From: Escherichia coli
GTDB lineage: Bacteria; Pseudomonadota; Gammaproteobacteria; Enterobacterales; Enterobacteriaceae
Length of the DNA stretch: 64,000 nt
NCBI RefSeq assembly: GCF_009931435.1
Contig: NZ_CP043414.1
Reading direction: 5' to 3' (one strand)
Shown here: positions 1 through 64,000 of the stretch, in pieces
Layout of the letters: the number at the start of each line of letters is the position of its first letter
Numbering within the stretch: position 1 is the stretch's first letter
Translations under genes and position numbers: made by a program
The notes under the pieces: model-generated
The model's database searches: none
Told to the model about the DNA's origin: nothing
Seen by the model: only the letters and a program-made list of their open reading frames with translations

Positions 1-65
1 CTCTACCGGAAGGCATCTGGAGCGGCGACGTTAGCGTACAGTTCGACGCGACCTGGACCAGTTAA
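1..65 (+). CDS. ecpA: EcpA (common pilus major subunit), 3' end only
   Basis: Frame-3 ORF entering from the left edge, translating ...LPEGIWSGDVSVQFDATWTS then TAA at 63-65; sits directly upstream of ecpB as in the ecp operon. Only 21 codons visible. Confidence 0.55.
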   Translation, partial: LPEGIWSGDVSVQFDATWTS

Positions 66-122
66 TCTCTCTGATGTACCAGCAGGGGTAGCCCCCCTGC
101 TTTATTCCTGGACGGAATTGTT

Positions 123-791
123 ATGAAAAAGCACCTTCTGCCTCTCGCTCTGCTGTTTGCCGGAATATCTCCGGCCCATGCGCTGGATGTCGGCGATATA
201 TCATCGTTTATGAACAGTGACAGCAGCACGCTGAGCAAAACAATCAAAAACAGTACCGACAGTGGTCGCCTCATCAATATCCGTCTCGAACGGCTCTCTT
301 CACCGCTTGACGACGGGCAGGTTATCGCAATGGACAAGCCGGATGAGTTGCTACTCACTCCCGCCAGCTTGCTGCTACCCGCCCAAGCCAGCGAAGTGAT
401 CCGCTTCTTCTATAAGGGACCAGTAGATAAAAAAGAGCGCTACTACCGCATTGTCTGGTTTGATCAGGCCCTCAGTGATGCGCAGCGCGATAATGCCAAC
501 CGCAGCGCTGTGGCCACTGCTTCCGCCCGCATCGGCACCATTCTGGTCGTCGCCCCCCGCCAGGCGAACTACCGCTTTCAGTACGCCAACGGCTCCCTGA
601 CAAATACAGGAAATGCGACGCTGCGGATCCTCGCCTACGGCCCCTGCCTGAAAGCCGCCAATGGTAAGGAGTGTAAAGAGAACTACTACCTGATGCCGGG
701 CAAGTCGCGTCGTTTTACCCGCGTGGACACGGCGGATAACAAAGGACGGGTTGCACTTTGGCAGGGTGATAAGTTCATTCCCGTGAAATAG
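123..791 (+). CDS. ecpB: EcpB periplasmic pilus chaperone
   Basis: 222-aa ORF with signal peptide [20 protein letters not shown]; recognised as EcpB/YagY; operon context with usher and adhesin. Confidence 0.9.
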
Positions 792-816
792 ATAGCTGTG
801 CAGATGGATAACGACA

Positions 817-3342
817 ATGCCTTTACGACGGTTCTCCCCAGGACTGAAAGCCCAGTTTGCCTTCGGCATGGTCTTTTTGTTCGTTCAGCCCGATGCCAGC
901 GCTGCTGACATAAGCGCGCAGCAAATAGGTGGGGTGATTATTCCGCAGGCCTTCAGTCAGGCGCTTCAGGACGGCATGAGCATCCCGCTCTATATTCATC
1001 TCGCCGGTAGCCAGGGTCGCCAGGACGATCAGCGAATCGGCAGCGCTTTTATCTGGTTGGATGATGGACAGTTACGCATCCGGAAAATACAGCTGGAAGA
1101 GAGTGAAGATAACGCCAGTGTCAGCGAACAAACTCGACAGCAACTGATGACTCTGGCCAACGCCCCGTTCAATGAGGCCCTTACCATCCCCCTGACTGAC
1201 AACGCGCAGTTGGATCTCAGCTTGCGCCAACTGCTGCTGCAGCTGGTGGTCAAGCGCGAAGCACTGGGCACCGTACTACGCTCACGTAGCGAAGACATCG
1301 GGCAATCCAGTGTTAACACCCTCAGCAGTAACCTGAGCTATAACTTCGGCATCTATAACAACCAGTTGCGTAACGGCGGGAACAATACATCCAGCTATCT
1401 GTCGCTAAATAACGTGACAGCACTGCGCGAACATCATGTGGTGCTCGACGGCTCGCTGTATGGGATCGGTAGCGGTCAACAGGACAGTGAATTATATAAA
1501 GCGATGTATGAACGCGATTTTGCTGGTCACCGATTTGCCGGTGGAATGCTCGACACCTGGAACTTGCAGTCCTTAGGGCCGATGACCGCCATTTCAGCAG
1601 GGAAGATTTACGGCCTTTCCTGGGGAAACCAGGCCAGCTCCACCATCTTCGACAGCAGCCAGTCGGCCACGCCAGTGATCGCCTTTTTACCGGCGGCGGG
1701 CGAAGTACATCTCACCCGTGATGGGCGGCTACTAAGCGTTCAGAACTTCACCATGGGCAATCATGAAGTGGATACCCGAGGTCTACCGTACGGTATTTAC
1801 GATGTGGAAGTTGAGGTGATCGTTAACGGTCGCGTGATCAGCAAACGCACCCAGCGGGTCAATAAGCTGTTTAGCCGGGGGCGCGGTGTCGGTGCGCCGC
1901 TGGCGTGGCAGATATGGGGCGGCAGCTTTCATATGGATCGCTGGTCGGAAAACGGGAAAAAGACGCGACCAGCTAAAGAGAGTTGGCTAGCAGGAGCCTC
2001 GACCTCCGGCTCACTGAGTACGCTTAGCTGGGCGGCAACGGGATATGGGTACGATAATCAGGCAGTAGGTGAAACCCGTCTGACGCTGCCGCTTGGGGGA
2101 GCAATCAACGTTAACCTGCAAAACATGCTGGCCAGTGACAGCTCATGGAGCAATATCGGCAGCATCAGCGCCACACTACCGGGAGGCTTCAGTTCGCTGT
2201 GGGTTAACCAGGAGAAAACCCGCATTGGCAATCAATTGCGGCGTAGCGATGCCGACAACCGTGCAATCGGCGGCACACTCAACCTGAACTCACTGTGGTC
2301 GAAGCTGGGCACATTCAGCATCAGCTACAATGATGACCGCCGCTACAACAGCCATTATTACACGGCAGATTACTATCAAAGTGTTTACAGCGGTACCTTT
2401 GGTTCGCTTGGCCTGCGAGCCGGTATTCAGCGCTATAACAACGGCGACAGCAGCGCCAATACAGGGAAATATATCGCTCTCGATCTCTCGCTACCTCTGG
2501 GCAACTGGTTTAGCGCAGGGATGACTCATCAAAACGGCTACACCATGGCAAACCTGTCAGCACGCAAGCAGTTTGATGAAGGAACCATTCGCACTGTTGG
2601 TGCCAATCTGTCACGAGCCATCTCCGGCGATACCGGTGATGACAAAACCCTCAGCGGTGGGGCGTATGCACAGTTCGACGCTCGTTACGCCAGCGGAACG
2701 CTGAACGTCAATAGCGCGGCGGACGGCTACGTCAATACCAACTTGACCGCCAATGGCAGCGTCGGCTGGCAGGGTAAAAACATCGCTGCCAGCGGGCGGA
2801 CTGATGGCAACGCTGGGGTGATATTCAACACCGGGCTGGAGGACGACGGTCAGATCAGCGCCAAAATCAACGGGCGGATTTTCCCGCTTAACGGCAAGCG
2901 CAACTACCTCCCGCTCTCTCCGTATGGGAGATATGAGGTGGAGTTGCAGAACAGCAAAAACTCACTCGACAGCTACGATATCGTCAGCGGCCGCAAAAGC
3001 CATCTGACCCTCTATCCAGGCAATGTCGCCGTCATTGAGCCAGAGGTGAAGCAGATGGTTACCGTCTCCGGTCGTATCCGTGCAGAAGACGGCACACTGC
3101 TGGCTAACGCACGGATTAACAACCATATCGGCCGAACCCGAACCGATGAAAACGGCGAGTTTGTCATGGACGTGGATAAGAAATACCCCACTATCGATTT
3201 TCGCTACAGTGGCAATAAAACCTGCGAAGTGGCACTGGAACTCGACCAGGCGCGCGGTGCCGTCTGGGTCGGTGATGTGGTCTGCAGCGGCCTCTCATCG
3301 TGGGCGGCGGTGACGCAGACAGGAGAAGAGAATGAGAGTTAA
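817..3342 (+). CDS. ecpC: EcpC outer-membrane usher
   Basis: 841-aa ORF with N-terminal signal peptide; length and sequence recognised as EcpC/YagX. Confidence 0.9.
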
Positions 3343-4975
3343 CCTACTGATAGCGATGATAATCTTTGCGCTATTCTGGCCAGCAACCGCGCTCAGAGCT
3401 GCAGTGAGCAAAACAATCTGGACGGATGCACCGGCACGCGAGTTTGTGTTTGTCGAAAACAACTCAGACGACAACTTTTTCGTCACGCCTGGCGGGGCGC
3501 TGGATCCGCGCCTGACCGGTGCCAACCGCTGGACCGGTTTAAAATACACTGGCTCAGGAACCATCTATCAACAAAGCCTCGGCTACATTGATAACGGTTA
3601 CAACACCGGCCTTTATACCAACTGGAAGTTTGATATGTGGCTGGAAAATTCGCCGGTTTCATCTCCTTTAACTGGCTTGCGCTGCATCAACTGGTACGCA
3701 GGGTGTAATATGACCACCAGTCTTATCCTGCCGCAAACCACCGACGCCAGTGGATTTTATGGCGCGACGGTGACCAGCGGCGGCTCGAAGTGGATGCACG
3801 GCATGTTGTCAGACGCGTTTTACCAGTATCTGCAACAAATGCCCGTTGGCAGCAGCTTTACGATGACCATCAATGCCTGCCAAACCTCAGTGAACTATGA
3901 CGCCAGCAGCGGCGCGCGCTGTAAGGATCAGGCCTCCGGCAACTGGTATGTTCGCAACGTCACCCATACGAAAGCAGCAAATTTGCGGTTGATAAATACC
4001 CACTCGCTGGCGGAGGTATTTATCAACAGCGACGGAGTACCGACTCTGGGCGAAGGGAACGCCGACTGCCGGACGCAAACCATCGGCAGCCGTTCAGGAT
4101 TAAGTTGTAAGATGGTTAACTATACCCTGCAAACAAACGGGCTCAGCAACACCTCAATCCATATATTCCCGGCGATCGCCAACTCGTCGTTAGCCTCGGC
4201 CGTCGGGGCGTACGATATGCAGTTCAGTCTGAATGGTAGTTCATGGAAACCGGTGAGCAATACCGCTTATTACTACACCTTCAACGAGATGAAGAGCGCA
4301 GACTCGATCTATGTTTTCTTCTCGAGCAACTTCTTTAAGCAGATGGTGAACCTGGGGATCAGCGATATCAACACCAAAGATCTATTCAACTTTCGCTTTC
4401 AGAACACCACATCACCGGAGTCTGGCTGGTATGAATTTTCTACCTCCAACACGCTGATTATCAAACCCCGTGATTTCAGCATCAGTATTATCTCCGATGA
4501 ATATACTCAGACACCGTCGCGGGAGGGATATGTTGGCAGCGGCGAGTCGGCACTCGATTTCGGCTATATCGTAACCACCAGCGGTAAAACAGCTGCCGAC
4601 GAAGTGCTGATCAAGGTGACCGGACCCGCGCAGGTGATTGGCGGACGCTCCTATTGTGTCTTCAGCTCCGATGACGGTAAGGCGAAAGTACCGTTCCCGG
4701 CGACGCTTTCCTTTATTACCCGCAACGGAGCTACAAAAACCTACGATGCCGGGTGCGATGATAGCTGGCGGGATATGACCGATGCGCTGTGGCTAACCAC
4801 ACCGTGGACTGATATCTCTGGCGAAGTGGGGCAGATGGATAAGACCACTGTCAAATTTTCGATTCCAATGGATAACGCCATTTCGCTGCGTACGATAGAT
4901 GATAACGGCTGGTTTGGCGAAGTTAGCGCTTCAGGAGAGATTCATGTTCAGGCGACATGGCGTAACATTAACTAA
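3332..4975 (+). CDS. ecpD: EcpD pilus tip adhesin
   Basis: 547-aa ORF, signal peptide [34 protein letters not shown] upstream; overlaps ecpC by 11 nt; recognised as EcpD/YagW. Confidence 0.9.
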
Positions 4976-5654
4976 GGCCCTGCTGACAGTGGTCTGTATG
5001 CTGGCGACACCTTTGACACAGGCGATTTCGGTCGGCAATCTGACTTTTTCACTGCCGTCCGAGACTGACTTTGTCAGCAAACGTGTAGTGAATAACAACA
5101 AAAGCGCGCGGATATACCGTATTGCCATCAGTGCCATCGATAGCCCAGGCAGCAGTGAATTGCGCACTCGACCGGTGGATGGTGAACTGCTTTTCGCTCC
5201 CCGCCAGCTGGCGTTGCAGGCTGGTGAGAGTGAGTATTTTAAATTTTACTATCATGGCCCCCAGGATAACCGCGAGCGCTACTACCGGGTCTCATTTCGC
5301 GAGGTCCCCACTCGCAACCAGACAAGACGCAGCCCAACCGGCGGCGAGGTCAGCACTGAGCCGGTGGTGGTGATGGATACCATTCTGGTAGTACGACCTC
5401 GTCAGGTTCAGTTTAAATGGTCCTTCGACCAGGTGACAGGAACGGTAAGTAACACCGGCAACACGTGGTTTAAGCTACTGATTAAACCAGGATGTGATTC
5501 GACCGAAGAGGAAGGCGACGCCTGGTATCTACGTCCGGGAGACGTAGTTCATCAGCCTGAGTTACGTCAGCCGGGGAATCATTATCTGGTCTATAACGAC
5601 AAATTCATTAAGATTAGCGATTCCTGTCCTGCTAAGCCCCCTTCGGCGGACTAA
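4944..5654 (+). CDS. ecpE: EcpE pilus chaperone
   Basis: Track ORF 4899-5654 (251 aa); EcpE/YagV is 236 aa beginning [14 protein letters not shown] (signal peptide), so start placed at the in-frame ATG at 4944. Confidence 0.85.
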
Positions 5655-5967
5655 GACTTATCCATCGGACGAGGGAAGAATTCCACCTCAGAGACTCAAA
5701 TAATCGTTTAAATGATGTGGAAGCGATCGTCAATGTCACCTGTAATGATGGGCTTTCTCATATGTACACCATAGTGTTCAGGAGACACGGAAAAGTGCCA
5801 GGCAGCCTGCTAACGAGTGGTTTCTTCACGAATTAGTACGTAAAATCGGTAACGGCTGGAAATCATTCAATACTCACACTATCGAAAGTTCCCCAGCCAA
5901 CCGCGGTACGTTCTTACATACGATGTACCGCTGTTCTCTTTACGATTTATAGCTGTACTGGTGAATT

Positions 5968-6297
5968 ATGAGCAATCTGAATCCATGCATGACGTGTGGT
6001 GCCTGTTGTGCATTTTTCCGCGTCTCTTTTTACTGGGCCGAAGCCGACGATGCTGGCGGTACCATTCCCGCCAGGCTCACTGAACAAATATCCCCTTTTC
6101 ACCGATGCATGAGCGGTACCAATCAGAAAAACCCCAGATGTATTGCCCTTGCAGGAACACCGGGCAAAAATGCCTGCTGCACGATATATAAAAATCGATC
6201 GTCCACGTGCAGAGAATTCGCCATGTCTGGTGAGAACGGAGAAGTCAATGAGGCTTGCAATCGTGCAAGAGCTAAATACGGGCTGACACCGTTATAA
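5968..6297 (+). CDS. ykgJ: YkgJ, small Cys-rich putative metal-binding protein
   Basis: 109-aa ORF with CxxCxxCC motif ([11 protein letters not shown]); recognised as YkgJ; conserved position between ecpE and yagU. Confidence 0.85.
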
Positions 6298-6319
6298 AGA
6301 TGCAATAATTAATTGCACT

Positions 6320-6353
6320 GCCCCGCCAGCTATAATCGCGGGGCTTCGTTTTT
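6320..6353 (+). terminator. Rho-independent terminator after ykgJ
   Basis: GC stem GCCCCGC / GCGGGGC with about 11-nt loop, followed by TTCGTTTTT, about 25 nt after the ykgJ stop. Confidence 0.5.
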
Positions 6354-6504
6354 CAGGGATAACAAAACCCGAAACTTCTTCCATCTGCCAGCAACAATGC
6401 CTCTTCCTCTATAGGGTTCTCCGGATCTACAGCATCCTGAAGTAGCGCGATGTACTCACTGGCTATCTGCATCAGAAAGTTAAAAACAATGTTTTTAACC
6501 TATA

Positions 6505-6531
6505 AAAATGGCGCTGTATTTGCGCCATTTT
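6505..6531. terminator. Bidirectional hairpin terminator between convergent ykgJ and yagU
   Basis: Perfect 10-bp inverted repeat AAAATGGCGC...GCGCCATTTT flanked by A-run and T-run; lies just downstream of the yagU stop (minus strand). Confidence 0.55.
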
Positions 6532-6545
6532 TATCATTCAATGCA

Positions 6546-7160
6546 TTATCTGTTTGAGCCTAAAGGGATCTCAGGGTCTGGCTCATGAGTAATTCTGTTT
6601 CGTAAATCTCTGCGAATAATTTCAATGGACCAGAACCAGACTAAATGTCCAAAAATTTCAGAAACATTCTCATACCACGGGAGATCAAACAGAGGTGGCG
6701 TCAGTCCCATGAGAGGGAATGAAATCATATGAACAAAAAGTTGGGCTAAAGCACCTGCCAGTAAGCCCTGCCAGAGTTTAATTTTTGGAAATACTTCAGC
6801 GACCACACAATAACCGACAGCAAACACTATCGAAAAGATAATGTGCGTAACACCAACCCAGTTAAAGACATGCCCGGCAAAGGTATAAACAGCCGAATTT
6901 GGATCTGTCAGTCCCAGCCAGTCTCGAAGAAAAATATACGGAGGATTGAGAAAATTACGGGAGCAATCAATTTGCCCAGCAGCCCTGATTAATGATTCCG
7001 GGCCACACGCTGCATTAAACATATCCACCGGGCTACGTGGCGGCAATGGAACTTCAGCCCCCCACTTCACAAATGCGGAAACAACGCCAGCAATTAGCCC
7101 AATGAATGCAGCAAGACCATAACGTCTGCGGTTCGGTGGAGTTTGTTCAAATATATTCAT
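6546..7160 (-). CDS. yagU: YagU inner membrane protein (DUF1440)
   Basis: 204-aa ORF with several hydrophobic segments; recognised as YagU ([25 protein letters not shown]...). Confidence 0.85.
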
Positions 7161-7565
7161 ATTTACCCTGTTTGTTTCATTATGTTGTACACCTCTTCAG
7201 GAGTATTCATAAAACAAGATAAATGTAAAGAACTGTATTGTTTTGTATAATGCAATGGTGACTAATCGCCAATTAATATAAGCACCATCATTTCTCCCTA
7301 TTTTTATGTTAGAAGTGACAACGACTTGCAGGGTGATGCAGAGCTGACAATCACAGGTTTCCTTATCGGTTTTTGCATCGCACAACTAAAGCAATAAACT
7401 AGCTCCCGTCATCGGCGAATATGAATTAATTAGCCGGGCTCATAGCTGCATTCGCGTTTTAAGAATAATCCTCCTGCTCTCACCGACTATGCTTAACGTT
7501 TAAAAAAGCATCAACACTCTCGCAACGCACTCTTATTTTCCCCTTTAGAATACCGGAGGCCTGGT

Positions 7566-8255
7566 ATGAGCAACCAAGGCGAATACCCCGAAGATAATCG
7601 GGTTGGGAAGCACGAGCCGCACGATTTTAGTTTGACCCGCCGCGATCTGATTAAAGTGAGCGCCGCAACGGCGGCGACCGCCGTGGTTTATCCTCATTCT
7701 ACGCTTGCGGCAAGCGTTCCGGCAGCTACACCCGCGCCAGAGATAATGCCCCTGACACTTAAGGTGAACGGCAAAACCGAGCAGCTTGAGGTGGATACCC
7801 GAACCACGCTACTGGACGCTTTGCGTGAAAATCTGCATCTGATCGGTACCAAGAAAGGTTGCGATCACGGACAGTGCGGAGCCTGTACCGTACTGGTCAA
7901 TGGTCGCAGGCTTAATGCCTGCCTGACGCTGGCAGTCATGCATCAGGGGGCCGAGATCACCACCATTGAAGGCCTGGGTTCACCAGAGAATCTTCACCCC
8001 ATGCAGGCGGCCTTTATCAAGCATGATGGCTTCCAGTGCGGCTACTGCACCTCCGGGCAAATTTGCTCATCAGTAGCGGTGCTAAAAGAGATTCAGGACG
8101 GCATTCCCAGTCACGTCACGGTCGATTTGGTTTCCCCTCCAGAAAGAACTGCCGATGAGATCCGTGAACGTATGAGCGGCAACATCTGTCGCTGTGGTGC
8201 ATACGCTAACATCCTTGCCGCCATTGAAGACGCTGCGGGGGAGATAAAATCATGA
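7566..8255 (+). CDS. paoA: PaoA, periplasmic aldehyde oxidoreductase 2Fe-2S subunit
   Basis: 229 aa; Tat-type signal ([19 protein letters not shown]); ferredoxin Cys clusters ([25 protein letters not shown]); SD GGAGG upstream. Confidence 0.9.
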
Positions 8256-9208
8256 AGGCGTTTACCTATGAACGTGTGAACACCCCTGCCGAGGCGGCAC
8301 TTAGCGCTCAGCGCGTACCCGGCGCAAAATTTATCGCTGGCGGGACCAATCTGCTGGACCTGATGAAGCTGGAAATTGAAACGCCAACCCACCTTATCGA
8401 TGTGAACGGGCTCGGGCTCGATAAGATTGAAGTGACCGACGCGGGTGGGCTGCGCATCGGCGCACTGGTACGGAACACCGACCTGGCGGCTCACGAGCGC
8501 GTGCGTCGTGATTACGCGGTACTCTCCCGCGCTCTGCTCGCTGGCGCGTCTGGTCAGTTACGTAATCAGGCAACCACCGCAGGTAATCTGCTCCAGCGCA
8601 CGCGCTGCCCCTATTTTTACGACACCAATCAGCCCTGCAATAAGCGCCTGCCCGGGAGCGGCTGCGCGGCACTTGAAGGCTTTAGCCGTCAGCACGCGGT
8701 GGTAGGCGTAAGCGAAGCCTGCATTGCCACCCATCCGAGCGATATGGCGGTCGCAATGCGGTTGCTGGATGCGGTGGTGGAAACCATCACGCCGGAGGGA
8801 AAAACTCGCAGTATCACACTGGCTGATTTTTATCACCCACCGGGGAAAACGCCGCACATTGAAACCGCCCTGCTTCCCGGTGAGCTTATCGTTGCGGTGA
8901 CGTTACCTCCGCCGCTCGGCGGAAAACATATCTACCGCAAGGTGCGCGATCGCGCCTCCTACGCCTTTGCCCTGGTATCGGTCGCGGCGATTATTCAGCC
9001 TGACGGCAGCGGGCGCGTCGCGCTGGGCGGAGTAGCACATAAGCCCTGGCGCATTGAGGCTGCGGATGCTCAGCTATCCCAGGGGGCGCAGGCCGTGTAT
9101 GACGCGCTGTTCGCCAGCGCCCATCCCACCGCTGAAAATACCTTTAAACTCCTGTTGGCGAAGCGAACGCTTGCCTCCGTACTGGCTGAAGCGAGGGCAC
9201 AGGCATGA
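8252..9208 (+). CDS. paoB: PaoB, FAD-binding subunit
   Basis: 318 aa; 4-nt start/stop overlap with paoA; recognised as YagS/PaoB. Confidence 0.9.
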
Positions 9209-11403
9209 AATTTGATAAACCCGCAGGGGAAAACCCGATCGATCAGCTGAAGGTTGTCGGTCGTCCCCATGACCGCATCGACGGACCGCTGAAAACTACC
9301 GGCACGGCACGCTACGCCTACGAATGGCATGAAGAAGCCCCCAACGCCGCCTATGGCTATATCGTCGGTTCCGCCATTGCCAAAGGACGCCTCACCGCCC
9401 TAGATACGGACGCCGCGCAAAAAGCGCCGGGCGTACTGGCTGTCATTACCGCCAGTAACGCTGGGGCACTCGGCAAAGGCGACAAAAACACCGCCAGGCT
9501 GTTAGGCGGCCCCACTATTGAGCACTATCATCAGGCCATTGCGCTGGTAGTGGCCGAGACCTTCGAACAGGCGCGAGCGGCGGCCTCGCTGGTGCAGGCG
9601 CACTATCGCCGTAATAAAGGAGCTTACTCCCTGGCGGACGAGAAACAGGCCGTCAGTCAGCCGCCGGAAGACACGCCCGATAAAAACGTTGGTGACTTTG
9701 ACGGGGCTTTCACCTCCGCTGCAGTGAAAATTGATGCTACATACACGACCCCGGACCAGAGCCATATGGCGATGGAGCCGCATGCCTCGATGGCCGTCTG
9801 GGATGGAAATAAGCTTACCCTCTGGACCTCAAATCAGATGATTGACTGGTGCCGCACCGATCTGGCAAAAACGCTGAAAGTGCCCGTGGAGAATGTGCGT
9901 ATTATCTCCCCGTATATCGGCGGAGGGTTTGGCGGCAAGCTATTCCTGAGAAGCGATGCGCTGCTGGCGGCCCTCGCCGCCCGTGCGGTGAAACGTCCGG
10001 TTAAAGTGATGCTCCCCCGCCCCACTATTCCCAATAACACCACGCACCGCCCCGCCACCCTTCAGCACCTGCGTATCGGTGCCGACCAGAGCGGGAAAAT
10101 CACCGCTATCTCACATGAAAGCTGGTCCGGAAACCTGCCCGGCGGCACGCCGGAAACGGCGGTACAGCAAAGCGAATTACTCTACGCAGGGGCAAACCGT
10201 CATACCGGCCTGCGGCTCGCCGCGCTTGATTTGCCGGAAGGGAACGCCATGCGTGCGCCCGGCGAAGCCCCCGGTCTGATGGCGCTCGAAATCGCGATCG
10301 ACGAACTGGCGGAAAAAGCGGGCATCGATCCCGTCGAGTTTCGCATCCTGAATGACACTCAGGTTGACCCCGCCGACCCGACGCGCCGCTTCTCTCGCCG
10401 TCAGCTTATCGAGTGCTTGCGCACCGGAGCGGATAAATTTGGCTGGAAGCAGCGCAACGCTACACCCGGACAGGTGCGCGACGGGGAGTGGCTAGTCGGC
10501 CACGGTGTTGCGGCGGGCTTTCGCAATAATCTGCTGGAAAAATCGGGTGCTCGGGTTCACCTCGAACAAAATGGCACCGTTACCGTAGAAACGGACATGA
10601 CCGACATTGGCACCGGCAGCTACACCATTCTGGCCCAGACGGCAGCGGAAATGCTTGGCGTACCGCTGGAGCAGGTTGCGGTTCACCTCGGCGATTCCAG
10701 TTTCCCGGTTTCTGCGGGTTCTGGTGGACAATGGGGCGCGAATACCTCCACCTCCGGCGTTTACGCCGCCTGTGTGAAACTTCGCGAAATGATTGCCTCG
10801 GCGGTCGGGTTTGATCCTGAGCAGTCGCAGTTTGCCGACGGCAAGATTACCAACGGTACCCGAAGCGCCACGCTACATGAGGCCACCGCAGGCGGCAGAC
10901 TGACAGCGGAAGAGAGCATTGAGTTCGGCACTCTCAGCAAGGAGTACCAGCAATCGACCTTTGCCGGGCATTTTGTGGAGGTCGGCGTGCATAGCGCGAC
11001 GGGAGAAGTTCGGGTCCGGCGTATGCTCGCCGTGTGCGCAGCGGGGCGCATTCTGAATCCGAAAACTGCACGCAGCCAGGTCATTGGCGCGATGACTATG
11101 GGCATGGGCGCGGCACTGATGGAGGAGCTGGCGGTAGATGACCGTTTGGGCTACTTCGTTAATCACGATATGGCGGGGTATGAGGTGCCGGTTCATGCGG
11201 ATATCCCAAAACAGGAGGTGATTTTCCTGGATGATACCGACCCCATCTCCTCCCCGATGAAGGCCAAAGGTGTCGGTGAGCTGGGCCTGTGCGGCGTGAG
11301 CGCGGCTATCGCCAACGCGGTGTATAACGCCACCGGTATTCGGGTACGGGATTATCCCATCACTCTGGATAAGCTGCTCGATAAACTGCCGGATGTGGTT
11401 TAA
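9205..11403 (+). CDS. paoC: PaoC, molybdopterin-binding catalytic subunit
   Basis: 732 aa; 4-nt overlap with paoB; xanthine dehydrogenase-family large subunit; recognised as YagR/PaoC. Confidence 0.9.
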
Positions 11404-11412
11404 GGAGGAACA

Positions 11413-12369
11413 ATGTCATACTCGCTTTTTGACAAAGACGAGCACTGGCATAAGCCAGAGCAGGCGTTTCTCACCGATGACCACCGGACCATTCTGCGCT
11501 TCGCCGTAGAGGCGCTAATGTCCGGTAAAGGAGCGGTGCTGGTGACGCTGGTGAAGATACGCGGCGGCGCGGCGCGCCCGCTCGGAGCACAGATGGTGGT
11601 GCGCGAAGATGGTCGTTACTGCGGTTTTGTCTCTGGCGGCTGCGTGGAGGCCGCTGCCGCTTTTGAAGCGCTGGAGGTGATGGGCTCAGGCTGCGATCGC
11701 GAAATTCGCTATGGCGAAGGTTCGCCGTGGTTTGACATCGTTCTGCCCTGCGGCGGTGGGATCACGCTGACGCTCCATAAACTACGCTCGGCACAGCCTC
11801 TGCTCGCCGTGCTGAACCGCCTGGAACAGAGAAAACCGGCGGGTCTGCGCTACGATCCGCAAGCTCAATCGCTGGTGTGCCTGCCCACGCAAACCCGAAC
11901 GGGCTGGAATCTCAATGGCTTTGAGGTGGGGTTCAGGCCATGCGTCAGGCTGATGATTTACGGACGTTCTCTTGAGGCGCAGGCAACCGCGAGTCTTGCA
12001 GCAGCCACAGGCTATGACAGCCATATCTTCGATATTTTTCCGGCCTCAGCCAGCGCTCAGATCGATACCGATACGGCGGTCATTTTGCTGTGCCATGATC
12101 TCAACCGGGAGCTGCCAGTGTTGCAGGCCGCGCGAGAGGCAAAACCCTTTTATCTCGGCGCATTGGGCAGCTATCGAACCCACACGTTACGTCTGCAAAA
12201 GCTCCACGAGCTAGGATGGTCCAGGGAGGAGACAGCGCAAATCCGGGCACCCATCGGGATATTCCCCAAAGCCCGGGATGCGCATACTCTGGCACTCTCC
12301 GTGCTGGCAGAAGTCGCTTCTGTACGTCTCCATCAGGAGGAGGATTCATGCCTGCCCCCGTCGTCGTGA
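11413..12369 (+). CDS. paoD: PaoD, XdhC-type molybdenum cofactor insertion chaperone
   Basis: 318 aa; last gene of paoABCD; recognised as YagQ/PaoD. Confidence 0.85.
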   Translation: MSYSLFDKDEHWHKPEQAFLTDDHRTILRFAVEALMSGKGAVLVTLVKIRGGAARPLGAQMVVREDGRYCGFVSGGCVEAAAAFEALEVMGSGCDREIRYGEGSPWFDIVLPCGGGITLTLHKLRSAQPLLAVLNRLEQRKPAGLRYDPQAQSLVCLPTQTRTGWNLNGFEVGFRPCVRLMIYGRSLEAQATASLAAATGYDSHIFDIFPASASAQIDTDTAVILLCHDLNRELPVLQAAREAKPFYLGALGSYRTHTLRLQKLHELGWSREETAQIRAPIGIFPKARDAHTLALSVLAEVASVRLHQEEDSCLPPSS

Positions 12370-12547
12370 TCCTTGCGGCCGGGCGTGGAGAGCGCTTTCT
12401 CGCCTCCGGGGGAAATACCATAAATTAAGAGAAAAATCTGCAGTAGCCGTTTTAGAAAATCACCTAAATCGTTTAAAAGAGCGCCCAACCCATAGTGGGC
12501 GCTCATCGCCTTGTGTAACTTATTCAGCAACGCGCGCCCTCGCCGGA

Positions 12548-13741
12548 CTAAAGCGCACCGGCCTTCTGGCGTGCGGTAACAAAGGTCAGTACGCCAGCGC
12601 AAAGGAGCAGCACGCTACTCATAGCAAACGTGCTCTGCCAGCCAAGGCGGTCAAACACAATGCCTCCTGCCGTTGATCCAAGGGCGATGGCGAGCTGAAT
12701 CACCGCGACCATGAGCCCGCCTCCGGCTTCGGCGTTGTCAGGCAACGTACGCGCAATCCATGTCCACCATCCGGTTGGCGCGGCGGTGGCCAGCATGCCC
12801 CAGAGTCCTAACAGCAGCGAGACCGTCCAGACGTGATGCCCGATAAGCATCAGACCGATAGCAATGACGGCCATAAGTCCGGGTATGGCCATCAGCGTGG
12901 GGTAGAATTTTCTGTTGAGAAATGCCGAAACAACCAGCGTGCCAATAAAACCGGCCACGCCGATAATCAGCAAAATCAACGACAAGCCTGAGGAATTAAC
13001 CCGTGTCACCGACTCCAGAAACGGGCGCACATAGGTGAATAGCGCAAACTGCCCCATGAAAAACAGGCCACAAGCTATCATGCCGACCACAACCATGCGG
13101 CGGCTAAATAAGCGGAATACCGTGCCAAATGACGTGTGGCTTTTATTCGCATCCATACTGGGCAGGCTGATGCACTGCCAGATAAAGGCGACAACCGCCA
13201 TGGGCACCAGGCACAAGAAAGCGCCTCGCCATCCGACCGTAGCCCCCAGATAGCTTCCCAGCGGCGCGGCCACGACCGTCGCCAGCGCATTACCGGCATT
13301 GAAAATCGCCAGCGCACGCGTGACCTGTTGCTGCGGCACCAGACGAATCGCCGTTGCCGCAGACATCGACCAGAATCCGCCAATAGCCACACCAATCATC
13401 GCACGACCGACCATATACATCAGATAACTGGAAGCCAGCGCAATAATAAGCCCCGAGACGGCCATCAGAACCGTCATCCCCAGCAGCAGGAACTTACGAT
13501 TCATCTTTCCAGCTAGCGTTGAAAGCGTCAGGCTGGTCAGAACCGCCAGCGCGCCGGAGATAGCAATCCCCTGCCCTGCCAGCCCCTCCGTCACGCCTAA
13601 ATCGCGGGTAATCGGCGTGAGCAGGCTGACGGGCATAAATTCAGAAGCAATCAGCACAAACACGCACAGGGTCATGGCAAAAATACCGCCCCAGTATGCG
13701 TGCTGATGATGAGGTGATGGTGTTTGGCTTAGTGTCGACAT
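12548..13741 (-). CDS. MFS-family transporter
   Basis: 397-aa ORF, about 12 hydrophobic helices, typical MFS composition; no specific ortholog recognised. A hairpin (about 12479-12503) followed by a T-run on the minus strand looks like its terminator. Confidence 0.75.
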   Translation of the reverse strand: MSTLSQTPSPHHQHAYWGGIFAMTLCVFVLIASEFMPVSLLTPITRDLGVTEGLAGQGIAISGALAVLTSLTLSTLAGKMNRKFLLLGMTVLMAVSGLIIALASSYLMYMVGRAMIGVAIGGFWSMSAATAIRLVPQQQVTRALAIFNAGNALATVVAAPLGSYLGATVGWRGAFLCLVPMAVVAFIWQCISLPSMDANKSHTSFGTVFRLFSRRMVVVGMIACGLFFMGQFALFTYVRPFLESVTRVNSSGLSLILLIIGVAGFIGTLVVSAFLNRKFYPTLMAIPGLMAVIAIGLMLIGHHVWTVSLLLGLWGMLATAAPTGWWTWIARTLPDNAEAGGGLMVAVIQLAIALGSTAGGIVFDRLGWQSTFAMSSVLLLCAGVLTFVTARQKAGAL

Positions 13742-13816
13742 AGTGAAATTTCACAAAGATCAGGATAAAAGCCACCGGCCATAGACCGGTGGCTTTGCAT
13801 CAATTCAGGAGAGGTT

Positions 13817-14965
13817 TTATTTCAGTTTGGTCTGGAAAAATTGTTCGAACTTCGCGAAAGGTATTTTTCCGGCCACGTTATCGTACAGGTCCACGTGATT
13901 TGCCCCTGGTACCACCACCAGCTCTTTGTCTTTACTGCCAACCGCCTTGTAAGCATCTTCAGCAAAATAGCGTGAATGCGCTTTCTCACCGGTCACAATC
14001 AGCGTCGGAATGGTGATTTCACTGGCGTAGCTCAACAGCGGCATATTCATAAATGACAGCGGCATCGTTGCCGTCCACGCCCCGGTAGAGTTAACGGAAC
14101 GTTCGTGGAAGCCGCGCGGCATGCGATAGTAGTCAAAGAACTCTTTCAGTACCGGATGAGGATTTGCCGGCAGCGTTTCTGGCAGAATACGCTCGCCCGC
14201 ACTGACCTTGCCGTTGCTGTCGACATTAATATCATGACCACCGTGAGCGAACGTTCCGCTCTGCGCATCCTTCCAGCGCTGTTCATTCAGATATTGCAGA
14301 ACAGCACGACGGTCGGCGGTAGAATAACGGTCTTTGCCATCCCCCACACCATGGCCCATCGCCCGGCTCATGTCATACATCACGCTGGTAGCTACCGCTT
14401 TAACGCGGGTATCCATCGCCGCGTCGTTCAGCGCCATGCCGCCCCAGCCACAAATACCGAGCAGCCCGATACGGTTGCGATCTACCTCTTTTTGCAGCCC
14501 TAAGAAATCCACCGCCGCGCTGAAATCTTCAGTGTTGATATCCGGTGAAGCGACGTTTCGCGGATAGCCGCCGCTTTCCCCGGTGTAAGAAGGATCGAAC
14601 GCCAGGGTAACAAACCCTCGTTCCGCCAGCGTCTGCGCATACAGGCCGCTGGATTGCTCTTTCACCGCGCCAAATGGCCCACTGACCGCAATCGCCGCCA
14701 GCTTGCGATCGCCACGGTCTTTAGGCAGGTAAAGATCGCCCACTAAGGTGATGCCATATCGGTTCGGGAACGAGACTTTACGGTGATCGACTTTCTGGCT
14801 CTCGGCGAACGTTTTATCCCATTTATCTGTCATGGACACAGGGGCATTAGGATTGGTTGAATCAGCATAACTCATTGTCGTGACTCCACTTAATGATGCG
14901 AAAAGCAGCATGGTCGGCATCGCGATTTTTAGCGTTCGGGTGAAGGCTTTCATAAAAATCCCCAT
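13817..14965 (-). CDS. Secreted alpha/beta-hydrolase-like protein (dienelactone-hydrolase-like, Cys in nucleophile position)
   Basis: Track ORF 13817-14974 begins with TTG; first ATG placed at 14965 (start uncertain). Signal peptide-like N-terminus; nucleophile-elbow-like GICGWGG with Cys rather than Ser. Confidence 0.65.
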   Translation of the reverse strand: MGIFMKAFTRTLKIAMPTMLLFASLSGVTTMSYADSTNPNAPVSMTDKWDKTFAESQKVDHRKVSFPNRYGITLVGDLYLPKDRGDRKLAAIAVSGPFGAVKEQSSGLYAQTLAERGFVTLAFDPSYTGESGGYPRNVASPDINTEDFSAAVDFLGLQKEVDRNRIGLLGICGWGGMALNDAAMDTRVKAVATSVMYDMSRAMGHGVGDGKDRYSTADRRAVLQYLNEQRWKDAQSGTFAHGGHDINVDSNGKVSAGERILPETLPANPHPVLKEFFDYYRMPRGFHERSVNSTGAWTATMPLSFMNMPLLSYASEITIPTLIVTGEKAHSRYFAEDAYKAVGSKDKELVVVPGANHVDLYDNVAGKIPFAKFEQFFQTKLK

Positions 14966-15139
14966 AAAAAACAACAGAGAGATACAGGTTTCCGACGGAC
15001 AACACTGCGGTGCTTTACTTTGATGGGGTCATTATAGTGAGCAGAATTAGTGCTGATTAGGGGGCGATTAATGCTAAGATTAATACCATATTGTTATAAA
15101 TTAATGCGGAGATTGCCGGCATGAAGGGGGGATGTTTCA

Positions 15140-16024
15140 ATGGCGAAAAGGGAGAACTACAACGAGCTGTACCTGTTTATGCAGGTGGTGCGGGAAGGCA
15201 GCTTTACCGCAGCGGCTCAGCGGCTGGGTCTTGCTCAGTCAGGAGTCAGCCGTTCTGTTCGCGAGCTTGAAGAAAGGCTCGGCGTCCAGCTGCTGGTGCG
15301 CACCACGCGTAAACTGTCGCTGACGCAAGCAGGCGAGCAGCTCTACCAGAAGACGGCATCTGGATTTGAAATGTTAGATCTTGGGCTTGCCACACTGGCG
15401 CACTATCGAGAGACGCCCTCCGGCACGGTGCGTATCAATGCCAGCCAGCACGCGATTGATAAATGCCTGCTGCCAAAGCTGGCGGTATTTAAACAGCGAT
15501 ATCCTGATATCCGGCTTGAACTGATAAATGAGAGCCGGTTCGTCGATATCATCGAGGAAAGATTCGATGCTGGTGTCCGCCTGGGGCCTGAAGTCGGCCA
15601 GGGTATGGTCGCGGTACGCATCACGCCCGATATGGAGATGGCAATTGTGGGGACTCCGGAACATTTTCGTCGCTATGGTTTTCCGCAAACCCCGGCGGAT
15701 TTAAAGGCGCATCCCTGTATCGCCTATCAGTTTGCCGACGGCAGCGTATACCAGTGGGAACTCAATCAGGATGATAAAAAAATCACTCATCGCCCTGAAG
15801 GGCAATGGGCCCTATCCGACAGCTATATGGAAGCAGAAGCCGCACGGCTGGGCCTCGGATTGGCCTATGTTCCTGTTGAACTGGTTGCGGATGATTTAGA
15901 ACACGGTAAGCTTATCAGAGTGTTGCAGCGTTACAGCCTGCGAATGGAGGGATTGTTTCTCTATTACCCTCATCGCAACGTCTCCCCCGCTCTGCGGATG
16001 GTCATTGATACATTGAAAATCTGA
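15140..16024 (+). CDS. LysR-family transcriptional regulator
   Basis: 294 aa; N-terminal HTH (FTAAAQRLGLAQSGVSRSVRELEERLGVQLL) and LysR substrate-binding domain; divergent from the hydrolase gene. Confidence 0.8.
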   Translation: MAKRENYNELYLFMQVVREGSFTAAAQRLGLAQSGVSRSVRELEERLGVQLLVRTTRKLSLTQAGEQLYQKTASGFEMLDLGLATLAHYRETPSGTVRINASQHAIDKCLLPKLAVFKQRYPDIRLELINESRFVDIIEERFDAGVRLGPEVGQGMVAVRITPDMEMAIVGTPEHFRRYGFPQTPADLKAHPCIAYQFADGSVYQWELNQDDKKITHRPEGQWALSDSYMEAEAARLGLGLAYVPVELVADDLEHGKLIRVLQRYSLRMEGLFLYYPHRNVSPALRMVIDTLKI

Positions 16025-16734
16025 ACGTTAACAACGACCGACTCTTCACTGTGCAATATTGTGTCAGGTAGTCACTCTGCGTTCAATTCCAGGGGCCGCT
16101 TTGAGCGAGAAAGAGCGGACTTATCTGTACAAGGGGACTATCCAGCAATGGAGATCACCCATAAGAAAAAAGTACCTGGCTCCCTCGACAACCTTCATCC
16201 GGGAATTTAGCCTCAATCAACATTTTTATATCTGTCAGGTTACTTCATTATGAAAACCGATCAATATCGTTGTTTTTGTTGCAATAGTAGAATACGCCTA
16301 TTTATTCCTCCATTTCTATTAATAACGGCCATAAACCGTTCACTTCACTGATATTTAAAATATGCATCCTTTTCCTGCTTTTCAAGTTGTTCAGCGGCGT
16401 AAGAAAACGTATTAAATATGAATTCGACGATTTAACCATTTCTGTCTGATTGGTAATCATCTGTGATTAATGCTGGTCTATTGATTACGCCAGCATTAAC
16501 CGCTTAGGGATGTATTCTTCCTGATCATATACATCCCTCGAAAAAGAGAGAAAATAAAACTGTGTCCAATATTACTCTACCACTCCAGACCGAAGTATCG
16601 GTAGAATTAGCAGAACGACTGGTACAATAGATTGGGATAGCGTCATTTGTCAGGTATTCCATTGCCTGACAAATGACAATTTTGAGTCAATAGACGTGCT
16701 TCTTGATCATGTCTTACAAATTATACCATGAACC

Positions 16735-17007
16735 TTATGAAGCATCATTTTTACTGACTGGTGTTAACTTTGCTATCATATAAACTCTGTTCTTAAAAAA
16801 CGCGCCCAGAATTTTATATGATTTCCCTTGTTTTTCTGCCTGTAAAGAAATTTCTTTTTCAGTGCTGTTAATGGTTGAACCGACGGCAGTAATCTTTTTG
16901 GCGACGCTACTGAATGATAATAAAGACAGTGTAACCACAACAATTAAAGAACAGATAGTATTCACGTTAATTCTCCTGACAATTGAGAGGGTGAGTTTTA
17001 TATACAT
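16735..17007 (-). CDS. Small secreted DUF1471-like (YdgH/BhsA/McbA-family) protein
   Basis: 90-aa ORF in an AT-rich stretch; signal-peptide-like N-terminus; mature part (KITAVGSTINSTEKEISLQAEKQGKSYKIL...YMIAKL) fits the DUF1471 pattern of small stress/biofilm proteins. No convincing SD. Confidence 0.4.
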   Translation of the reverse strand: MYIKLTLSIVRRINVNTICSLIVVVTLSLLSFSSVAKKITAVGSTINSTEKEISLQAEKQGKSYKILGAFFKNRVYMIAKLTPVSKNDAS

Positions 17008-17176
17008 AGGTATTAAACATGAGTCATATTTACTCCAAGAGAAAACACTCCTTCTGTAATTAAACCTTCATCTCCTTCGGGGTGAGCAATACATAATGCA
17101 TCTTGCTATGCAAAACAGGTGGATATCAATTTTCCTCCCGACCTATTTAATAAAACGTGAATATAAAAGTTATTCT

Positions 17177-17899
17177 TCAGTTTGCAGATGCAGTAGGTCT
17201 GATGGTAATTTCGGTTGTATCAACGCTTTCGGGAGATTCAATAATATGCCTTACAGCACGGGCAATATCCGCGGGTTGAAGTGCAACAGAACGGTAGGCG
17301 TTCATTGACTTCATGGTTTCCACATGGGTAATGGTTGAAGCCAGTTCACTTTCTACAACCCCAGGATTTACGCAGGTCACACGGATTTTCGAGCTTTCCT
17401 GCCGTAAGCCATCAGAAATAGCCCGTACTGCAAATTTTGATGCGCAATAGACTGCGCCTGTGGGCACAACAGAAAGGGCACCAATAGAACCAAGATTGAT
17501 TATCTGACCGGAACCCTGTGCTTCCATCACCGGAAGTACAGCGCCAATTCCCCAAAGTACGCCTTTGATATTCACGTCAATAGTGAGCTCCCATTCATTT
17601 TGTTTTCCTGCTGCAAGCGGTGAAAGCGGCATAACGCCCGCATTATTGATAAGAACATCAACTCGCCCCCAGCTATCCAGCGCTGCTTGCACGAAATCTG
17701 CCATGGACTGTCGGTCTGTGACATCCAACTCCCGCGCTTTAGCAATTCCTCCTGCGCGGCAGATTTCTTTTGCAATGGCTTCGATACGCTCAAGTCTGCG
17801 TGCTCCCAGTAAAACCTTTGCACCTGCCGTTCCCAGCTCTCTGGCAATACCTTCCCCAATACCACTTGATGCGCCGGTGATTAATATGACCTTATCCAT
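17177..17899 (-). CDS. Short-chain dehydrogenase/reductase (SDR)
   Basis: Track ORF starts at a TTG (17914); start placed at ATG 17899 (MDKVILITGASSGIGEG, classic TGxxxGxG NAD(P)-binding motif) with AAGGAG SD 7 nt upstream. Confidence 0.8.
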   Translation of the reverse strand: MDKVILITGASSGIGEGIARELGTAGAKVLLGARRLERIEAIAKEICRAGGIAKARELDVTDRQSMADFVQAALDSWGRVDVLINNAGVMPLSPLAAGKQNEWELTIDVNIKGVLWGIGAVLPVMEAQGSGQIINLGSIGALSVVPTGAVYCASKFAVRAISDGLRQESSKIRVTCVNPGVVESELASTITHVETMKSMNAYRSVALQPADIARAVRHIIESPESVDTTEITIRPTASAN

Positions 17900-17997
17900 T
17901 ACGTTCTCCTTCAAATGTGTTCGGAGAGAGAATAGAACTTTATGATTGGTTCCAGTATCCTGCTTTCAATGTACTCAATGGTTAGCGGCATTAAACA

Positions 17998-18897
17998 ATG
18001 AAAATCGATCTTAATCTTTTACCCATTTTTATCGCGGTAGCAGAAGAGAGTAATTTCAGTAAAGCCGCCGCACGACTGGGCGTTACCCGTTCAGCGGTCA
18101 GTCAGGGAATAAGACGTCTTGAAGATGCATTCGGGACAATGCTTGTAATGCGGACCACGCGCTCAGTTAATTTGACGGAAGCGGGAGAACGGCTGCATAA
18201 ATCGTTGTCATTACCTTTATCCGGTATTGAGGCAGCGTTCGAAGAGATGGTCTCTGACCATGTACCACGTGGACATCTCAGAATCGCGGTGACGTCGATA
18301 GCAGAAGAATTTCTTTCAGGTCCGCTAATCGCTTCGTTTGCAGCTGCCAATCCAGCCGTTACGCTTGATATTGTTGTCACGGATGAGGAATTCGATATCG
18401 TTGCCGCAGGTTACGATGCTGGCGTAAGGCTCGGAGAGGTCATTGAAAAAGACATGATTGCTGTTCCCCTTACCGGTAAGCAGCGTGAGATGGTCGTTGC
18501 CTCTCCCTCCTATCTCGCAGCCAACAGCACACCTGTTCATCCGCGCGAACTTGTGAATCATAAGTGTATCGGCTGGCGTCAGTCCCCGGAGGTTGCGCCT
18601 TATCGCTGGCCATTTGAAGAAAACGGTAGAGCTTTCGACCTTGCGATTGAACCGCAGATTACGACGAATGATCTGCGTCTGATGTTGAGGCTGGCTCTTG
18701 CCGGCGGAGGAATAACAATTGCCACTCAGGAAACGTTCAGGCCATATATTGAAAGCGGTAAGCTTGTATCGCTGCTTGATGACTTTCTTCCACAATTTCC
18801 GGGCTTCTATCTGTATTTCCCACAGCGTCGCAATATTGCACCAAAGCTCCGCGCCCTGATTGACCACGTCAAGGAATGGCGGCAGCAATTGGCTTAA
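17998..18897 (+). CDS. LysR-family transcriptional regulator
   Basis: 299 aa, HTH near N-terminus (FSKAAARLGVTRSAVSQGIRRLE); divergently transcribed from the SDR gene. Confidence 0.8.
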   Translation: MKIDLNLLPIFIAVAEESNFSKAAARLGVTRSAVSQGIRRLEDAFGTMLVMRTTRSVNLTEAGERLHKSLSLPLSGIEAAFEEMVSDHVPRGHLRIAVTSIAEEFLSGPLIASFAAANPAVTLDIVVTDEEFDIVAAGYDAGVRLGEVIEKDMIAVPLTGKQREMVVASPSYLAANSTPVHPRELVNHKCIGWRQSPEVAPYRWPFEENGRAFDLAIEPQITTNDLRLMLRLALAGGGITIATQETFRPYIESGKLVSLLDDFLPQFPGFYLYFPQRRNIAPKLRALIDHVKEWRQQLA

Positions 18898-19024
18898 ATG
18901 TCTGCACCTGCACTGCCTGATGTCAGAACAGTATTTTGAGAAATTGCCAGGGTTACAATGGCACAAATACGGCACAGGAGGAAAACGTGGTGTAATTGAA
19001 TGTGAGGTAACTTATTGATTTAAA

Positions 19025-19100
19025 TGGTGCCGATAATAGGAGTCGAACCTACGACCTTCGCATTACGAATGCGCTGCTCTACCAACTGAGCTATATCGGC
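19025..19100 (-). tRNA. thrW: tRNA-Thr (anticodon CGU)
   Basis: Reverse complement reads GCCGATATAGCTCAGTTGGTAGAGCAGCGCATTCGTAATGCGAAGGTCGTAGGTTCGACTCCTATTATCGGCACCA: 76 nt, cloverleaf arms, anticodon loop TTCGTAA, 3' CCA; downstream of proA as thrW is in E. coli. Confidence 0.9.
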
Positions 19101-19214
19101 CCTGAAAGGACATGTTCACGAGCGTGAATCACGGTGGACAAGGTTAAAACTAACCGGGCGATGCGTCAATGGCCTTGTGAATCAAATGGCTACTTTTGCA
19201 TCACCCGGTTTTAT

Positions 19215-20468
19215 TTATGCACGAATGGTGTAATCACCAATGCCGATCCACTTGTAGGTGGTCAGAGCTTCCAGCCCCATTGGGCCGCGCGCGTGGAGTT
19301 TTTGTGTGCTTACCGCAACTTCCGCACCCAGACCAAACTGGCCGCCGTCGGTAAACCGCGTAGAGGCGTTAACGTAAACAGCGGAGGAATCCACTTCGTT
19401 GACAAAACGCTGGGCATTACGCATATCGCGGGTCAGGATCGCATCGGAGTGTTGCGTACCGTGTTCACGAATATGGGCGATGGCATCGTCAAGATCGCTG
19501 ACGATTTTGACGTTCAAGTCTAATGACAGGAACTCATCGTCATACTCTTCGGCTTTAACAGCCACCACCTTCGCGGGGCCTGCCTGCAACTGCGCCAGCG
19601 CAGTTGCGTCAGCGTGTAATGTCACGCCGCTTTCCGCCATTTGCTTGCTTAATGCGGGCAGGAAGCTATCTGCGATGTTTTTATTTACCAGCAACGTTTC
19701 TACCGTATTACACGTGCTCGGGCGCTGAGTTTTCGCGTTGACAATCACTTTCAATGCTTCAGCGATCTCTGCACTTTCATCAACGTAAATATGGCATACG
19801 CCTATACCACCTGTGATTACCGGAATCGTCGACTGCTCGCGGCACAGTTTATGCAACCCAGCCCCGCCGCGTGGGATCAGCATGTCGATGTATTTATCCA
19901 TACGCAGCAGTTCACTGACCAGCGCACGGTCAGGATTATCAATCGCCTGCACGGCACCCGCCGGTAAACCGCAGGATTTCAGGGCGTCCTGAATCACCGC
20001 CACCGTTGCAGCGTTAGTGCGACAGGTTTCTTTGCCGCCACGCAGAATCACTGCATTACCGGTTTTCAGGCACAGCGAAGCGACATCAACCGTCACGTTC
20101 GGGCGCGCTTCATAAATCACGCCAATCACCCCCAGCGGCACGCGACGGCGTTCCAGGCGCAGGCCACTGTCCAGCACGCCACCATCAATCACCTGCCCCA
20201 CCGGATCGGCGAGGTTACACACCTGGCGCACATCATCGGCAATGCTTTTCAGCCGTGCGGGCGTCAGTGCCAGGCGGTCAAGCATCGCTTCGCTAAGGCC
20301 ATTGGCACGCGCGTCAGCAACATCCTGGGCGTTAGCATTGAGGATGCTTTCGCTTTGTGCTTCCAGTTCATCGGCGATTTTTTCCAGCACGCGATTTTTT
20401 TCGCGACTGGAGAGTTGCGCTAAATTATACGAGGCTTGCTTCGCGGCAATGCCCATTTGTTCCAGCAT
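19215..20468 (-). CDS. proA: ProA, gamma-glutamyl phosphate reductase
   Basis: 417 aa, recognised as E. coli ProA ([36 protein letters not shown]...). Confidence 0.95.
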
Positions 20469-20478
20469 CGGCTGCTCC

Positions 20479-21582
20479 TTAACGGGTAATCATATCATCA
20501 CGGTGAACGGCAACCGGGCCGTATTCATATCCCAGTATTGCATCAATTTCTTGCGAGTGGTGTCCGGCAATACGGCGTAATGCATCGCTGTTGTAACGAC
20601 TGACGCCGTGGGCGATATCGCGACCTTCGAGGTTGCAAATGCGAATGACTTCACCACGCGAGAAGTTGCCGGTTACGCTTTTAATGCCTTTCGGCAACAG
20701 GGAGCTGCCGCGTTCAAGAATGGCGGCGGTTGCCCCTTCATCTACCGTGATTTCACCCGCAGGTGGCGCACCGAAAATCCAACGTTTGCGGTTTTCAAGC
20801 GGAGTCGCCTGGGCATGGAACAGCGTACCGACGGAAATACCTTCCATCACATCACCAATGACACCCGGCTTACTGCCCGCGGCAATAATGGTGTCGATAC
20901 CCGCACGGCAAGCCACGTCAGCGGCCTGCAATTTAGTGCTCATGCCGCCGGTTCCAAGACCTGAAACGCTGTCACCGGCAATCGCGCGCAGTGCGTCATC
21001 AATGCCGTACACATCTTTAATCAGTTCTGCCTGCGGATTGCTACGCGGGTCAGCGGTATACAAACCTTTTTGATCGGTCAGCAACAACAGTTTATCGGCA
21101 CCTGCCAGAATCGCCGCCAGCGCCGAAAGGTTATCGTTATCGCCGACTTTAATCTCTGCAGTAGCGACAGCATCGTTCTCATTAATTACCGGGACAATGT
21201 TGTTATCGAGCAGCGCACGAAGGGTATCCCGCGCGTTAAGGAAGCGTTCACGGTCTTCCATATCAGCACGAGTTAGCAGCATCTGCCCGACGTGAATGCC
21301 ATAAATCGAAAACAGCTGTTCCCACAGTTGAATCAGTCGACTCTGCCCTACCGCCGCCAGAAGTTGTTTCGAGGCGATAGTCGCTGGCAGTTCCGGGTAA
21401 CCCAGGTGCTCACGTCCGGCGGCAATCGCCCCCGACGTCACAATTACAATCCGATGCCCGGCGGCATGTAGCTGCGCGCACTGGCGAACAAGTTCAACGA
21501 TATGGGCACGGTTCAGGCGGCGCGATCCGCCTGTTAGCACACTGGTGCCGAGTTTTACCACCAGCGTCTGGCTGTCACTCAT
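20479..21582 (-). CDS. proB: ProB, glutamate 5-kinase
   Basis: Track ORF 20479-21669; ProB is 367 aa starting [19 protein letters not shown], so start placed at in-frame ATG 21582. Confidence 0.95.
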
Positions 21583-21770
21583 GATTCTCTGCCATTCAAT
21601 TTTAGGGAAAATGATATCAAACGAACGTTTTAGCAGGACTGTCGCCGGTTGCCAACCATCTGCAAGCAAAGCATGGCGTTTTGTTGCGCGGGATCAGCAA
21701 GCGTAGCGGCAGTTGTTTACGCTTTTATTACAGATTTAATAAATTACCACATTTTAAGAATATCATTAAT

Positions 21771-21796
21771 CTGTAATATATCTTTAACAATCTCAG
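21771..21796 (+). promoter_or_regulatory. Pho box (PhoB binding site) in the phoE promoter
   Basis: CTGTAATATATCTTTAACAATCTCAG about 75 nt upstream of the phoE start matches the CTGTCATA-type direct-repeat Pho box; further TTACAG/TTACCAC repeats upstream. Confidence 0.5.
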
Positions 21797-21869
21797 GTTA
21801 AAAACTTTCCTGTTTTCAACGGGGCTCTCCCGCTGAATATTCGCGCGTTAATTAAAATCAGGAATGAAA

Positions 21870-22925
21870 ATGAAAAAGAGCACTCTGGCATTAGTGGTGA
21901 TGGGCATTGTGGCATCGGCATCCGTACAGGCCGCAGAAATATATAACAAAGACGGTAATAAACTGGATATCTATGGCAAAGTTAAAGCCATGCATTATAT
22001 GAGCGATAATGACAGTAAAGATGGCGACCAAAGTTATATCCGTTTTGGTTTTAAAGGCGAAACACAAATTAACGATCAACTGACCGGTTATGGTCGCTGG
22101 GAAGCAGAGTTTGCCGGAAATAAAGCAGAGAGTGATACTGCTCAGCAAAAAACGCGTCTTGCCTTTGCCGGGTTGAAATATAAAGATTTGGGTTCTTTCG
22201 ACTATGGTCGTAACCTGGGGGCGCTGTATGACGTGGAAGCATGGACCGATATGTTCCCGGAATTCGGCGGCGATTCCTCCGCGCAGACAGACAACTTTAT
22301 GACCAAACGCGCCAGCAGTCTGGCAACGTATCGGAACACCGACTTCTTCGGCGTTATCGATGGTCTGAACTTAACCCTGCAATATCAAGGAAAAAACGAA
22401 AACCGCGACGTTAAAAAGCAAAACGGTGATGGCTTCGGCACGTCATTGACATATGACTTTGGCGGCAGCGATTTTGCCATTAGTGGGGCCTATACCAACT
22501 CCGATCGCACCAACGAGCAGAACCTGCAAAGCCGTGGCACGGGCAAGCGTGCAGAAGCATGGGCAACAGGCCTGAAATACGATGCCAATAATATTTACCT
22601 GGCAACTTTCTATTCTGAAACGCGTAAAATGACGCCAATCTCTGGTGGTTTTGCCAATAAGACGCAGAACTTTGAAGCAGTCGCTCAATACCAATTCGAC
22701 TTTGGCCTGCGTCCATCGCTGGGTTATGTCTTATCGAAAGGGAAAGATATTGAGGGCATCGGTGATGAGGATCTGGTCAATTATATTGATGTCGGTGCTA
22801 CATATTATTTCAACAAAAATATGTCGGCCTTTGTTGATTATAAAATCAACCAACTGGACAGCGATAACAAATTAAATATTAATAATGATGATATTGTCGC
22901 GGTTGGGATGACCTATCAGTTTTAA
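21870..22925 (+). CDS. phoE: PhoE, phosphate-starvation outer membrane porin
   Basis: Track ORF begins MKMKKSTL; PhoE precursor is 351 aa starting [21 protein letters not shown], so start at 21870 (AGGA SD 7 nt upstream). Confidence 0.95.
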
Positions 22926-22933
22926 TGGAGATT

Positions 22934-22960
22934 GCCGGATGCGGCGCATCCGGCACTTTT
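22934..22960. terminator. Hairpin terminator between convergent phoE and crl
   Basis: GCCGGATGCG...CGCATCCGGC perfect stem followed by ACTTTT, immediately after the phoE stop. Confidence 0.5.
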
Positions 22961-22963
22961 CAC

Positions 22964-23422
<459 letters not shown>

Positions 23423-24667
23423 TTAACACAATCGTTTTTCGATCCAGCTCGTGATTTCCTGAAGACCTTTGTCAAAATTCCGATACACCGGATTAAATGG
23501 AATCTCTAACAATTTACCATCAGCAGATGATGAGGTGATTAAGCGTGAGTCCTCTTCCGGGCTGAACGGATCGTTCTTCCAGTAGCCTGATAACATTGGC
23601 GTCGGGCAGCGACGGCCCAGCAATCCTTGCACTTTTAATGAATAACGATTCAGTTCCACACGCAACGCTTCATCGGAAGCATCATGCATCCCCAAACGAC
23701 TCGCCAGAACGTCAAGATACATTTCCGGCACCTGTTGCTGGCACTTAAAATCACTCAACAGGGTATGAACTACCGGACCAAGACAAGCAACCGCTTTCAG
23801 ACGCGGCGATTCAAGATATGCCAGACGCACAGCAACGTTAGCGCCAAAACGGAAACCAAAGGCCGCGACACGGGTGTGATCCACCCACGGGACGTTAGGC
23901 AGCGCCTTTAAGACGTGCTGATGCAACAGGCTGGAGTCCTGGGTGAGCTTCCATTTTGAAGAAAAGCCCACCGACGGCATATCAATAGTCAGCATCGCAA
24001 TGCCGCGCGGGGCAAAATAACGTTCATACAGACTGTAATAATCCGTCTGCATCGCATCCAGACCACCACACATTAATACCGTCGGGAACGGGCCATCGCC
24101 TTTCGGCATATGCAAAAAGCCGGTGATGGGCGCACCGCCTGGTACGGTAAACTCCATCTGCCGCATCGTGCCCGGCAGACGTTGGGCGGCCTCTTCATAG
24201 GCACGGTTTGACAAAGCCTGCGCTTGCTCGGCCAGGTCATCCCCTTTCAGATGAGGATAGGCGGCAATGTTGTACAACGTGGCCGCATGCAGCCAGTGAC
24301 GACCACTGAGTTGTGGATCTTCTTCCGCACAAGCTTTTTGTTGCCACACCATCGCCTGGGTGGCCCATTCATAAATCCAGTTGCCGCCGCGGTAGCCAAT
24401 CACCGTATCGTATAAATCATCGTCGGTACGTTCAGCATCGCTCATCACAATACGCGCCTGAACGTCGAGGATTTCACGTGGGTCAATGCCGCGCCAGATC
24501 CACATCAGACGGTTTATCATGCGATACCAGTGGGGGATGGTTTTACCATCAAGGGCCGACTGCACAGGCGGTTGTGCGCCGTGATTAAAGCGGCGGACTA
24601 GCGTCGAGGTTTCAGGATGTTTAAAGCGGGGTTTGAACAGGGTTTCGCTCAGGTTTGCCTGTGTCAT
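23423..24667 (-). CDS. frsA: FrsA, fermentation/respiration switch esterase
   Basis: 414 aa, recognised as FrsA ([27 protein letters not shown]...). Confidence 0.95.
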
Positions 24668-24758
24668 GGATGCAGCCTCCAGAATACTTACTGGAAACTA
24701 TTGTAACCTGCCTGAAGTTAAAAAGAACAACGCCCGGCAGTGCCAGGCGTTGAAAAGA

Positions 24759-25217
24759 TTAGCGACCGGAGATTGGCGGGACGAATACGACGCCCATATC
24801 CCACGGCTGTTCAATCCAGGTATCTTGTGGGATATCAACAACATAATCATCAACCAGCGGACGACCTGCCGGTTTAGCGAAGATGGTGACAAAGTGCGCT
24901 TTTGGATACATTTCACGAATCGCAACCGCAGTACCGCCGGTATCCACCAGATCATCAATAACGATGAAGCCTTCGCCATCGCCTTCTGCGCGTTTCAGCA
25001 CTTTAAGCTCGCGCTGGTTGTCGTGATCGTAGCTGGAAATACAAACGGTATCGACATGACGAATACCCAGTTCACGCGCCAGTAACGCACCCGGTACCAG
25101 ACCGCCACGGCTTACGGCAATAATGCCTTTCCATTGTTCAGAAGGCATCAGTCGGCTTGCGAGTTTACGTGCATGGATCTGCAACATGTCCCAGGTGACG
25201 ATGTATTTTTCGCTCAT
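24759..25217 (-). CDS. gpt: Gpt, xanthine-guanine phosphoribosyltransferase
   Basis: 152 aa, recognised as Gpt ([23 protein letters not shown]...); hairpin plus T-run terminator on minus strand at about 24720-24752. Confidence 0.95.
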
Positions 25218-25477
25218 GTGAAGTGTCCCAGCCTGTTTATCTACGGCTTAAAAAGTGTTCGAGGGGAAAATAGGTTGCGCGAGATTATAGAGATCTGACG
25301 CACTAAAAACCAGTATTTCACATGAGTCCGCGTCTTTTTACGCACAGCCTCTCCCTGACGCGGGATAAAGTGGTATTCTCAAACATATCTCGCAAGCCTG
25401 TCTTGTGTTGACAACATTTTCTGCTAACCCTGTGACCTGCAATACTGTTTTGCGGGTGATCGACAAGGAGACTTAAC

Positions 25478-26935
25478 GTGTCTGAACTGTCTCAATTATC
25501 TCCACAGCCGCTGTGGGATATTTTTGCCAAAATCTGTTCTATTCCTCACCCGTCCTATCATGAAGAGCAACTCGCTGAATACATTGTTGGTTGGGCAAAA
25601 GAGAAAGGTTTCCATGTCGAACGCGATCAGGTGGGTAATATCCTGATTCGTAAACCTGCTACCGCAGGTATGGAAAATCGTAAACCGGTCGTCTTACAGG
25701 CCCACCTCGATATGGTGCCGCAGAAAAATAACGACACCGTGCATGACTTCACTAAAGATCCTATCCAGCCTTATATTGATGGCGAATGGGTTAAAGCGCG
25801 CGGTACCACGCTGGGCGCGGATAACGGCATTGGTATGGCCTCTGCACTGGCGGTTCTGGCTGACGAAAACGTGGTTCACGGCCCGCTGGAAGTGCTGCTA
25901 ACCATGACCGAAGAAGCCGGTATGGACGGGGCGTTCGGCTTACAGAGCAACTGGTTGCAGGCTGATATTCTGATTAACACCGACTCCGAAGAAGAAGGTG
26001 AAATCTACATGGGTTGTGCTGGGGGTATCGACTTCACCTCCAACCTGCATTTAGATCGTGAAGCCGTTCCGGCTGGTTTTGAAACCTTCAAATTAACCTT
26101 AAAAGGTCTGAAAGGCGGTCACTCCGGCGGTGAAATCCACGTTGGCCTGGGTAACGCGAACAAACTGCTGGTGCGCTTCCTGGCGGGACATGCAGAAGAA
26201 CTGGACCTGCGTCTTATTGATTTCAACGGCGGCACACTGCGTAACGCCATCCCGCGTGAAGCCTTTGCGACCATCGCTGTCGCAGCTGATAAAGTCGACG
26301 CACTGAAAACGCTGGTGAATACCTATCAGGACATCCTGAAAAACGAGCTGGCAGAGAAAGAGAAAAATCTGGCCTTGTTGCTGGACTCTGTTGCGAACGA
26401 TAAAGCTGCCCTGATTGCGAAATCTCGCGATACCTTTATTCGTCTGCTGAACGCCACCCCGAACGGTGTGATCCGCAACTCCGACGTGGCAAAAGGTGTG
26501 GTTGAAACCTCCCTGAACGTCGGTGTCGTGACCATGACCGACAACAACGTAGAAATTCACTGTCTGATCCGTTCTCTGATCGACAGCGGTAAAGACTACG
26601 TGGTGAGCATGCTGGATTCGCTGGGTAAACTGGCTGGCGCGAAAACCGAAGCGAAAGGCGCATATCCTGGCTGGCAGCCGGACGCTAATTCTCCGGTGAT
26701 GCATCTGGTACGTGAAACCTATCAGCGCCTGTTCAACAAGACGCCGAACATCCAGATTATTCACGCGGGCCTGGAATGTGGTCTGTTCAAAAAACCGTAT
26801 CCGGAAATGGACATGGTTTCTATCGGGCCAACCATCACCGGTCCGCACTCTCCGGATGAGCAGGTTCACATCGAAAGCGTAGGCCATTACTGGACACTGC
26901 TGACTGAACTGCTGAAAGAAATTCCGGCGAAGTAA
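25478..26935 (+). CDS. pepD: PepD, cytosolic non-specific dipeptidase
   Basis: 485 aa with GTG start (AAGGAG SD upstream), recognised as PepD (SELSQLSPQPLWDIFAKICSIPHPSYHEEQ...). Confidence 0.95.
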   Translation: MSELSQLSPQPLWDIFAKICSIPHPSYHEEQLAEYIVGWAKEKGFHVERDQVGNILIRKPATAGMENRKPVVLQAHLDMVPQKNNDTVHDFTKDPIQPYIDGEWVKARGTTLGADNGIGMASALAVLADENVVHGPLEVLLTMTEEAGMDGAFGLQSNWLQADILINTDSEEEGEIYMGCAGGIDFTSNLHLDREAVPAGFETFKLTLKGLKGGHSGGEIHVGLGNANKLLVRFLAGHAEELDLRLIDFNGGTLRNAIPREAFATIAVAADKVDALKTLVNTYQDILKNELAEKEKNLALLLDSVANDKAALIAKSRDTFIRLLNATPNGVIRNSDVAKGVVETSLNVGVVTMTDNNVEIHCLIRSLIDSGKDYVVSMLDSLGKLAGAKTEAKGAYPGWQPDANSPVMHLVRETYQRLFNKTPNIQIIHAGLECGLFKKPYPEMDMVSIGPTITGPHSPDEQVHIESVGHYWTLLTELLKEIPAK

Positions 26936-26991
26936 TTTTTTGATTTGCTGCCGGATGGCGTTTGATCGTCTTCCGGCAGTTTCATCCTTTC

Positions 26992-27606
26992 TTATCCTTC
27001 GATAAAAGCCATCCCTGTAAACGTCCGTCGCGGGTTGCCACGTTCAATCTGGTGATGGAACATTCGCCGCTGCGATTTCAGCGCCGCGCTATTTTCCTGT
27101 TGCTGTTGCTCCAGCTTCCAGGCAATCAGCAATCGCGCCAGCCGTTTGTTGGCATGTTGGCTGCGCTCTGACTGAACCTTCACGCTAATCCCGGATGCCA
27201 GATGCGTGGCGCGTACCGCCGAGTCGGTTTTATTGACATGTTGACCGCCCGGCCCCGACGAACGCAGCGTCTCATAACGGATTGCATCCGATTGTTCCTG
27301 CTCATCAGCGGTAAAACGCCCAATGCCCAGAAACCAGTTTTTGCGCCCATGATGAGGCCGATACGGGCTTGGGCAAATCCACTGAATAGTGCCGCACCAA
27401 CTTTCGCTTAATGCCCATGCGTTATCGCCATCCAGAGAAATCAGCGCCGAACGCAGCGTGTCAGAGTAGCGGCCCGTTTCTGTTTCCAGCACCGTTACCG
27501 CGACGTCTTGTCGGGTAGCTTCTTTAATCAACCTGTCCAGCGCCTTTTTCACTGCGAGACAACATTCTTCCGGTCCCTGAGCTGAGGAGAGTTGCAGCAA
27601 GATCAT
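26992..27606 (-). CDS. prfH: PrfH, peptide chain release factor homolog (RF-H), apparently intact
   Basis: Track ORF 26992-27690; start set at in-frame ATG 27606 giving 204 aa ([21 protein letters not shown]...); contains GGQ motif ([17 protein letters not shown]); ATGA start/stop overlap with upstream rtcB-like gene. Confidence 0.8.
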
Positions 27607-28754
27607 CCTTTTTTCCCTCCACTGTTTTTGAGCGTCAGCACCGGACGCAGTCGCGCGGCAGGAATAATTAAACCGGCCTGCACCAGACATTGCACCACAC
27701 TTTCAGCCGATTTATAGGCTTGTGGCGCTTCTTCAAAGATGAGTTGTTTATCGCGACAAATTACCCGACCGCCAAGTTCAGTACGTGAGAGTTGCGTCGC
27801 CGTGTATTTCGCTGCCAGACGCCCTTTACACTCGGTGCGCCCCCATTTACGCCCTGCCCCATGCGCCAGTGAGTGAAGCGTTTTTTCGTTCGCAACAGGT
27901 TTAACCAGCCAGGAGTAATCACCGCGTGAACCGGGAATAATCACCAGACCGTTGTCATCCGGCGTAGCCCCTTTACGGTGTAACCATCCTTGTTGATCGC
28001 CGATTCGACATGCGCTAACAAAGTTATGCGCCACATCCAGAACCGAATTTCCGTTGGCCTTAACTTGTTGCATTATGCGCAAAGCGATCAGCTGGCGATT
28101 AATACGCGCAAACGCCAGCGCATCATCATGTTCCGCAATATAACTTAGCGCGTCGTCACTGCCTTCCGGCAAACCATGATGCGAAAACGAGGCAATATGC
28201 CGCTGTAAAATAGACTGCCCTAAACCACGCGAGCCGCTATGGACCAGCAGTTGCAGATGCTGCGCATCCAGACCTGACAGTGCAAACAGTTCCGCATCGA
28301 TGATTTGATCAATCTGTTGCAGTTCTGCAAAGTGGTTACCGCCACCGATAGAGCCAAGCGCGCAGCGCCACGGATGCTGTGCAAACGCTGACGGCAGGTT
28401 TTCCTCCAGCCAGCTTTCTTCAGCAACGTCATCCAGCGCAGATAATCGCTTTTCAAACTTATCGGCGTTGTATTTACGCGCGAGAATATCTGTTTGCCAT
28501 AGCGCCATACCGCAGCCGATATCATTGCCGACCAGTGCCGGGTAAAAACGGCCTACGGAGAAGAACGCTGCGCCAATCGGATAGCCGCGTCCTGGGTGTA
28601 AATCTGGCATCCCTACGACGCGTTGCATGTCGGGTAAATTTGCCGTGGTGTGTAATTGTTGGATCGCTGAACTCTCGATCCACAGGTCATCAGATGCGAT
28701 GGTAAATACCGCATCGGATAAGGGACGAATATATTTGCCCATGTACCATTCCAT
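27603..28754 (-). CDS. RtcB-family RNA ligase paralog (RtcB2/YkfJ), apparently intact
   Basis: 383 aa; RtcB-like motifs ([34 protein letters not shown]); translationally coupled to prfH. Start could be the fifth codon. Confidence 0.8.
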
Positions 28755-29059
28755 TTATACTCGTCATACTTCAAGTTGCATGTACTGCGACTGCGTTCGT
28801 TCACCCCAGTCACTTACTTTAGTAAGCTCCTGGGGATTCACTCGCTTGTCGCCTTCCTGCAACTCGAATTATTTAGAGTATATAAATATAAAAATCAGGA
28901 AATGGCAGACGAATCCAGGGCAAGAAAAAAAGAATTAATCCTGGAAAGGTCTGCAAAGAGTCATTGATAAAGGATTTTTCATGATTTACCTCCTTGCAGT
29001 TTGTGGAATAAGAAAACGCGCACATATTAGGCGGGCGTTATTTTCATTGCAAGCTGGAT

Positions 29060-29512
29060 TTAGTGTTGCGGTTTATATCGCATATGAAAATTAGTAAACC
29101 ACGCTCCCCGGCATTCAACGCGCTGCTGCTTAACTGTCTGAAAACCATAACGTTCAAAAAAGGGTTTTGCGGTTATGCTGGCATCTACCGTAAGTTCGGA
29201 TTCAGACTTAATCAAAGGTTTTAACAAAGCGCTGGCAACCCCGCAGCGGTTGTATTTCGGATCAACAAATAACATATCGATATAATGCTCAATGCAGGTA
29301 ATAAAGCCGACCAGTTGTGTATTAATCACCGCAACCCGCACTTGTGATTTCGCGAGTTTCTCTTTCCATCGATGTTCATCAATCTGCGCCCAGGCGGCAA
29401 TTTGTTGTGGTGAATAATGCTGACTGGCGGTCATCGTAACCGCTCTAATAAAAATAGCGCATAGCTGCTGAAAATCGCCAGGCTGATAGTCTCTTATTTG
29501 TATATTATTCAT
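29060..29512 (-). CDS. yafP: YafP, GNAT-family acetyltransferase
   Basis: 150 aa recognised as YafP ([21 protein letters not shown]...); ATGA overlap with dinB stop. Confidence 0.85.
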
Positions 29513-30564
29513 AATCCCAGCACCAGTTGTCTTTCCATTTGCGGATCAAGCAACGTCACATGCAGCCCCACCAGTCGCACACCGCGTCCGCCCCGGCGTT
29601 CATCCCAGGTTTTACGCGCAGTGGCGATCAAGTCAGCTTTATTCAGCCGCGGCCAGACGTGTTCCTGGGTGGTTTGCTGAAAATCGTCGAACTTTAATTT
29701 CACCCCCTGGCGGGCAATCAGTAAATCAGGTTTTACCTTTGCCAGACGACGCTCCAGTTCAGGGTAAAGCCGCTCGATGATCGCTTCACATTCAGACCAG
29801 TGATGAATATCTTCCGCCATGGTGCGTTCTACACCGACGGATTTTCGCAACCTTTCGCTGTTAACGTCGCGCTCGTCAATCCCCTGACTACGCTCCCACA
29901 AAATGCGACCAAATTTGCCAAAGCGTTTAAGCAACGTCACCAGATCACACTTTTGTACATCGCCGCAGGTCCGCAGCCCCATCGCTTCCAGTTTTGCCGC
30001 CGAGACTTTGCCGACACCGGGAATTTTTGCCAGCGGTAAGGTTTGCAGAAATGCCGGGACGTCCGCCGGCGTAATCACAAACTGTCCGTTGGGTTTATTC
30101 ATATCAGAGGCGATTTTGGCGAGAAACTTGACCGGCGCAACGCCCGCAGACGCCGTCAGTTGCAGCTCGTTGAAGATCGTCTGGCGGATTTCCTGAGCGA
30201 TAAGGGTCGCAGAGCCGTGGCAATGTACGCTGTCGGTGACGTCGAGATAGGCTTCATCCAGTGACAGCGGCTCAATACGCGATGTGTAGCGAGAGAAGAT
30301 TTCGCGGATATGATTTGACGCTTCTTTGTAGGCGTCAAAGCGCCCTGGAAGCAAGGTGAGATGCGGACACAGTTTGAGCGCCATGCCGGTTGGCATTGCG
30401 CTACGCACGCCAAATTTACGCGCGGGATAATTGGCGGTGCTGATCACCCCCCGGCGTTCGCGGCTGCCGCCAATAGCAATAGGGATATCGCGCAGGGCGG
30501 GATTGTCGCGCATCTCCACCGCGGCGAAAAAGCAGTCCATATCCACATGAATGATTTTACGCAT
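29509..30564 (-). CDS. dinB: DinB, DNA polymerase IV
   Basis: 351 aa, recognised as DinB ([33 protein letters not shown]...). Confidence 0.95.
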
Positions 30565-30578
30565 TGCTCACCTCTCAA

Positions 30579-30598
30579 CACTGGTAAAGTATACAGTG
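30579..30598 (-). promoter_or_regulatory. LexA (SOS) box of dinB
   Basis: Plus strand CACTGGTAAAGTATACAGTG = reverse complement of CACTGTATACTTTACCAGTG, a CTGT-N8-ACAG palindrome about 15 nt upstream of the dinB start. Confidence 0.6.
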
Positions 30599-30634
30599 AT
30601 TTCAGAGTTTGAGAAATGCGTAAAGATTCAGCAT

Positions 30635-31400
30635 TTAACGCGTTCGCTGCGAAAGCACCTGCTGCTTATCCAGCTTTTTCACCAGCGGCTGCACCACCTT
30701 ATCCCCATGCTGACCAAAATATTGATACAACGTATCAGACGCGCTTTTGGTGAGCACCATAATCTCAATGCGCCGGTTACCCGCACTTTGCGGATTTTTC
30801 GTGTCCAGCAGCATCTGGTCCGCCATTGCGCTCACCTGCATCACTTTATCTTCCGGCATCCCGGCCTCTTCCAGCACCCGACGAGCCGAGAGCGCACGAT
30901 CGCCCGAAAGGTTCCAGTTGTTGTAGATATTGCTTTTATAGGCCATCGCATCGGTATGCCCGGTAATAATAATTTTGTTATCGAGCGAGTCGAATACCGG
31001 CGCGAGCTCCACCAGCAGAGTTTTAAAGAACGGCATAATCTTCGCGCTGCCGCGTTCAAACATATTGCGGTTCTGGTCATCTTTAATCAGCACGCGTAAT
31101 CCCTGCGGGACAATCTCCATCTCCAGATTGGCTTCCATATGCGCATCGCGGGCGATGGTGTTGATACTGGTCGCCAGCTCGCCAAGCTCAGTGGCGGACT
31201 TCTTCTTCAGTAGCGCCGTTTTCTCGTTGACGTCGCGGGCTTTTTTCTCCGTCTCTTCCGGCACCGCCACGGTGGCAGGTTTCAGCGGATGCGTCGGGCT
31301 GATTTTATTTAACGGCGATAGCCCGCCGCCATTGAAAATCGACTGCCCGTGCAGCGCGGCGATAATGCTTTCACGCTCGGATTTACTGACGCTGTTGACA
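30635..31400 (-). pseudogene. lafU: lafU (Flag-2 MotB-like) fragment, N-terminally truncated
   Basis: Track ORF 30635-31552; MotB-like OmpA C-terminal domain (ITGHTDAMAYKSNIYNNWNLSGDRALSARRVLEEAG) but no proper TM/N-terminus; its 5' part is antisense to the lfhA fragment. Boundary approximate. Confidence 0.6.
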
Positions 31401-33104
31401 ATCAACTTTATTGTCGTCACCAAAGGGGCTGAGCGTATTTCCGAGGTTTCTGCCCGCTTTACCCTGGACGCGATGCCCGGCAAGCAAATGGCGATTGACG
31501 CCGATCTTAACGCCGGGTTGATCAACCAGGCGCAGGCGCAGACCCGCCGCAAAGATGTTGCCAGCGAGGCCGATTTCTACGGCGCGATGGACGGGGCATC
31601 GAAGTTTGTGCGCGGGGATGCCATCGCCGGGATGATGATTCTGGCGATCAACCTGATTGGCGGCGTTTGTATCGGGATCTTCAAATACAACCTGAGCGCC
31701 GATGCCGCCTTCCAGCAATATGTGCTGATGACCATCGGCGACGGCCTGGTGGCGCAGATCCCGTCCCTGCTGCTTTCCACCGCGGCGGCGATTATCGTCA
31801 CCCGCGTCAGCGACAACGGCGATATTGCCCATGACGTGCGCCACCAGTTGCTGGCAAGCCCGTCGGTGCTCTACACCGCCACCGGGATTATGTTCGTGCT
31901 GGCGGTGGTGCCGGGAATGCCGCACTTCCCGTTCCTGATGTTCAGCGCCCTGCTTGGTTTTACCGGCTGGCGAATGAGCAAACGCCCGCAGGCGGCGGAG
32001 GCGGAAGAGAAAAGCCTCGAAACGCTGACCCGCACCATCACTGAAACCAGCGATCAACAGGTCAGTTGGGAAACCATTCCGCTGATCGAGCCCATCAGTT
32101 TAAGCCTCGGTTACAAGCTGGTGGCGCTGGTGGACAAAGCGCAGGGCAACCCGCTCACCCAGCGTATTCGCGGCGTGCGGCAGGTGATTTCCGACGGCAA
32201 CGGCGTGCTGCTGCCGGAGATCCGCATTCGGGAAAACTTCCGCCTCAAGCCCAGCCAGTACGCCATTTTCATCAACGGCATTAAGGCTGATGAAGCGGAT
32301 ATTCCGGCGGATAAACTGATGGCCCTGCCCTCCAGCGAAACCTACGGCGAGATTGACGGCGTGCTGGGGAACGACCCGGCGTACGGGATGCCGGTGACCT
32401 GGATTCAGCCCGCGCAGAAGGCGAAGGCGCTGAATATGGGGTATCAGGTGATCGACAGCGCCAGCGTAATTGCCACGCATGTGAATAAGATTGTGCGCAG
32501 CTATATTCCTGATTTGTTTAACTATGACGATATTACTCAGCTGCATAACCGTTTGTCGTCAATGGCACCGCGCCTGGCAGAGGATTTGAGTGCGGCGCTG
32601 AATTACAGCCAGTTGCTGAAAGTGTACCGGGCACTGCTGACCGAAGGCGTTTCCCTGCGCGATATCGTCACCATCGCCACCGTGCTGGTCGCCAGTAGCA
32701 CCGTCACCAAAGATCATATTCTGCTGGCGGCCGATGTGCGCCTGGCACTGCGGCGCAGCATTACCCATCCGTTCGTTCGCAAGCAGGAGCTGACGGTGTA
32801 TACGCTGAATAATGAGCTGGAAAATCTGCTGACCAACGTGGTGAATCAGGCGCAACAGGCCGGCAAAGTGATGCTCGATAGCGTGCCGGTTGACCCAAAT
32901 ATGCTCAACCAGTTCCAGAGCACGATGCCGCAGGTGAAGGAGCAGATGAAAGCGGCAGGTAAAGACCCGGTGCTGCTGGTGCCGCCGCAGCTGCGCCCGT
33001 TGCTGGCGCGTTATGCGAGGTTATTTGCGCCGGGGTTGCATGTGCTGTCGTATAACGAAGTGCCGGACGAGCTGGAGTTGAAGATTATGGGGGCGTTGAG
33101 TTGA
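31401..33104 (+). pseudogene. lfhA: lfhA (Flag-2 FlhA-like) fragment lacking its N-terminal membrane region
   Basis: Track ORF 30975-33104; FlhA similarity begins about codon 143 (INFIVVTKGAERISEVSARFTLDAMPGKQMAIDADLNAG), earlier codons are antisense of lafU; no promoter or start at the homology onset. Boundary approximate. Confidence 0.6.
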
Positions 33105-33187
33105 TTGAGGATTCTTTTCCATACTTTGCAGCACCTGACACCATTAATTGACGTCACACTGCAAAGAGACTACGATGACACCATACA

Positions 33188-33487
33188 ATGACGTCATGGA
33201 TTGATAGTATGATTAAGGTCAGCGCGCTAGGCTCTCGTCATAGAAAAACATTCGACGATGTAATGACGGAGCCGCCAAAATCTGGAATTAAATGGGATGA
33301 TGTTGTTGCTCTCATTAAAGCGGTGGGTGGATCAATAAAAAATAACAACGGCTCCAGACGAAAATTTCAGATTGGAACGACCAAATTCAGCACACATGAG
33401 CCGCATCCAAAGAATGTGATGGATAAAGGCGCAGTAGCAGGTCTTAAGGAGTGGTTTGTTAACTGTGTAGGGGTAGATTATGAATAA
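33188..33487 (+). CDS. Putative HicA-like toxin (type II TA), hypothetical
   Basis: 99-aa ORF overlapping the next ORF by 8 nt; C-terminal half (VVALIKAVGGSIKNNNGSRRKFQIGTTKFSTHEPHPKNVMDKGAVAGLKEW) loosely fits the HicA/YcfA pattern. Start uncertain (alternative ATG about 21 nt downstream). Confidence 0.4.
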   Translation: MTSWIDSMIKVSALGSRHRKTFDDVMTEPPKSGIKWDDVVALIKAVGGSIKNNNGSRRKFQIGTTKFSTHEPHPKNVMDKGAVAGLKEWFVNCVGVDYE

Positions 33488-33836
33488 AGCATCGAACATT
33501 ATCACAATTAAAGGTCAACCAGCCGCAGTGACATTTGAAGCCGATATCAACGCATTTCGCGGCAAGTTCCTCAATGTAAACGGTTATTGTGACTTTGTAG
33601 CCACAAGTATTGAGGCATTATATCGTGAAGGCGAAAGCGCTCTGGATGAGTGGATGGCGGATTGTGAAGAGGACGGTATTGCCCCTTTTCGTGAAGAAGA
33701 AGAGCAAAAACGCCTGACGCTTCGTGTGCCGCATCACATCGATTCGCGGCTGACCATCGTCGCCAGACAACATTCCATTTCAAAAAACCAGCTCATTATT
33801 GATGTCTTAGAACGTGAGTTTTCAGCCCAGATGTAA
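33480..33836 (+). CDS. Putative HicB-like antitoxin with C-terminal ribbon-helix-helix
   Basis: 118 aa; N-terminal HicB/UPF0150-like segment and C-terminal RHH-like segment (KRLTLRVPHHIDSRLTIVARQHSISKNQLIIDVLEREF). Confidence 0.5.
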   Translation: MNKASNIITIKGQPAAVTFEADINAFRGKFLNVNGYCDFVATSIEALYREGESALDEWMADCEEDGIAPFREEEEQKRLTLRVPHHIDSRLTIVARQHSISKNQLIIDVLEREFSAQM

Positions 33837-33858
33837 ACAGGTCGTCAATATTACCCAT

Positions 33859-34608
33859 TTACAAAATCGTCTCTTCCGTCAAAATCCGCCGCGCGCCTAA
33901 AAAATGATCCTGCCAGAAAGGTTCAGCTAACCGACTTACCCGAATGGTTTCCCCGGTGCGCGGCGACTCGATAAACTGACCGTCTCCCAGATACACGCCC
34001 ATATGGTCGGCAATCTCGCGGCTGTGAATATGGAAAAACAGCAAATCTCCCCGGCGCAGGTCGTTATTTGCCACAATGGTTGCCCGACGGTAGTGATACA
34101 TCTCATTGGCCGTGCGCGGGAGTTTCGCCTCGAGGATCTTGTTGTAGGCATAAAAAACCAACCCGCTACAGTCGAAGCCTTTATCAGGCCGCGTACCTCC
34201 CCAGACGTAAGGCTTACCAAGCTGCTGCTCCAGACGGTGAATCGCTACTTCGGTGATGTTATGCAGATGGTCGCTGCTTAAGAAATGGTTGTTTTCCGCC
34301 AGCGCCTGCCAATGTTTATCGCTCAACTTCAACGGTGCAGGGAACCACTCAGGATGCTGTTTTATCTGCTCCCGGTTGTGCTGGCGCAGCGCCCTTCTGC
34401 TTTGTGCATCGCCTTCCACAATGTAGCTGGCCTGTTTTTTCAGATGCGCGTGGTATCGCTTTAGCAATCGCGTACGGTTTTGCATCCGCTGGCGGGCGGC
34501 GTAGCTGAAAGAGATATGTGATGCGGTGGCGCTGGCAAATGAAGAAAACGGCAAGCAAAGCAACAATAATCCCGACAACACAAAAGAGGGAATCGACGGC
34601 AAAGACAT
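33859..34608 (-). CDS. yafL: YafL, NlpC/P60-family lipoprotein endopeptidase
   Basis: Track ORF 33859-34668; YafL is 249 aa starting MSLPSIPSFVLSGLLLLCLPF, so start at 34608; NlpC/P60 Cys motif (GFDCSGLVFYAY). Confidence 0.85.
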   Translation of the reverse strand: MSLPSIPSFVLSGLLLLCLPFSSFASATASHISFSYAARQRMQNRTRLLKRYHAHLKKQASYIVEGDAQSRRALRQHNREQIKQHPEWFPAPLKLSDKHWQALAENNHFLSSDHLHNITEVAIHRLEQQLGKPYVWGGTRPDKGFDCSGLVFYAYNKILEAKLPRTANEMYHYRRATIVANNDLRRGDLLFFHIHSREIADHMGVYLGDGQFIESPRTGETIRVSRLAEPFWQDHFLGARRILTEETIL

Positions 34609-34817
34609 TCTCAATAATGGCTGGTCATGCATTGATGTTGCAGTGTATCCCGGCCCGTACCTGAACAAACTTAATAAACCATTATTATAAAATTAATAAA
34701 TATATTTCAGTTAATTATGTAAAAACATCCGTTTATTAAATTACTCATGGATTGTCGTTGTTGCTCATTTGAGCTACAATTCAAGCTGAATAAATATACA
34801 GCACAGGAGATACCCCA

Positions 34818-35078
34818 ATGGCTGCTAACGCGTTTGTTCGCGCCCGAATCGATGAAGATCTGAAGAATCAGGCGGCGGACGTACTGGCCGGGATGGGGCT
34901 GACCATCTCTGACCTGGTTCGCATAACCCTCACAAAAGTCGCGCGTGAAAAGGCATTGCCGTTTGATTTACGCGAGCCTAATCAATTAACCATTCAATCA
35001 ATTAAAAACAGCGAAGCTGGCGTTGATGTTCATAAGGCCAAAGACGCCGATGATTTATTTGATCAATTAGGAATTTAA
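34818..35078 (+). CDS. dinJ: DinJ antitoxin
   Basis: 86 aa recognised as DinJ (MAANAFVRARIDEDLKNQAADVLAGMGLTISDLVRI...). Confidence 0.9.
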   Translation: MAANAFVRARIDEDLKNQAADVLAGMGLTISDLVRITLTKVAREKALPFDLREPNQLTIQSIKNSEAGVDVHKAKDADDLFDQLGI

Positions 35079-35080
35079 AT

Positions 35081-35359
35081 ATGATTCAAAGGGATATTGA
35101 ATACTCGGGACAATTTTCAAAGGATGTAAAACTTGCACAAAAGCGTCATAATGATATGAATAAATTGAAATATCTTATGACGCTTCTTATCAATAATACT
35201 TTACCACTTCCAGCTGTTTATAAAGACCACCCGCTGCAAGGTTCATGGAAAGGTTATCGCGATGCTCATGTTGAACCGGACTGGATCCTGATTTACAAAC
35301 TTACCGATAAACTTTTACGATTTGAGAGAACTGGAACTCACGCGGCGCTATTTGGGTAA
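35081..35359 (+). CDS. yafQ: YafQ toxin (RelE-family mRNA interferase)
   Basis: 92 aa recognised as YafQ; 2 nt after the dinJ stop. Confidence 0.9.
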   Translation: MIQRDIEYSGQFSKDVKLAQKRHNDMNKLKYLMTLLINNTLPLPAVYKDHPLQGSWKGYRDAHVEPDWILIYKLTDKLLRFERTGTHAALFG

Positions 35360-35514
35360 AGCCCGCTTCCGATGAAATTTGTAAACCCTGCGCCGACAGG
35401 CTTGCGTAAAACTCTTTTGGTGATAATGTGAGCCTTCCAAATCCAGACTATTCCGATTTGGGATCCATTTTGCCGTCCTGGCGTGTGTAACCGTTTTATC
35501 AAGGAATAAGCAGT

Positions 35515-36255
35515 ATGCGTAAAATCGCATTAATTCTTGCGATGTTGTTGATCCCGTGCGTTTCGTTTGCCGGTTTGCTGGGCAGCAGTAGCTCGACCAC
35601 GCCAGTGAGCAAAGAGTATAAGCAGCAGTTGATGGGCTCCCCTGTCTACATCCAGATCTTCAAGGAAGAGCGCACTCTCGATCTCTACGTCAAAATGGGT
35701 GAGCAATATCAGCTGCTCGACAGTTATAAAATCTGTAAATATTCCGGCGGATTAGGGCCTAAACAGCGTCAGGGCGATTTCAAAAGCCCGGAAGGGTTTT
35801 ATAGCGTCCAGCGTAATCAGTTAAAACCAGACAGCCGTTACTACAAAGCGATTAATATTGGATTCCCCAATGCTTATGACCGTGCGCATGGTTATGAAGG
35901 GAAATACCTGATGATTCACGGCGATTGTGTTTCCATCGGCTGCTACGCGATGACCAATCAAGGTATTGATGAGATCTTCCAGTTCGTTACTGGCGCGCTG
36001 GTGTTTGGTCAGCCAAGCGTGCAAGTGAGTATTTACCCGTTCCGCATGACCGACGCCAACATGCAGCGCCATAAATATTCCAACTTTAAGGACTTCTGGG
36101 AGCAACTGAAGCCGGGCTACGACTACTTTGAACAAACCCGTAAGCCACCGACCGTTTCTGTGGTCAATGGTCGTTACGTGGTCAGCAAGCCGTTAAGCCA
36201 CGAAGTGGTGCAGCCACAGCTGGCATCAAACTACACGCTCCCCGAGGCAAAATAA
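35515..36255 (+). CDS. yafK: YafK/DpaA, L,D-transpeptidase-fold periplasmic protein
   Basis: 246 aa, signal peptide [19 protein letters not shown], YkuD-type domain; recognised as YafK. Confidence 0.9.
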
Positions 36256-36993
36256 GCGCCATTCGCCTGGCATAATCTTTTGCCAGGTTTCATTGCCCGT
36301 CAGCGGCTGTGTCGCAATCACCGTGACCACATCATTCGGTGTGGTCTGCGAGCTGAAGTCGATTTCCACATCCTGATCCAGCAACGTTGCCACGCCAAAC
36401 GGCGCGCGGCGGGTGATCCAGTGCAGATTGGTCGAGCAATACGCCATTACATAGCGTCCGTCCGAAAGTAGCATGTTGAAAACGCCCTTCTGCCGCAGTT
36501 CATCCGCCAGTGAGGCGATATATTTAAACACTGCCGCCATGTTGCCTGGTGTGCGCGGGTAACGCTGTGTTAATTTATGCAGCAGCCAGCAAAAGGCTTT
36601 TTCGCTGTCGGTTTCACCTACCGGACGGAAGTTGCCGGTTTCCAGTGACTTGTACCCCGTCAGTTGCCCGTTATGGGCATAAGTCCAGTTGCGTCCCCAT
36701 AACTCGCGGGTAAACGGGTGAGTATTTTCCAGCGCCACCTCGCCCCGATTGGCCTGGCGAATATGAGCCACCACCGAACAGGATTTTATCGGGTAGTCCT
36801 GGACAAGTTTGGCGATGGGGGAATTAAAGCTGGGTTGTGGATCTTTAAATGTGCGACAGCCTTTACCTTCGTAAAAGGTAATGCCCCAGCCATCTTTATG
36901 TGGCCCGGTTCCACCACCACGCTGCACCAGACCGGTGAAACTAAAGCAGATATCGGTAGGGACGTTAGCGCTCATCCCGAGCAATTCGCACAT
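36226..36993 (-). CDS. yafJ: YafJ, class II glutamine amidotransferase-like protein
   Basis: Track ORF 36226-37008; YafJ is 255 aa starting [11 protein letters not shown], so start 36993 (GGAGG SD); 3' end overlaps yafK by 30 nt (convergent). Confidence 0.9.
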
Positions 36994-37049
36994 GGGTAAC
37001 CTCCACAACAGCGGGAGCGCATGGCCCCCGGCGAAGATTGATTTAAGAA

Positions 37050-37195
37050 TTTTCAGGTCGGATGCGGCGTGAATGCATTATTCGGCCTACGGTTCGGGTA
37101 CAGATTTGTAGGCATGATAAGACGCGTCAGCGTCGCATCAGGCATCAGCGCACAAGTGCCGGATGCGGCGTAAACGCCTTATCCAGCCTACGCCA
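37050..37195. repeat. REP/BIME cluster (three REP palindromes)
   Basis: Three copies of the REP motif (GTCGGATGCGGCGTGAATGCATTATTCGGCCTAC; GTAGGCATGATAAGACGCGTCAGCGTCGCATCAGGC; GCCGGATGCGGCGTAAACGCCTTATCCAGCCTAC) in alternating orientation between yafJ and gmhA. Confidence 0.65.
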
Positions 37196-37198
37196 GAC

Positions 37199-37777
37199 TT
37201 ACTTAACCATCTCTTTTTCAATTAACTGGATCAGGATATGGATCACTTTAATGTGGATCTCCTGAATGCGGTCGGCATAACCAAAGTGCGGAACGCGAAT
37301 TTCAATATCCGCCGTGCCAGCCATTTTGCCGCCATCTTTACCGGTCAGGGTGATCACTTTCATCCCCTTCTCACGCGCCGCTGCGATCGCTTTGATCACG
37401 TTTGCAGAGTTACCGGAGGTAGAGATCCCCAGCAATACATCGCCTTCGCGACCTACCGCTTCAACGTAGCGGGAGAAAATATCATTGAAACCGAAATCAT
37501 TACCGACGCAGGAAATATGACTAACGTCAGAAATGGCAATCGCCGGATAGCCCGGACGGTTTTCACGGTAGCGCCCCGTCAACTCTTCGGCAAAGTGCAT
37601 GGCGTCGCAATGGGAACCGCCATTACCGCAGGAAAGCACCTTACCACCGGCTTTAAAGCTATCTGCTAACAGGACCGCCGCGCGCTGAATGGCGTGAATA
37701 TTGGCGTCATCTTTTAAAAAGTTAGCCAGCGTTTCCGCCGCTTCGTTCAGTTCGTTACGAATAAGATCCTGGTACAT
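37199..37777 (-). CDS. gmhA: GmhA, phosphoheptose isomerase
   Basis: Track ORF 37199-37939; GmhA is 192 aa starting [20 protein letters not shown], start at 37777 with AAGGA SD. Confidence 0.95.
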
Positions 37778-37978
37778 GAGGATATCCTTCAGCATAAATG
37801 TAATAGACAAAATGCAGTGTACCGGATACCGCCAAAAGCGAGAAGTACGGGCAGGTGCGATGACCAGGACTTTTTGACCTGAAGTGCGGATAAAAACAGC
37901 AACAATGTGAGCTTTGTTGTAATTATATTGTAAACACATTGCTAAATGTTTTTACATCCACTACAACCATATCATCAC

Positions 37979-37995
37979 AAGTGGTCAGACCTCCT
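37979..37995 (+). promoter_or_regulatory. Candidate FadR operator upstream of fadE
   Basis: AAGTGGTCAGACCTCCT resembles the FadR consensus AACTGGTCNGACCTGTT; about 20 nt upstream of the fadE start. Confidence 0.45.
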
Positions 37996-38016
37996 ACAAG
38001 TAAGGGGCTTTTCGTT

Positions 38017-40461
38017 ATGATGATTTTGAGTATTCTCGCTACGGTTGTCCTGCTCGGCGCGTTGTTCTATCACCGCGTGAGCTTATTTATCAGCAGTCTG
38101 ATTTTGCTCGCCTGGACAGCCGCCCTCGGCGTCGCTGGTCTGTGGTCGGCGTGGGTACTGGTGCCTCTGGCCATTATCCTCGTACCGTTTAACTTTGCGC
38201 CTATGCGTAAGTCGATGATTTCCGCACCGGTATTTCGCGGTTTCCGTAAGGTGATGCCGCCAATGTCGCGCACTGAAAAAGAAGCGATTGATGCAGGCAC
38301 TACCTGGTGGGAAGGCGACTTGTTCCAGGGTAAGCCGGACTGGAAAAAGCTGCATAACTATCCGCAGCCGCGCCTGACCGCTGAAGAGCAAGCGTTTCTC
38401 GACGGCCCGGTAGAAGAAGCCTGCCGGATGGCGAATGATTTCCAGATTACTCATGAGCTGGCGGATCTGCCGCCGGAGTTGTGGGCGTACCTTAAAGAGC
38501 ATCGCTTCTTCGCGATGATCATCAAAAAAGAGTACGGCGGGCTGGAGTTCTCGGCTTATGCCCAATCTCGTGTGCTGCAAAAACTCTCCGGCGTGAGCGG
38601 GATCCTGGCGATTACCGTCGGCGTGCCGAACTCATTAGGCCCGGGCGAGCTGCTGCAACATTACGGCACTGACGAGCAGAAAAATCACTATCTGCCGCGT
38701 CTGGCGCGTGGTCAGGAGATCCCTTGCTTTGCACTGACCAGCCCGGAAGCGGGTTCCGATGCGGGCGCGATTCCGGATACCGGGATTGTCTGCATGGGCG
38801 AGTGGCAGGGCCAGCAGGTGCTGGGGATGCGACTGACCTGGAACAAACGCTACATTACGCTCGCGCCAATTGCGACCGTGCTTGGGCTGGCGTTTAAACT
38901 TTCCGACCCGGAAAAACTGCTGGGTGGCGCAGAAGATTTAGGCATTACCTGTGCACTTATCCCGACCACCACGCCAGGCGTGGAAATTGGTCGTCGCCAC
39001 TTCCCGCTGAACGTACCGTTCCAGAACGGACCGACGCGAGGTAAAGATGTCTTCGTACCGATCGACTACATTATCGGCGGACCAAAAATGGCCGGGCAAG
39101 GCTGGCGGATGCTGGTGGAGTGTCTCTCCGTGGGGCGCGGCATCACCCTACCTTCCAACTCAACCGGCGGCGTGAAGTCGGTGGCGCTGGCAACGGGCGC
39201 GTATGCGCACATTCGCCGTCAGTTCAAAATCTCTATCGGTAAGATGGAAGGGATTGAAGAGCCGCTGGCGCGTATTGCCGGTAATGCCTACGTGATGGAT
39301 GCTGCGGCATCGCTGATTACCTACGGCATTATGCTCGGTGAAAAACCTGCCGTGCTGTCGGCTATCGTTAAGTATCACTGTACCCACCGTGGGCAGCAGT
39401 CGATTATTGATGCGATGGATATCACCGGGGGTAAAGGCATTATGCTCGGTCAGAGCAACTTCCTGGCACGAGCTTACCAGGGCGCACCGATTGCCATCAC
39501 CGTTGAAGGGGCCAACATTCTGACCCGCAGCATGATGATCTTCGGTCAGGGAGCGATTCGTTGCCATCCGTACGTGCTGGAAGAGATGGAAGCGGCGAAG
39601 AACAATGACGTAAACGCGTTCGATAAACTGCTGTTCAAACATATCGGTCACGTCGGTAGCAACAAAGTTCGCAGCTTCTGGCTGGGCCTGACGCGCGGTT
39701 TAACCAGCAGCACGCCAACCGGCGATGCCACTAAACGCTACTATCAGCACCTGAACCGCCTGAGCGCCAACCTCGCCCTGCTTTCTGATGTCTCGATGGC
39801 TGTGCTGGGCGGCAGCCTGAAACGTCGCGAGCGTATCTCGGCACGTCTGGGGGATATTTTAAGCCAGCTTTACCTCGCCTCTGCCGTTCTGAAGCGTTAT
39901 GACGACGAAGGCCGTAATGAAGCCGACCTGCCGCTGGTGCACTGGGGCGTACAGGATGCGCTGTATCAGGCAGAGCAGGCGATGGACGATTTACTGCAAA
40001 ACTTCCCGAACCGCGTGGTTGCCGGGCTTCTGAATGTGGTGATCTTCCCGACCGGACGTCATTATCTGGCACCGTCTGACAAGCTGGATCATAAGGTGGC
40101 GAAGATTTTACAAGTGCCGAACGCCACCCGTTCACGTATTGGTCGCGGTCAGTACCTGACCCCGAGCGAGCATAACCCGGTTGGTTTACTGGAAGAGGCG
40201 CTGGTGGATGTGATTGCCGCCGACCCAATTCATCAGCGGATCTGTAAAGAGCTGGGTAAAAACCTGCCGTTTACCCGTCTGGATGAACTGGCGCATAACG
40301 CGCTGGCGAAGGGGCTGATTGATAAAGATGAAGCCGCTATTCTTGTGAAAGCTGAAGAAAGCCGTCTGCGCAGTATTAATGTTGATGACTTTGATCCGGA
40401 AGAGCTGGCGACGAAGCCGGTAAAGTTGCCGGAGAAAGTGCGGAAAGTTGAAGCCGCATAA
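38017..40461 (+). CDS. fadE: FadE, acyl-CoA dehydrogenase
   Basis: Track ORF 37939-40461; FadE is 814 aa starting [21 protein letters not shown], start at 38017 with AAGGGG SD. Confidence 0.95.
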
Positions 40462-40467
40462 TTGAAT

Positions 40468-40496
40468 AACGGAGCCGAAAGGCTCCGTTTCTTTAT
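40468..40496. terminator. Bidirectional rho-independent terminator between fadE and ivy
   Basis: AACGGAGCC-GAAA-GGCTCCGTT hairpin followed by TCTTTAT. Confidence 0.6.
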
Positions 40497-40503
40497 CCGC
40501 TAA

Positions 40504-40977
40504 TTATTTAAAATTAAAGCCATCCGGATGGTTTTCCAGGCTGCCGGTCAACGCCGCGAACAGCACCGTTTTACCATCAATAGAAAGCGCATCGTTCACA
40601 TTCAACCAGGTGAGTTTCTCTTGCGACGTTTTCTCATCAATGGTCGAGAACAGCCCCGTCATCTGATTAGATTTCTCGGACCACATCACAGCGATACGTT
40701 GCGAGCCACAGTCATGCGGTTTGCACGCGCTCATCACCTGATACGTCTCATCTCCCAACGTTACGGTTTGTGCAGGGGTATAAGTCCCGCCTTTCATCAC
40801 CCAGGCAGGCAGCTTATGCCCTTGTACCATCTGATTAAATGCAGCTTTGGTGGTTTCGCCCTTTGCAAGGCTGCTAATGGTTAAATCATCCTGCGCCATT
40901 GCACTGGTGGCGATGACCAGAGCGGCGACTGTCGTTATTGCCTTAAACATCATTCCTCCCGAGCTTATCCTGCCCAT
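40504..40977 (-). CDS. ivy: Ivy, inhibitor of vertebrate lysozyme
   Basis: 157 aa with signal peptide, recognised as Ivy (…DDLTISSLAKGETTKAAFNQMVQGHKLPAWV…CKPHDCGSQ…). Confidence 0.9.
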   Translation of the reverse strand: MGRISSGGMMFKAITTVAALVIATSAMAQDDLTISSLAKGETTKAAFNQMVQGHKLPAWVMKGGTYTPAQTVTLGDETYQVMSACKPHDCGSQRIAVMWSEKSNQMTGLFSTIDEKTSQEKLTWLNVNDALSIDGKTVLFAALTGSLENHPDGFNFK

Positions 40978-41130
40978 GTTATTAACCTCCTAAAGCCTGG
41001 CGATAACACGATAATTTGCAAATCAGATATTTCCAATATCAGCATTTGTTATCAATTTATTCTGCGCTAAGGCAACTGCCTGATAAGGTGTTAGAGTTAT
41101 AAAACCCTTCACATAAAGGAGTTGTACACC

Positions 41131-41901
41131 GTGCCTGGTTTGAAGATTACGCTTTTGCAGCAACCACTGGTGTGGATGGATGGTCCTGCCAACCTGCGCC
41201 ATTTTGATCGTCAACTAGAAGGTATTACCGGGCGCGATGTGATCGTTCTACCGGAGATGTTTACCAGCGGCTTTGCCATGGAAGCGGCCGCTTCGTCGCT
41301 AGCACAAGATGACGTAGTGAACTGGATGACAGCCAAAGCGCAGCAGTGCAATGCGTTGATTGCAGGCAGTGTTGCATTACAAACGGAGTCTGGTACGGTT
41401 AACCGCTTTTTGCTGGTTGAACCGGGCGGCACGGTACATTTTTATGATAAGCGTCATCTGTTCCGAATGGCAGATGAGCATCTGCATTATAAAGCGGGCA
41501 ATGCGCGAGTGATTGTGGAATGGCGCGGCTGGCGTATTTTGCCGCTGGTGTGCTACGACTTACGTTTTCCAGTGTGGTCGCGCAATCTCAACAATTATGA
41601 CCTCGCCATCTACGTCGCCAACTGGCCTGCACCGCGCTCTCTGCACTGGCAGGCATTGCTGACAGCCCGCGCGATTGAGAATCAGGCGTATGTGGCGGGA
41701 TGCAATCGCGTCGGCAGCGATGGCAACGGCTGCCATTATCGCGGTGACAGCCGGGTGATTAATCCACAGGGCGAGATTATCGCTACTGCCGACGCGCATC
41801 AGGCAACGCGCATTGATGCGGAGCTGTCGATGGCGGTGTTAAGGGAATATAGAGAAAAGTTTCCGGCATGGCGGGATGCGGATGAGTTTAGGTTGTGGTG
41901 A
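41131..41901 (+). CDS. yafV: YafV, omega-amidase (nitrilase superfamily)
   Basis: Track ORF starts at TTG 41122; YafV begins (V/M)PGLKITLLQQPLVWMDG, so GTG at 41131 with AAGGAG SD 9 nt upstream; nitrilase-family Cys (ILPLVCYDLRFP). Confidence 0.85.
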   Translation: MPGLKITLLQQPLVWMDGPANLRHFDRQLEGITGRDVIVLPEMFTSGFAMEAAASSLAQDDVVNWMTAKAQQCNALIAGSVALQTESGTVNRFLLVEPGGTVHFYDKRHLFRMADEHLHYKAGNARVIVEWRGWRILPLVCYDLRFPVWSRNLNNYDLAIYVANWPAPRSLHWQALLTARAIENQAYVAGCNRVGSDGNGCHYRGDSRVINPQGEIIATADAHQATRIDAELSMAVLREYREKFPAWRDADEFRLW

Positions 41902-42029
41902 GTGGGGGTTGTGTTTAGGGCCGGGGAGAGTTGGGGTATGACTACGAAAGCCCGCTCTCCTGCGACCACTTTTATCATAGGAGTGTGGAAGTGCTTTTCC
42001 ATCAATCGCGATGACGTCTCAGGGAAAGA

Positions 42030-43103
42030 TTACGAAAGCCCGCTCCCCGCAAGGACTGACGCCAGATACTTTCTGTCCATGGCTGCTTTTCGCATCTTAC
42101 GTCTTAACCCTGCCTTGAATACCTTATCATTCGTCAAAATATTAATTGCGATGTGCCGTATCCCTGAAAATAATTCTGCTGCATTTCCTCTTCTTATTTT
42201 GCAGTCGTCTTCATTCATTACCACGTCCAGACGCCAGTGCAGCTTATTCTCCACGTGCCAGTGGTTTCGGATTGCTGTGGCGAACTTCTCTGCGGTTAAA
42301 TCAGCAGAACTGATATAATATCTGACCGTCATTTCTGGCTCTTTCTTTTGTTCTGCTATTATTGACCGAAAGGAGACTGCCACGCATAATTTCTTCAGAC
42401 CTTTCCATTCAAACGTGAAATCAATAAGTTCATCAGGGACATCGCAAACAATGTGAAGACGGATTTCTTCTCTGCCGTGACTCTTTTCACTAATTGCGTA
42501 ACTGTCATGCTCTGGATTATTTAATTCTTTCAGCGGAAATTTTTCCTCGAAGCCTTTATTTAGCCGCCCCTGGTTTCCTTTTACAGCGAATAAATAATCA
42601 CCTCCCTGTTTTTGTATCTTCTCTGCAATATCTTTCTGGCAACCCATCGCATCAGTTGTGATGATTTTTCCTTTAATATCCAGCATGTTAAGAAGTTCTG
42701 GGATAGCTGTAATCTCATTGGATTTCTCATCCGTCTTGATCTGTCCGATGACCAGACTGTGCATTGTTGAGAACGCACTAATGACATGAATCGCTCCCCT
42801 GCGGCGACTCTTGTCATAAGAGTGCCGGAGCGTTTTTCCATCAATTGCAATGACGCCTTTATCATCTGAAGAATGGCAGTCACGCATCCAGTTAATAAAG
42901 CACTCGTGAAATTTTGCAGGACTGATACAGGATACAACTCTGGCAATGGTATCGTGAACAGGAATACCATTTTCAAAATCACCATATTGCTTCAAAAAAT
43001 CGAGATGTGTTTCCCCAAAATCCTCTATATCTTCCCAACCTTCTGCACCCGAAATAACGGCGCAAATAGTCAACAGTAGAATATCCGATAATTTATGTTC
43101 CAC
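42030..43103 (-). mobile_element. ISAs1-family (H-repeat-associated) transposase, intact ORF
   Basis: 357-aa ORF recognised as H-repeat/ISAs1 transposase ([39 protein letters not shown]...); lies next to the Rhs genes. Element ends (inverted repeats) not determined. Confidence 0.8.
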
Positions 43104-43310
43104 TTTCTAGGCTTGTCTGTAATCGGGGATAATAGAAATATGTTCCATCAATTTTTTAAGTTCCATTTTGTTCTCCTTAATTATGTAAGGAGTATTTGAT
43201 CATGTATAAGCAATAAAAAACAGCTTCAGGTAATGAGGAATATCTCAATTTTTAAACATAAAATGCGAATTGTTTAGTACAAAAAAGCAGCGTTACGTGA
43301 TCTTTCCCTG

Positions 43311-43414
43311 CCAGCCCCTCCGGGTTGACCTGCTCCGTCACCCGCAGAACCCTGCACAATATCCAGTCCCTTGCAGGTCATGTCACCCTGCCGCGCCGCC
43401 GGTTTTCCGCTCAT
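43311..43414 (-). pseudogene. Orphan Rhs 5' fragment (Rhs upstream region + first 22 codons fused to a short internal Rhs piece)
   Basis: Minus strand 43414 down to 43345 near-identical to the Rhs2 start ([13 protein letters not shown][C][11 protein letters not shown]) and preceded by the same upstream sequence (CATGGTTTATTCCT); 43344-43311 matches an internal Rhs segment (…[11 protein letters not shown]…) read out of frame; stop soon after. Confidence 0.55.
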
Positions 43415-43546
43415 GGTTTATTCCTTTTCTTTTACCTTACATGGCCATACAAATAGTTACCTATACTGTCTTTGAATATTGCCCTATCATTTAAAGCCCA
43501 CCTAATTTTTGCGACAGCAAAGGGATTTCTTTTTTAATCCAATCTA

Positions 43547-43939
43547 TCATTTCATTTTTTTAAAACATACGTTAATGCCATTCACACTTCCACATTCACC
43601 AAAAGCATCAAAATAAATTTCACATTTATTGTTGCCTTTCGAAATGATGCTAACCCCCCATCTTATATTGTTATATTTTTCTTTTCTGAAATACTTCATT
43701 TGCAATAAATCAATTATCTTACCCGCATAGAGATCGCTAAGTTCATTCACCACCACTTTATATCTGTATATTTCATTAAGACCTTCCTTGCTAAGCGGAA
43801 CTAACGTGGTAACATACGATGGAAGATTAACTACCTCTATCGTTTTCACGCTATCTATTCCACACAATTCATTCACTCGCCCCATCCCCAATACCGAACC
43901 AGAAAATAGAGACAATAAAACCATCAAATATTTCATCAT
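43547..43939 (-). CDS. Putative secreted immunity protein for the Rhs2 C-terminal toxin
   Basis: Track ORF starts at GTG 43951, overlapping the Rhs2 stop; ATG at 43939 has a GAGG SD. Sec signal peptide (MMKYLMVLLSLFSGSVLG), about 130 aa, AT-rich, immediately 3' of the Rhs2 toxin domain. No recognised family. Confidence 0.55.
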   Translation of the reverse strand: MMKYLMVLLSLFSGSVLGMGRVNELCGIDSVKTIEVVNLPSYVTTLVPLSKEGLNEIYRYKVVVNELSDLYAGKIIDLLQMKYFRKEKYNNIRWGVSIISKGNNKCEIYFDAFGECGSVNGINVCFKKMK

Positions 43940-43950
43940 AAAAAACCTCA

Positions 43951-46900
43951 CTATTCTGGCGTACCCGTTATTGTCATCGTCTGCAACGGTCCATCCACCC
44001 GATAAAAAGGCAGTCCACTATGAGCTCCTCTGACACACTCATCTAAAGTTTTCGCCGCACGCGATTCAATTATTGTAATAACCCTTGCCTCTTCTTTATT
44101 ATCATATTTCTTATCCGTCCGACTTAAAAGAGCCATGAAATTTTCTTTATCAAGAAGGTAATACTGTGCATGTGCAAACTCATGCCCCAAACCTAATGCA
44201 GGCGATTGTGATTTCGAGTTTAATTCAGTTGAACAAAATAAAGACGCTCTACTATTCCAATATATCGTCATATTATTCGAATTAAATCTACCATTGGTTC
44301 CTTCAATATACTCTATATTTATAGTTTCTTCAGAGCTTGATAAAAAATCTATAGCATCTTTCATTCGTGAATCTTTTTCTAAATACTTAACAGCCTGATT
44401 AAAATCACTTGGATCACCATTAACCTCGAATTTTAAACCCAAAGAATCTATAAACCGAACAGGGTTTAATGGATATTTATACAGATTCCATTCACCTCTT
44501 AGCCCGATTGGATCCTGCGTGATATACCTCCCCTGCAACGGGTCATAGTACCGGTGACGGTTGTAGTACAGCCCCGACTCCTCATCATACTGCTGCCCTG
44601 GCAGACGGTACGGCTGTTGCAGGTGCTCCGGGTTTTCCTCTCCCAGCAGGTTTCCCCACTCGTCATACTCCCCGCGCCACGCCGTTTCCCCTTCCGGGCT
44701 GATAAGCGCCTGCGGCAGCCCACGGTGGTCACAGTGGTAAAGATGAAGTTTCCTCTCCGGGATGTATTCTTCCTCCATCTGGTTGTTCATCTGTTCCGCC
44801 GTCAGCCCGCACTGCGCAAGCCATGCTTCACTCTCCGCACTCACCGCACCCGCGCGCAGTTCCCGCTCCAGCCTCCCCAGCATCACCGACAGCTCCGCCG
44901 GGAGCGTCACACCCGTGTCCTCCTGCAACACCTCCGCCAGGCTACGGTGCCGCGCCTTCGCCTGTTCGCCATTCTCTGTTTCGATTCTCAGGAGCGGCGT
45001 GAAGCTTCCCGGCTGATAAATCGTCTGGATACGTGTGGTGCCGGTCTGTACCGTCGTCAGCCTGTCACCGTCCCACCCGTACCATGTCTCCTCCGGTTTA
45101 CGCGACAGCGACATCCATCCCGTCAGGTCACGCTCCCGCCGCCACACCCGTTTTCCCGTCCTGCGGCCCAGCGGGTCGTAAAGGTAGCGGCTCTCCACCT
45201 GCGGCTCGCCGTGCTGTATCCGCGTGTAGAACACCAGACGGTGCTGGCTGTCGTAATGGTAGTGGTGGGTGCGCTCGTCGTGCATCCGTATCACCCCTTC
45301 CGGGATACGGTCCGTCTTCTCCGCCAGCCTGCCGTATTCATCGTGGCGGTAGACATAGTGCGCATCTTCCGCGATGCGGTTATCCGGCCACGCCGTGAAG
45401 GTGCTGTCCGGGTGCAGTTCCGGGTCCGGCAGCCGGTTTCCTGCCGGGTCCGTCGCATACGGGATATCAATGTCCAGGTTCGCTGCCGTGGTGTGGACGC
45501 CCGTCAGCCTTCCCGTGTCGCTGTAACGGTACTCCCGGCTCTCCTGCGGGCCGCTGATACGCACCAGTTGCCCGTTATCATTCCACGTATACTCACGGTC
45601 AAGCTGCGGAAGGTTCAGGTGCCTGCTCCGGAGCTGGCCTGTGAGGGTGTATGTGCTGGTCAGTTCATATGCGGCATTACTGCCTGCCATGCTGCCGAAG
45701 CTGCGCACCGTCTCACGGTGCAGCCTGTCCCGCGTGTACTCGACCAGCGGCGTTCCGCCCAGCTTCATCCCCGCAAGATAACCGCTGCCATACGTCAGCC
45801 ACTCCACCGGCGGCAGACCGTCCGGCTCCTGACGGGTCGCCAGCCCCTGTTCGCTGTACGCGTGCCCCGTCTCATGCTCCCACAGCATCTCCCCCGTCTC
45901 CGGGTTCTCCACCGTCTGCCGTTCGCCCGTCAGGCGGCCCTTATCGTCATAGCCGTAGTGGACCGCCACACGGTGGCCTTCACTGGTATGGCTGAGGGTG
46001 GTTAACCACCCGTGCTCATCATACTGCCACTGCTCTGCCGCTTCGCCGTTCACCGTCCGGTGCGTGATGCGGTCCGACGCATCGTAGTGCCAGAGGGTGA
46101 TAAGTCCCTCGTCTTCACTGCGGACAAGCTGCCCTGTGGCGCTGTACCGGTAACGCTGTGTCCGTCCGTCAAAGCCGCGCTGCTCCGTCAGGCGGTCCAC
46201 CGGGTCATACAGGAACGTGGACTGGCTGCCGTTCTCATTAGTCAGCGTGGTGATGCGCCCGGCGGCGTCATACCCCATGCTGCGCGTCAGACCGCCCTGC
46301 GTGGTGCTGATAGCTTTACCCCACGCATCATACTGTGTCTCACTGCGGCTGCCGTTCGGGGCAATGATAGCGGTGAGGTCGCCTGCGGCGCTGTACTCAT
46401 AACGGGTTTCACGCCCCTGCACATCCTTCTGACTGACCAGTTGACCACGCGGGTTATAACTGCTGTAAGTGCTGATGCCTTCTTCCCGGTGAACCGCCGT
46501 CCTCTGCCCGTACCGGTCGTACTCATACCGTGTCGTGTACCCCGAGCAGTCCGTGAAGGCCAGCAGTTGACCGTAGCGGCTCCATGCCATCTGTTTTGTA
46601 CTGCCCGTCGCATCCTGTATCCCTGTCGGCAGCTCACTCGCCGGGTCATCATAGCTGTACCGCGTCGTCTCACCGCTGCGCGAGGTCTCCGCCGCCAGCC
46701 TTCCCTTCTCATCATACTCCCGGCTGCTGCGAAGCCCGTCCGGGTACGTCACTGACGTCACCTGCCGCTGGCTGTTGTAGCCATACCGCACCGTCCTGCC
46801 GTCCGGCCCCGTCACCGCCGTCACCGCGCCCGACGCCATATGCAGGCTGTACTCCGTCCGCCGCCCCGCCGCATCCGTCTGCGCCTTCAGCCTCCCCGCC

Positions 46901-48207
46901 GCATCATACTCGCTGCGGGTGATGCTCCCGTCCGCATGCTCCTTCTTCACCACCCGCTTCAGGCCACCCTCGCCTTCCGTGTACAGCACCTCCCGCCTGT
47001 TCAGGCTGTCCGTGATGGTCACACGGTCCTGCCCGTACTCAAAGCGGTAGGCCAGCCCCTCCGGGTTGACCTGCTCCGTCACCCGACCGGTATCATCATA
47101 CCGGTAGCGGCTCTCCGGCCTCCCCGCATAATGGTGCGCCACCATCCGCCCGGCGTGCTCCGCATCATAAGTAAACCCGCGCACCTGCGTCCCGCTGCGG
47201 TCATACACCGCCAGCAACTCACCGCTGGCCGTGTACGTGTAGCGCGCCAGCGGCGCAGTCGGCTGTTCATCCGGGTATGCCGGGTCGTGTGTCAGCCACA
47301 CCGCCTCCAGCCGGATACCGTTATCGGCACCGTATTCTGTACCGGCGGGCAGCGTGTCGGGGAAAACCTGAGAAGAGGAAACAGAACGGGGACCGGCAGG
47401 GGAAGATAAAGACGTGGCGCGCTGTTTACGGCAGGCTTCCGCCCGCTGCGCCTGCGTGCTCAGCAACAGGTGAAAACGACGGCCCGCACCGTCCGTCCCC
47501 CCCGTCACCGCGCCCGCCACGTCACCCTCCGCTGCCCGGTGAAAGGCCAGCGTCCGACCAAAGCCATCCACCACGCCCGTCAGCACCCGGTATGCGGGCG
47601 GTTCCGGCGGCAGCACCTCGTCCGCCCCCGGCACCCGCTCCGGCCAGCTGAGTATCCACCACGGCCCCTGAAGGCTGTTTGTCGCCAGGTACACATGCGG
47701 ACTCAGGCGAACATCTTCCGGCAGCACCTGCCAGAGCGCGCTTAGCGGCTGCGAACTGTGCTGCTCCGCCCCCCCGCCCCGCGCCAGCCAGAACGACTCG
47801 CTGCGGCTGTAGCTTATCTCGCCGGGAAACAGCGGCTCAAAGTGAATGCTCCTGCCGCCGTTGTCGTTGAGTATCAGTTCCCGCTCATGAACCTGTAAGC
47901 GGATATCGAAGGGCGCTTTCCAGCCGGGGCCGAACACGCCCACCGGCGCGGGCGTCCTGGTCCGGTAACTGCTGTAAGCGCGGGAAAGAATAAACGGCAG
48001 CGGGCCGGGCAGTGCCAGGTCCGTCTCGCCCGGCAGCACCTTCGCACCCAGCACCGGGTTCACCGGGTTAGCATAGGTAATCCCTCCCGGACACACCGAG
48101 CAGGCCACTCCCGTCGGCGCACCTATCAGCACCCCTGCTGAACCCTGCACAATATCCAGTCCCTTGCGGGTCATGTCGCCCTGCCGCGCCGCCGGTTTTC
48201 CGCTCAT
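43951..48207 (-). CDS. PAAR-Rhs polymorphic toxin (Rhs2), HExxH-containing C-terminal domain
   Basis: 1418 aa; N-terminus carries a literal PAAR motif ([13 protein letters not shown]...GSAGVLIG); long YD-repeat core; core ends [27 protein letters not shown]; last about 160 aa unique, with HEFAH. Confidence 0.9.
44497..47450. repeat. Rhs core direct repeat, copy A (paired with 50623-53580)
   Basis: Track shows identical 483-aa antisense ORFs at 44554-46005 and 50680-52131, so at least 1.45 kb is nucleotide-identical between the two Rhs genes; flanking core highly similar with scattered substitutions. Outer boundaries approximate. Confidence 0.8.
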
Positions 48208-48330
48208 GGTTTATTCCTCTTCCTCTGAATAAACTTATTTTTGATGCACTAATGATTTTCAAAAGAGATTTATATTTAACGACAATTCAGCACTTTTAAT
48301 GTAAAAGATCCCCGGCTGAATGATATTCAC

Positions 48331-49323
48331 TCATTGTTTGTTATCAGAAAGTGTTTTATACAGCGGCACATATCCCACGTCTTCCACAAGACTTTGCCCC
48401 TGAGGGCTTAAAAACCAGTCCACTAGTTTTTGTGTTTCCGGTGTCGGCTTTTCGCGGGTGACCATGTAGGCATCCACCACATACGGATAAGTACCGTTGC
48501 GGATATTCTCCACCGTTGGTGCAATACCATTTATTGCCAGCAGCTTAAGATTTGGGCTTATATCCTTATTCATCTGTGTGACATAATAGCGGAAGGTGTA
48601 ACCAATTGAAGGCTGCGTATTCCGGTAGGCAATTACTTTGGTTAACACTCCATTCATAAGGCTTACTTCTGTAGATGTTCTGGCGGGTAGCATCGGTGTC
48701 TCTTTCATCACCTTTGCCAGCATCACCGTCTGGCTACCGGAATCTTCCGGACGCTGCCAGACCTGAATGCGCTCATCACTGCCACCAACCTGACTCCAGC
48801 GGGTGATTTTACCGCTGAAGATATCCCGAACCTGCTGTTCAGTAAAAGAACTGACCGGATTACTGGCGTTAACGATAAAAACAAAGGCTTCGTGGGCGAA
48901 GGGGGTATAAACCAGTTTCACCCCGGCATCGGCAGCCCGTTGTTTTTGTCCTGCGGAAGGCTGGGCAACAAAAATAACATCGGCCTGGCGCTTTATGAGA
49001 TCATTATAGGCTTCTGGTGTACGAGTCGGATACATATAATTCAAACCCGGATCTTGATGGTTATCCCCGGGGATCAAATATCGGTAAGCTGAAGCATACA
49101 GTGGATATAACGCGGTTGCACCACATACCCGGGGCCATTTATTCGAGTTATCAGTGTAGCGTAAAGTGGGTTCTCCTCGTATATTGGTTTTCTCCCAACT
49201 CACTGTTTCTTTTACGCTGTTATCGCCCCCGCCGTCTACACATCCTGACATTAATACCGTCATATAAAATAATACTGGTAACAGGCCCACCCTACGCATA
49301 CAATGATTTAATAAATACGCCAT
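48331..49323 (-). CDS. PstS-like (phosphate-binding-protein fold) putative lipoprotein, orphan
   Basis: Track ORF 48331-49365; start placed at ATG 49323 (GAGG SD 5-6 nt upstream) giving MAYLLNHCMRRVGLLPVLFYMTVLMSGC with lipobox-like LMSGC; PstS-like motifs (VIFVAQPSAGQ..., FTEQQVRDIFSGKITRWSQVGGSDERIQVW); no ABC transporter genes nearby. Confidence 0.55.
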   Translation of the reverse strand: MAYLLNHCMRRVGLLPVLFYMTVLMSGCVDGGGDNSVKETVSWEKTNIRGEPTLRYTDNSNKWPRVCGATALYPLYASAYRYLIPGDNHQDPGLNYMYPTRTPEAYNDLIKRQADVIFVAQPSAGQKQRAADAGVKLVYTPFAHEAFVFIVNASNPVSSFTEQQVRDIFSGKITRWSQVGGSDERIQVWQRPEDSGSQTVMLAKVMKETPMLPARTSTEVSLMNGVLTKVIAYRNTQPSIGYTFRYYVTQMNKDISPNLKLLAINGIAPTVENIRNGTYPYVVDAYMVTREKPTPETQKLVDWFLSPQGQSLVEDVGYVPLYKTLSDNKQ

Positions 49324-49627
49324 ATACCTCACTCTAAAATATTGATTATATAAATACATATGCATAATTATATTTACATCAAATTCTGAATGAACAATTT
49401 AAATTTAGAGAAAGTGAAATTTAATTTTTCGATACTTCCGCATACATATTCCCCTCGCTAAAAAATCATCATTCCACAATCAATCATTAATTACAACTCA
49501 ATATACATCATTTAACTTTCATTAAACTCGCAATTTATTATTACATTGTAGCCATTATGAACTGTCATCACGCACACACTCTACATACACATTAGAAACA
49601 ATATAACCCCATGAGCCATCCTCCGTT

Positions 49628-50074
49628 TCAATACTTAGTGCAGCGTGTCTTAAGGAAATTAGAAGCCACAACATCAATCTTTTCTTTTAAGACTAAATCA
49701 TCCACATAATCACAAGACAAATAGAAGTCATTACCATCGGCCATTATAAATATCCTCATAGGTAAAGATTTATCATTATCAACATGAGCATTCGTAATAA
49801 TCCAATAATAAGGAAATCTAACATTTTTTGTAGGAATACCCAATAAATCATAAGCTTTATTATTATATTCTATCGCTCCCTTAACAAACGTTGGTTTGAC
49901 CTCCTTACCAATAATGCGATGCGACGTATATTCTTCCTTCTCAGCAAACGATTGCATTAATGCCCATATAGGTTTATTTGCCAGCTCACCGTGATGAAAA
50001 ATCCGATAAAAATACACTCCTAAAAAAAATATTAAGCCTAAGCAAACCAATACCATGAGGCAGTTCTTACTCAT
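49628..50074 (-). CDS. Putative membrane-anchored immunity protein for the Rhs1 C-terminal toxin
   Basis: 148 aa; ATGA start/stop overlap with Rhs1; single N-terminal TM helix ([19 protein letters not shown]); AT-rich. No recognised family. Confidence 0.55.
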
Positions 50075-53000
50075 TGATTAAAATCCGTAAAATTAGAAGG
50101 AACAGGGCCATTCTCAGGTGAAAACAATGGAGATGTATTTGATACTCGTGATGCTATCATTTCTACAGTAGCAGGAAGATACATTGGCATTCCATTATCA
50201 CCACCTAGCGGATCAGTTGAAGTTAAAATTTCATTTATTGAATCTACTGAGACTCCCGCATGCAACATTGCCTCAATAACCATTGTTGCACAATTGTGCG
50301 TAAAATAGTTATAGTCACTTCTATCTACTTTATATTTTTCATCAATGTACTTAATCATTGCTTTCTCTTGTTCTGGCGTGGTTTTAATTGTATATATCCT
50401 CGTGCTTCTACGTTGTGCTTGTTCAGTTAAATAAGCTATGACACTCCCTCCACGTGGGGTAGCGGTTCCATAGCTATATACCCCTTTTCCAGTAAATGCC
50501 ATCGCAGAATGCCCTAATGGATTACCACTCGTGGGTCCCCCAGCAAAAATAAGGGTATCCAAACCAAGTGGATCTATATTTATAGTTGGATTCCACGGAT
50601 ATTTATAAAGATTCCATCCCCCCGCAAGCCCGATTGGATCCTGCGTGATATACCTCCCCTGCAACGGGTCATAGTACCGGTGACGGTTGTAGTACAGCCC
50701 CGACTCCTCATCATACTGCTGCCCTGGCAGACGGTACGGCTGTTGCAGGTGCTCCGGGTTTTCCTCTCCCAGCAGGTTTCCCCACTCGTCATACTCCCCG
50801 CGCCACGCCGTTTCCCCTTCCGGGCTGATAAGCGCCTGCGGCAGCCCACGGTGGTCACAGTGGTAAAGATGAAGTTTCCTCTCCGGGATGTATTCTTCCT
50901 CCATCTGGTTGTTCATCTGTTCCGCCGTCAGCCCGCACTGCGCAAGCCATGCTTCACTCTCCGCACTCACCGCACCCGCGCGCAGTTCCCGCTCCAGCCT
51001 CCCCAGCATCACCGACAGCTCCGCCGGGAGCGTCACACCCGTGTCCTCCTGCAACACCTCCGCCAGGCTACGGTGCCGCGCCTTCGCCTGTTCGCCATTC
51101 TCTGTTTCGATTCTCAGGAGCGGCGTGAAGCTTCCCGGCTGATAAATCGTCTGGATACGTGTGGTGCCGGTCTGTACCGTCGTCAGCCTGTCACCGTCCC
51201 ACCCGTACCATGTCTCCTCCGGTTTACGCGACAGCGACATCCATCCCGTCAGGTCACGCTCCCGCCGCCACACCCGTTTTCCCGTCCTGCGGCCCAGCGG
51301 GTCGTAAAGGTAGCGGCTCTCCACCTGCGGCTCGCCGTGCTGTATCCGCGTGTAGAACACCAGACGGTGCTGGCTGTCGTAATGGTAGTGGTGGGTGCGC
51401 TCGTCGTGCATCCGTATCACCCCTTCCGGGATACGGTCCGTCTTCTCCGCCAGCCTGCCGTATTCATCGTGGCGGTAGACATAGTGCGCATCTTCCGCGA
51501 TGCGGTTATCCGGCCACGCCGTGAAGGTGCTGTCCGGGTGCAGTTCCGGGTCCGGCAGCCGGTTTCCTGCCGGGTCCGTCGCATACGGGATATCAATGTC
51601 CAGGTTCGCTGCCGTGGTGTGGACGCCCGTCAGCCTTCCCGTGTCGCTGTAACGGTACTCCCGGCTCTCCTGCGGGCCGCTGATACGCACCAGTTGCCCG
51701 TTATCATTCCACGTATACTCACGGTCAAGCTGCGGAAGGTTCAGGTGCCTGCTCCGGAGCTGGCCTGTGAGGGTGTATGTGCTGGTCAGTTCATATGCGG
51801 CATTACTGCCTGCCATGCTGCCGAAGCTGCGCACCGTCTCACGGTGCAGCCTGTCCCGCGTGTACTCGACCAGCGGCGTTCCGCCCAGCTTCATCCCCGC
51901 AAGATAACCGCTGCCATACGTCAGCCACTCCACCGGCGGCAGACCGTCCGGCTCCTGACGGGTCGCCAGCCCCTGTTCGCTGTACGCGTGCCCCGTCTCA
52001 TGCTCCCACAGCATCTCCCCCGTCTCCGGGTTCTCCACCGTCTGCCGTTCGCCCGTCAGGCGGCCCTTATCGTCATAGCCGTAGTGGACCGCCACACGGT
52101 GGCCTTCACTGGTATGGCTGAGGGTGGTTAACCACCCGTGCTCATCATACTGCCACTGCTCTGCCGCTTCGCCGTTCACCGTCCGGTGCGTGATGCGGTC
52201 CGACGTATCGTAGTGCCAGAGGGTGATAAGCCCCTCGTCTTCACTGCGGACAAGCTGCCCTGCGGCGCTGTACCGGTAACGCTGTGTCCTGCCATCAAAG
52301 CCGCGCTGCTCCGTCAGGCGGTCCAGCACATCATAGGTAAACTCACTCCGGCTGCCGTTCTCGTTGGTCAGCACGGTGATGCGCCCGGCGGCGTCATACC
52401 CCATGCTGCGCGTCAGCCCGCCCTGCGTGGTGCTGACGGCCTTTCCCCACGCATCATACTGTGTCTCACTGCGGCTGCCGTCCGGGGCAATGATAGCGGT
52501 GAGGTCGCCTGCGGCGCTGTACTCATAACGGGTTTCACGCCCCTGCACATCCTTCTGACTGACCAGTTGACCACGCGGGTTATAACTGCTGTAAGTGCTG
52601 ATGCCTTCTTCCCGGTGAACCGCCGTCCTCTGCCCGTACCGGTCGTACTCATACCGTGTCGTGTACCCCGAGCAGTCCGTGAAGGCCAGCAGTTGACCGT
52701 AGCGGCTCCATGCCATCTGTTTTGTACTGCCCGTCGCATCCTGTATCCCTGTCGGCAGCTCACTCGCCGGGTCATCATAGCTGTACCGCGTCGTCTCACC
52801 GCTGCGTGAGGTCTCCGCCGCCAGCCTTCCCTTCTCGTCATACTCCCGGCTGCTGCGCAGCCCGTCCGGGTACGTCACTGACGTCACCTGCCGCTGGCTG
52901 TTGTAGCCATACCGCACCGTCCTGCCGTCCGGCCCCGTCACCGCCGTCACCGCGCCCGACGCCATATGTATCCGGTACTCCGTCCGCCGTCCCGCCGCAT

Positions 53001-54342
53001 CCGTCTGCGCCTTCAGCCTCCCCGCCTCATCATACCCGCTGCGGGTGATGCTCCCGTCCGCATGCTCCTTCTTCACCACACGCTTCAGGCCACCCTCGCC
53101 CTCCGTGTACAGCACCTCCCGCCTGTTCAGGCTGTCCGTGATGGTCACACGGTCCTGCCCGTACTCAAAGCGGTAGTCCAGTCCCTCCGGGTTGACCTGC
53201 TCCGTCACCCGCCCGGTATCATCATACCGGTAGCGGCTCTCCGGCCTCCCCGCATAATGGTGCGCCACCATCCGCCCGGCGTGCTCCGCATCATAAGTAA
53301 ACCCGCGCACCTGCGTCCCGCTGCGGTCATACACCGCCAGCAACTCACCGCTGGCCGTGTACGTGTAGCGCGCCAGCGGCGCAGTCGGCTGTTCATCCGG
53401 GTATGCCGGGTCGTGTGTCAGCCACACCGCCTCCAGACGGATACCGTTATCGGCACCGTATTCTGTACCGGCGGGCAGCGTGTCGGGGAAAACCTGAGAA
53501 GAGGAAACAGAACGGGGACCGGCAGGGGAAGATAAAGACGTGGCGCGCTGTTTACGGAAGGCTTCCGCCCGCTGCGCCTGCGTGCTCAGCAACAGGTGAA
53601 AACGACGGCCCGCACCGTCCGTCACCCCCGTCACCGCGCCCGCCACGTCACCCTCTGCCACCCGGTGGAAAGTCATCGTCCGACCAAAGCCATCCACCAC
53701 GCCCGTCAGTACCCGGTATGCGGGTGGCTCCGGCGGCAGCACCTCGTCCACTTCCGGCACCCGCTCCGGCCAGCCGAGCACCAGCCACTGCCCGGTTGTG
53801 CTGACAGCCATCATATAGGTGTGTGGACTCAGGCGGACCGCTTCCGGCAGCGCCCGCCAGAACCGCGCAAGCGGGTGTCCTTTATGCTGTTTCAGCACCC
53901 CGCCCCGCGCCAGCCAGAACGACTCGCTGCGGCTGTAGCTTATCTCGCCGGGAAACAGGGGTTCAAAGTGGATGCTCCGGCCACCGCTGTCGTTAAGTAT
54001 CAGTTCACGCTCACAAATCTGTAAGCGGATGTCGGAGGGGGCTTTCCAGCCGGGGCCGAATATCCCCACCGGGGCTGGCGTCTTCGTCCGGTAACTGCTG
54101 TAGGCGCGGAAAAGGATGAACGGCAACGGGCCGGATAGTGCCAGGTCGGTTTCAGCAGGCAGTACCTTCGCTCCCAGCAGCGGGTTTACCGGATTGCCAT
54201 ATTTCGGCGTGGCTTCCCCTGTGGGACACACCGAGCAGGCAACCCCCGTCGGCGCACCTATCAGCACCCCTGCTGAACCCTGCACAATATCCAGTCCCTT
54301 GCGGGTCATGTCACCCTGCCGCGCCGCCGGTTTTCCGCCCAT
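50071..54342 (-). CDS. PAAR-Rhs polymorphic toxin (Rhs1), His/Cys-containing C-terminal domain
   Basis: 1423 aa; PAAR motif at N-terminus ([13 protein letters not shown]...); YD-repeat core; core ends [27 protein letters not shown]; last about 162 aa unique (…[11 protein letters not shown]…[11 protein letters not shown]…); GAAGGA SD; 75 nt downstream of vgrG. Confidence 0.9.
50623..53580. repeat. Rhs core direct repeat, copy B (paired with 44497-47450)
   Basis: See copy A; same orientation, about 6.1 kb apart. Confidence 0.8.
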
Positions 54343-54417
54343 GAATCAATTCCTTCTGCTTTTAATATGGTTCATCTGGCCACTGCACCAGTTCCGTTTT
54401 AATTTTTTGCACCTGAC

Positions 54418-56559
54418 TCAAAATTGCCGCATATCCGGCATTCCGGGGGGTAAATCTTTCGGCACAGGCGCATCCGGCACAGGTTGTGTGGCACCACAGT
54501 TCCAGTTAATCACCGGCGCATCACCGTTCACATCCGACTCCCCTTCCAGATGAATGTGCGTACCATTAAGAAATATGCTTCCGTCCTTCGTCAGCACCAG
54601 CCTTGCCTTACCACAGCAGAGTTCAAGATGCTCACCGGCAGAATAAACTGCTGTTTGTCCGGTGTTTTCCTTCATCGTCTTGCCCACCGAGAAGGTGACG
54701 TTATTCCCTACATTGACGCTGTAGCCCATTCCCACCATCAGTGATTTATGCAGCCCTACCTGTGAGGACTGCAACAACGCCACCGAGGTATTCATAATGC
54801 CGCCTACCGTCGTCTGGTAAGCCACGCCCACCGTCAGCGCACGAATGATCCCCACCTTTTCAACCTGGTTTGATCCCACTTTGATAATCTGGTTACTGCC
54901 CACCGTTTCCACCTGGTTGACACCAACCGTCTGTATCTGATTAACGCCAATGTTCTGGATCTGGTTATTGGTAACGGTGATCGCCTGGTTGTTACCTATT
55001 TTTTCGGCATGGTTGTTTATCACATCAGTGGTGCGGTTATTCAGCACCTCGGTGTTCATGTTCTTCTGCGCGTGGATGTAGACCTGTTCTTTCCCTGTCG
55101 CATCGTCAAACTTCAGTTCATTAAACCCGCTGCCCTTATAGGTTTTCGAACGAATGGTCATCTGCGTCTTTGTTCCCGGCAGGCTGCCGGGGGTGCGGTT
55201 TTCCTGGTGGTAGGTACGCCCCATAATAATCGGCTGGTCCGGATCGCCGTTGAGGAAGTCCACAATGACCTCCTGACCCACACGCGGTATCGCCAGGTTA
55301 CCAAACCCGGTGCCTGCCCACGCCTGTGCCACACGGATCCAGCATGAACTGTCCTGGTTTGACGGGTTATAACGGTCCCAGTTAAATTTCACCCGCACGC
55401 GGCCATGTTCATCACAGAAGATTTCTTCTCCTGCCGGTCCCGTCACGACGGCGCTCTGCGGGCCATCCACCAGCGGTTTCAGCAACGGCTGTGGCCGCCA
55501 TGTTCTGTCTGCCGGTATTACCGCAAAGTGGTTATTCAGCGTGGTACCTGAACCCCTGCGTCCCGGCACCGCCTGCGGCTGCTCGCCGTGCAGTTCACTT
55601 GCCACCACCTGCCATTCCCGGTTCAGGTTCGCCTGCGGATGCCCCGTCAGCGCAATTCGCCGTCCCGGCCATATCTCCGGAGAACGGCTTGTTCCGCGCG
55701 CCACTTCTGCGTTGTTTCGCCAGCCATCCATCTGCCAGCGGGCAAAGTTCTGCCCGTGGGCACCCTTGAAACGTCCGGGGTAGTCATACACTTCATACTG
55801 TGTGCGCTGGTAATCCTGGTACTGGCCTTCCTGATCAAAACGCCCTGCCCAGCCGGGTCGTTTAAAGGTGTAGTCCTTGGTCACCACGGAAGAAGGGCGG
55901 ATTTGTGCGCTGTAGCGGAACTGGCTGATGCATAGGGTGCTCACCTCGGTACGGGTGTTCGGATTCCAGGGGATCTCAAAGGACTCCGGCAGATAACGCA
56001 CGGTGTCGCACAGGACCAGGCTCTGGTCGGTACTTTTTTGCGCGTGCTCCTCATAAAAGAAGATGCCTTCCTCCGCCGCCATCCGGCACAGGAAATCGTA
56101 ATCGGTTTCGCCGTACTGGACACAAAACTCACGGGAAGGATGCGGCTCGCTGAACAGCGGACTCCACTCGGTCACCCCGTTTTCTTTCAGGATCGTCGCG
56201 AGTATGCTTTCGATGTCCTCATTCTGGAAGATACGGAAGTTCTGGCGCAGCCCTGTGCGCCACAGCGGTGGGCATACCTTCATGCTGTACAGCATCTGGT
56301 TTTTGTCGTTCTCCCCCAGTTCAAACCAGGTCACCACACCTTTCACCCGGCGCTGTACGTCATCGCCCTGCCATATCGTCAGGTAGGCCATTTTGTCCAG
56401 CACCTGCGCAAATTCAAGGGAGAGAAACTGCTGGCTGACCAGAGAGAGATCGAGGGAAAAGAGCGAAGAGAGTGACTGGTTCAGATGAAAGGAGACCACC
56501 GCAAACGCGTCCGGTGGCAGGCCGTCCACTTCCAGCGTGAAACGTAATCCGGTTGACAT
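54418..56559 (-). CDS. vgrG: VgrG (TssI) spike protein
   Basis: 713 aa; gp27/gp5-like region and C-terminal beta-helix repeats (VGVNQVETVGSNQIIKVGSNQVEKVG); no large C-terminal effector extension. Confidence 0.9.
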   Translation of the reverse strand: MSTGLRFTLEVDGLPPDAFAVVSFHLNQSLSSLFSLDLSLVSQQFLSLEFAQVLDKMAYLTIWQGDDVQRRVKGVVTWFELGENDKNQMLYSMKVCPPLWRTGLRQNFRIFQNEDIESILATILKENGVTEWSPLFSEPHPSREFCVQYGETDYDFLCRMAAEEGIFFYEEHAQKSTDQSLVLCDTVRYLPESFEIPWNPNTRTEVSTLCISQFRYSAQIRPSSVVTKDYTFKRPGWAGRFDQEGQYQDYQRTQYEVYDYPGRFKGAHGQNFARWQMDGWRNNAEVARGTSRSPEIWPGRRIALTGHPQANLNREWQVVASELHGEQPQAVPGRRGSGTTLNNHFAVIPADRTWRPQPLLKPLVDGPQSAVVTGPAGEEIFCDEHGRVRVKFNWDRYNPSNQDSSCWIRVAQAWAGTGFGNLAIPRVGQEVIVDFLNGDPDQPIIMGRTYHQENRTPGSLPGTKTQMTIRSKTYKGSGFNELKFDDATGKEQVYIHAQKNMNTEVLNNRTTDVINNHAEKIGNNQAITVTNNQIQNIGVNQIQTVGVNQVETVGSNQIIKVGSNQVEKVGIIRALTVGVAYQTTVGGIMNTSVALLQSSQVGLHKSLMVGMGYSVNVGNNVTFSVGKTMKENTGQTAVYSAGEHLELCCGKARLVLTKDGSIFLNGTHIHLEGESDVNGDAPVINWNCGATQPVPDAPVPKDLPPGMPDMRQF

Positions 56560-56768
56560 AGCAACCTCCGGGTTTAAGGAAAAACAGACAGTTCGCTGTT
56601 AAAGCGGCTGTAACAGTACAGTGTTACGCTTGCGTTCAGGCACGCTACCGCCGAAGTTTCCGGCATCCGCCATCTCCCGTGAACGTAACCCCTTACTGAC
56701 AACCTTTCTTTTTACGGCGTAATACAAAAACAGCATCCGGCCTGATAGCCGGATGCTGTTGGCTTAAC

Positions 56769-57287
56769 TTATGCTTCCAGCGGTGCGCGCCAGTCGTCGG
56801 CACCGGAGGTGCCAGATTTGACGTGTTCCCACTCAATCTTGCGGTAGGCCAGTGAAACTTCGAGCAACTGGGTGAACTCGCGTTTCGCCGGGTCCTGGCA
56901 ATGCGGCATATGCAGTTTCATATCGACAATCGTCGAATCAGTCAGGCGGGTGGTGAAATAATGCTCCTGTTTGCCTTCCACAGATGTACGCCACCAGTGC
57001 AGTTCAGTGGTTGGCAGCATTTCACCGGAGGCCAGTGCGTTGTACATCAGCGGAACCGCTTTGTTCAGCGCCACGGTAAAAATGAACGGCTTGTGAGCAC
57101 GCTGACCCGCAGGCTGACCGGACTGAGGATCGGTCGGGACAGTAACGTTATGCAGGAATTCCTGCACCAGCATCTCGTCTTCGTGCCCCTGCACATAGAT
57201 GTTGCCGACAGAATCAGCGGTAAATGCACCTGCAGTAATATTTCCCTGGGTCTGACCAGTGATGGAGATATAACACGGTGTTGGCAT
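56769..57287 (-). CDS. hcp: Hcp (TssD) tube protein
   Basis: 172 aa, Hcp1-family sequence (MPTPCYISITGQTQGNITAGAFTADSVGNIYVQGHEDEMLVQEF...); directly upstream of vgrG. Confidence 0.85.
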   Translation of the reverse strand: MPTPCYISITGQTQGNITAGAFTADSVGNIYVQGHEDEMLVQEFLHNVTVPTDPQSGQPAGQRAHKPFIFTVALNKAVPLMYNALASGEMLPTTELHWWRTSVEGKQEHYFTTRLTDSTIVDMKLHMPHCQDPAKREFTQLLEVSLAYRKIEWEHVKSGTSGADDWRAPLEA

Positions 57288-57583
57288 TTGTAAACTCCTT
57301 GTTAACGTGGTTAATTACTACTTACAATGACCTGCCGTTAATCCCAGACAGGCAGATGCAGCTCACTTCACGGAACCGCATCATTTTTCAGTATTTTTTA
57401 CATACAAACCGAGCTAGAATTTACGGTTGTCGTAAAAACTATTTTTAAAATCATTAAATCTCTTATTCAGCAATAACTTAATAATATATATCTGGATAAC
57501 TATACCCAACTGTTCAAAGTCCGTATTGCCTCCATAAAATGGCCAAAGCTGAATCATGAATAAATATTGTATTTATCCTTTCT

Positions 57584-57605
57584 GAATTATCATTTTGATA
57601 ATTTT
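57584..57605. promoter_or_regulatory. Candidate Fur-box-like site in the divergent T6SS promoter region
   Basis: GAATTATCATTTTGATAATTTT contains inverted ATTATC/GATAAT hexamers; in AT-rich 700-bp region between hcp and tssB. Weak call. Confidence 0.25.
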
Positions 57606-57982
57606 TGAGATATTCCTTAAAAATACCCACTTACTCAATCACAAAACAAATATATAAACAAGCAATCATTAGATTAGCTTATGTTTAATGAAATTATTAT
57701 ATACTTCAATAAGATACATAAAAACTCTATATTTAAATTATTGCCATAATACACCTGACGCGAATTGCACAGGTTCACACAATCTATTTAACGCTTGCAG
57801 AATACCCCTCTTTACGATCGATAAAAAGTCCTTTTCTTATTTATTTTGAAGCGTAAAATGCGGGGTGATGAAGGAGTGGTGATTTTATTTTCACCGCCAT
57901 CAAGGCGGCATTTCCGATATTTTTTGCGGTACAAATATGCTGTGTTCATGGCCTGTACGAGATAACATGACGGATCACTTTT

Positions 57983-58483
57983 ATGAGCAAAAAATTTGAA
58001 GGCAGCGTCGCGCCTCGCGAGCGTATTAATATATCGTATGTCCCAAAAACAGATGGCCAGACGGCTGAAGTGGAACTTCCGCTTAACATGCTCGTTGTCG
58101 GCGATACCGGAAATACGCAGGAAACATCCTCACTGGATGAACGTCAGGCAGTTTCCGTTAACAAGCACAATTTCGGTGCAGTGATGGCTGAAGCAGCCAT
58201 TGGCCTCAATTTTACCGTCCCCGCCACGCTGAAGGGAAGCACAACGGACGATGAACTGAATGTGGCGCTGAATATCAAGTCACTGGATGATTTTTCACCA
58301 GATAGCGTGGCCCGGCAGGTTCCGGAAGTGAATAAATTGCTGGAATTACGTGAAGCACTGACTGCACTGAAGGGGCCGATGGGTAACCTTCCGGCATTCC
58401 GTACCCAGCTCCAGGCATTGCTGGAAAATGAAGAGTCCCGCGAGCAGTTGCTCAAAGAAATCGGCCAGGTGAGCAATAAATAA
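57983..58483 (+). CDS. tssB: TssB (VipA) sheath small subunit
   Basis: 166 aa recognised as TssB (MSKKFEGSVAPRERINISYVPKTDGQTAEVELPLNMLVVGD...). Confidence 0.85.
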   Translation: MSKKFEGSVAPRERINISYVPKTDGQTAEVELPLNMLVVGDTGNTQETSSLDERQAVSVNKHNFGAVMAEAAIGLNFTVPATLKGSTTDDELNVALNIKSLDDFSPDSVARQVPEVNKLLELREALTALKGPMGNLPAFRTQLQALLENEESREQLLKEIGQVSNK

Positions 58484-58517
58484 CCACCACTATTTCATTA
58501 AACAGGGTTATCCAGGC

Positions 58518-58742
58518 ATGACGGCACACAAAAATATCTCCGGGACATACCACCTCTCTGTTGCAGACATTCTGCAGGTGGTTTACCAGGTATGTTTCAG
58601 CCCGTCCGTTGAAATCAACCAGGATGGTGTGGCTGCGCTGATTACAACACTGGATCGCCGTATCAGTGATCTATTGGATGAGATTATCCATTTTTGTGAG
58701 TTTCAGCAGAGCGCGTCGCACTGGCAGCGCGTACTTCACTGA
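58518..58742 (+). CDS. Hypothetical 74-aa protein resembling a TssC N-terminal segment
   Basis: ORF between tssB and tssC; C-terminal half (LITTLDRRISDLLDEIIHFCEFQQSASHWQRV) aligns with TssC residues IADIDERISRQMDVIIHAPAFQQVESFWRSL; similarity is protein-level only. Confidence 0.3.
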   Translation: MTAHKNISGTYHLSVADILQVVYQVCFSPSVEINQDGVAALITTLDRRISDLLDEIIHFCEFQQSASHWQRVLH

Positions 58743-58792
58743 CGGCGAAAAGCCGGTTTCAGAAACACAGCTAAAACAGAAGGATTTTCAGT

Positions 58793-60268
58793 ATGTCTTT
58801 ACAGGAAGAGGAACTCGTTTCCAGTCATGCCGGGCAGCCTGAGCAGGCATCGTCGCTGCTTGATCAAATCATGGCACAGACCCGTATTCAGCCCGGTTCG
58901 GAAGGTTATGACGTTGCCCGCCAGGGTGTGACAGCCTTTATTGCCAGCATCCTGCAATCCACTGCATCTGCCGAACCGGTCAATAAACTGGCCGTGGACA
59001 GCATGATTGCAGATATTGATGAACGCATCAGCCGCCAGATGGATGTCATCATCCATGCGCCTGCCTTTCAGCAGGTCGAGTCGTTCTGGCGCTCACTGAA
59101 AACCATGGTGGATCGCGTTGATTTCCGTGAAAACATCAAGGTCAACGTGCTTCATGTCACCAAGCAGGAACTTCTGGAAGACTTTGAGTTTGCGCCAGAA
59201 ATTATTCAGTCCGGATTTTATAAGCACGTTTATTCGTCCGGTTTCGGACAGTTTGGCGGTGAACCCATCGCTGCCGTGCTGGGCGCTTATGAGTTCAAAA
59301 ATACCGCGCCTGACATGAAACTGCTGCAATACGTCAGTGCCGTGGGCGCAATGGCGCACGCACCGTTCCTGTCCTCCGTTTCCCCGGAGTTTATGGGGCT
59401 GAACTCGTGGACCGAACTGCCTAATATCAAAGATCTTTATGCCATCTTTGAAGGTCCGGCCTACACCAAATGGCGCGCCCTGCGTGACTCGGAAGATTCG
59501 CGCTATTTAGGGCTTACGGCACCCCGCTTCCTGCTTCGCCAGCCCTATTCACCAACAGATAACCCTGTTAAGAACTTTAACTATTACGAAGATGTCAGCC
59601 AGAACCACGAAGATTATCTGTGGGGTAATACGGCCTGGATGCTGGCATGCAATATCGCAGACAGTTTTGCCAAATACCGCTGGTGTCCAAACATTATCGG
59701 TCCGCAAAGCGGCGGCGCAGTGAAAGATCTGCCGGTGCATCTGTTCGAAACGATGGGGCAGATTCAGGCCAAAATCCCAACCGAGGTGCTGGTCACCGAT
59801 CGCCGCGAATTTGAACTGGCTGAAGAGGGTTTTATCACCCTTACCATGCGTAAAGACTCTGATAATGCAGCCTTTTTCTCTGCAAACTCGGTACAAAAAC
59901 CGAAGCACTTTCCGGGAAAAGATGCAGAAACCAACTATAAGCTGGGTACGCAGCTTCCTTATCTCTTCATCATCAATCGGTTAGCGCACTACATCAAGGT
60001 GTTGCAGCGTGAACAACTGGGGTCATGGAAAGAAAGGAGCGACTTAGAAAGAGAGCTTAATACCTGGATCCGTCAGTATGTTGCCGACCAGGAAAACCCG
60101 CCTGCAGACGTGCGCAGCCGCAAACCTCTGCGCGCTGCCAAAGTTGAGGTTATGGATGTAGAAGGCGAACCCGGCTGGTACCAGGTTGCGCTAAGCGTGA
60201 GACCTCATTTTAAATTTATGGGGGCAAATTTTGAGCTTTCCCTGGTTGGCCGGTTAGACAGGGAGTAA
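58793..60268 (+). CDS. tssC: TssC (VipB) sheath large subunit
   Basis: 491 aa recognised as TssC. Confidence 0.9.
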   Translation: MSLQEEELVSSHAGQPEQASSLLDQIMAQTRIQPGSEGYDVARQGVTAFIASILQSTASAEPVNKLAVDSMIADIDERISRQMDVIIHAPAFQQVESFWRSLKTMVDRVDFRENIKVNVLHVTKQELLEDFEFAPEIIQSGFYKHVYSSGFGQFGGEPIAAVLGAYEFKNTAPDMKLLQYVSAVGAMAHAPFLSSVSPEFMGLNSWTELPNIKDLYAIFEGPAYTKWRALRDSEDSRYLGLTAPRFLLRQPYSPTDNPVKNFNYYEDVSQNHEDYLWGNTAWMLACNIADSFAKYRWCPNIIGPQSGGAVKDLPVHLFETMGQIQAKIPTEVLVTDRREFELAEEGFITLTMRKDSDNAAFFSANSVQKPKHFPGKDAETNYKLGTQLPYLFIINRLAHYIKVLQREQLGSWKERSDLERELNTWIRQYVADQENPPADVRSRKPLRAAKVEVMDVEGEPGWYQVALSVRPHFKFMGANFELSLVGRLDRE

Positions 60269-60274
60269 CACACC

Positions 60275-60688
60275 ATGATACCGGATCGGGAAAGAACCAC
60301 AGGTTCTCTTTTTGAGCGTATGGAAGCCTCTTCGGCCAGAAACCGGCAGGGAGGCAGTATTCATTCGCTCAGGCAATCCATTCGCCAGAACCTACGAAAC
60401 ATTCTTAATACCCGGTCCGGTAGTTGCCGGGGTGCGCCTGAGCTGGGCATTGATGAACCGGAAGGGGCTGAAAACTTCCGCGAATCCATGAGTCGGGCCA
60501 TCGAGCAATGTATAGAACGCTATGAACCCCGGATCTCACACGCTGAAGTGCAGGCAGTGGTTTCATCCGCCTCCAGCCCGCTGGATATGACGTTTCATAT
60601 TACAGCCTGGGTGACATTTAACGAAACGCATGAGGTGCTTGAATTTGATATGGCACCGAATGGCAGCCAGCATTACCGGGTGGACTGA
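60275..60688 (+). CDS. tssE: TssE (gp25-like baseplate protein)
   Basis: 137 aa, GSLFERM-type N-terminus; GGGAG SD; position after tssC. Confidence 0.75.
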   Translation: MIPDRERTTGSLFERMEASSARNRQGGSIHSLRQSIRQNLRNILNTRSGSCRGAPELGIDEPEGAENFRESMSRAIEQCIERYEPRISHAEVQAVVSSASSPLDMTFHITAWVTFNETHEVLEFDMAPNGSQHYRVD

Positions 60689-60691
60689 CAG

Positions 60692-62542
60692 ATGGAATTT
60701 GAAGAACGCTATTTCCGGGAAGAACTCGATTACCTGCGCCAGCTCAGCAAGCTGCTGGCAACGGAAAAACCCCATCTGGCCCGCTTCCTGGCCGAAAAAG
60801 ATGCGGATCCGGATATTGAACGCCTGCTGGAAGGCGTGGCTTTTCTTACCGGCAATCTCCGTCAAAAAATTGAGGATGAATTCCCAGAACTGACGCACGG
60901 GCTTATCAAGATGCTGTGGCCTAATTACCTGCGTCCGGTTCCGGCAATGACCCTTATTGAATATACGCCGGATATGGATAAGTCTTCTGTGCCGGTGTTA
61001 ATCCCCCGTAATGAGCAGTTTACAACCAACGCCGGGGAAATCAGAGTCGATGAAGTGCTGCCCTCCGATGCTAAAAAGGAGGAGCCGCCTCCCTGTACCT
61101 TCACCCTCTGCCGGGATATCTGGCTGCTGCCCGTTCGCCTGGAGCAGATTGAAAACCGCAGTACGACCCGTAATGGTGTTATCAACATCACCTTTTCGGT
61201 CGCACCGGGAACGGACTTCCGCACGCTGGATCTGAACAAACTTCGCTTCTGGCTCGGCAATGACGACAACTATACCCGTGACCAGCTTTATTTATGGTTC
61301 TGTGAATACTTGCAGGGTGCCGACCTGACTGTGGGTGAACAGCATATTCGCCTGCCTGAGTTTATACTGAAAGCTGTCGGTTTTGAGCCGCAGGATGCCA
61401 TGCTGCCCTGGCCGAAAAACGTCCACAGCGGCTACCGGATCCTTCAGGAGTATTTCTGTTACCCGGATGCGTTTCTCTTTTTTGATCTTTGTGGTTGCCC
61501 GGCGTTACCTGACGGATTGCAGGCTGAATCCTTTACCCTGCAACTGCGTTTTTCGCGCCCATTGCCCGTGGACATCCGGTTGCGCCGCGACTCCCTGCGC
61601 CTGTATTGCGCGCCTGCCATTAATTTATTTATCCACCATGCAGAAGCCATCACGCTGGACAACCGGCGGGCAGACTATCCGCTGGTTCCCAGCCGCCATT
61701 ATCCGAAACATTACGATGTCTTTTCCGTTAACGGCGTGATAAGCCAGGTGCAGGATATGTTCAGGAAAAAAGATCTGGGGCGTCCTGTTTCGACGCAGGC
61801 CGCGCGCCAGTGGCCTGCCTTTGAAAGTTTCAGCCATCAGATGGAATACAGCCGGAAGCGGGAAGTGGTGTACTGGCATCACCGGACCAAAACATCCCTG
61901 TTCCATCGCGGCTTTGATCATACCCTTGCTTTTATACATGCTGATGGCAGTTATCCGTCAGACGAATCGCTGCTCAGTAATGAAGTGGTTTCGGTATCGC
62001 TGACCTGTACCAACCGTGAGCTTCCGTCACAAATTCGTTCCGGCGATATCACCGGCACAACCGGTAAAAATGCGGCTGTTGCTTCATTTCGCAACATTAC
62101 CCGCCCGACGCAACCACTCTGGCCGGTCATTGATGGCAGCCTGCACTGGTCCCTACTCTCCGCCATGAACCTGAATTATCTGTCATTACTAGATACGGAC
62201 GCGCTGAAGCAGGTCATCGCCAACTTTGATCGCCACGCAATCCATCATCCGCAGACGGCGCGGCTGTCACAACAAAAGCTGGATGCCATTGAGCGTCTGG
62301 AGACCCGCCCCGTTGATCGCCTGTTTACGGGTATTCCCGTCCGGGGGCTGGCCTCCACGCTGTATCTGCACCCGGAGCCGTTTGTCTGTGAAGGGGAAAT
62401 GTATCTGCTCGGTACGGTGCTTTCGCATTTTCTGTCGCTGTACGCCAGCGTTAACTCATTCCACATGCTGACCGTTGTGAACACAGAAAGCCAGGAGACA
62501 TGGAAATGGACGGAAAGAACCGGGCAGCATCCTCTTATCTGA
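60692..62542 (+). CDS. tssF: TssF baseplate protein
   Basis: 616 aa; size, sequence and operon position consistent with TssF. Confidence 0.8.
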   Translation: MEFEERYFREELDYLRQLSKLLATEKPHLARFLAEKDADPDIERLLEGVAFLTGNLRQKIEDEFPELTHGLIKMLWPNYLRPVPAMTLIEYTPDMDKSSVPVLIPRNEQFTTNAGEIRVDEVLPSDAKKEEPPPCTFTLCRDIWLLPVRLEQIENRSTTRNGVINITFSVAPGTDFRTLDLNKLRFWLGNDDNYTRDQLYLWFCEYLQGADLTVGEQHIRLPEFILKAVGFEPQDAMLPWPKNVHSGYRILQEYFCYPDAFLFFDLCGCPALPDGLQAESFTLQLRFSRPLPVDIRLRRDSLRLYCAPAINLFIHHAEAITLDNRRADYPLVPSRHYPKHYDVFSVNGVISQVQDMFRKKDLGRPVSTQAARQWPAFESFSHQMEYSRKREVVYWHHRTKTSLFHRGFDHTLAFIHADGSYPSDESLLSNEVVSVSLTCTNRELPSQIRSGDITGTTGKNAAVASFRNITRPTQPLWPVIDGSLHWSLLSAMNLNYLSLLDTDALKQVIANFDRHAIHHPQTARLSQQKLDAIERLETRPVDRLFTGIPVRGLASTLYLHPEPFVCEGEMYLLGTVLSHFLSLYASVNSFHMLTVVNTESQETWKWTERTGQHPLI

Positions 62543-63588
62543 GTCCGGGACATCCCCCGGCAGATAAAGAGCAGAATGATCCGCTGGCACAGGTTTTCCA
62601 TAACGCCTGCTCTTACAATTTTTTTGCGATGGCGGAGCTGTTGCACCGCCTGGCACAGGGTGAAAAGGGGACACCGGAATTATCCCTGCGCGATGATCCG
62701 GCACAGGAAACCCTGCGTTTCAGCGCCGATGCCAGCCTTGCCTTCCCGTGCAGTGATATCAGTGGGCTGAAACGGGATAAGTCAGGGGCATTCAGGATGA
62801 CCACCACCTTTATGGGGTTACAGGGGAGCCAGTCGCCTCTTCCCGGTTATTACCTGGATCACCTGGCCTGGAAAGCGGTACATGAACAAAGTCCGGTAGG
62901 CGATTTTCTGGATATGTTCAGCCACCGCCTGACCCAGTTTGTCTGGCATATCTGGCGTAAGTACCGCTATCACATCAGTTTTCGTAACGGCGGTGTGGAT
63001 GCGTTCTCGCAGCGCATGTACTCCCTTGTCGGGCTGGGCCACCGCCAGCTTCGCGATAAGCTGGCGATTAATCACAGCAAAATGCTGGCGTATTCCGGGA
63101 TCCTGGCAAATCCGGGACGATCCCCGGAAATCATCTGCGGCCTGGTGTCCCACTGTTTTGACTTGTCAGACGTGACGCTGCAAAACTGGCAACGTCGCAA
63201 GGTGGATATTGAACCGGATCAGCAAAACAGCCTGGGGAGCTATTCCCTTAAAAATGGCGAAAAACTGGCCGGAAGATCGGTACTGGGCAACTTTGTTCTG
63301 GGTACACGGGTGCCCGATCTCAGCGGAAAATTCCAGCTCAGTATTACCAGCCTGACCCGAAAACAGTTCCTCTCTTTTCTGCCGTCCGGCGAAAACTTCC
63401 TGCCACTGACGATGTTTGTGTCCTTCATCCTGCGCGATCAGCTTGCCTGGGACTTACATCTGGGGCTGGCACCGGAGCAGGTGGGCGCAATGCGCCTGGG
63501 CGATAACAAAAGTGCGCTGCTGGGCTGGACCAGCTTCCTCGGCACACCGGAAGAACGACCCTCAGTCACCATCAGGGTACGGTCGTAA
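62506..63588 (+). CDS. tssG: TssG baseplate protein
   Basis: Track ORF starts at 62500; second ATG at 62506 has better AGGAG spacing; about 360 aa; overlaps the tssF 3' end by about 37 nt. Confidence 0.75.
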   Translation: MDGKNRAASSYLSPGHPPADKEQNDPLAQVFHNACSYNFFAMAELLHRLAQGEKGTPELSLRDDPAQETLRFSADASLAFPCSDISGLKRDKSGAFRMTTTFMGLQGSQSPLPGYYLDHLAWKAVHEQSPVGDFLDMFSHRLTQFVWHIWRKYRYHISFRNGGVDAFSQRMYSLVGLGHRQLRDKLAINHSKMLAYSGILANPGRSPEIICGLVSHCFDLSDVTLQNWQRRKVDIEPDQQNSLGSYSLKNGEKLAGRSVLGNFVLGTRVPDLSGKFQLSITSLTRKQFLSFLPSGENFLPLTMFVSFILRDQLAWDLHLGLAPEQVGAMRLGDNKSALLGWTSFLGTPEERPSVTIRVRS

Positions 63589-63612
63589 ATTATGATAATC
63601 ACGGAGCAGAAT

Positions 63613-64000
63613 ATGCCGGAAGAGAAACTACAGACGCTTTCATTGCAGGTCATTAACGGCAGTGAGCTGGAAAGCGGGCGGGCGGCGCGCTGTCTGTTCA
63701 CGCAGCAGGGAAATGTCGGCCATGGCCCCGAATGCCACTGGTCGGTACAGGATCGTCAGCAGAGCATTCCGGCTCAGGCCTTTACCGTTATACTGCACGA
63801 TGGCACATTTTGTCTGCGCCCGCAGACGGCACAACTGTGGCTGAACCAGGCAAAAGTCACAGCAACATCAGACCTGATACAGCTGCGCCAGGGCGATGAG
63901 ATCCAGATAGGGCGTCTGATGGTGAGGGTTCATCTGAACCGGGGTGATATCCCCCATTACGATGAGGAAATGGCCACTCCCGAAACCATCGTCACCAATC
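63613..64000 (+). CDS. FHA-domain T6SS protein (TagH/Fha-like), 5' part only
   Basis: ORF starting at ATG 63613 (GGAG SD), running off the window; FHA-like pattern (…GRAARCLF…HDGTFCLRPQT…LRQGDEIQIGRLMVRV). Confidence 0.45.
   Translation, partial: MPEEKLQTLSLQVINGSELESGRAARCLFTQQGNVGHGPECHWSVQDRQQSIPAQAFTVILHDGTFCLRPQTAQLWLNQAKVTATSDLIQLRQGDEIQIGRLMVRVHLNRGDIPHYDEEMATPETIVTN

Follow-up and report, generated by a model that had tools for sequence, protein, structure and literature searches.

A predicted M91-type zinc metallopeptidase tip on an Escherichia coli Rhs protein and its putative immunity family, dsORF-h1, with mostly exported members

The Tox-HopH1/Peptidase_M91 family (PF14891) contains NleD of EPEC/EHEC and HopH1 of Pseudomonas syringae, small zincins in which an HExxH motif is followed by a [DE]N-type motif. 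As T3SS effectors, both target cytosolic proteins of eukaryotes, and neither comes with an immunity partner. Zhang et al. (2012) listed Tox-HopH1 as a polymorphic-toxin domain of RHS/T6SS proteins, with no immunity family assigned to it (PMC3482391). M91 is the family closest to the light chain of botulinum neurotoxin (BoNT-LC), and the features E261, E350, and RxxY are common to the two (PMC6367388). The botulinum and tetanus light chains (Peptidase_M27) are, however, approximately 400-430 aa long, have substrate-binding insertions that M91 proteins do not have (PMC6367388), cleave SNARE targets, and are delivered in a wholly different way. In Salmonella, Tox-HopH1 has been reported as one of the most frequent T6SS effector domains, and a 2026 Salmonella survey classed it as anti-eukaryotic. 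Two Rhs proteins with an M91 tip have been described in silico, i.e., the PAAR-RHS-M91 protein of SPI-19 in Salmonella Dublin (SED_RS06335/06340; 2022), the partner of which is a 110-aa protein with a transmembrane domain (PMC8867033), and the Rhs-Peptidase M91 protein of STEC O22:H8 (Ec154_02824/02823), which a premature stop divides in two and for which the authors supposed a cytoplasmic target and gave the downstream open reading frame no assignment (2024 preprint, bioRxiv 10.1101/2024.03.05.583533). No measured activity, target, or defined immunity family for Tox-HopH1 Rhs tips was found in the literature searched. The closest functional precedent is the pair formed by the VgrG2b C-terminal domain (Tpe1) and PA0261 (Tpi1) (Wood et al. 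2019), in which a T6SS-delivered HExxH metallopeptidase is toxic in the periplasm only and the immunity proteins, which have disulfides, carry a signal peptide, a lipoprotein signal, or a membrane anchor (PMC6899460).

The locus presented here lies in a 64,000-nt stretch of E. coli DNA (the window) and, similar to the Salmonella Dublin and STEC cases, consists of an Rhs core, an M91 tip, and a small downstream open reading frame (Table 1). Likened by description rather than by sequence, the STEC O22:H8 locus also has VgrG followed by two Rhs genes with M91 on the second, and the Salmonella Dublin partner is set beside dsORF-h1, the downstream gene of the window, on the same descriptive basis. 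The toxin family has therefore already been catalogued bioinformatically in E. coli and Salmonella, and what is added here is the immunity family: dsORF-h1 appears, from its sequences, to be a large, mostly exported family without a Pfam model. In contrast to the Tox-HopH1 entry of Zhang et al. (PMC3482391), the Rhs2 tip is coupled to such an exported partner family. The tip subfamily also has an invariant block of its own and, unlike NleD and HopH1, is only weakly matched by the Pfam M91 model; its identity to the botulinum and tetanus light chains is 12-19%. Membership of the VgrG2b/Tpe-Tpi group was considered for the pair and rejected because the structural similarity is low, and homology was not found.

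Table 1. Positions of the features of the Rhs2 toxin-immunity module in the window
Feature	Position	Strand	Basis
Rhs2, full open reading frame (1418 aa plus stop)	48207..43951	minus	ORF list and translation
Rhs2 layout: N-terminal PAAR-like sequence motif, then DUF6531, RHS repeats, Rhs core		minus	profile searches
C-terminal toxin domain, 160 aa; predicted compact zincin metallopeptidase, M91/Tox-HopH1-like, with a BoNT-light-chain-like fold	44433..43954	minus	
HEFAH within an invariant block; H84 and H88 predicted zinc-binding, E85 predicted catalytic	44184..44170	minus	sequence and 23 homologues
E114-E115, invariant acidic pair, candidate third zinc ligand	44094..44089	minus	alignment; role by analogy
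dsORF-h1, putative immunity gene, 130-aa copy; the canonical 149 aa would end at about 43491	43939..43547	minus	translation, RefSeq homologues
Predicted Sec signal peptide, MMKYLMVLLSLFSGSVLG	43939..43886	minus	hydrophobicity, -3/-1 rule
Poly-A run (A7) with a 1-nt deletion, which puts the last 23 immunity codons out of frame	43561..43555	minus	DNA alignment

The RHS_core equivalog of NCBIfam spans residues 1-1258 of Rhs2 (2603 bits; cut-off, 2000), and Rhs_assc_core matches residues 1181-1258 (81.9 bits); YD repeats are present, and a DPIGL sequence fits the PxxxxDPxGL self-cleavage motif of the Rhs-associated core. The N-terminus reads KPAARQGD, and a Pfam search of the first 420 aa gave DUF6531 and RHS_repeat and no PAAR domain. 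The cores of Rhs1 and Rhs2 are 94% identical over 1258 aa, whereas the last 160 codons, which the initial annotation had described as sharing nothing between the two proteins, give a BLASTP E value of 4.6. The change from GC-rich to AT-rich DNA that it had noted at this junction is likewise present, with the GC content falling from 0.62-0.66 to 0.32-0.40 near 44450-44500. The rhs genes are flanked by Hcp, VgrG, TssB, and TssC in the same cluster; the Hcp-VgrG genes are located just upstream of them, and the adjoining T6SS genes look intact. The other Rhs tip of the cluster is TseH/NlpC-like, and its partner is likewise a membrane or exported protein. Immediately downstream of the module, the remnant of an Rhs N-terminus and an ISAs1 element were observed.

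The toxin domain was modeled with AlphaFold2 at high confidence (pLDDT 94.3, pTM 0.90), and the model takes the fold of a zincin metallopeptidase, as had been proposed from the HExxH signature. Its closest fold is that of M27, i.e., the BoNT light chains, as has been reported for M91, and Foldseek recovered this fold from numerous RHS proteins, where it forms the tip. At the sequence level, PF14891 matches the Rhs2 tip weakly (E = 9e-4 to 1.4e-3, 19-20 bits, model positions 64-118 only); among 23 homologues, it matches 21 at E<=0.1 and 11 at E<=1e-3, with a best value of 6.6e-9. The Hafnia homologues (44-47% identity) are named "M91 family zinc metallopeptidase" by NCBI and have precomputed PF14891 matches. 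The initial annotation had assigned the tip to no recognized family and had taken a match to a characterized family in profile or structure searches, named beforehand, as grounds for abandoning its reading; such a family was found, as far as fold and family are concerned, in Peptidase_M91/Tox-HopH1, the family of the T3SS effector NleD. Searches of PDB sequences with the toxin domain and the toxin profile returned only the Rhs junction or noise, and NCBIfam had no model for the tip (one weak Ceg23 match, E = 0.018). We describe the tip, on the strength of its sequence and model, as a putative "RhsH-type" NleD/botulinum-like zinc protease domain of E. coli, for which zinc-dependent endopeptidase activity is predicted.

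HEFAH occupies residues 84-88 of the tip and is unchanged in all 23 homologues. Of the acidic residues downstream of it, among which a possible third ligand had been suggested, Glu114, Glu115, Glu123, and Glu132 are invariant in the same set; Arg135 and His138 are also conserved, with the EExRV motif and Arg135 being invariant in the alignment. Glu114 and Glu115 sit at the beginning of the helix that follows the HExxH helix, and one of them is the likely third zinc ligand by analogy with E261, E350, and RxxY of M91 and BoNT-LC. The tip also contains the sequence YDNKEE, and a D/E-N motif is present in most of the 23 homologues.

The gene that follows Rhs2 has, as first noted, a GTG at 43951 that overlaps the TAG stop of Rhs2 and an ATG 12 nt after the stop. 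This ATG, at 43939, has GAGG 6 nt upstream and is the start that RefSeq uses in other genomes. This gene is not a new one: RefSeq already calls it "RHS element protein dsORF-h1," a name that we take to come from the 1990s Rhs element work of the Hill laboratory. The literature searched made no mention of "dsORF-h1," and "RhsH" gave unrelated uses only. An approximately 130-aa protein with a Sec signal had been proposed, and the signal-like N-terminus is borne out, whereas the length reflects truncation of this copy, the canonical protein having 149 aa. By hydrophobicity and the -3/-1 rule, the only criteria applied, MMKYLMVLLSLFSGSVLG, which is followed by MG, is basic at its start and hydrophobic in its core, with small residues at positions -3 and -1; the Kyte-Doolittle maximum is 2.21 over 10 residues from residue 5. 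A lipoprotein signal was rejected for the E. coli protein because the residues before Cys26 (N-E-L-C) make no lipobox. In the enterobacterial proteins, the mature part has four conserved cysteines.

The truncation arises at the poly-A run, which is A7 in the window, A8 in the closest relative (2020CK-00188), and GA7 in the common allele (RM10466). The full-length E. coli matches listed span 888 nt, against 887 nt in the window, except for two divergent ones at 886 nt. As a result of the 1-nt deletion, which is private to this copy, the last 23 residues of dsORF-h1 are replaced by KKMK and a stop, and a C-terminal helix predicted for the protein would be lost. This deletion is one of the points that favor the module of this strain being a non-functional relic, in which the toxin is unexpressed or undelivered or a frameshifted immunity protein is tolerated since the system is silent; others are the pseudogenised rhs or vgrG of the module in RM10466, the truncated rhs in 2020CK-00188, and the Rhs remnant and ISAs1 element mentioned above. 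Other E. coli genomes with the module often have rhs or vgrG as a pseudogene, and thus the module may be decaying in places. On the other hand, Rhs2 is an intact 1418-aa reading frame with all of its catalytic residues kept, the neighboring T6SS genes seem intact, no more than the last 23 immunity residues are touched, and an A8 homopolymer is a typical site for sequencing or assembly error. We consider a relic unlikely; moreover, it concerns the state of one copy and leaves the nature of the module unexplained.

A profile search with the dsORF-h1 family found 454 clusters at E<=1e-3. The family is approximately 150 aa long with the pattern VEI..hP..I.TR ... DLRWG ... YFD..G..G., and the copy in the window keeps all family motifs up to the frameshift. 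A hydrophobic N-terminal segment was observed in 121 of 147 representatives, 11 of which have a lipobox, and at least 82% of the 147 carry a signal peptide, a lipobox, or an anchor. One member that seemed to lack a signal was a truncated gene call, whereas a minority of the homologues (e.g., P0119) are genuinely without a signal peptide. Pfam gave nothing for dsORF-h1 or for 40 of its relatives, NCBIfam had no model for dsORF-h1, and a PDB search with the immunity profile gave no match. When the immunity alignment was used for a word-indexed search, nearly all of the sequences recovered were from E. coli, and the taxonomic range was not extended.

The pairing of this family with the toxin recurs across distant lineages, so that the next gene, already regarded as the partner of the tip, behaves at the sequence level as a cognate one. 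An immunity homologue lies directly downstream of the toxin homologue in E. coli and in Hafnia (BLASTP, 2e-17), and the same order was found in two unrelated metagenome lineages (BLASTP, 2e-7 and 6e-5). Six more pairs occur in Eremiobacterota-type metagenome-assembled genomes (MAGs; L015, L016, L024, L034, and L058) and in an Omnitrophica MAG (L017); in L012, what precedes the immunity gene is a toxin remnant. Both homologues are also carried by an orphan Rhs tip module of the enterobacterial type, and one gene call fuses Rhs, toxin, and lipoprotein. Approximately 40 standalone toxin homologues of Eremiobacterota have no adjacent immunity gene, and the domain is therefore not always self-toxic. 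The contig scan of genomes used the pattern QSPALGLGH only and was thus biased to one subfamily, being silent on Bacteroidota or Salmonella versions; 47 of its 49 loci belong to Eremiobacterota-type MAGs or unclassified MAGs resembling them. The module is present in 1017-1082 of 5426 complete E. coli genomes (approximately 19%), or about one genome in five.

We consider it probable that Rhs2 is a T6SS-delivered polymorphic toxin, namely, a periplasm-acting M91-type zinc protease paired with the exported immunity protein dsORF-h1. The conserved Rhs shell would end at the DPIGL...SLGL junction, the expected site of Rhs self-cleavage, and would enclose the recombinationally swapped 160-aa tip. 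The tip would be a minimal zinc endopeptidase of the NleD/HopH1 lineage (Peptidase_M91, Tox-HopH1) with the core fold of the botulinum neurotoxin light chains, in which His84 and His88 would hold the zinc, Glu85 would serve as the catalytic base, and Glu114 or Glu115 would complete the site. A spike made from the upstream Hcp-VgrG genes would fire the toxin into a neighboring cell, where it would be freed in the periplasm and cut an envelope substrate. Starting 12 nt after the rhs stop, dsORF-h1 would be exported by Sec and shield the producer and its kin, presumably by binding and blocking the protease in the periplasm. The steps that we infer are delivery by the T6SS, action in the periplasm, and inhibition through binding; the periplasmic site, which had been proposed at the outset, is the best supported reading because the tip is a metallopeptidase and the partner is exported across lineages. 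No activity, toxicity, or protection data for the module were found in the literature searched. If the target is indeed in the envelope, the NleD/botulinum protease lineage would extend to bacterial cell-envelope substrates and dsORF-h1 would also be a new immunity and protease-inhibitor family; if it is not, the tip would simply add to the Rhs tips already catalogued.

The exported nature of the immunity family thus argues for an envelope target, against the published guesses of a cytoplasmic or anti-eukaryotic one. Most characterized Rhs toxins, such as nucleases and ADP-ribosyltransferases, are cytoplasmic. [quoted passage not shown] This would account for the immunity homologues without a signal peptide (P0119), and a periplasmic immunity protein would leave the toxin unneutralized while it crosses the cytoplasm of the producer. 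However, the N-terminal export signals in at least 82% of the immunity representatives, including some lipoboxes, and the four cysteines conserved in the mature enterobacterial proteins speak against it, and a hydrophobic segment behind a basic N-terminus would place the bulk of dsORF-h1 in the periplasm. Furthermore, the standalone cytoplasmic homologues have no immunity gene, an indication that the domain does no harm in that compartment, and one homologous toxin (P0013) bears its own Sec signal peptide. We regard cytoplasmic action as improbable.

That the tip is an anti-eukaryotic NleD-like effector that cuts host signalling kinases, with dsORF-h1 not an immunity protein, is very unlikely: the Pfam family common to the tip, NleD, and HopH1, the fold nearest to that of the BoNT light chains, whose targets are eukaryotic, and the placement of Tox-HopH1 in the 2026 survey favor it, but the tip is repeatedly and tightly coupled to one exported family, including in MAGs from host-free soil and peat, the gene arrangement, in which the next gene begins 12 nt beyond the stop, is that of Rhs toxin-immunity pairs, and the TseH/NlpC-like tip of the cluster likewise comes with a membrane or exported protein. 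A dual role in bacteria and eukaryotes might still apply to the tip. As a counterpoint to the antibacterial reading, the characterized relatives, i.e., NleD and BoNT, cleave cytosolic eukaryotic proteins.

For a periplasmic protease, our leading guess at the substrate, held tentatively, is the D-Glu-containing stem peptide of peptidoglycan; a periplasmic protein or lipoprotein is the alternative. Approximately 25 of the standalone Eremiobacterota homologues immediately precede genes encoding DgcA-like, DgcN-like, and peptide-binding proteins, with the DgcA and DgcN matches falling below the NCBIfam curated cut-offs. This synteny is a weak hint at D-Glu (murein) peptides and could mirror shared ancestry within one phylum. 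A broader and more doubtful proposal is that the tip subfamily is a periplasmic antibacterial toxin that cuts not a protein but the stem peptide, at a D-Glu-containing bond. Rhs would have acquired it from a cytoplasmic salvage enzyme for murein or D-Glu peptides that still lies beside dgcA/dgcN-like genes in Eremiobacterota, and dsORF-h1 would be a new and widespread exported immunity family of protease inhibitors.

Residues 1 to 1258 of Rhs2, the second of the two neighbouring rhs genes, give a full-length match to the NCBIfam model 'RHS element core protein' (2603 bits), and this core is 94% identical to Rhs1. Past the core junction, no similarity between the C-terminal tips of Rhs2 and Rhs1 was found by BLASTP (E = 4.6), and the GC content falls from 0.62-0.66 to 0.32-0.40 at the switch from core to tip. 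The rhs2 stop codon, TAG, overlaps a GTG; an ATG at 43939, 12 nt on from the stop and preceded by GAGG, opens a small ORF that begins MMKYLMVLLSLFSGSVLG and is labelled 'RHS element protein dsORF-h1' in RefSeq. When the minus strand was re-read, all the sequence statements of the initial annotation were correct, i.e., the ORF, the break between core and tip, the GC drop, the HEFAH motif, and the GTG and ATG starts.

Features of the Rhs cluster in the window
Feature	Coordinates	Strand	Remarks
TssB, TssC		plus	beyond Hcp
Hcp	57287..56769	minus	upstream of Rhs1
VgrG	56559..54418	minus	upstream of Rhs1
Rhs1	54342..50071	minus	upstream of Rhs2
Rhs1 tip	50071..50556	minus	162 aa; unrelated to Rhs2 tip
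ORF after Rhs1 tip	49628..50074	minus	148 aa; overlaps Rhs1 end; hydrophobic N-terminus
Rhs2 ORF	48207..43951	minus	1418 codons
Rhs2 toxin tip	44433..43954	minus	160 residues
HEFAH motif in Rhs2 tip	44184..44170	minus	read in sequence
Poly-A run in dsORF-h1	43561..43555	minus	A7; one base missing
Rhs N-terminus remnant	43414..43274	minus	46 codons; start exactly Rhs-like; 3' of dsORF-h1
ISAs1 (H-repeat) transposase	43103..42030	minus	after Rhs remnant

The Rhs2 toxin belongs to a known kind, the Rhs proteins with a Tox-HopH1/M91 tip. The Peptidase_M91 match of the window tip in Pfam is weak (E ~1e-3); in an alignment of 23 sequences, consisting of the window tip and 22 homologues, the match reaches E <= 1e-3 for 11 members and E <= 0.1 for 21, with 6.6e-9 as the lowest value. 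The homologues (32-53% identity) have one invariant block in common, as well as EExRV, E123, E132, and R135, and the Hafnia relatives bear the NCBI name 'M91 family zinc metallopeptidase'. The AlphaFold2 model built from the 23-sequence alignment is confident (pLDDT 94.3, pTM 0.90), and the predicted metallopeptidase fold of the tip is close to certain. In AFDB50, Foldseek recovered many RHS proteins that end in this fold, among them proteins from Salmonella and Bacteroidota as well as from further groups. Of the peptidase families, M91 (NleD) stands nearest to the botulinum light chain (BoNT-LC); common to both are HExxH, a third ligand that is a Glu, a further Glu, and RxxY (PMC6367388). E114/E115, E132, and R135-x-x-H138 of the tip look like counterparts of the Glu ligand, the second Glu, and RxxY, respectively. 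The initial annotation, whose observation is confirmed and whose interpretation is partly supported, had regarded the toxin as unrecognised and proposed a profile search and fold prediction; on the Pfam matches of the homologues and the predicted fold, the tip is best assigned to Peptidase_M91. The claim of an unrecognised toxin family fails, since Tox-HopH1/M91 is already catalogued with RHS repeats and T6SS.

The 'Tox-HopH1' domain of polymorphic toxins (the NleD/HopH1 peptidase), which occurs with RHS repeats and T6SS, was defined by Zhang et al. (2012), who gave no immunity family for it (PMC3482391). Amaya et al. (2022) listed, in SPI-19 of Salmonella Dublin, a PAAR-RHS-M91 effector whose partner is a 110-aa transmembrane protein (PMC8867033). 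A 2024 preprint reports an E. coli 'Rhs-Peptidase M91' in the locus order VgrG, Rhs, Rhs-M91, leaves the ORF after Rhs-M91 without assignment, and takes the target as cytoplasmic (bioRxiv 10.1101/2024.03.05.583533); its locus looks like the same kind as that in the window. A 2026 survey, which treats Tox-HopH1 as anti-eukaryotic, counts it as one of the commonest T6SS effectors of Salmonella. Our literature search found no experimental tests of any Rhs-M91 toxin. Beyond these annotations, the present analysis defines a broad, exported family of putative immunity proteins tied to the Rhs-M91 toxin, and this family leads to a second advance, the testable claim that an NleD/BoNT-like protease is active in the bacterial envelope.

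Neither Pfam nor NCBIfam holds a model for dsORF-h1, and a first homologue search returned only relatives from E. coli and Shigella, typically of 149 aa. Homologues lie directly 3' of toxin homologues at a Hafnia locus (BLASTP 2e-17), at a metagenome locus where a toxin of 179 aa stands alone (2e-7), and at a third locus, where the toxin itself bears a signal peptide (6e-5). When a profile built from the mature regions was run on 1.84 billion representative proteins, 454 clusters passed E <= 1e-3, 105 of them also E <= 1e-10. The members are mostly 150-170 aa long, the domain beginning at approximately residue 30-50, and a hydrophobic N-terminal segment precedes it in 121 of 147 representatives, 11 of these 121 with a lipobox. 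One seemingly signal-less homologue was cut short in the gene call, and the sequence just before it encodes a good signal peptide; another is truly without signal. An HMM scan run locally on every retrieved locus added toxin-immunity pairs in six more genome loci (five Eremiobacterota-type MAGs and one Omnitrophica MAG) and an immunity gene 3' of a toxin remnant in the locus L012. The pair also occurs with an orphan Rhs tip of enterobacterial type (toxin 35% identical), and an Rhs-toxin-lipoprotein was found as a single fused gene call. The pairs in distant lineages and the N-terminal export segments indicate an old, mobile two-gene module whose second gene is exported as a rule.

The Hafnia immunity homologue is intact in one assembly (L003, 637..1212), but a frameshift divides it into two ORFs in another (L002, 739..1216). 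It is followed by an orphan TseH-type Rhs tip with an Imm58 partner; Hafnia and the window have both toxin types in common, in reversed order. P0065, a 117-aa metagenome protein, is a hybrid whose C-terminal half corresponds to that of dsORF-h1 and whose N-terminal half is unrelated, an architecture that suggests recombination within immunity genes.

As a mode of action, the Rhs shell would bring the protease tip on the VgrG spike, the tip would be freed in the prey periplasm and cut an envelope substrate there, and periplasmic dsORF-h1 would bind the enzyme and shield kin cells; we consider this picture as a whole moderately probable. Periplasmic action is favoured because an exported immunity protein marks a periplasm-acting toxin in characterised T6SS pairs, among which VgrG2b/PA0261 is the closest precedent. 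Many standalone toxin homologues without a signal peptide are also without any immunity gene, so the M91-like domain seems harmless in the cytoplasm, in keeping with periplasmic action. The Rhs1 tip, with a Pfam Lnb_N match (3e-7) and weak TseH and PPPDE matches, looks like a TseH/NlpC-like hydrolase of the papain/NlpC type. As the partners of both tips have a hydrophobic N-terminus, both toxins of the cluster seem to be paired with envelope-located proteins, which fits the periplasmic picture for Rhs2.

A hint to the substrate comes from approximately 25 Eremiobacterota-type loci, in which a standalone toxin homologue lies just upstream of three genes on the same strand. Their best NCBIfam matches are N-acetyl-D-Glu racemase DgcA or L-Ala-D/L-Glu epimerase, N-acetyltransferase DgcN, and an oligopeptide-binding protein; in L016, an inserted immunity gene separates the peptidase from the three genes. 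L-Ala-D/L-Glu epimerases act in murein-peptide recycling. DgcN-DgcA is a D-glutamate catabolic route (PMC10845958). This synteny suggests that the ancestral enzyme handles D-Glu-containing peptides and that stem peptides of peptidoglycan might be the substrate of the toxin, which we regard as rather unlikely; the hint is weak because the matches are below the curated cut-offs and synteny within a single phylum may reflect shared descent and not function. The standalone homologues of L006, L016, L018, L030, L052, L060, and approximately 20 other Eremiobacterota-type loci are 150-165 aa long, lack a signal peptide, are usually without an immunity gene, and may represent a housekeeping ancestor of the toxin domain.

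Between the Rhs1 immunity-like ORF and Rhs2 lies a gene (48331..49365, minus strand) for a 344-aa phosphate-binding-like protein of the PstS family whose N-terminus is of the lipoprotein type (NCBIfam 128 bits, below the cut-off of 206.6 bits). Downstream of dsORF-h1, yafV accompanies the Rhs remnant and the transposase. Another reading frame of the remnant DNA encodes a piece of Rhs core, and these are what is left of a third rhs gene after it suffered an internal deletion.

The window dsORF-h1 ends in VCFKKMK at 130 aa; the canonical protein continues with VCFEKNEMIGWIKKEIPLLSQKIGGL to 149 aa. One base is missing from the poly-A run of the window copy, which shifts the frame of the last 23 codons; the window has A7, the nearest relative A8, and the common allele GA7. 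Among the full-length E. coli matches listed, the record span is one base longer in every case, save two divergent 886-nt matches. The segment lost is a predicted C-terminal helix, and the A7 run may be either a homopolymer sequencing error or a real lesion.

The module of tip and dsORF-h1 is present in 1082 of 5426 complete E. coli genomes (1017 at coverage of at least 80%), nearly all matches being approximately 96% identical. In other E. coli strains, it follows a VgrG at the ansP-pptA locus, where rhs or vgrG is often a pseudogene. A 1670-bp contig labelled as a Collinsella sp. MAG (L014) carries the E. coli Rhs tip and dsORF-h1, the toxin being 92% identical at the protein level (tblastn), and is most likely mis-binned E. 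coli DNA.

Follow-up and report, generated by a model that had tools for sequence, protein, structure and literature searches.

In a window of 64,000 nucleotides of Escherichia coli DNA, the whole stretch that was analysed, a single hcp-vgrG pair is followed by two full-length rhs genes, which raises the question of how two Rhs effectors come to stand behind one VgrG and how either would be delivered when no adaptor gene is visible beside them. The best explanation, held here with moderate confidence, is that these are two intact, canonical Rhs effectors in tandem behind hcp-vgrG, which would need no Eag chaperone, dock directly on VgrG and be of composite origin, the locus being that end of a T6SS-2-type island which holds the effectors; in its Escherichia chromosome the island is inserted beside fadE, ivy and yafV.

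Organization of the locus

The minus strand carries hcp, vgrG, Rhs1, imm1, a PstS-like gene, Rhs2, imm2, a third rhs stub and a dead ISEc1 (Table 1); hcp and tssB (from 57983) are divergently transcribed. The order hcp-vgrG-Rhs-immunity-PstS-Rhs-immunity proposed in the first-pass annotation was borne out by open reading frames and profile matches, as were the start of Rhs1 75 bp past vgrG and the presence of two complete rhs genes. Both frames are intact, and both genes carry a toxin tip and are followed by an immunity gene of their own. The intergenic gaps measure 75, 262, 123 and 209 bp (123 bp between the PstS-like gene and Rhs2), and none is large enough for a DUF1795-sized ORF; the absence of an Eag/DUF1795 gene between vgrG and either Rhs, also claimed earlier, holds. 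VgrG ends in a gp5-type beta-helix with no effector or adaptor extension at its C-terminal end; the VgrG of the syntenic locus L065, of the same length, has precomputed Pfam matches only to Phage_GPD, Phage_base_V and Gp5_trimer_C. A third rhs start, at 43414, downstream of Rhs2 and imm2, is an addition to the earlier gene list, and its stub also appears among the gene calls (46 aa) of L065 and of a second full-length locus, L066. The ISEc1 pseudogene marks the island end, adjoining yafV, ivy and fadE; the syntenic element of E. coli NCTC9967 bears the annotation 'ISAs1 family transposase, internal stop'. The core genes on the flanks share 98.5% identity with E. coli, and beyond position 64000 the T6SS cluster was inspected in a reference strain only.

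The gene order of the window recurs, at 99.07-99.97% identity, in the six contigs shown among 18 with the same 148-aa protein, among them the complete 5.2-Mb chromosome CP057959.1; an assembly artefact is thus not behind the tandem layout.

Table 1. Features of the tandem rhs locus and its surroundings in the 64,000-nt window.
Feature	Position	Strand	Profile match or basis
ISEc1 (ISAs1-family, 'H-repeat') transposase pseudogene, in-frame TAG	42030-43166	-	
Third rhs stub, 46-aa ORF	43274-43414	-	first 66 nt of rhs start fused to internal core piece
imm2, about 130-134 aa, signal-peptide-like N-terminus, candidate CT2 immunity gene	43547-43951	-	
Rhs2, RHS element core protein with toxin tip CT2, 1418 aa	43951-48207	-	NF041261
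CT2, Rhs2 residues 1259-1418, predicted HExxH metallopeptidase	43954-44433	-	
PstS-family lipoprotein, about 322-344 aa (start codon ambiguous)	48331-49365	-	TIGR02136 3.7e-37 (below curated cut-off)
imm1, 148 aa, N-terminal transmembrane helix, candidate CT1 immunity gene	49628-50074	-	
Rhs1, RHS element core protein with toxin tip CT1, 1423 aa	50071-54342	-	NF041261
CT1, Rhs1 residues 1262-1423, predicted permuted papain-fold cysteine hydrolase	50074-50559	-	
PAAR-like peptide, Rhs1 residues 1-29	54256-54342	-	hhalign, phmmer
vgrG, 713 aa	54418-56559	-	TIGR03361 3e-189
Terminator-like hairpin, 14 pairs then T run, just past hcp stop	56729-56760	-	
hcp (TssD tube protein), 172 aa	56769-57287	-	TIGR03344 1.7e-61
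T6SS structural operon: tssB, 74-aa ORF, tssC, tssE, tssF, tssG	57983-63588	+	ORFs; order as in NCTC9967

Rhs cores, toxin tips and immunity genes

Each Rhs protein consists of a PAAR-like peptide of about 29 residues, an N|PVNPxLGAK junction of the Tse5 type, a DUF6531 plug, a YD-repeat shell, an aspartyl autoprotease motif and a toxin tip. Both match the NCBIfam model NF041261, 'RHS element core protein' (cut-off 2000 bits), from end to end, with 2549 bits for Rhs1 (residues 1-1261) and 2603 bits for Rhs2. In Rhs1, Pfam places DUF6531 at residues 49-126, followed by RHS repeats, and the autoprotease motif DPIGL-x17-DPLGL lies at 1235-1261. The second autoprotease motif of Rhs2 reads DSLGL in place of DPLGL, a substitution listed as a point against the best explanation. 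Homology between the two genes begins 1 nt before the ATG and stops where the core meets the toxin tip; it is mosaic, with 100% identity over nt 2251-3600 and only 67-89% over the first 600 nt. The GC content of the Rhs core is 0.62-0.66, as against about 0.35 in the toxin/immunity cassettes.

By sequence, CT1 is a predicted TseH/YiiX-like permuted papain-fold cysteine hydrolase, and CT2, with a weak match to Peptidase_M91 (1.5e-3) and a GHEFAH motif, is a predicted HExxH metallopeptidase. The start of imm1 overlaps the stop of Rhs1 by 4 bp, and at the unrelated locus L077 a CT1 homologue (65% identical) is followed, with the same overlap, by an imm1 homologue (63% identical). CT2 shares 38% identity with an orphan Salmonella toxin tip; at L006, in Salmonella, the homologous tip is followed by an imm2 homologue (22% identity, E 1e-8). 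For imm1 and imm2 alike, the partner found elsewhere is a toxin domain of the same kind, and they are candidates for the cognate immunity genes of CT1 and CT2. Export or membrane signals on both immunity proteins (the highest hydropathy of imm1 is 2.53) suggest that both toxins act in the envelope of the target cell.

Expression of the second Rhs

No strong promoter was found upstream of Rhs2, the sole match being a 9/12 consensus at 48347-48320, and between Rhs2 and the vgrG operon lies the PstS-like gene, whose GC content differs. Both observations would fit a silent Rhs2, held in reserve as a recombination substrate for toxin-tip switching, with only the vgrG-proximal Rhs1 made and fired and imm2 expressed for protection against kin, an arrangement likened to the main and orphan rhs genes of Salmonella. 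The tract of at least 1350 bp that is 100% identical between rhs1 and rhs2, which shows ongoing exchange, the decay of the same module to fragments in Salmonella, and the start sites inside the EHEC rhs gene, close to its 3' end, that drive the immunity gene (PMC13141884) point the same way. This is nevertheless unlikely, given that the 1418-aa frame of Rhs2 is fully intact and preceded by a good Shine-Dalgarno sequence (GAGGAA), that the complete N-terminal docking peptide has been kept, that L065 and L066, the two full-length loci shown, both have an intact Rhs2, and that the interval between the PstS-like gene and Rhs2 contains no minus-strand terminator-like site.

The N-terminal peptide and proposed docking on VgrG

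A literal PAAR occurs exactly once in each protein, at residue 5, in line with the literal PAAR start noted in the first-pass annotation. The latter's description of the N-termini as PAAR-type did not survive the profile search, in which neither gave a Pfam match to PAAR_motif even at E<=10. In hhalign, residues 3-29 fall on columns 69-94 of a 94-residue orthodox PAAR (probability 81%), and in phmmer the peptide aligned with the final third of 9rce_c and 4jiv_D (E 0.15-1.1), that is, to the last of three PAAR repeats only. Because just one repeat of three is aligned and Pfam is negative, 'PAAR-like peptide of Tse5 type' is the accurate description: the N-termini are of the 'cryptic PAAR-like' type, as in Pseudomonas aeruginosa Tse5, and are not full PAAR domains. 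No single PAAR repeat is known to cap a VgrG trimer, and capping by a PAAR cone, as first proposed, is not supported as written. The other part of that proposal, that either Rhs could use the single VgrG, stands as reasonable; residues 1-40 of Rhs1 and Rhs2 are identical apart from G2S, which makes the sharing of one VgrG plausible.

Both Rhs proteins lack a transmembrane segment at the N-terminus (hydropathy over 19 residues peaks at 1.28 and 1.44) as well as the histidine of the prePAAR motif; for these reasons no Eag chaperone is expected, and the missing adaptor gene is not a surprise in a class of Rhs not expected to need it. As summarised in a review (PMC6730261), Ma et al. (2017) classed E. 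coli T6SS2-Rhs apart from the eagR/vgrGO1-dependent Rhs. Both proteins would do without an Eag chaperone and probably dock directly on the tip of the upstream-encoded VgrG through their near-identical N-terminal peptides, so that any one spike could be armed with either toxin.

It is quite improbable that the docking element lies elsewhere, the literal PAAR being a relic and the Rhs proteins riding on a separate orthodox PAAR protein or binding the side of VgrG. Such docking would suit the presence of just some 26 of 94 PAAR columns, the failure of Pfam to recognise the region, and the burial of Tse5 residues 30-47 in the shell, which leaves fewer than 30 residues free. Against it stand the very high conservation of the peptide among the Rhs starts of Escherichia and Salmonella, decayed stubs included, and the lack of any annotated stand-alone PAAR in the syntenic reference cluster of NCTC9967.

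The PstS-like gene and the origin of the tandem

The PstS-like protein has the lipobox LMSGC and matches solved PstS structures at 1e-16. Elsewhere its gene directly follows His/Cys-type Rhs toxin tips, and here it is probably an orphan immunity gene. Its position immediately 5' of an rhs start, which recurs in E. albertii and at two Salmonella array sites, might suggest an accessory factor or non-obvious adaptor for Rhs2 that stands in for the missing vgrG neighbour. Such a role is most improbable: a protein with a lipoprotein signal is exported and hence unable to act as chaperone for a T6SS substrate in the cytoplasm, past the gene no rhs start was detected in L059/L060 and no Rhs among the genes called in L076, in all of these loci it directly follows a toxin tip, and close paralogues at the glgP-glpD locus have no Rhs gene detected within the flanks examined.

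In E. albertii the order is hcp-vgrG-Rhs-PstS-like-Rhs, where the PstS-like gene and the start of the second rhs match the window at 95.7% identity, and Salmonella holds a remnant array of the module formed by the PstS-like gene, Rhs2, CT2 and imm2. From this comparison the tandem would be an inherited composite rather than a fresh duplication, its module being common to E. albertii and surviving in decayed form in Salmonella. The tip of Rhs1 may have been replaced by the CT1 and imm1 cassette, which would have left the PstS-like gene as the orphan immunity gene of the displaced toxin, and gene conversion would keep the cores of Rhs1 and Rhs2 homogenised.

Comparison with known systems

The best solved homologue is Tse5 (PA2684) of P. 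aeruginosa, at 3.9e-42 in a comparison that covers parts of the core only (the plug region and YD-repeat core are shared); its shell start, PVNPMLGSK, aligns to residue 51 of the window Rhs. The 47-residue N-terminal fragment of Tse5 contains a PAAR-like domain required for secretion, and the protein associates with the VgrG1c spike (PMC10684867); the domain was named 'cryptic PAAR-like' (PMC7376260), and no Eag-type chaperone is mentioned in this literature (PMC10684867, PMC7376260). Tse5 is delivered with VgrG1c/VgrG4. Common to Tse5 and the window Rhs are a short N-terminal fragment (about 47-50 residues) with a cryptic PAAR-like peptide and a PVNP(M/L)LG(S/A)K junction followed by plug, shell and aspartyl autoprotease; unlike them, Tse5 lacks a literal Pro-Ala-Ala-Arg, has a pore-forming toxin tip and is encoded by a single gene.

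Rhs proteins that depend on Eag/DUF1795 chaperones combine a full PAAR domain and a prePAAR motif with N-terminal transmembrane segments, which the chaperone shields (see also PMC6730261). Such proteins (Serratia Rhs1/Rhs2 with EagR; E. coli vgrGO1-eagR-rhs) share with those of the window the Rhs shell, a polymorphic toxin tip with its immunity gene and VgrG-linked delivery, whereas none of the three N-terminal features is present in the window Rhs. CT1 is only 12-14% identical in sequence to the permuted papain-fold cysteine hydrolases TseH of Vibrio cholerae (6v98) and YiiX of E. coli (2if6) and, in contrast to these comparators, is fused to an Rhs shell rather than a free effector.

The locus resembles the main/orphan rhs arrays of Enterobacteriaceae, with their C-terminal displacement, in its GC-rich cores and GC-poor toxin/immunity cassettes, in homology between copies that ends exactly at the DPxGL junction, and in a leftover immunity gene and rhs stub; it differs in its downstream copy, a full-length gene that has a start codon and a docking peptide of its own instead of being a promoter-less toxin fragment.

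In the T6SS-2-type island by fadE the E. coli norm is hcp-vgrG-one rhs with no eagR: the syntenic order in NCTC9967 is fadE-ivy-yafV-IS-orphan rhs tips-rhs-vgrG-hcp-tssB, with no eag gene annotated in the cluster, and the EHEC EDL933 operon (hcp3 z0266, vgrG3 z0267, rhs 'paar' z0268, immunity z0269) has the same hcp-vgrG-rhs-immunity order (PMC7216683). With this T6SS2-Rhs operon (EDL933 and NCTC9967) the window shares the island, the gene order, the Rhs core and N-terminus, the lack of eagR, an island end of orphan rhs pieces and ISEc1, and a terminator hairpin between hcp and vgrG, which fits the characterised 14-pair hairpin/terminator of the EHEC hcp3 3'-UTR (PMC13141884). It differs by a second complete Rhs after the first, where other strains have orphan C-terminal fragments only, and by the PstS-like lipoprotein gene between the two; the Rhs/PstS-like/Rhs junction is absent from all 5,426 complete E. 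coli genomes searched. The tandem Rhs is a rare but ordinary variant of this well-known E. coli layout.

Organization of the island

All the genes of the tandem proposed in the first-pass annotation, namely hcp, vgrG and two rhs genes with their accessory genes, were located in the window on the minus strand. The vgrG-proximal rhs gene encodes Rhs1 and the downstream one Rhs2; each is followed directly by a candidate immunity gene, imm1 and imm2, respectively, and a gene for a PstS-family lipoprotein lies between the two modules. Further downstream lie the third rhs stub and the ISEc1/H-repeat transposase pseudogene, the latter marking the border of the island with yafV, ivy, and fadE; this pair is evidence that part of the array was lost earlier. 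The flanking core genes proBA, phoE, and crl are approximately 98.5% identical to those of E. coli. The same gene order was found in the six contigs displayed among the 18 encoding the same 148-aa protein, with 99.07–99.97% identity to the window and with one complete chromosome among them, so the tandem is real and lineage-borne. A conserved 74-aa open reading frame between tssB and tssC (58518-58742, plus strand) was also called in E. coli NCTC9967, in E. albertii, and in a locus syntenic to the window (L065). An Rfam search over positions 42000-58500 gave no matches, and neither did PADLOC with the toxin tips of Rhs1 and Rhs2 (CT1 and CT2), both immunity candidates, and the PstS-like protein.

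Features of the island in the window and of related loci carrying PstS-like genes
Locus	Feature	Coordinates	Strand	Remarks
Window	tssB-tssC-tssE-tssF-tssG operon	from 57983		divergent from hcp
Window	hcp	56769-57287	-	
Window	vgrG	54418-56559	-	713 aa
Window	Rhs1	50071-54342	-	1423 aa; 75-bp gap after vgrG
Window	imm1	49628-50074	-	148 aa; 4-bp overlap with Rhs1 stop
Window	PstS-family lipoprotein	48331-49365	-	
Window	Rhs2	43951-48207	-	1418 aa; 123-bp gap before start
Window	imm2	43547-43951	-	134 aa
Window	third rhs stub	43274-43414	-	46 aa; start at 43414; first 66 nt, including the start codon, fused to an internal piece of the core
Window	ISEc1/H-repeat transposase pseudogene	42030-43166	-	in-frame TAG
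L001 (E. albertii)	PstS-like gene after His/Cys tip	9980-10999		about 320-340 aa
L006 (Salmonella)	PstS-like genes after His/Cys tips	7234-8241, 9986-10993		about 320-340 aa
L059 (Salmonella)	PstS-like gene after His/Cys tip	8512-9483		about 320-340 aa
L060	PstS-like gene after His/Cys tip	706-1677		about 320-340 aa
L073	PstS-like gene after His/Cys tip	6613-7620		about 320-340 aa
L076	PstS-like gene after His/Cys tip	1643-2629		about 320-340 aa
L002-L005	glgP-glpD PstS-like paralogues	8001-9509		
L063/L064	glgP-glpD PstS-like paralogues	7487-10981		

Two canonical Rhs proteins with partly identical cores

Rhs1 and Rhs2 are canonical E. coli Rhs proteins of the RhsA-D type. Both match the NCBIfam equivalog model NF041261 (RHS element core protein; curated cut-off, 2000 bits), with 2549 and 2603 bits, respectively, over model positions 1-1261; in the proteins the match extends from the first residue as far as the DPxGL junction. 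DUF6531 of Pfam (residues 49-126) is followed by RHS repeats, and the YD/RHS repeats and the Rhs-associated core are matched by TIGR01643 and TIGR03696. The cores have a GC content of 0.62-0.66, the tips and the immunity genes one of approximately 0.35. The autoprotease motif reads DPIGL-x17-DPLGL in Rhs1 and DPIGL-x17-DSLGL in Rhs2. In this variant second motif of Rhs2 (residues 1232-1258, window approximately 44434-44514, minus strand) the Asp residue is retained; the change might influence autocleavage of the tip.

The two genes become homologous precisely 1 nt ahead of the ATG and remain so up to the junction of the core and the toxin tip, where identity drops from 100% to about 40%. Within these limits it is uneven: the first 600 nt are 67-89% identical, and nucleotides 2251-3600 are 100% identical, a tract of at least 1350 nt (window 50743-52092 versus 44617-45966, minus strand). 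This pattern points to two different Rhs lineages whose cores are being homogenized by gene conversion, some of it recent, and not to a fresh duplication. Salmonella locus L059, considered as a second intact tandem, was rejected, its second copy being frameshifted and internally deleted. In the E. albertii locus (L001, 5759-9896) the Rhs next to vgrG is distributed over two frames, of 1002 and 392 aa, that overlap; it is a pseudogene through frameshift, or else the sequence contains an error.

A single PAAR repeat at the N-terminus

An orthodox PAAR domain consists of three repeats in about 90 residues and forms a cone on the tip of VgrG. Each of the two Rhs proteins contains one literal PAAR, at residue 5, and the first-pass annotation took both proteins to be of the PAAR-Rhs kind; the profile search that it had itself named as a refuting test came out negative for a PAAR domain. 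The Pfam PAAR_motif model (PF05488) gave no match to residues 1-1200 of Rhs1 even at an independent E-value of 10 or below, and NCBIfam models found the RHS core alone in residues 1-69. In phmmer comparisons, residues 2-29 align weakly (E 0.15-1.1) with the final third of PAAR proteins of solved structure, namely 9rce (residues 71-98 of 99) and 4jiv (residues 67-93 of 93). A comparison of profiles built from eight Rhs starts and from 92 orthodox PAAR proteins placed residues 3-29 on columns 69-94 of 94 with a probability of 81%. By homology, the N-terminus thus corresponds to one PAAR repeat out of three; a single repeat aligns, and DUF6531 starts already at residue 49. What is called PAAR in the canonical E. 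coli Rhs proteins is thus made plain as one repeat, and the geometry of its docking becomes a lead to follow.

The nearest solved protein is Tse5 of Pseudomonas aeruginosa. Its 47-residue N-terminal fragment, described as 'PAAR-like' or 'cryptic PAAR-like', is required for secretion; Tse5 associates with the VgrG1c spike, and the shell encloses residues 30-47 of the fragment (PMC10684867, PMC9637101, PMC7376260). Cleavage of Tse5 falls between K47 and PVNPMLGSK, to which correspond, as predicted junctions, N followed by PVNPLLGAK in Rhs1 (50/51) and N followed by PVNPVLGAK in Rhs2 (47/48), and in both the PVNPxLGxK stretch lines up with the residue at which the Tse5 shell chain starts. The predicted layout of Rhs1 and Rhs2 is therefore of the Tse5 type: an N-terminal fragment some 47 residues long is bounded by PVNPxLGxK and followed by the plug domain, here DUF6531. 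Of the earlier proposal of two PAAR-Rhs proteins for one VgrG, two plausible effectors, genetically linked to vgrG, remain, but their PAAR is a single-repeat, Tse5-type peptide.

Residues 1-40 of Rhs1 and Rhs2 are identical save for G2S, which is the best argument for a common docking site. The proposal was that the two proteins could cap the single VgrG alternately. It is conceivable, as a long shot, that three peptides, each one third of a PAAR domain, cap the VgrG trimer and that both Rhs proteins are co-loaded on one spike in a single shot rather than alternating; if true, this would be a new mode of spike-tip assembly extending to the whole canonical E. coli Rhs/Tse5 class. In the T6SS-2 cluster of E. 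coli NCTC9967, from tssB to ykfM, a stand-alone PAAR gene is annotated nowhere, and therefore this system may have no PAAR-like element other than the single-repeat peptide of Rhs.

The missing adaptor

Eag chaperones cover the transmembrane segments of prePAAR effectors, whose motif is AARxxDxxxH. In Rhs1 and Rhs2 a Lys stands in place of the His of this motif, and there is no His within residues 1-50. No transmembrane segment was found in the first 300 residues of either protein, the maximal 19-residue Kyte-Doolittle mean being 1.28 for Rhs1 and 1.44 for Rhs2; both maxima lie inside the Gly-rich conserved stretch 19-43. There is no DUF1795 (eag) neighbor, the intergenic gaps of 75-262 bp being too small for such a gene, and the gene calls of the syntenic loci and of the NCTC9967 reference cluster include none. 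The earlier remark that no DUF1795/EagR chaperone gene is visible was thus borne out by both the gap sizes and the gene calls in syntenic loci. Since the hydrophobic segment and the prePAAR His are lacking and the gaps leave no room, the absence of an adaptor is expected, not anomalous; it is the norm for this Rhs class.

Toxin tips and their immunity candidates

CT1 matches Lnb_N of Pfam (4e-7) and, weakly, PPPDE and TseH; its structure model is confident (pLDDT 95.6), and its family is widespread, with 379 cluster representatives. In an unrelated metagenomic locus a CT1 homologue (65% identity) is followed by a homologue of imm1 (63%) with the same 4-bp overlap, and because of this recurrence as a pair imm1 is a candidate for the cognate immunity gene of CT1. 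CT2 carries an HExxH motif and gives a weak Peptidase_M91 match; relatives of CT2 and imm2 lie side by side in Salmonella, with 38% and 22% identity. The transmembrane helix of imm1 and the signal-like N-terminus of imm2 suggest that both toxins act in the envelope.

The PstS-like lipoprotein

The protein encoded between the two Rhs modules has a type II periplasmic binding fold and matches solved PstS proteins at 1e-16; against TIGR02136 it scores 128 bits, below the cut-off of 207. The anion-binding motif R-x3-SG(S/T) is retained, R205, S209, G210, and S211 being invariant in 18 homologues, and no pstCAB-type permease or ATPase genes stand beside the gene in any locus examined. By megablast of the inter-Rhs region, the gene is absent from this position in all 5,426 complete E. 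coli genomes, where nothing but the 81 bp of the rhs start matched. When the toxin tip and PstS-like gene of E. albertii were used for a distant search, the matches were confined to the PstS-like part, in genes annotated as PstS family, and a profile search of genome contigs with the PstS-like alignment disclosed no new Rhs contexts, yielding, with few exceptions, the paralogue beside glgP and distant PstS genes.

A protein of E. albertii is 96% identical to it. In E. albertii the order is hcp-vgrG-Rhs-PstS-like-Rhs, and the first Rhs ends in a different His/Cys tip, 'LVNRDL...THTF...NCK', with the PstS-like gene directly after it. The 'LVNRDL' tip occurs in only three other database clusters, and in the two of them examined for context, which cover an array in Salmonella and L076, a separate locus, the tip is followed within 133-270 bp by a gene for a PstS-like lipoprotein. 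Salmonella also has another kind of His/Cys tip, with a PstS-like gene 54 bp after it. The Salmonella array continues from the PstS-like gene to an rhs start stub, a CT2-like tip, and an imm2-like gene, and is a collapsed version of the module in the window.

The most economical reading of the PstS-like lipoprotein is that of an immunity partner of a displaced 'LVNRDL' toxin: a cassette of CT1 and imm1 would have replaced the 'LVNRDL' tip and left the PstS-like gene orphaned in the window. It is unlikely to serve as an adaptor of Rhs2, which it precedes, since lipoproteins of this kind are exported and since it is also found where no Rhs was detected downstream. Immunity to the tip of Rhs1 itself was rejected in favor of imm1, as CT1 and imm1 recur together without the PstS-like gene. 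Short PstS-family lipoproteins recur in the usual immunity-gene slot behind His/Cys Rhs tips. Proteins of the PstS fold, such as this proposed partner of a displaced toxin, may form a new family of immunity proteins, and a literature search found no PstS-type immunity protein. The comparison with E. albertii and Salmonella yields a testable candidate for such a family.

Most E. coli strains have a 502-aa PstS-like paralogue between glgP and glpD, at a site that may be that of the K-12 pseudogene yzgL, followed by three open reading frames without a Pfam match; in some strains three PstS-like genes stand there in tandem. These genes could represent arrayed orphan immunity genes.

Expression signals

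Directly after the hcp stop codon lies a strong terminator-like hairpin (56729-56760, minus strand) of 14 pairs, eight of them G-C, followed by a T run; it fits the terminator/regulatory element characterized between hcp3 and vgrG3 of EHEC (PMC13141884). Upstream of Rhs2 there is a weak promoter-like match alone, and the coding strand has no terminator-like site there. Both rhs genes are preceded by a Shine-Dalgarno-like AGGAA.

Comparison with the E. coli T6SS-2

Rhs loci gather extra toxin and immunity modules, and the island in the window fits this pattern. The syntenic locus of E. coli NCTC9967 runs fadE-ivy-yafV-IS-orphan rhs tips-one rhs-vgrG-hcp, followed by tssB...tssM-VasL-hcp, and has neither eag nor a stand-alone PAAR annotated. 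EHEC EDL933 carries an hcp3-vgrG3-rhs-immunity operon of matching arrangement (PMC7216683). As far as the classification of Ma et al. (2017) is conveyed in PMC6730261, 'T6SS2-Rhs' is set apart from the Rhs proteins needing vgrGO1 and eagR/DUF1795. Rhs1 lies, as in that class, in the T6SS-2 cluster right after hcp-vgrG with no eagR; Rhs2 has the same kind of N-terminus and stands one module further downstream. The locus is therefore an E. coli T6SS2-Rhs with additional modules, and since the chaperone-less hcp-vgrG-rhs order is the standard E. coli T6SS-2 arrangement, the locus itself adds little to it. As two full-length Rhs proteins share the same docking peptide, it is a natural test case for competition for one VgrG.

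What the first reader, a model, noticed from the sequence alone, without database searches (positions are those of the whole stretch)
44497..53580. Roughly 3 kb direct repeat between the two Rhs cores, with at least 1.45 kb identical
The ORF track gives identical antisense translations for 44554-46005 and 50680-52131, so this stretch is nucleotide-identical in both genes, flanked by highly similar core sequence, in the same orientation about 6.1 kb apart. This is a substrate for homologous recombination that would delete or swap the intervening toxin, immunity and lipoprotein genes, and for gene conversion. It is also an assembly-collapse risk, so the two-copy structure should be confirmed.
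Basis: seen in the sequence. Interest (0 to 1): 0.45.

Follow-up and report, generated by a model that had tools for sequence, protein, structure and literature searches.

The report
Tandem Rhs toxin genes, partly homogenised
Two complete Rhs toxin genes sit head-to-tail behind one type VI secretion spike gene in an Escherichia chromosome; they share a real 3.75-kb repeat whose last 1.6 kb is identical, an ordinary if neatly documented example of how these toxin arrays grow and recombine.

Summary
The direct repeat is 3.75 kb (44471-48208 = 50597-54343), 95.4% identical, with a 6,126-bp period. It contains a 1,579-bp exact block (44501-46079 = 50627-52205) that abuts the core/tip boundary. It lies in two intact, same-strand Rhs genes in the array hcp-vgrG-rhs2-imm2-(PstS-like lipoprotein)-rhs1-imm1-(rhs 5' remnant)-ISAs1. 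The exact block is not ordinary core conservation: no rhs copy in 5,426 complete E. coli genomes matches it better than about 94.4% over its full length. It therefore reflects recent exchange between the two copies. The array is probably not a duplication. The tssB-hcp-vgrG-leader stretch and the body of the downstream gene are both 99.0-99.7% identical to strain 2013C-4282, where they are contiguous. The 5' part of the upstream gene is only 83.5% identical to that strain. This suggests that a 6.1-kb cassette (rhs2 body, tip2, imm2, lipoprotein gene) entered by a crossover in the conserved first ~100 nt of the ORF. Independent short-read assemblies (one contig seen in 8 samples) break exactly where this structure predicts, which argues against a simple assembly artefact. 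Rhs-mediated recombination, tip displacement and multi-rhs arrays are all published, so interest is low to moderate.

The parts
44471..48208 (-). Direct repeat, downstream copy (core plus N-terminal region of rhs1)
   Evidence: Self-BLAST: 95.36% over 3,748 columns against 50597-54343; identity profile.
50597..54343 (-). Direct repeat, upstream copy (core plus N-terminal region of rhs2)
   Evidence: period 6,126 bp.
44501..46079 (-). 1,579-bp block exactly identical to 50627-52205 (3' end of the core, ending at the DPIGL codons)
   Evidence: Best full-length match elsewhere in 5,426 E. coli genomes is 94.4%. P ~5e-35 under random mismatch placement.
50627..52205 (-). Partner of the identical block, in rhs2
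   Evidence: the 31-mers are shared from 50627 onward.
43951..48207 (-). rhs1: intact 1,418-aa Rhs protein. It has a PAAR-like N-terminus ([11 protein letters not shown]), DUF6531, YD repeats and a DPIGL boundary. The 182-aa tip1 carries an HEFAH motif.
   Evidence: Pfam RHS_repeat 1.8e-74, DUF6531, RHS. NCBIfam RHS_core 2,603 bits against a cutoff of 2,000. Tip has a weak Peptidase_M91 match, 20.4 bits, below cutoff. Sequence.
50071..54342 (-). rhs2: intact 1,423-aa Rhs protein directly downstream of vgrG. The 184-aa tip2 has a Lnb_N/DUF4105 (TseH-like) domain.
   Evidence: 2,549 bits. Tip2 matches Lnb_N at 31.2 bits against a cutoff of 22.2. Its closest relatives are only 66% identical.
43547..43951 (-). 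imm1, the gene RefSeq names 'RHS element protein dsORF-h1'. It has a signal peptide. Here an A7 (vs A8) run truncates it.
   Evidence: Annotation in L010, L001 and L013; frameshift shown.
49628..50074 (-). imm2: 148-aa ORF with an N-terminal hydrophobic segment. It overlaps the rhs2 stop by 4 nt and is the putative cognate immunity gene.
   Evidence: no family match. The function is inferred from position only.
48331..49365 (-). PstS-family / PBP_like_2 protein with a lipoprotein-type signal (…VLMSGC); cargo gene between the two rhs genes
   Evidence: Pfam PBP_like_2 5e-32; NCBIfam PstS family 128 bits, below cutoff. Homologues (61-66% aa) in other genera are not next to rhs/vgrG. In Escherichia sp. 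MOD1-EC7003 the homologue follows glgA-glgP.
54269..54364 (-). 5' box of rhs2, with the vgrG-type leader (…ggaattgattcATGGGC)
   Evidence: Alignments.
48134..48222 (-). 5' box of rhs1, with the 'downstream-type' leader (…aggaataaaccATGAGC)
43310..43434 (-). Remnant of a third rhs: downstream-type leader plus the first ~75 nt of the ORF, fused to a 35-nt core piece (identical to 47051-47085), then the ISAs1 flank
   Evidence: The same remnant is in 2020CK-00188, annotated there as an incomplete hypothetical protein. In JP538 the same leader heads a full-length rhs.
54418..56559 (-). vgrG (713 aa), 710/713 identical to the VgrG of E. coli 2013C-4282
56769..57287 (-). hcp
   Evidence: Pfam T6SS_HCP 5.2e-31.
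42030..43166 (-). ISAs1-family (H-rpt) transposase gene closing the Rhs element; codon 20 is TAG where the relative has TGG
   Evidence: Pfam DDE_Tnp_1; sequence; the mismatch at 43108 against 2020CK-00188.

Best explanation
This is a two-cassette Rhs array at the vgrG end of an Escherichia type VI secretion cluster. SHOWN: two intact rhs genes, each with its own tip and small downstream ORF, lie in tandem and share a 3.75-kb repeat. INFERRED, step 1: the downstream gene (rhs1, tip1, imm1/dsORF-h1, remnant, ISAs1) is the resident one. A 6,126-bp unit was inserted between the resident leader and the resident gene body. The unit comprises the rhs2 body, tip2, imm2, the PstS-like gene, a spacer and a 'downstream-type' leader. 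Insertion was by one homologous crossover (a circle integrating) within the conserved first ~100 nt of the ORF, the stretch that encodes the PAAR-like motif. The newcomer took the vgrG-proximal slot, and the resident gene was pushed downstream but kept its own ribosome-binding site and start codon. INFERRED, step 2: the two allelic cores then exchanged sequence. They are now a mosaic of alternating tracts, and the 3' 1,579 bp up to the end of homology (the DPIGL boundary) is identical, which indicates recent gene conversion. CONSEQUENCE (from established knowledge of RecA-dependent recombination and of Rhs loci): the repeat can loop out a 6.1-kb circle that carries a complete hybrid rhs-tip2-imm2-cargo cassette, leaving a hybrid rhs-tip1 gene on the chromosome. 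Such deletants lose imm2, so siblings that still fire Rhs2 should select against them.
For: Structure. The exact block is population-polymorphic: best 94.4% over its full length among 11,414 rhs places in 5,426 genomes; non-random, P ~5e-35. Identity to 2013C-4282 by segment: housekeeping flank 97.3%; tssB-C 99.7%; hcp 99.6%; leader+vgrG 99.0%; rhs2 N-term 83.5%; rhs1 N-term 99.4% (4 mismatches in 680). VgrG is 710/713 identical. Leaders: every vgrG-linked rhs examined (window rhs2, 2013C, STEC276, JP538 upstream) has …gattcATGGGC; every downstream copy or remnant (window rhs1, window remnant, JP538 downstream, L010 and L013 remnants) has …aaaccATGAGC. The window's rhs1 therefore joins a downstream-type leader to a body that is vgrG-linked in 2013C and STEC276. 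All parts of the proposed insert lack close relatives in complete E. coli genomes: the unique segment has no match, the rhs2 N-term reaches at most 93.2%, and tip2 reaches at most 66% aa. The resident parts do have close relatives: tip1, imm1, remnant and ISAs1 are 99.6% identical to 2020CK-00188, and at least 80% of that query is covered in 1,016 genomes. Mosaic tracts. Within-genome tandem pairs have the longest exact runs (1,579 bp here, 510 bp in JP538) against 95-400 bp for 13 between-genome pairs. Independent read sets. Published mechanism: a circle carrying core, tip and intervening genes integrates by a single crossover (Jackson 2009, PMC2935791); rhs main/orphan recombination is selected in Salmonella (PMC3967940).
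Against: The direction of the event is inferred by parsimony only. Excision at the 5' box from a window-like array would give the same leader/body junction seen in 2013C-4282. 2013C-4282 is not a true ancestor: its tip differs and its 3' core is only 92.3% identical. The T/C site at +29 varies in the population, so the crossover can be placed only between +5 and about +104. Tracts where rhs2, not rhs1, carries the 2013C-like allele (19 sites at 46291-46200) need extra exchanges or a resident allele that differed from 2013C. In the closest tip1-bearing relative, the core is identical to the window only for the last 263 nt and then differs by about 6%, so the polarity of conversion in the 3' block is unresolved. 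No full-length rhs1 or rhs2 protein is on record elsewhere. No plasmid or phage carries the cassette. Expression and secretion of either gene are untested.
Confidence: 0.65

Rival explanations
1. Jackson-type integration with the crossover inside the core. In this reading rhs2's 5' part is resident. A circle carrying the rhs1-type 5' part, a core fragment, tip2, imm2 and the PstS-like gene integrated by a crossover within the now-identical 3' core.
For: This is the published model for rhs loci (PMC2935791). The long identical 3' block is the most efficient place for a crossover. The rhs2 leader and ATGGGC are the resident vgrG type.
Against: The incoming rhs1-type 5' end would have to match, by coincidence, the same strain type (2013C-4282, 99.4%) as the resident hcp-vgrG (99.0-99.6%), while the housekeeping flank is only 97.3% identical and other strains' vgrG only 97.5%. 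A single crossover only swaps sequence, so it does not explain why the 3' block is identical in both copies.
Confidence: 0.15
2. In-place tandem duplication of one resident rhs gene, followed by replacement of one copy's tip and divergence of the N-terminal regions.
For: Tandem duplications are frequent in bacteria (discussed in PMC3967940). The 3' 1.58 kb is identical and the middle is 96.6% identical.
Against: The 5' 700 nt are only 83% identical while the 3' end is 100% identical, which cannot be clock-like divergence from one duplication. The differing sites sort into allelic tracts already present in other strains. The two leaders differ and belong to two population-wide types. The segment between the copies has no counterpart in 5,426 E. 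coli genomes.
Confidence: 0.05
3. Assembly artefact: one rhs gene was duplicated or made chimeric by the assembler, or the exact 1,579-bp identity was created by consensus polishing with multi-mapping reads.
For: The identical block is longer than short reads. Full-length rhs1 and rhs2 proteins are not on record in public assemblies. The look-up for a collapsed 1,579-bp contig product found nothing (inconclusive). An A7/A8 homopolymer difference in imm1 hints at a long-read assembly with residual errors.
Against: Two distinct 5' ends, two distinct tips and four distinct junctions exist, so only one linear path uses all the unique segments. An independent contig found in 8 read sets equals 48189-50656 at 100% identity. 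It ends exactly where the 31-mers become shared with 43395 and 44501, so those samples contain the same junctions and the same first 30 nt of the block next to both tips. The copies keep 163 differences elsewhere, so nothing was homogenised wholesale.
Confidence: 0.07

Closest known systems
E. coli Rhs elements: GC-rich core, AT-rich tip, downstream ORF, H-rpt/ISAs1, vgr/hcp linkage (Hill and co-workers; reviewed in Jackson et al. 2009, PMC2935791)
   Same: Every classical component is present. The cores are 62-66% GC and the tips 34-37% GC. There are YD repeats and a DPxGL boundary. A small downstream ORF is named dsORF-h1 by RefSeq. An ISAs1 element closes the locus and hcp-vgrG lies upstream. 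Both proteins pass the NCBIfam 'RHS element core protein' equivalog cutoff.
   Different: Two full-length genes lie in one element, and a PstS-like lipoprotein gene lies between them. The tip2-imm2-lipoprotein module is absent from 5,426 complete E. coli genomes.
C-terminal displacement through a circular intermediate (Jackson et al. 2009, Figure 6 model)
   Same: A unit made of core, tip and intervening genes is flanked by direct repeats of rhs sequence. It fits a single-crossover integration that pushes the incumbent downstream without deleting it. The cores of the two copies are identical next to the tips, as that paper reports for attached and dissociated tips.
   Different: In the published model the displaced copy is a silent core fragment plus tip. 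Here the displaced copy is a complete gene with its own leader, ribosome-binding site and start codon. The inferred crossover lies in the first ~100 nt of the ORF, not in the core, so a whole gene rather than a tip was displaced.
rhs-main / rhs-orphan recombination in Salmonella Typhimurium LT2 (Koskiniemi et al. 2014, PMC3967940)
   Same: Same-orientation rhs homology within one locus serves as a substrate for recombination that changes which toxin tip is fused to the delivery core. Loss of an immunity gene is the cost.
   Different: In LT2 the homology is 522 bp at 95% identity and the second copy is an orphan fragment. Here it is 3.75 kb, including 1,579 bp at 100%, and both genes are complete. 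No recombinants were observed here.
rhsA/rhsB unequal crossing-over in E. coli K-12 (Lin, Capage & Hill 1984, as cited in PMC2935791)
   Same: RecA-dependent crossing-over between near-identical rhs cores in direct orientation; this is the origin of the name 'rearrangement hot spot'.
   Different: Those copies are far apart on the chromosome and produce large duplications. Here the copies are 6.1 kb apart, so the products would be a small deletion or circle, or a local amplification.
Multi-rhs arrays downstream of vgrG in other E. coli
   Same: JP538 and ES4 carry two 'RHS element core protein' genes at this same locus. The rhsE-type locus of O177:H21 carries serial rhs pieces. STEC O22:H8 is described with vgrG1-eagR and three rhs/immunity pairs (bioRxiv 10.1101/2024.03.05.583533).
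   Different: In JP538 the copies are separated by an immunity ORF, ISAs1 and dsORF-h1. They are 88.8% identical and their longest exact run is 510 bp. The window's pair is far more homogenised and has different cargo.

Membership tests
Rhs element core protein (E. coli-type, T6SS-linked) | Full-length match to the curated RHS core model | tested here: met
   NCBIfam NF041261 scores 2,603 and 2,549 bits against a cutoff of 2,000, covering profile positions 1-1261.
Rhs element core protein (E. coli-type, T6SS-linked) | YD/RHS repeats plus an RHS-associated core domain ending in DPxGL, with unrelated C-terminal tips beginning there | tested here: met
   Pfam RHS_repeat, 10 stretches each, and PF03527. 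DPIGL lies at aa 1232 and 1235; the proteins diverge at the next residue, with 4-13 of 50 residues identical afterwards.
Rhs element core protein (E. coli-type, T6SS-linked) | GC-rich core joined to an AT-rich tip and downstream region | tested here: met
   GC is 0.61-0.67 in the cores and 0.34-0.37 at 43500-44499 and 49000-50499.
Rhs element core protein (E. coli-type, T6SS-linked) | Genetic linkage to hcp/vgrG and a T6SS cluster | tested here: met
   hcp and vgrG lie immediately upstream. tssB/C/E/F homologues are annotated at the same position in related loci.
Rhs element core protein (E. coli-type, T6SS-linked) | The tip is a toxin neutralised by the product of the downstream ORF, and delivery depends on the T6SS | not testable with these tools
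   Only domain hints are available: Lnb_N/TseH-like for tip2 and a weak HExxH Peptidase_M91 match for tip1. The immunity ORFs match no family.
C-terminal displacement product (Jackson 2009) | The downstream (displaced) copy is a 5'-truncated core fragment plus tip, silent for lack of a start | tested here: not met
   rhs1 is a complete 1,418-aa ORF with its own leader (GAGGAA…ATG) and PAAR-like N-terminus.
C-terminal displacement product (Jackson 2009) | Core sequence adjacent to the two tips of one locus is identical | tested here: met
   The 1,579 bp up to the tip boundary are identical in both copies.
C-terminal displacement product (Jackson 2009) | Circular episomal intermediate that integrates by a single crossover | not testable with these tools
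   The reciprocal leader/body combinations fit this, but no circle junction or episomal copy was found; plasmid and phage searches were negative.
Gene conversion / concerted evolution between paralogues | An identical tract far longer than the flanking divergence predicts | tested here: met
   1,579 bp against a mean of 134 and a maximum of 365 in 20,000 shuffles.
Gene conversion / concerted evolution between paralogues | The tract is variable among orthologues in other genomes, so conservation alone cannot explain the identity | tested here: met
   Best match over the full block is 94.4%; only 1 of 3,734 matching records has a best place of 95% or more. Between-genome pairs have exact runs of at most 400 bp.
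Gene conversion / concerted evolution between paralogues | Donor and recipient can be identified (non-reciprocal transfer) | tested here: inconclusive
   The last 263 nt match the tip1-linked haplotype of 2020CK-00188; the remainder matches no sampled genome. Tracts of both polarities occur further upstream.
Assembly artefact (collapsed or falsely duplicated repeat) | No independent support for the repeat/unique junctions | tested here: not met
   Independent k=31 contigs (one of them in 8 samples) reproduce both inner junctions and break at the predicted branch points.

The most novel reading that the evidence does not exclude
Rhs arrays of this clade may behave as recombinase-free cassette arrays. 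The conserved ~115-nt 5' box (about -17 to about +100, which encodes the PAAR-like start of the protein) recurs at the head of every cassette and as a terminal remnant after the last immunity gene. It would act as the shared 'attachment' homology through which whole rhs-immunity-cargo cassettes are excised as circles and inserted at the vgrG-proximal, expressed slot. Displaced but intact genes would then be kept compatible with the delivery machinery by bidirectional gene conversion of their cores. Whole-gene displacement would thus complement the published C-terminal displacement.
Probability: 0.3. Interest if true: 0.5.

Novelty: new member of a known kind. Interest (0 to 1): 0.28.

Why it matters
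Rhs toxins are interbacterial weapons whose diversity comes from recombination, not point mutation. This locus shows three steps of that process in one place: entry of a rare toxin/immunity cassette together with an unrelated cargo gene, survival of the displaced gene as a complete second effector behind a single VgrG, and homogenisation of the delivery cores. In practice the 1.6-kb perfect repeat makes the locus unstable and hard to assemble from short reads, since public k-mer assemblies break exactly at its edges. Strain comparisons and effector inventories that rely on draft genomes will therefore miss or mis-join such arrays. The underlying biology (rearrangement hot spot, tip displacement, orphan recombination) is already established, so the value is illustrative rather than conceptual.

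Tried and rejected
1. The repeat finder caps copies at 300 nt, so it split the repeat into pieces; I replaced it with self-BLAST and an in-register comparison.

2. Exact-protein look-ups for full-length Rhs2 and Rhs1 found nothing on record, so no independent full assembly exists in that collection.

3. I predicted that independent k=31 assemblies would hold a collapsed 1,579-bp contig encoding a 525-aa partial ORF. It was not found. This is inconclusive, because other rhs paralogues in those genomes could fragment the contig or the gene call could differ.

4. I looked for recombinant or deletion variants in complete E. coli genomes. None carries tip2, imm2 or the PstS-like gene. The closest relative, 2020CK-00188, has an unrelated deletion that fuses the truncated rhs to tagH.

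5. I looked for an episomal carrier of the cassette in plasmid and phage collections. There were only weak partial hits, in megabase-sized Escherichia records filed in the plasmid collection and in an unrelated Salmonella record.

6. Chi sites are absent from both repeat copies and from the unique segment.

7. I considered whether the PstS-like protein is a T6SS accessory. Its homologues in five other genera have no Rhs, VgrG or Hcp within 10 kb, so I rejected that and treat it as captured cargo.

8. I considered whether general core conservation explains the identity, and rejected it.

9. Promoter and terminator scans gave only weak consensus hits upstream of rhs1 and were not used as evidence.

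Full report
**1. The observation**

A self-comparison of the window gives a single long direct repeat, 44471-48208 against 50597-54343. It spans 3,748 aligned columns at 95.36% identity, with 163 mismatches and 3 gap openings, and the copies are offset by 6,126 bp. The longest exact run is 1,579 bp (44501-46079 = 50627-52205).

Identity falls in steps:

| Segment (rhs1 coordinates) | Identity between copies |
|---|---|
| 44501-46079 | 100% |
| 46080-47500 | 96.6% |
| 47501-48207 | 83.0% |

With the in-register mismatches placed at random, the longest identical run averaged 134 bp and never exceeded 365 bp in 20,000 shuffles; the analytic bound is about 5e-35. A third small homologous piece sits at 43310-43434.

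**2. What the repeat lies in**

All the genes are on the minus strand.

| Feature | Coordinates | Notes |
|---|---|---|
| hcp | 56769-57287 | |
| vgrG | 54418-56559 | |
| rhs2 | 50071-54342 | 1,423 aa |
| imm2 | 49628-50074 | small ORF overlapping the rhs2 stop; hydrophobic N-terminus |
| PstS-family gene | 48331-49365 | PBP_like_2 domain, lipoprotein-type signal |
| rhs1 | 43951-48207 | 1,418 aa |
| imm1 | 43547-43951 | small signal-peptide ORF |
| rhs 5' remnant | 43310-43434 | |
| ISAs1 (H-rpt) transposase | 42030-43166 | |
| yafV, ivy, fadE | further along | housekeeping flank |

Both Rhs proteins are complete. Each has a PAAR-like start (M[S/G]GKPAARQGD), DUF6531, ten YD-repeat matches, the RHS-associated core domain and the DPIGL boundary. 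Both exceed NCBI's curated cutoff for 'RHS element core protein' (2,603 and 2,549 bits against 2,000). They diverge at the residue after DPIGL.

Tip2 carries a Lnb_N/DUF4105 (TseH-like) domain above the Pfam cutoff. Tip1 has an HEFAH motif and a sub-threshold Peptidase_M91 match. The cores are 61-67% GC and the tip/immunity regions 34-37% GC. This is the classical Rhs element architecture.

The housekeeping flank is Escherichia coli-like, at most 98.6% identical to any complete genome. RefSeq names the imm1 gene 'RHS element protein dsORF-h1'.

**3. Is the two-copy structure real?**

The repeat has two different 5' ends (different leaders, and N-terminal regions 83% identical) and two unrelated 3' tips. 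All four repeat/unique junctions are therefore distinct, and only one linear path uses every unique segment.

There is independent support. The exact PstS-like protein occurs on short contigs from at least seven public short-read assemblies. One of these contigs, seen in eight samples, is 100% identical to window 48189-50656. A k=31 analysis of the window predicts both contig ends to the base. The 31-mer at 48188 is shared with the remnant at 43395, and the 31-mers from 50627 on are shared with 44501. Those read sets therefore contain the same inner junctions, the tip1-type copy and the remnant.

Some things could not be checked. The full-length proteins are not on record elsewhere. A look-up for the expected collapsed-block contig found nothing, which is inconclusive. 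No long reads were available. The exactness of the identity could in principle owe something to polishing. An A7-versus-A8 homopolymer difference in imm1 is the kind of residual error seen in long-read assemblies, or it is a genuine frameshift.

**4. The identity is not ordinary core conservation**

The 1,579-bp block finds 11,414 rhs places in 3,726 of 5,426 complete E. coli genomes. The best full-length match is 94.4%, and only one record's best place reaches 95% or more.

I aligned six rhs genes of this type. The 13 between-genome pairs are 88-95% identical, with longest exact runs of 95-400 bp. The two within-genome tandem pairs have the longest runs: 1,579 bp here and 510 bp in strain JP538, both in the 3' half of the core. 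The stretch is therefore polymorphic in the population but homogenised within this genome. That is the signature of recent gene conversion or crossing-over between the two copies. The tract stops exactly where homology stops, at the core/tip boundary.

**5. How the array probably arose**

The segment between the copies (tip2, imm2, the PstS-like gene and the spacer) has no megablast match in any complete E. coli genome. Tip2's nearest relatives are 66% identical fragments in Citrobacter. The rhs2 N-terminal region reaches at most 93.2% in complete genomes, though it is 98% identical to a partial protein from 'Escherichia sp. 0.2392'.

The other end is common. Tip1, imm1, the remnant and ISAs1 are 99.6% identical to strain 2020CK-00188, and at least 80% of that query is covered in 1,016 genomes.

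Identity to strain 2013C-4282, which has a single rhs at this locus, is the most informative comparison:

| Segment | Identity to 2013C-4282 |
|---|---|
| Housekeeping flank | 97.3% |
| tssB-tssC | 99.7% |
| hcp | 99.6% |
| leader + vgrG | 99.0% (VgrG protein 710/713) |
| rhs2 N-terminal region | 83.5% |
| rhs1 N-terminal region | 99.4% (4 mismatches in 680 nt) |

So a haplotype that is contiguous in 2013C-4282 (vgrG, leader, rhs body) is split in the window by about 6.1 kb.

The leaders agree with this. Every vgrG-linked rhs examined (window rhs2, 2013C, STEC276, JP538 upstream) has …ggaattgattcATGGGC. Every downstream copy or remnant (window rhs1, the window remnant, JP538 downstream, and the remnants in 2020CK-00188 and O177:H21) has …aggaataaaccATGAGC. 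The window's rhs1 thus joins a downstream-type leader to a body that is vgrG-linked in other strains. This is the reciprocal product expected if a circle carrying [rhs2 body-tip2-imm2-PstS-like-spacer-downstream leader] integrated by one crossover between +5 and about +104 of the ORF.

Excision in the other direction would produce the same junctions. I prefer insertion because the cassette is rare and the vgrG-linked rhs1-type body is common.

This is the circle-integration mechanism proposed by Jackson et al. 2009 (PMC2935791). The difference is that the crossover lies at the extreme 5' end, so a whole gene rather than a tip was displaced and the displaced gene stays intact.

**6. After insertion**

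At the 170 sites where the copies differ, the 5' ~680 nt are almost all 'rhs1 = 2013C-like'. Further in there are tracts of the opposite polarity: 4 sites at 47498-47086, 19 consecutive sites at 46291-46200, and 4 sites at 46165-46105. Then comes the fully identical block.

In the closest tip1-bearing relative, the core is identical to the window for only the last 263 nt and then differs by about 6%. Several exchanges, probably in both directions, are needed to explain this. Donor and recipient of the 3' block cannot be assigned with the genomes available.

**7. What the repeat can do**

A crossover in the identical block would leave an open 1,421-aa hybrid gene (rhs2 5' part with tip1) on the chromosome. 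It would release a 6,126-bp circle carrying an open 1,420-aa hybrid gene (rhs1 5' part with tip2) together with imm2 and the PstS-like gene. There are no Chi sites in the repeat.

From the established behaviour of rhs loci, such events are expected. Known examples are recA-dependent unequal crossing-over between rhsA and rhsB (cited in PMC2935791) and selected main/orphan recombination over only 522 bp at 95% identity in Salmonella (PMC3967940). Loss of imm2 should be counter-selected wherever siblings deliver Rhs2. None of this was observed directly: no recombinant was found in complete genomes, and the closest relative has an unrelated deletion fusing rhs to tagH.

**8. Comparison with what is known, and verdict**

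Every element is of a published kind:
- Rhs composite elements with H-rpt/ISAs1 and vgr/hcp.
- Tandem rhs genes and fragments: JP538 and ES4 carry two core genes at this very locus; O177:H21 has serial pieces; STEC O22:H8 is described with three rhs genes behind vgrG1-eagR.
- Circle-mediated displacement.
- Recombination between cores.

What is specific here is fourfold: a rare tip2/imm2 module, a captured PstS-like gene whose relatives sit elsewhere (after glgA-glgP in Escherichia sp. MOD1-EC7003), a crossover inferred at the 5' box, and an unusually long homogenised tract.

I classify it as a new member of a known kind, of low to moderate interest. The most novel reading not excluded is that the conserved 5' box serves generally as the shared homology of a recombinase-free cassette array. 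I give that a probability of about 0.3.

Noticed in passing
window 43310-43434 (minus strand): Remnant of a third rhs gene after imm1: a 'downstream-type' leader and the first ~75 nt of the ORF, fused to 35 nt identical to core positions 47051-47085, then the ISAs1 flank. In JP538 the same leader heads a complete rhs gene, so the array was once longer. O177:H21 has a differently truncated version.
   Followed up: yes
window 43107-43109 (minus strand), within the ISAs1 transposase gene 42030-43166: Codon 20 of the ISAs1/H-rpt transposase is TAG where strain 2020CK-00188 has TGG, so the transposase is probably inactive here.
   Followed up: partly
window ~43548-43560 (minus strand), 3' end of imm1/dsORF-h1: An A7 run where three other strains have A8. 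It shifts the frame and replaces the last ~20 residues (…CFKKMK* instead of …CFKKNEMIDWIKKEIPLLSQKLGGL*). This is either a real truncation of the immunity protein or a homopolymer sequencing error.
   Followed up: partly
window 48331-49365 (minus strand): The PstS-family/PBP_like_2 lipoprotein-type gene between the two rhs genes is absent from all 5,426 complete E. coli genomes at the DNA level. Its 61-66% identical relatives in Superficieibacter, E. albertii, Escherichia sp. MOD1-EC7003 and Phytobacter are not near rhs/vgrG. In MOD1-EC7003 the relative is a 509-aa ORF just after glgA-glgP. Its role in the cassette is unknown.
   Followed up: partly
window 56729-56760 (minus strand), between hcp and vgrG: A strong terminator-like hairpin (14 pairs, 8 of them G-C, followed by a T-run) lies directly after hcp. 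It is a possible attenuator setting the Hcp:VgrG/Rhs expression ratio.
   Followed up: no
L010 (E. coli 2020CK-00188) 16849-18996: In the closest complete genome the same locus has a deletion that fuses a 5'-truncated rhs (tip1 type) to a truncated tagH. The deletion removes vgrG, hcp and tssB-tssG, so the T6SS there is probably dead while the tip1/dsORF-h1 end persists.
   Followed up: partly
L011 (E. coli 2013C-4282) 4357-5679: A group II intron reverse transcriptase/maturase (ltrA) sits between the rhs-associated immunity region and ISAs1 at the orthologous locus. This is another sign that the end of the element accumulates mobile DNA.
   Followed up: no
L002 vs L003 (Logan contigs equal to window 48189-50656): One sample's contig has a 1-nt indel relative to the window. 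It changes the imm2 gene call from 142 aa to 109 aa, so imm2 may be disrupted in some carriers of the cassette, or this is a read error.
   Followed up: no

Follow-up and report, generated by a model that had tools for sequence, protein, structure and literature searches.

The window analysed here, a 64-kb stretch of Escherichia coli DNA, carries two rhs toxin-immunity modules of a type VI secretion (T6SS) locus with a lipoprotein gene between them. On the minus strand hcp (56769-57287) and vgrG (54418-56559) are followed by an rhs gene and its immunity ORF, the lipoprotein gene, a second rhs gene and a second immunity ORF. This position between two Rhs modules, with the immunity ORF 49628-50074 on one side and the rhs gene 43951-48207 on the other, had been recognized in a preliminary description of the locus, as had the lack of permease and ATPase genes nearby: the flanks contain T6SS genes, ISAs1, yafV, ivy and fadE, and no transporter gene. 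The features are the following, all on the minus strand:

50071..54342, minus strand: rhsA, a vgrG-linked PAAR-Rhs gene (1423 aa) with the C-terminal toxin CT-A
49628..50074, minus strand: immA, a 148-aa ORF with a 4-nt overlap with the rhs stop and an N-terminal transmembrane (TM) helix
49324..49627, minus strand: AT-rich spacer (29% GC) 5' of the lipoprotein gene, of which ~60 nt by the start codon are common to E. albertii
48331..49323, minus strand: gene of a YzgL-like PstS-fold (PBP_like_2) lipoprotein (330 aa), lipobox Cys at residue 28, assigned from domain, homologue and model evidence
48208..48330, minus strand: 123-nt spacer from the lipoprotein stop to the downstream rhs ATG, without a terminator-like site
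43951..48207, minus strand: rhsB, the resident rhs gene (1418 aa), with the HExxH C-terminal toxin CT-B
43547..43951, minus strand: immB, carrying a signal peptide and 97% identical to 'RHS element protein dsORF-h1'
43316..43414, minus strand: 5' fragment of a third rhs gene (codons 1-33), truncated beside the ISAs1 transposase gene (42030-43103)

[quoted passage not shown] The slot just 3' of CT-A is held by immA, probably the cognate immunity protein of this toxin, and the lipoprotein gene starts 304 nt further on. Around that gene a promoter and terminator scan returned sites no commoner than in shuffled sequence, the Rfam scan gave no match nearby, and a PADLOC scan of the lipoprotein and its neighbour proteins gave zero matches. 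In the downstream spacer, the first ~20 nt after the lipoprotein stop are common to the Salmonella locus L010, and the final ~25 nt form the 5' leader that every rhs start in the window has. Homology of the whole gene-to-rhs spacer between the window and Salmonella was considered and rejected, since an alignment of the three window rhs starts left the generic ~25-nt leader as the sole shared element.

Comparison with E. coli LD93-1 shows that the window is an ordinary E. coli aspV locus (vgrG-rhs-dsORF-h1) with an additional inserted unit of 6,135 bp, which contains the rhs gene with CT-A, immA and the lipoprotein gene. In LD93-1 the order is ivy-yafV-ISAs1-dsORF-h1-rhs-vgrG-hcp, with a single rhs gene (94% identical to rhsB), a dsORF-h1 97% identical to that of the second module, and no lipoprotein gene. 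The unit was inserted by rhs-rhs recombination. The spacer upstream of the lipoprotein gene (49324-49627) is the left recombination junction, since its homology to E. albertii is confined to the ~60 nt adjoining the start codon. Megablast and blastn searches of 5426 complete E. coli genomes found no close copy of the lipoprotein gene (0 at ≥85% DNA identity), of CT-A with immA or of CT-C, a further toxin domain discussed below; the best E. coli nucleotide matches of the lipoprotein gene were only ~71%-identical paralogues lying between glgP and glpD.

The lipoprotein ORF runs from an ATG at 49323, with GAGG just 5' of it, to 48331, and encodes 330 aa plus a stop; an alternative in-frame ATG at 49365 would give a 344-aa product. 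Read off the sequence, the N-terminus is MAYLLNHCMRRVGLLPVLFYMTVLMSG-C28-VD, with a positive n-region, a hydrophobic core and the lipobox LMSG-C28. Only PBP_like_2 and SBP_bac_11 exceeded the Pfam thresholds, the former (PF12849) at E=5.3e-32 over residues 94-307. The gene is far beyond chance: 937 homologues were retrieved, the nearest, from E. albertii, being 96% identical (E=1e-211). Its GC content is 46.8%, against 33-39% in the CT and immunity modules. The protein of about 330 residues with a lipoprotein-type signal that had been proposed from the sequence is thus confirmed.

We modelled the protein with AF2 (mean pLDDT 86.2, pTM 0.82). In the model the mature part is shown as a two-lobed class II binding-protein fold of the PstS type: the best Foldseek matches were all PstS-type (E down to 1e-18, ~20% identity), the best 45 PDB matches being PstS, DING or other phosphate-binding proteins, and profiles matched 4q8r and 4gd5 at E=5e-24. 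In PstS, phosphate is coordinated by Thr10/Phe11, Ser38, Asp56, Arg135 and Ser139-Gly140-Thr141 (E. coli numbering). When aligned to 4q8r and 4gd5, the PstS GSTS corresponds to G68-A-T70-A, the GSS loop to R-T102-P-E-A-Y, the ASRD to A-Q-P-S123, with Ser123 at the Asp56 position, and the R-E-D-G-S-G-T to R191-P-E-D-S195-G-S197. The PstS motifs that the preliminary description had called clear are therefore so only in part: R-x-x-x-S-G-S and G-x-T are kept, whereas the GS(S/G) loop and the position equivalent to Asp56 have changed. About half of the phosphate-coordinating residues are retained and two of the four binding loops are altered; the residues that the window protein has at the aligned positions are invariant or almost so across its family.

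Compared with characterized PstS proteins (4gd5, 4q8r, 1twy, 4exl, 1a40), the window protein shares the class II fold, a Sec signal, the R-x-x-x-S-G-(S/T) and G-x-T anion-binding loops and a G(T/S)YP motif, and it is a lipoprotein, as PstS is in Gram-positives. It differs in its ~20% identity, in its second binding loop and Asp56 equivalent, and in an additional ~35-residue N-terminal segment ahead of the fold. Assignment as a bona fide PstS was rejected on several grounds. The protein scored 128.3 bits with the NCBIfam model TIGR02136 ('PstS family', cut-off 206.6 bits) and 16.8 bits with the PstS equivalog TIGR00975 (cut-off 205); the two loops are altered; pstC, pstA, pstB and phoU are all missing from the 64-kb window, and pstCAB lay beside family members at 0 of 79 surveyed genome loci. 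Moreover, a consensus search allowing ≤3 mismatches, in itself a weak test, found no Pho box in 49324-49627, and the same search recovered the phoE promoter site (21771-21788) as its sole match in the window. A phosphate scavenger had been suggested early on; one of an auxiliary, high-affinity kind that passes phosphate to the housekeeping PstCAB would draw on the fold, on the two conserved loops and on the 'PstS family' name that RefSeq gives to relatives. The sub-threshold scores, the replaced loop and aspartate, the lack of a Pho box and of adjacent pstCAB genes, and the tethering of most members to a polytopic domain, which is unlike a diffusible substrate-binding protein (SBP), make this role very unlikely. 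Orphan SBPs that have no cognate ABC importer are known; they include DING proteins as well as SBPs whose signals are received by chemoreceptors or kinases. Like these, the window protein is a binding module on its own, to which no permease is linked.

Sequence comparison shows that the protein belongs to a distinct, conserved and uncharacterized YzgL-like subfamily. The subfamily signatures used to retrieve relatives, IFVAQ[PA]S and [SA][IL]GY[TS]FRYY, both occur in it (as IFVAQPS and SIGYTFRYY), and 300 relatives from several phyla were confirmed by tblastn in species-representative genomes. Identity to the window protein is 61-72% within the subfamily, which reaches Bacillota, Campylobacterota and spirochaetes at 41-50%, with housekeeping neighbours there. 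In all cases the binding domain is membrane-tethered, the tether being a polytopic N-domain of ~200 aa or else a lipid anchor. The 79 genome loci surveyed around relatives revealed neither conserved neighbour genes nor a linked phosphate permease, and subfamily members essentially never lie beside ABC permease or ATPase genes.

The usual site of the subfamily in Enterobacteriaceae is between glgP and glpD, a locus matched in 5196 of the 5426 complete E. coli genomes. The full-length gene found there, of which K-12 yzgL is a remnant, encodes a ~500-aa membrane protein, and its binding domain has 61-67% identity to the window protein and the same signature motifs. The second gene at this locus encodes lipoprotein paralogues that have 62-67% identity to the window protein. 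The window copy, in contrast, is lipid-anchored and not fused to a polytopic domain, and it lies in a T6SS Rhs array of the aspV-side island; a TM-only partner gene is absent from the 64-kb window. In a neighbour-joining tree, built without support values, Rhs-embedded and glgP-glpD copies are interleaved. The family is essentially chromosomal, since tblastn against a plasmid collection gave five matching records, three of them chromosome-sized; no copy lay on a mobile plasmid, and none of the records had an Rhs or T6SS context. The window gene is a mobile paralogue of this common chromosomal family. Whether it might be a housekeeping paralogue had been raised at the outset: copies do recur in Rhs/T6SS arrays, but the family as a whole is not specific to Rhs or T6SS and has glgP-glpD as its default site.

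The lipoprotein clade recurs in T6SS/Rhs effector-immunity arrays of E. albertii and of three Salmonella locus types. In E. albertii (L005) the order is vgrG-rhs-PBP-rhs, PBP being the binding-protein gene. One Salmonella array has two PBP copies between mini-rhs modules, a SPI-6-like island carries a copy at its end, and in the locus L103 the gene accompanies PLA2-like Rhs, Tlde1-like and PAAR genes. These relatives, together with the otherwise identical E. coli locus that lacks the gene, bear out the early view that the effector island carries the gene as cargo. PBP comes straight after CT-C, across a gap of ~60-220 nt with no ORF between, in E. albertii L005 and in Salmonella L006/L092 and L103, and a CT-A-like toxin is followed by PBP after 54 nt in Salmonella L010/L011. 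In the E. albertii contig a frameshift splits the main rhs gene with CT-C, and the rhs genes around array copies are reduced to mini-genes or fragments. A test of whether CT-C is homologous to CT-A gave no significant hhalign result, whether the profile contained 4 or 38 sequences; CT-C had no match in Pfam or the PDB either, so that placing the two in the same class means motif resemblance (His...Asn-Cys) only.

The copies within the arrays appear to be under purifying selection while nearby toxins swap or decay. The ORF is intact in all 12 compared copies, six of them from Rhs/T6SS arrays, and lipobox and ORF are both intact in five of these six; the signal of the Salmonella L010 copy is short, possibly through 5' truncation. 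In deep pairwise comparisons dN/dS was 0.13-0.30 at dS 0.7-1.9; the value of 0.60 between the window and E. albertii copies is based on very few substitutions. These data bear on whether the gene is a neutral hitch-hiker, trapped once between two rhs genes and since copied by rhs-rhs recombination with no function there. Both flanks of the gene are recombination junctions, the upstream flank being different at every locus; an rhs 5' end or fragment lies downstream of PBP (a Tlde1-like gene in Salmonella L103); and the gene differs from the CT/immunity cassettes in GC content. A functionless passenger would nevertheless hardly keep its ORF and lipobox in five of six array copies across dS >1, at the dN/dS values given, while the surrounding rhs genes shrank to mini-genes or fragments, and we consider this explanation quite unlikely. 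Were the gene a passenger only, the result would amount to a modest annotation correction, namely that the name 'PstS family' does not imply phosphate transport in this case.

It had also been proposed that the lipoprotein is an orphan immunity protein. We infer that it is probably not an immunity protein cognate to one of the two flanking toxins, because it does not co-vary with the neighbouring toxins. PBP copies are 66-72% identical beside four CT types (CT-A with immA, CT-A-like, CT-C and CT-B-like), and within the block shared by the window and Salmonella, PBP is 67% identical, as against 38% for CT-B and 22% for immB. Both flanking toxins, moreover, have immunity ORFs of their own with a signal peptide or TM helix. 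It speaks against this inference that in three lineages PBP occupies the immunity-gene position directly after the toxin domain, without another immunity ORF in between (CT-C in E. albertii and two Salmonella loci, CT-A-like in Salmonella L010/L011).

An immunity protein of unusual fold could still act against a periplasm-acting Rhs toxin of the CT-C or CT-A-like family, in which case the window would have in it a second immunity gene next to immA, or an orphan. The adjacency to CT-C and CT-A-like domains fits this, as does the compartment, since signal peptides or TM helices are present in immA, in immB and in the immunity protein that accompanies CT-C at other loci; the Tox-Act1 class is periplasm-acting (PMC12994826), and PBP remains intact beside frameshifted or truncated toxins, as orphan immunity genes do. 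The likeness to immunity proteins of the Tli/Tai/Tsi type and to Imm-Act1 lies in the export of the lipoprotein to the predicted compartment of the neighbouring toxins, its position just 3' of toxin domains in some loci and its retention where toxins have decayed; unlike them, it does not co-vary with a toxin and is conserved across phyla. On the other side, the gene after the CT-C homologues of S. bongori and L099 is not PBP but encodes a polytopic membrane protein of 60-93 aa, the immunity protein to be expected there, and CT-A in the window has its own overlapping immA. The documented Tox-Act1 partner is a small two-TM protein, and the supplements of that study list neither PBP_like_2 nor PstS near Tox-Act1 homologues (PMC12994826). 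The conservation within the shared block and the 41-50% identity to Bacillota and spirochaete proteins with housekeeping neighbours also count against a toxin-specific partner; the conserved anion-binding loops point to a small ligand instead, and the frameshifted CT-C rhs gene means that the E. albertii strain may need no immunity. We therefore regard a true immunity function as rather unlikely.

Another possibility is an accessory factor, co-transcribed with the downstream Rhs, which would depend on it for expression, loading or self-protection. A same-strand rhs start lies 59-123 nt downstream, without a terminator-like site, in the window, in E. albertii and in Salmonella L006a/L092a; the order PBP ... 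CT-B ... immB is common to the window and Salmonella, and PBP ... immB-like occurs in an E. coli glgP-glpD array. Yet known Rhs/T6SS adaptors and chaperones (Eag/DUF1795, DUF4123, DUF2169) are cytoplasmic, and the window protein lacks these domains and is exported by its lipoprotein signal. Given also that the E. coli orthologue of rhs/dsORF-h1 occurs without a PBP gene, that the gene downstream in Salmonella L103 is a Tlde1-like effector and not rhs, and that spacer conservation is limited to the generic ~25-nt rhs leader, such a role is highly improbable.

We favour, with moderate confidence, a ligand-binding and toxin-independent cargo of enterobacterial immunity/effector arrays, for which a protective role is possible. 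Lipidation at Cys28 would anchor the protein to a membrane, facing the periplasm. The Val at +2 predicts the outer membrane by the E. coli Lol rule, this residue being the single indication for the sorting. The two lobes would close on an anionic, probably phosphoryl-containing ligand through the T70, R191 and S195-G196-S197 loops, with a specificity presumably altered relative to PstS because the Ser38 loop has become R-T-P-E-A-Y and the Asp56 equivalent Ser123. As there is no transporter, the protein would act by binding its ligand (sequestering, presenting or sensing it) and not by importing it. The gene would be a long-lived array cargo that purifying selection maintains because of a toxin-independent benefit in the envelope, a benefit suggested by the retention of the gene and by the selection itself.

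General protection against periplasm-acting effectors is a plausible form of this benefit. A more specific version, which we think unlikely, is a generic protective factor: the ligand of the periplasmic lipoprotein would be an envelope molecule or cleavage product that bears a phosphoryl group, such as a lyso-product or the head-group of a phospholipid or lipoprotein, and by binding it the protein would weaken T6SS effectors that target lipids or the envelope, among them its repeated neighbours, the permuted NlpC/P60 toxins (Tox-Act1/TseH-like) and CT-C. If the protein does protect against T6SS attack, it would be a component of immunity islands whose mode of action is not the one-to-one binding of a toxin, and a function would be at hand for the full-length YzgL family, present in most E. 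coli genomes. In line with the early statement that no role in T6SS loci had been described, we found no description of a PstS-like lipoprotein in the searchable T6SS literature, nor of this protein in the literature on yzgL, the glgP/glpD hotspot, the SPI-6 VR3 substrate-binding protein, Sll0540 or orphan immunity islands.

For the annotation of Rhs loci, these results add a conserved gene, neither toxin nor immunity gene, that is moved by rhs-rhs recombination, and immunity-type genes that are common to glgP-glpD and Rhs arrays. Should the generic protection hold, E. coli glgP-glpD would be an unrecognized orphan-immunity array headed by the YzgL family. That this locus is itself a decayed Rhs element was considered and dismissed, as rhs remnants were sought at glgP-glpD loci and none was found. 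The immunity-type genes in the E. coli glgP-glpD arrays encode an ankyrin-repeat protein, a member of the YbbD family and a homologue of immB; the last is 46% identical and in one such array lies two genes downstream from the lipoprotein paralogue of PBP.

The PstS-like gene was recovered as a single long minus-strand ORF, from 49365 or 49323 to 48331, in the ORF listing and translation of the window, and GAGG precedes the ATG at 49323. Read from this ATG, the N-terminus is MAYLLNHCMRRVGLLPVLFYMTVLMSG-C28-VDGGG, with two arginines, a hydrophobic core and a lipobox. Pfam detected a PBP_like_2 domain (residues 94-307, E=5.3e-32) and a weak SBP_bac_11 match. In NCBIfam, the PstS-family model TIGR02136 gave 128 bits, well below its cut-off of 206.6 bits, and the PstS equivalog TIGR00975 gave 16.8 bits. 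An AF2 model built from a 42-sequence alignment reached a pLDDT of 86.2 and a pTM of 0.82, with disorder confined to the signal peptide, and its top Foldseek matches in the PDB were exclusively PstS-type, at ~20% identity (Sll0540 9l8j, 4n13, 1twy, 4gd5, 4exl, E. coli 1a40 and others). The ORF, lipobox, Pfam domain, model and structural matches all uphold the preliminary description of a real gene encoding a PstS-fold lipoprotein at this position. It requires two qualifications: the gene lies on the minus strand, and the PstS motifs, then called clear, are present only in part.

Aligning the family profile to the phosphate-bound Clostridium PstS structures 4q8r and 4gd5 gave the following correspondence of binding segments:

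First loop: G-S-T-S in PstS, G68-A-T70-A in the PstS-like protein
Second loop: G-S-S in PstS, R-T102-P-E-A-Y in the PstS-like protein
A-S-R-D segment of PstS: A-Q-P-S123 in the PstS-like protein
R-E-D-G-S-G-T loop of PstS: R191-P-E-D-S195-G196-S197 in the PstS-like protein

The family residues in these loops are invariant or nearly invariant over 42 diverse members, so an anion/phosphoryl pocket is probably retained in the family, here called YzgL-type after its E. coli relative. In E. coli PstS, the Ser38-loop and Asp56 act in recognition of protonated phosphate; their equivalents differ in the PstS-like protein.

A phosphate scavenger was among the roles first proposed. Classical Pi uptake is nevertheless unlikely, since no Pho box was found upstream of the gene (consensus search, up to three mismatches, whole 64-kb window), PstS models scored below threshold, the loops are altered and linkage to pstCAB is absent. 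The same search returned exactly one Pho-box-like site in the 64 kb, CTGTAATATATCTTTAAC at 21771-21788, 76 nt upstream of phoE (ORF 21864-22925, NCBIfam 783 bits), a built-in positive control. The lack of nearby permease and ATPase genes, remarked on earlier, extends to pstCAB linkage across the whole YzgL-type family.

A homology search yielded 937 relatives in this family, either ~330-aa lipoproteins or ~500-aa long forms, which have a polytopic membrane domain of ~200 aa N-terminal to the same binding domain. The membrane domain models with a pLDDT of 90, and no solved structure related to it was found. Beyond Enterobacterales, 300 relatives at 41-50% identity were confirmed when species-representative genomes were scanned, in Campylobacterota, Burkholderiales, Bacillota (Lysinibacillus, Sporosarcina, Ureibacillus), Treponema and Actinomycetota; clustering of their neighbours turned up neither a conserved partner gene nor a phosphate permease. 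The family thus comprises binding proteins that are old, conserved, tethered to the membrane and free of a linked transporter, with no assigned function. The classification that fits the PstS-like gene best is not PstS: its product is a YzgL-type binding protein of PstS fold, anchored to the membrane and without a transporter, and would bind an anionic ligand in the periplasm. In line with the preliminary description, which knew of no role for such a protein in T6SS loci, the literature searched contained no paper describing this lipoprotein.

The surrounding locus, in minus-strand order, is as follows:

Opposite flank: tssB, tssC, tssE, tssF, tssG
Minus strand: hcp, then vgrG, the first two genes
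50071-54342, minus strand: rhsA, PAAR-Rhs, after vgrG
49628-50074, minus strand: immA, putative immunity ORF, 148 aa, one N-terminal TM helix, 4-nt overlap with the rhsA stop
AT-rich spacer, 304 nt, between immA and the PstS-like gene
48331-49323, minus strand: PstS-like gene, then a 123-nt spacer to rhsB
43951-48207, minus strand: rhsB, PAAR-Rhs
43547-43951, minus strand: immB, 134 aa, signal-peptide ORF, the RefSeq 'RHS element protein dsORF-h1'
43316-43414, minus strand: third rhs 5' fragment, codons 1-33, same ~25-nt leader
42030-43103, minus strand: ISAs1-family transposase gene, adjoining the cut-off third rhs start
Flank beyond the ISAs1 gene: yafV, ivy, fadE

The third rhs start is a remnant of a further rhs copy. 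Elsewhere in the window, Rfam matches above gathering score were an IS009 RNA (6340-6540, minus), naRNA4 (CssrE; 37111-37188, minus) and tRNA-Thr(CGU) (19025-19100, minus).

The core DNA flanking the locus is ~96% identical to E. coli; across 30000-43500 (fadE, ivy, yafV, lateral-flagellar remnants) this value of only ~96% holds against nearly all 5426 E. coli genomes. As the nearest relative of the PstS-like gene is also annotated as E. albertii, the window may come from a divergent Escherichia lineage and not from typical E. coli. In complete E. coli genomes the same locus consists only of hcp-vgrG-rhs-dsORF-h1-ISAs1-yafV-ivy. Because its single rhs is 94% identical to rhsB, including the C-terminal toxin domain CT-B, and its dsORF-h1 is 97% identical to immB, the window is the resident locus plus one extra unit, rhs(CT-A)-immA-PstS-like, of 6,135 bp from rhs start to rhs start. 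Among the complete E. coli genomes (n=5426), the PstS-like gene was absent at a DNA identity of at least 85%, and CT-A, the rhsA toxin domain, and immA had no carrier. The gene therefore lies between the Rhs modules because an rhs-flanked unit brought it in, which bears out its earlier reading as effector-island cargo.

The closest homologue (96%) lies on an annotated E. albertii contig with the same vgrG-rhs-PBP-rhs layout (PBP denoting the PstS-like gene). In this E. albertii locus another toxin domain, CT-C, takes the upstream place, with no separate immunity ORF. The two loci have only ~60 nt in common upstream of the start codon; thus the upstream toxin module was swapped around a constant PBP gene. 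In E. albertii L005, a contig present in 4 samples, an apparent frameshift at 8709-8767 splits the vgrG-linked rhs that precedes the PBP gene into two overlapping ORFs, and the CT-C toxin may be unexpressed.

Lipoprotein-clade copies also occur in three Salmonella settings. In the first, an array adjoining a Peptidase_U32 gene (in L092 an SseK-family SseK_NleB gene lies two genes further), a mini-rhs made of the N-terminal 77-80 codons joined to a CT lies behind each of two PBP copies; one such CT is of a CT-B-like HExxH type and is accompanied by an immB-like ORF. In the second, at an SPI-6-like island end, an orphan CT-A-like domain is followed by a 54-nt gap without an immunity ORF, the PBP gene and, directly, an rhs YD fragment. 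The third runs from an Rhs with a PLA2-like CT through an ankyrin lipoprotein, a truncated CT-C and the PBP gene to Tlde1-like/Tldi-like genes and PAAR. In L103, the Rhs C-terminal domain bears a secreted-PLA2-like CxxHDxCY motif (CRKHDICYG) and precedes the ankyrin-repeat lipoprotein (2024-4668); a YkuD-motif (HxxxxxxGC) Tlde1-like ORF, a signal-peptide partner and the PAAR gene occupy 6777-8163. A metagenomic relative (71% identity) sits among small immunity-like ORFs.

Could the lipoprotein be a cognate immunity protein? In four locus types the PBP gene directly follows a toxin domain with nothing between, its product is predicted to be exported to the compartment where the neighbouring toxins act, and it persists where toxins decay. 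However, CT-A in the window already has immA, and CT-C, a polymorphic toxin domain in its own right, is followed in S. bongori and L099 by a 60-93-aa polytopic membrane protein and not by the PBP gene. PBP identity stays at 66-72% whichever toxin precedes; in the block that the window has in common with Salmonella it is 67%, against 38% for CT-B and 22% for immB. Moreover, PBP GC content is 46.8% versus 33-39% in CT/immunity cassettes, and housekeeping genes flank the relatives found in other phyla. A role as cognate immunity protein is therefore unlikely.

For the YzgL-type binding protein, a neighbour-joining tree without support values placed the lipoprotein forms in one clade apart from the long forms, with Rhs-embedded and glgP-glpD copies interleaved. 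The ORF is intact in all 12 lipoprotein-clade copies compared, of which Rhs/T6SS arrays contribute six, and deep pairwise dN/dS is 0.13-0.30 at dS 0.7-1.9; the rhs genes adjacent to intact copies are frameshifted, truncated or reduced to mini-genes.

The E. coli long form sits between glgP and glpD, a locus matched in 5196 of the 5426 complete genomes; K-12-like strains keep only a 5' remnant, annotated yzgL. Across the loci compared in E. coli and relatives (L001-L004, L008/L009, L012-L026, L091, L094, L095, L106), it carries one to three PBP paralogues, among them lipoproteins that match the window gene better than anything else in E. coli, and a TM-only gene related to the long-form N-domain. 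Small genes change around them: a YbbD-family protein (an Rhs-element ORF type), a 255-aa family, a secreted repeat protein, an ankyrin-repeat protein, in strain 2020CK-00188 an immB homologue (46% identity) and in one Superficieibacter locus a helicase-type gene. No rhs remnants were found at these loci. The array, of which the searched literature held no description, resembles an orphan-immunity or defence hotspot. The interest of the finding lies here: hitch-hiking alone accounts neither for the persistence of copies, intact and subject to purifying selection, across several independent arrays of toxin and immunity genes nor for the immunity-type genes at glgP-glpD. A general protective role of the lipoprotein is possible.

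The polymorphic toxin domain CT-C is represented by 327 clusters and stands C-terminal in proteins of up to 2,389 aa, on Rhs, PT-HINT and other carriers; some members bear PT-HINT or YD-shell domains. It conserves His, Asn and Asn-Cys positions, with no match in Pfam or the PDB. Its sites are:

L005, 9530-9896
L092, 7154-7784
L103, 4930-5247
L096, 8001-8771
L099, 1123-1782

CT-A (50071-50560 of rhsA) carries His...Asn-Cys and matches Lnb_N/DUF4105 (E=3.5e-7) and, weakly, PPPDE and TseH; it falls in the permuted NlpC/P60 class, whose member Tox-Act1 was recently demonstrated to be a phospholipase that acts in the periplasm and is paired with a two-TM immunity protein (PMC12994826). CT-B (43951-44430 of rhsB) contains HExxH and matches Peptidase_M91 weakly. 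For CT-A and CT-B, immA and immB respectively are plausible exported immunity partners. The CT-B orthologue of E. coli LD93-1 (L107) reads GHGFAH where the window has GHEFAH, and may be catalytically dead.
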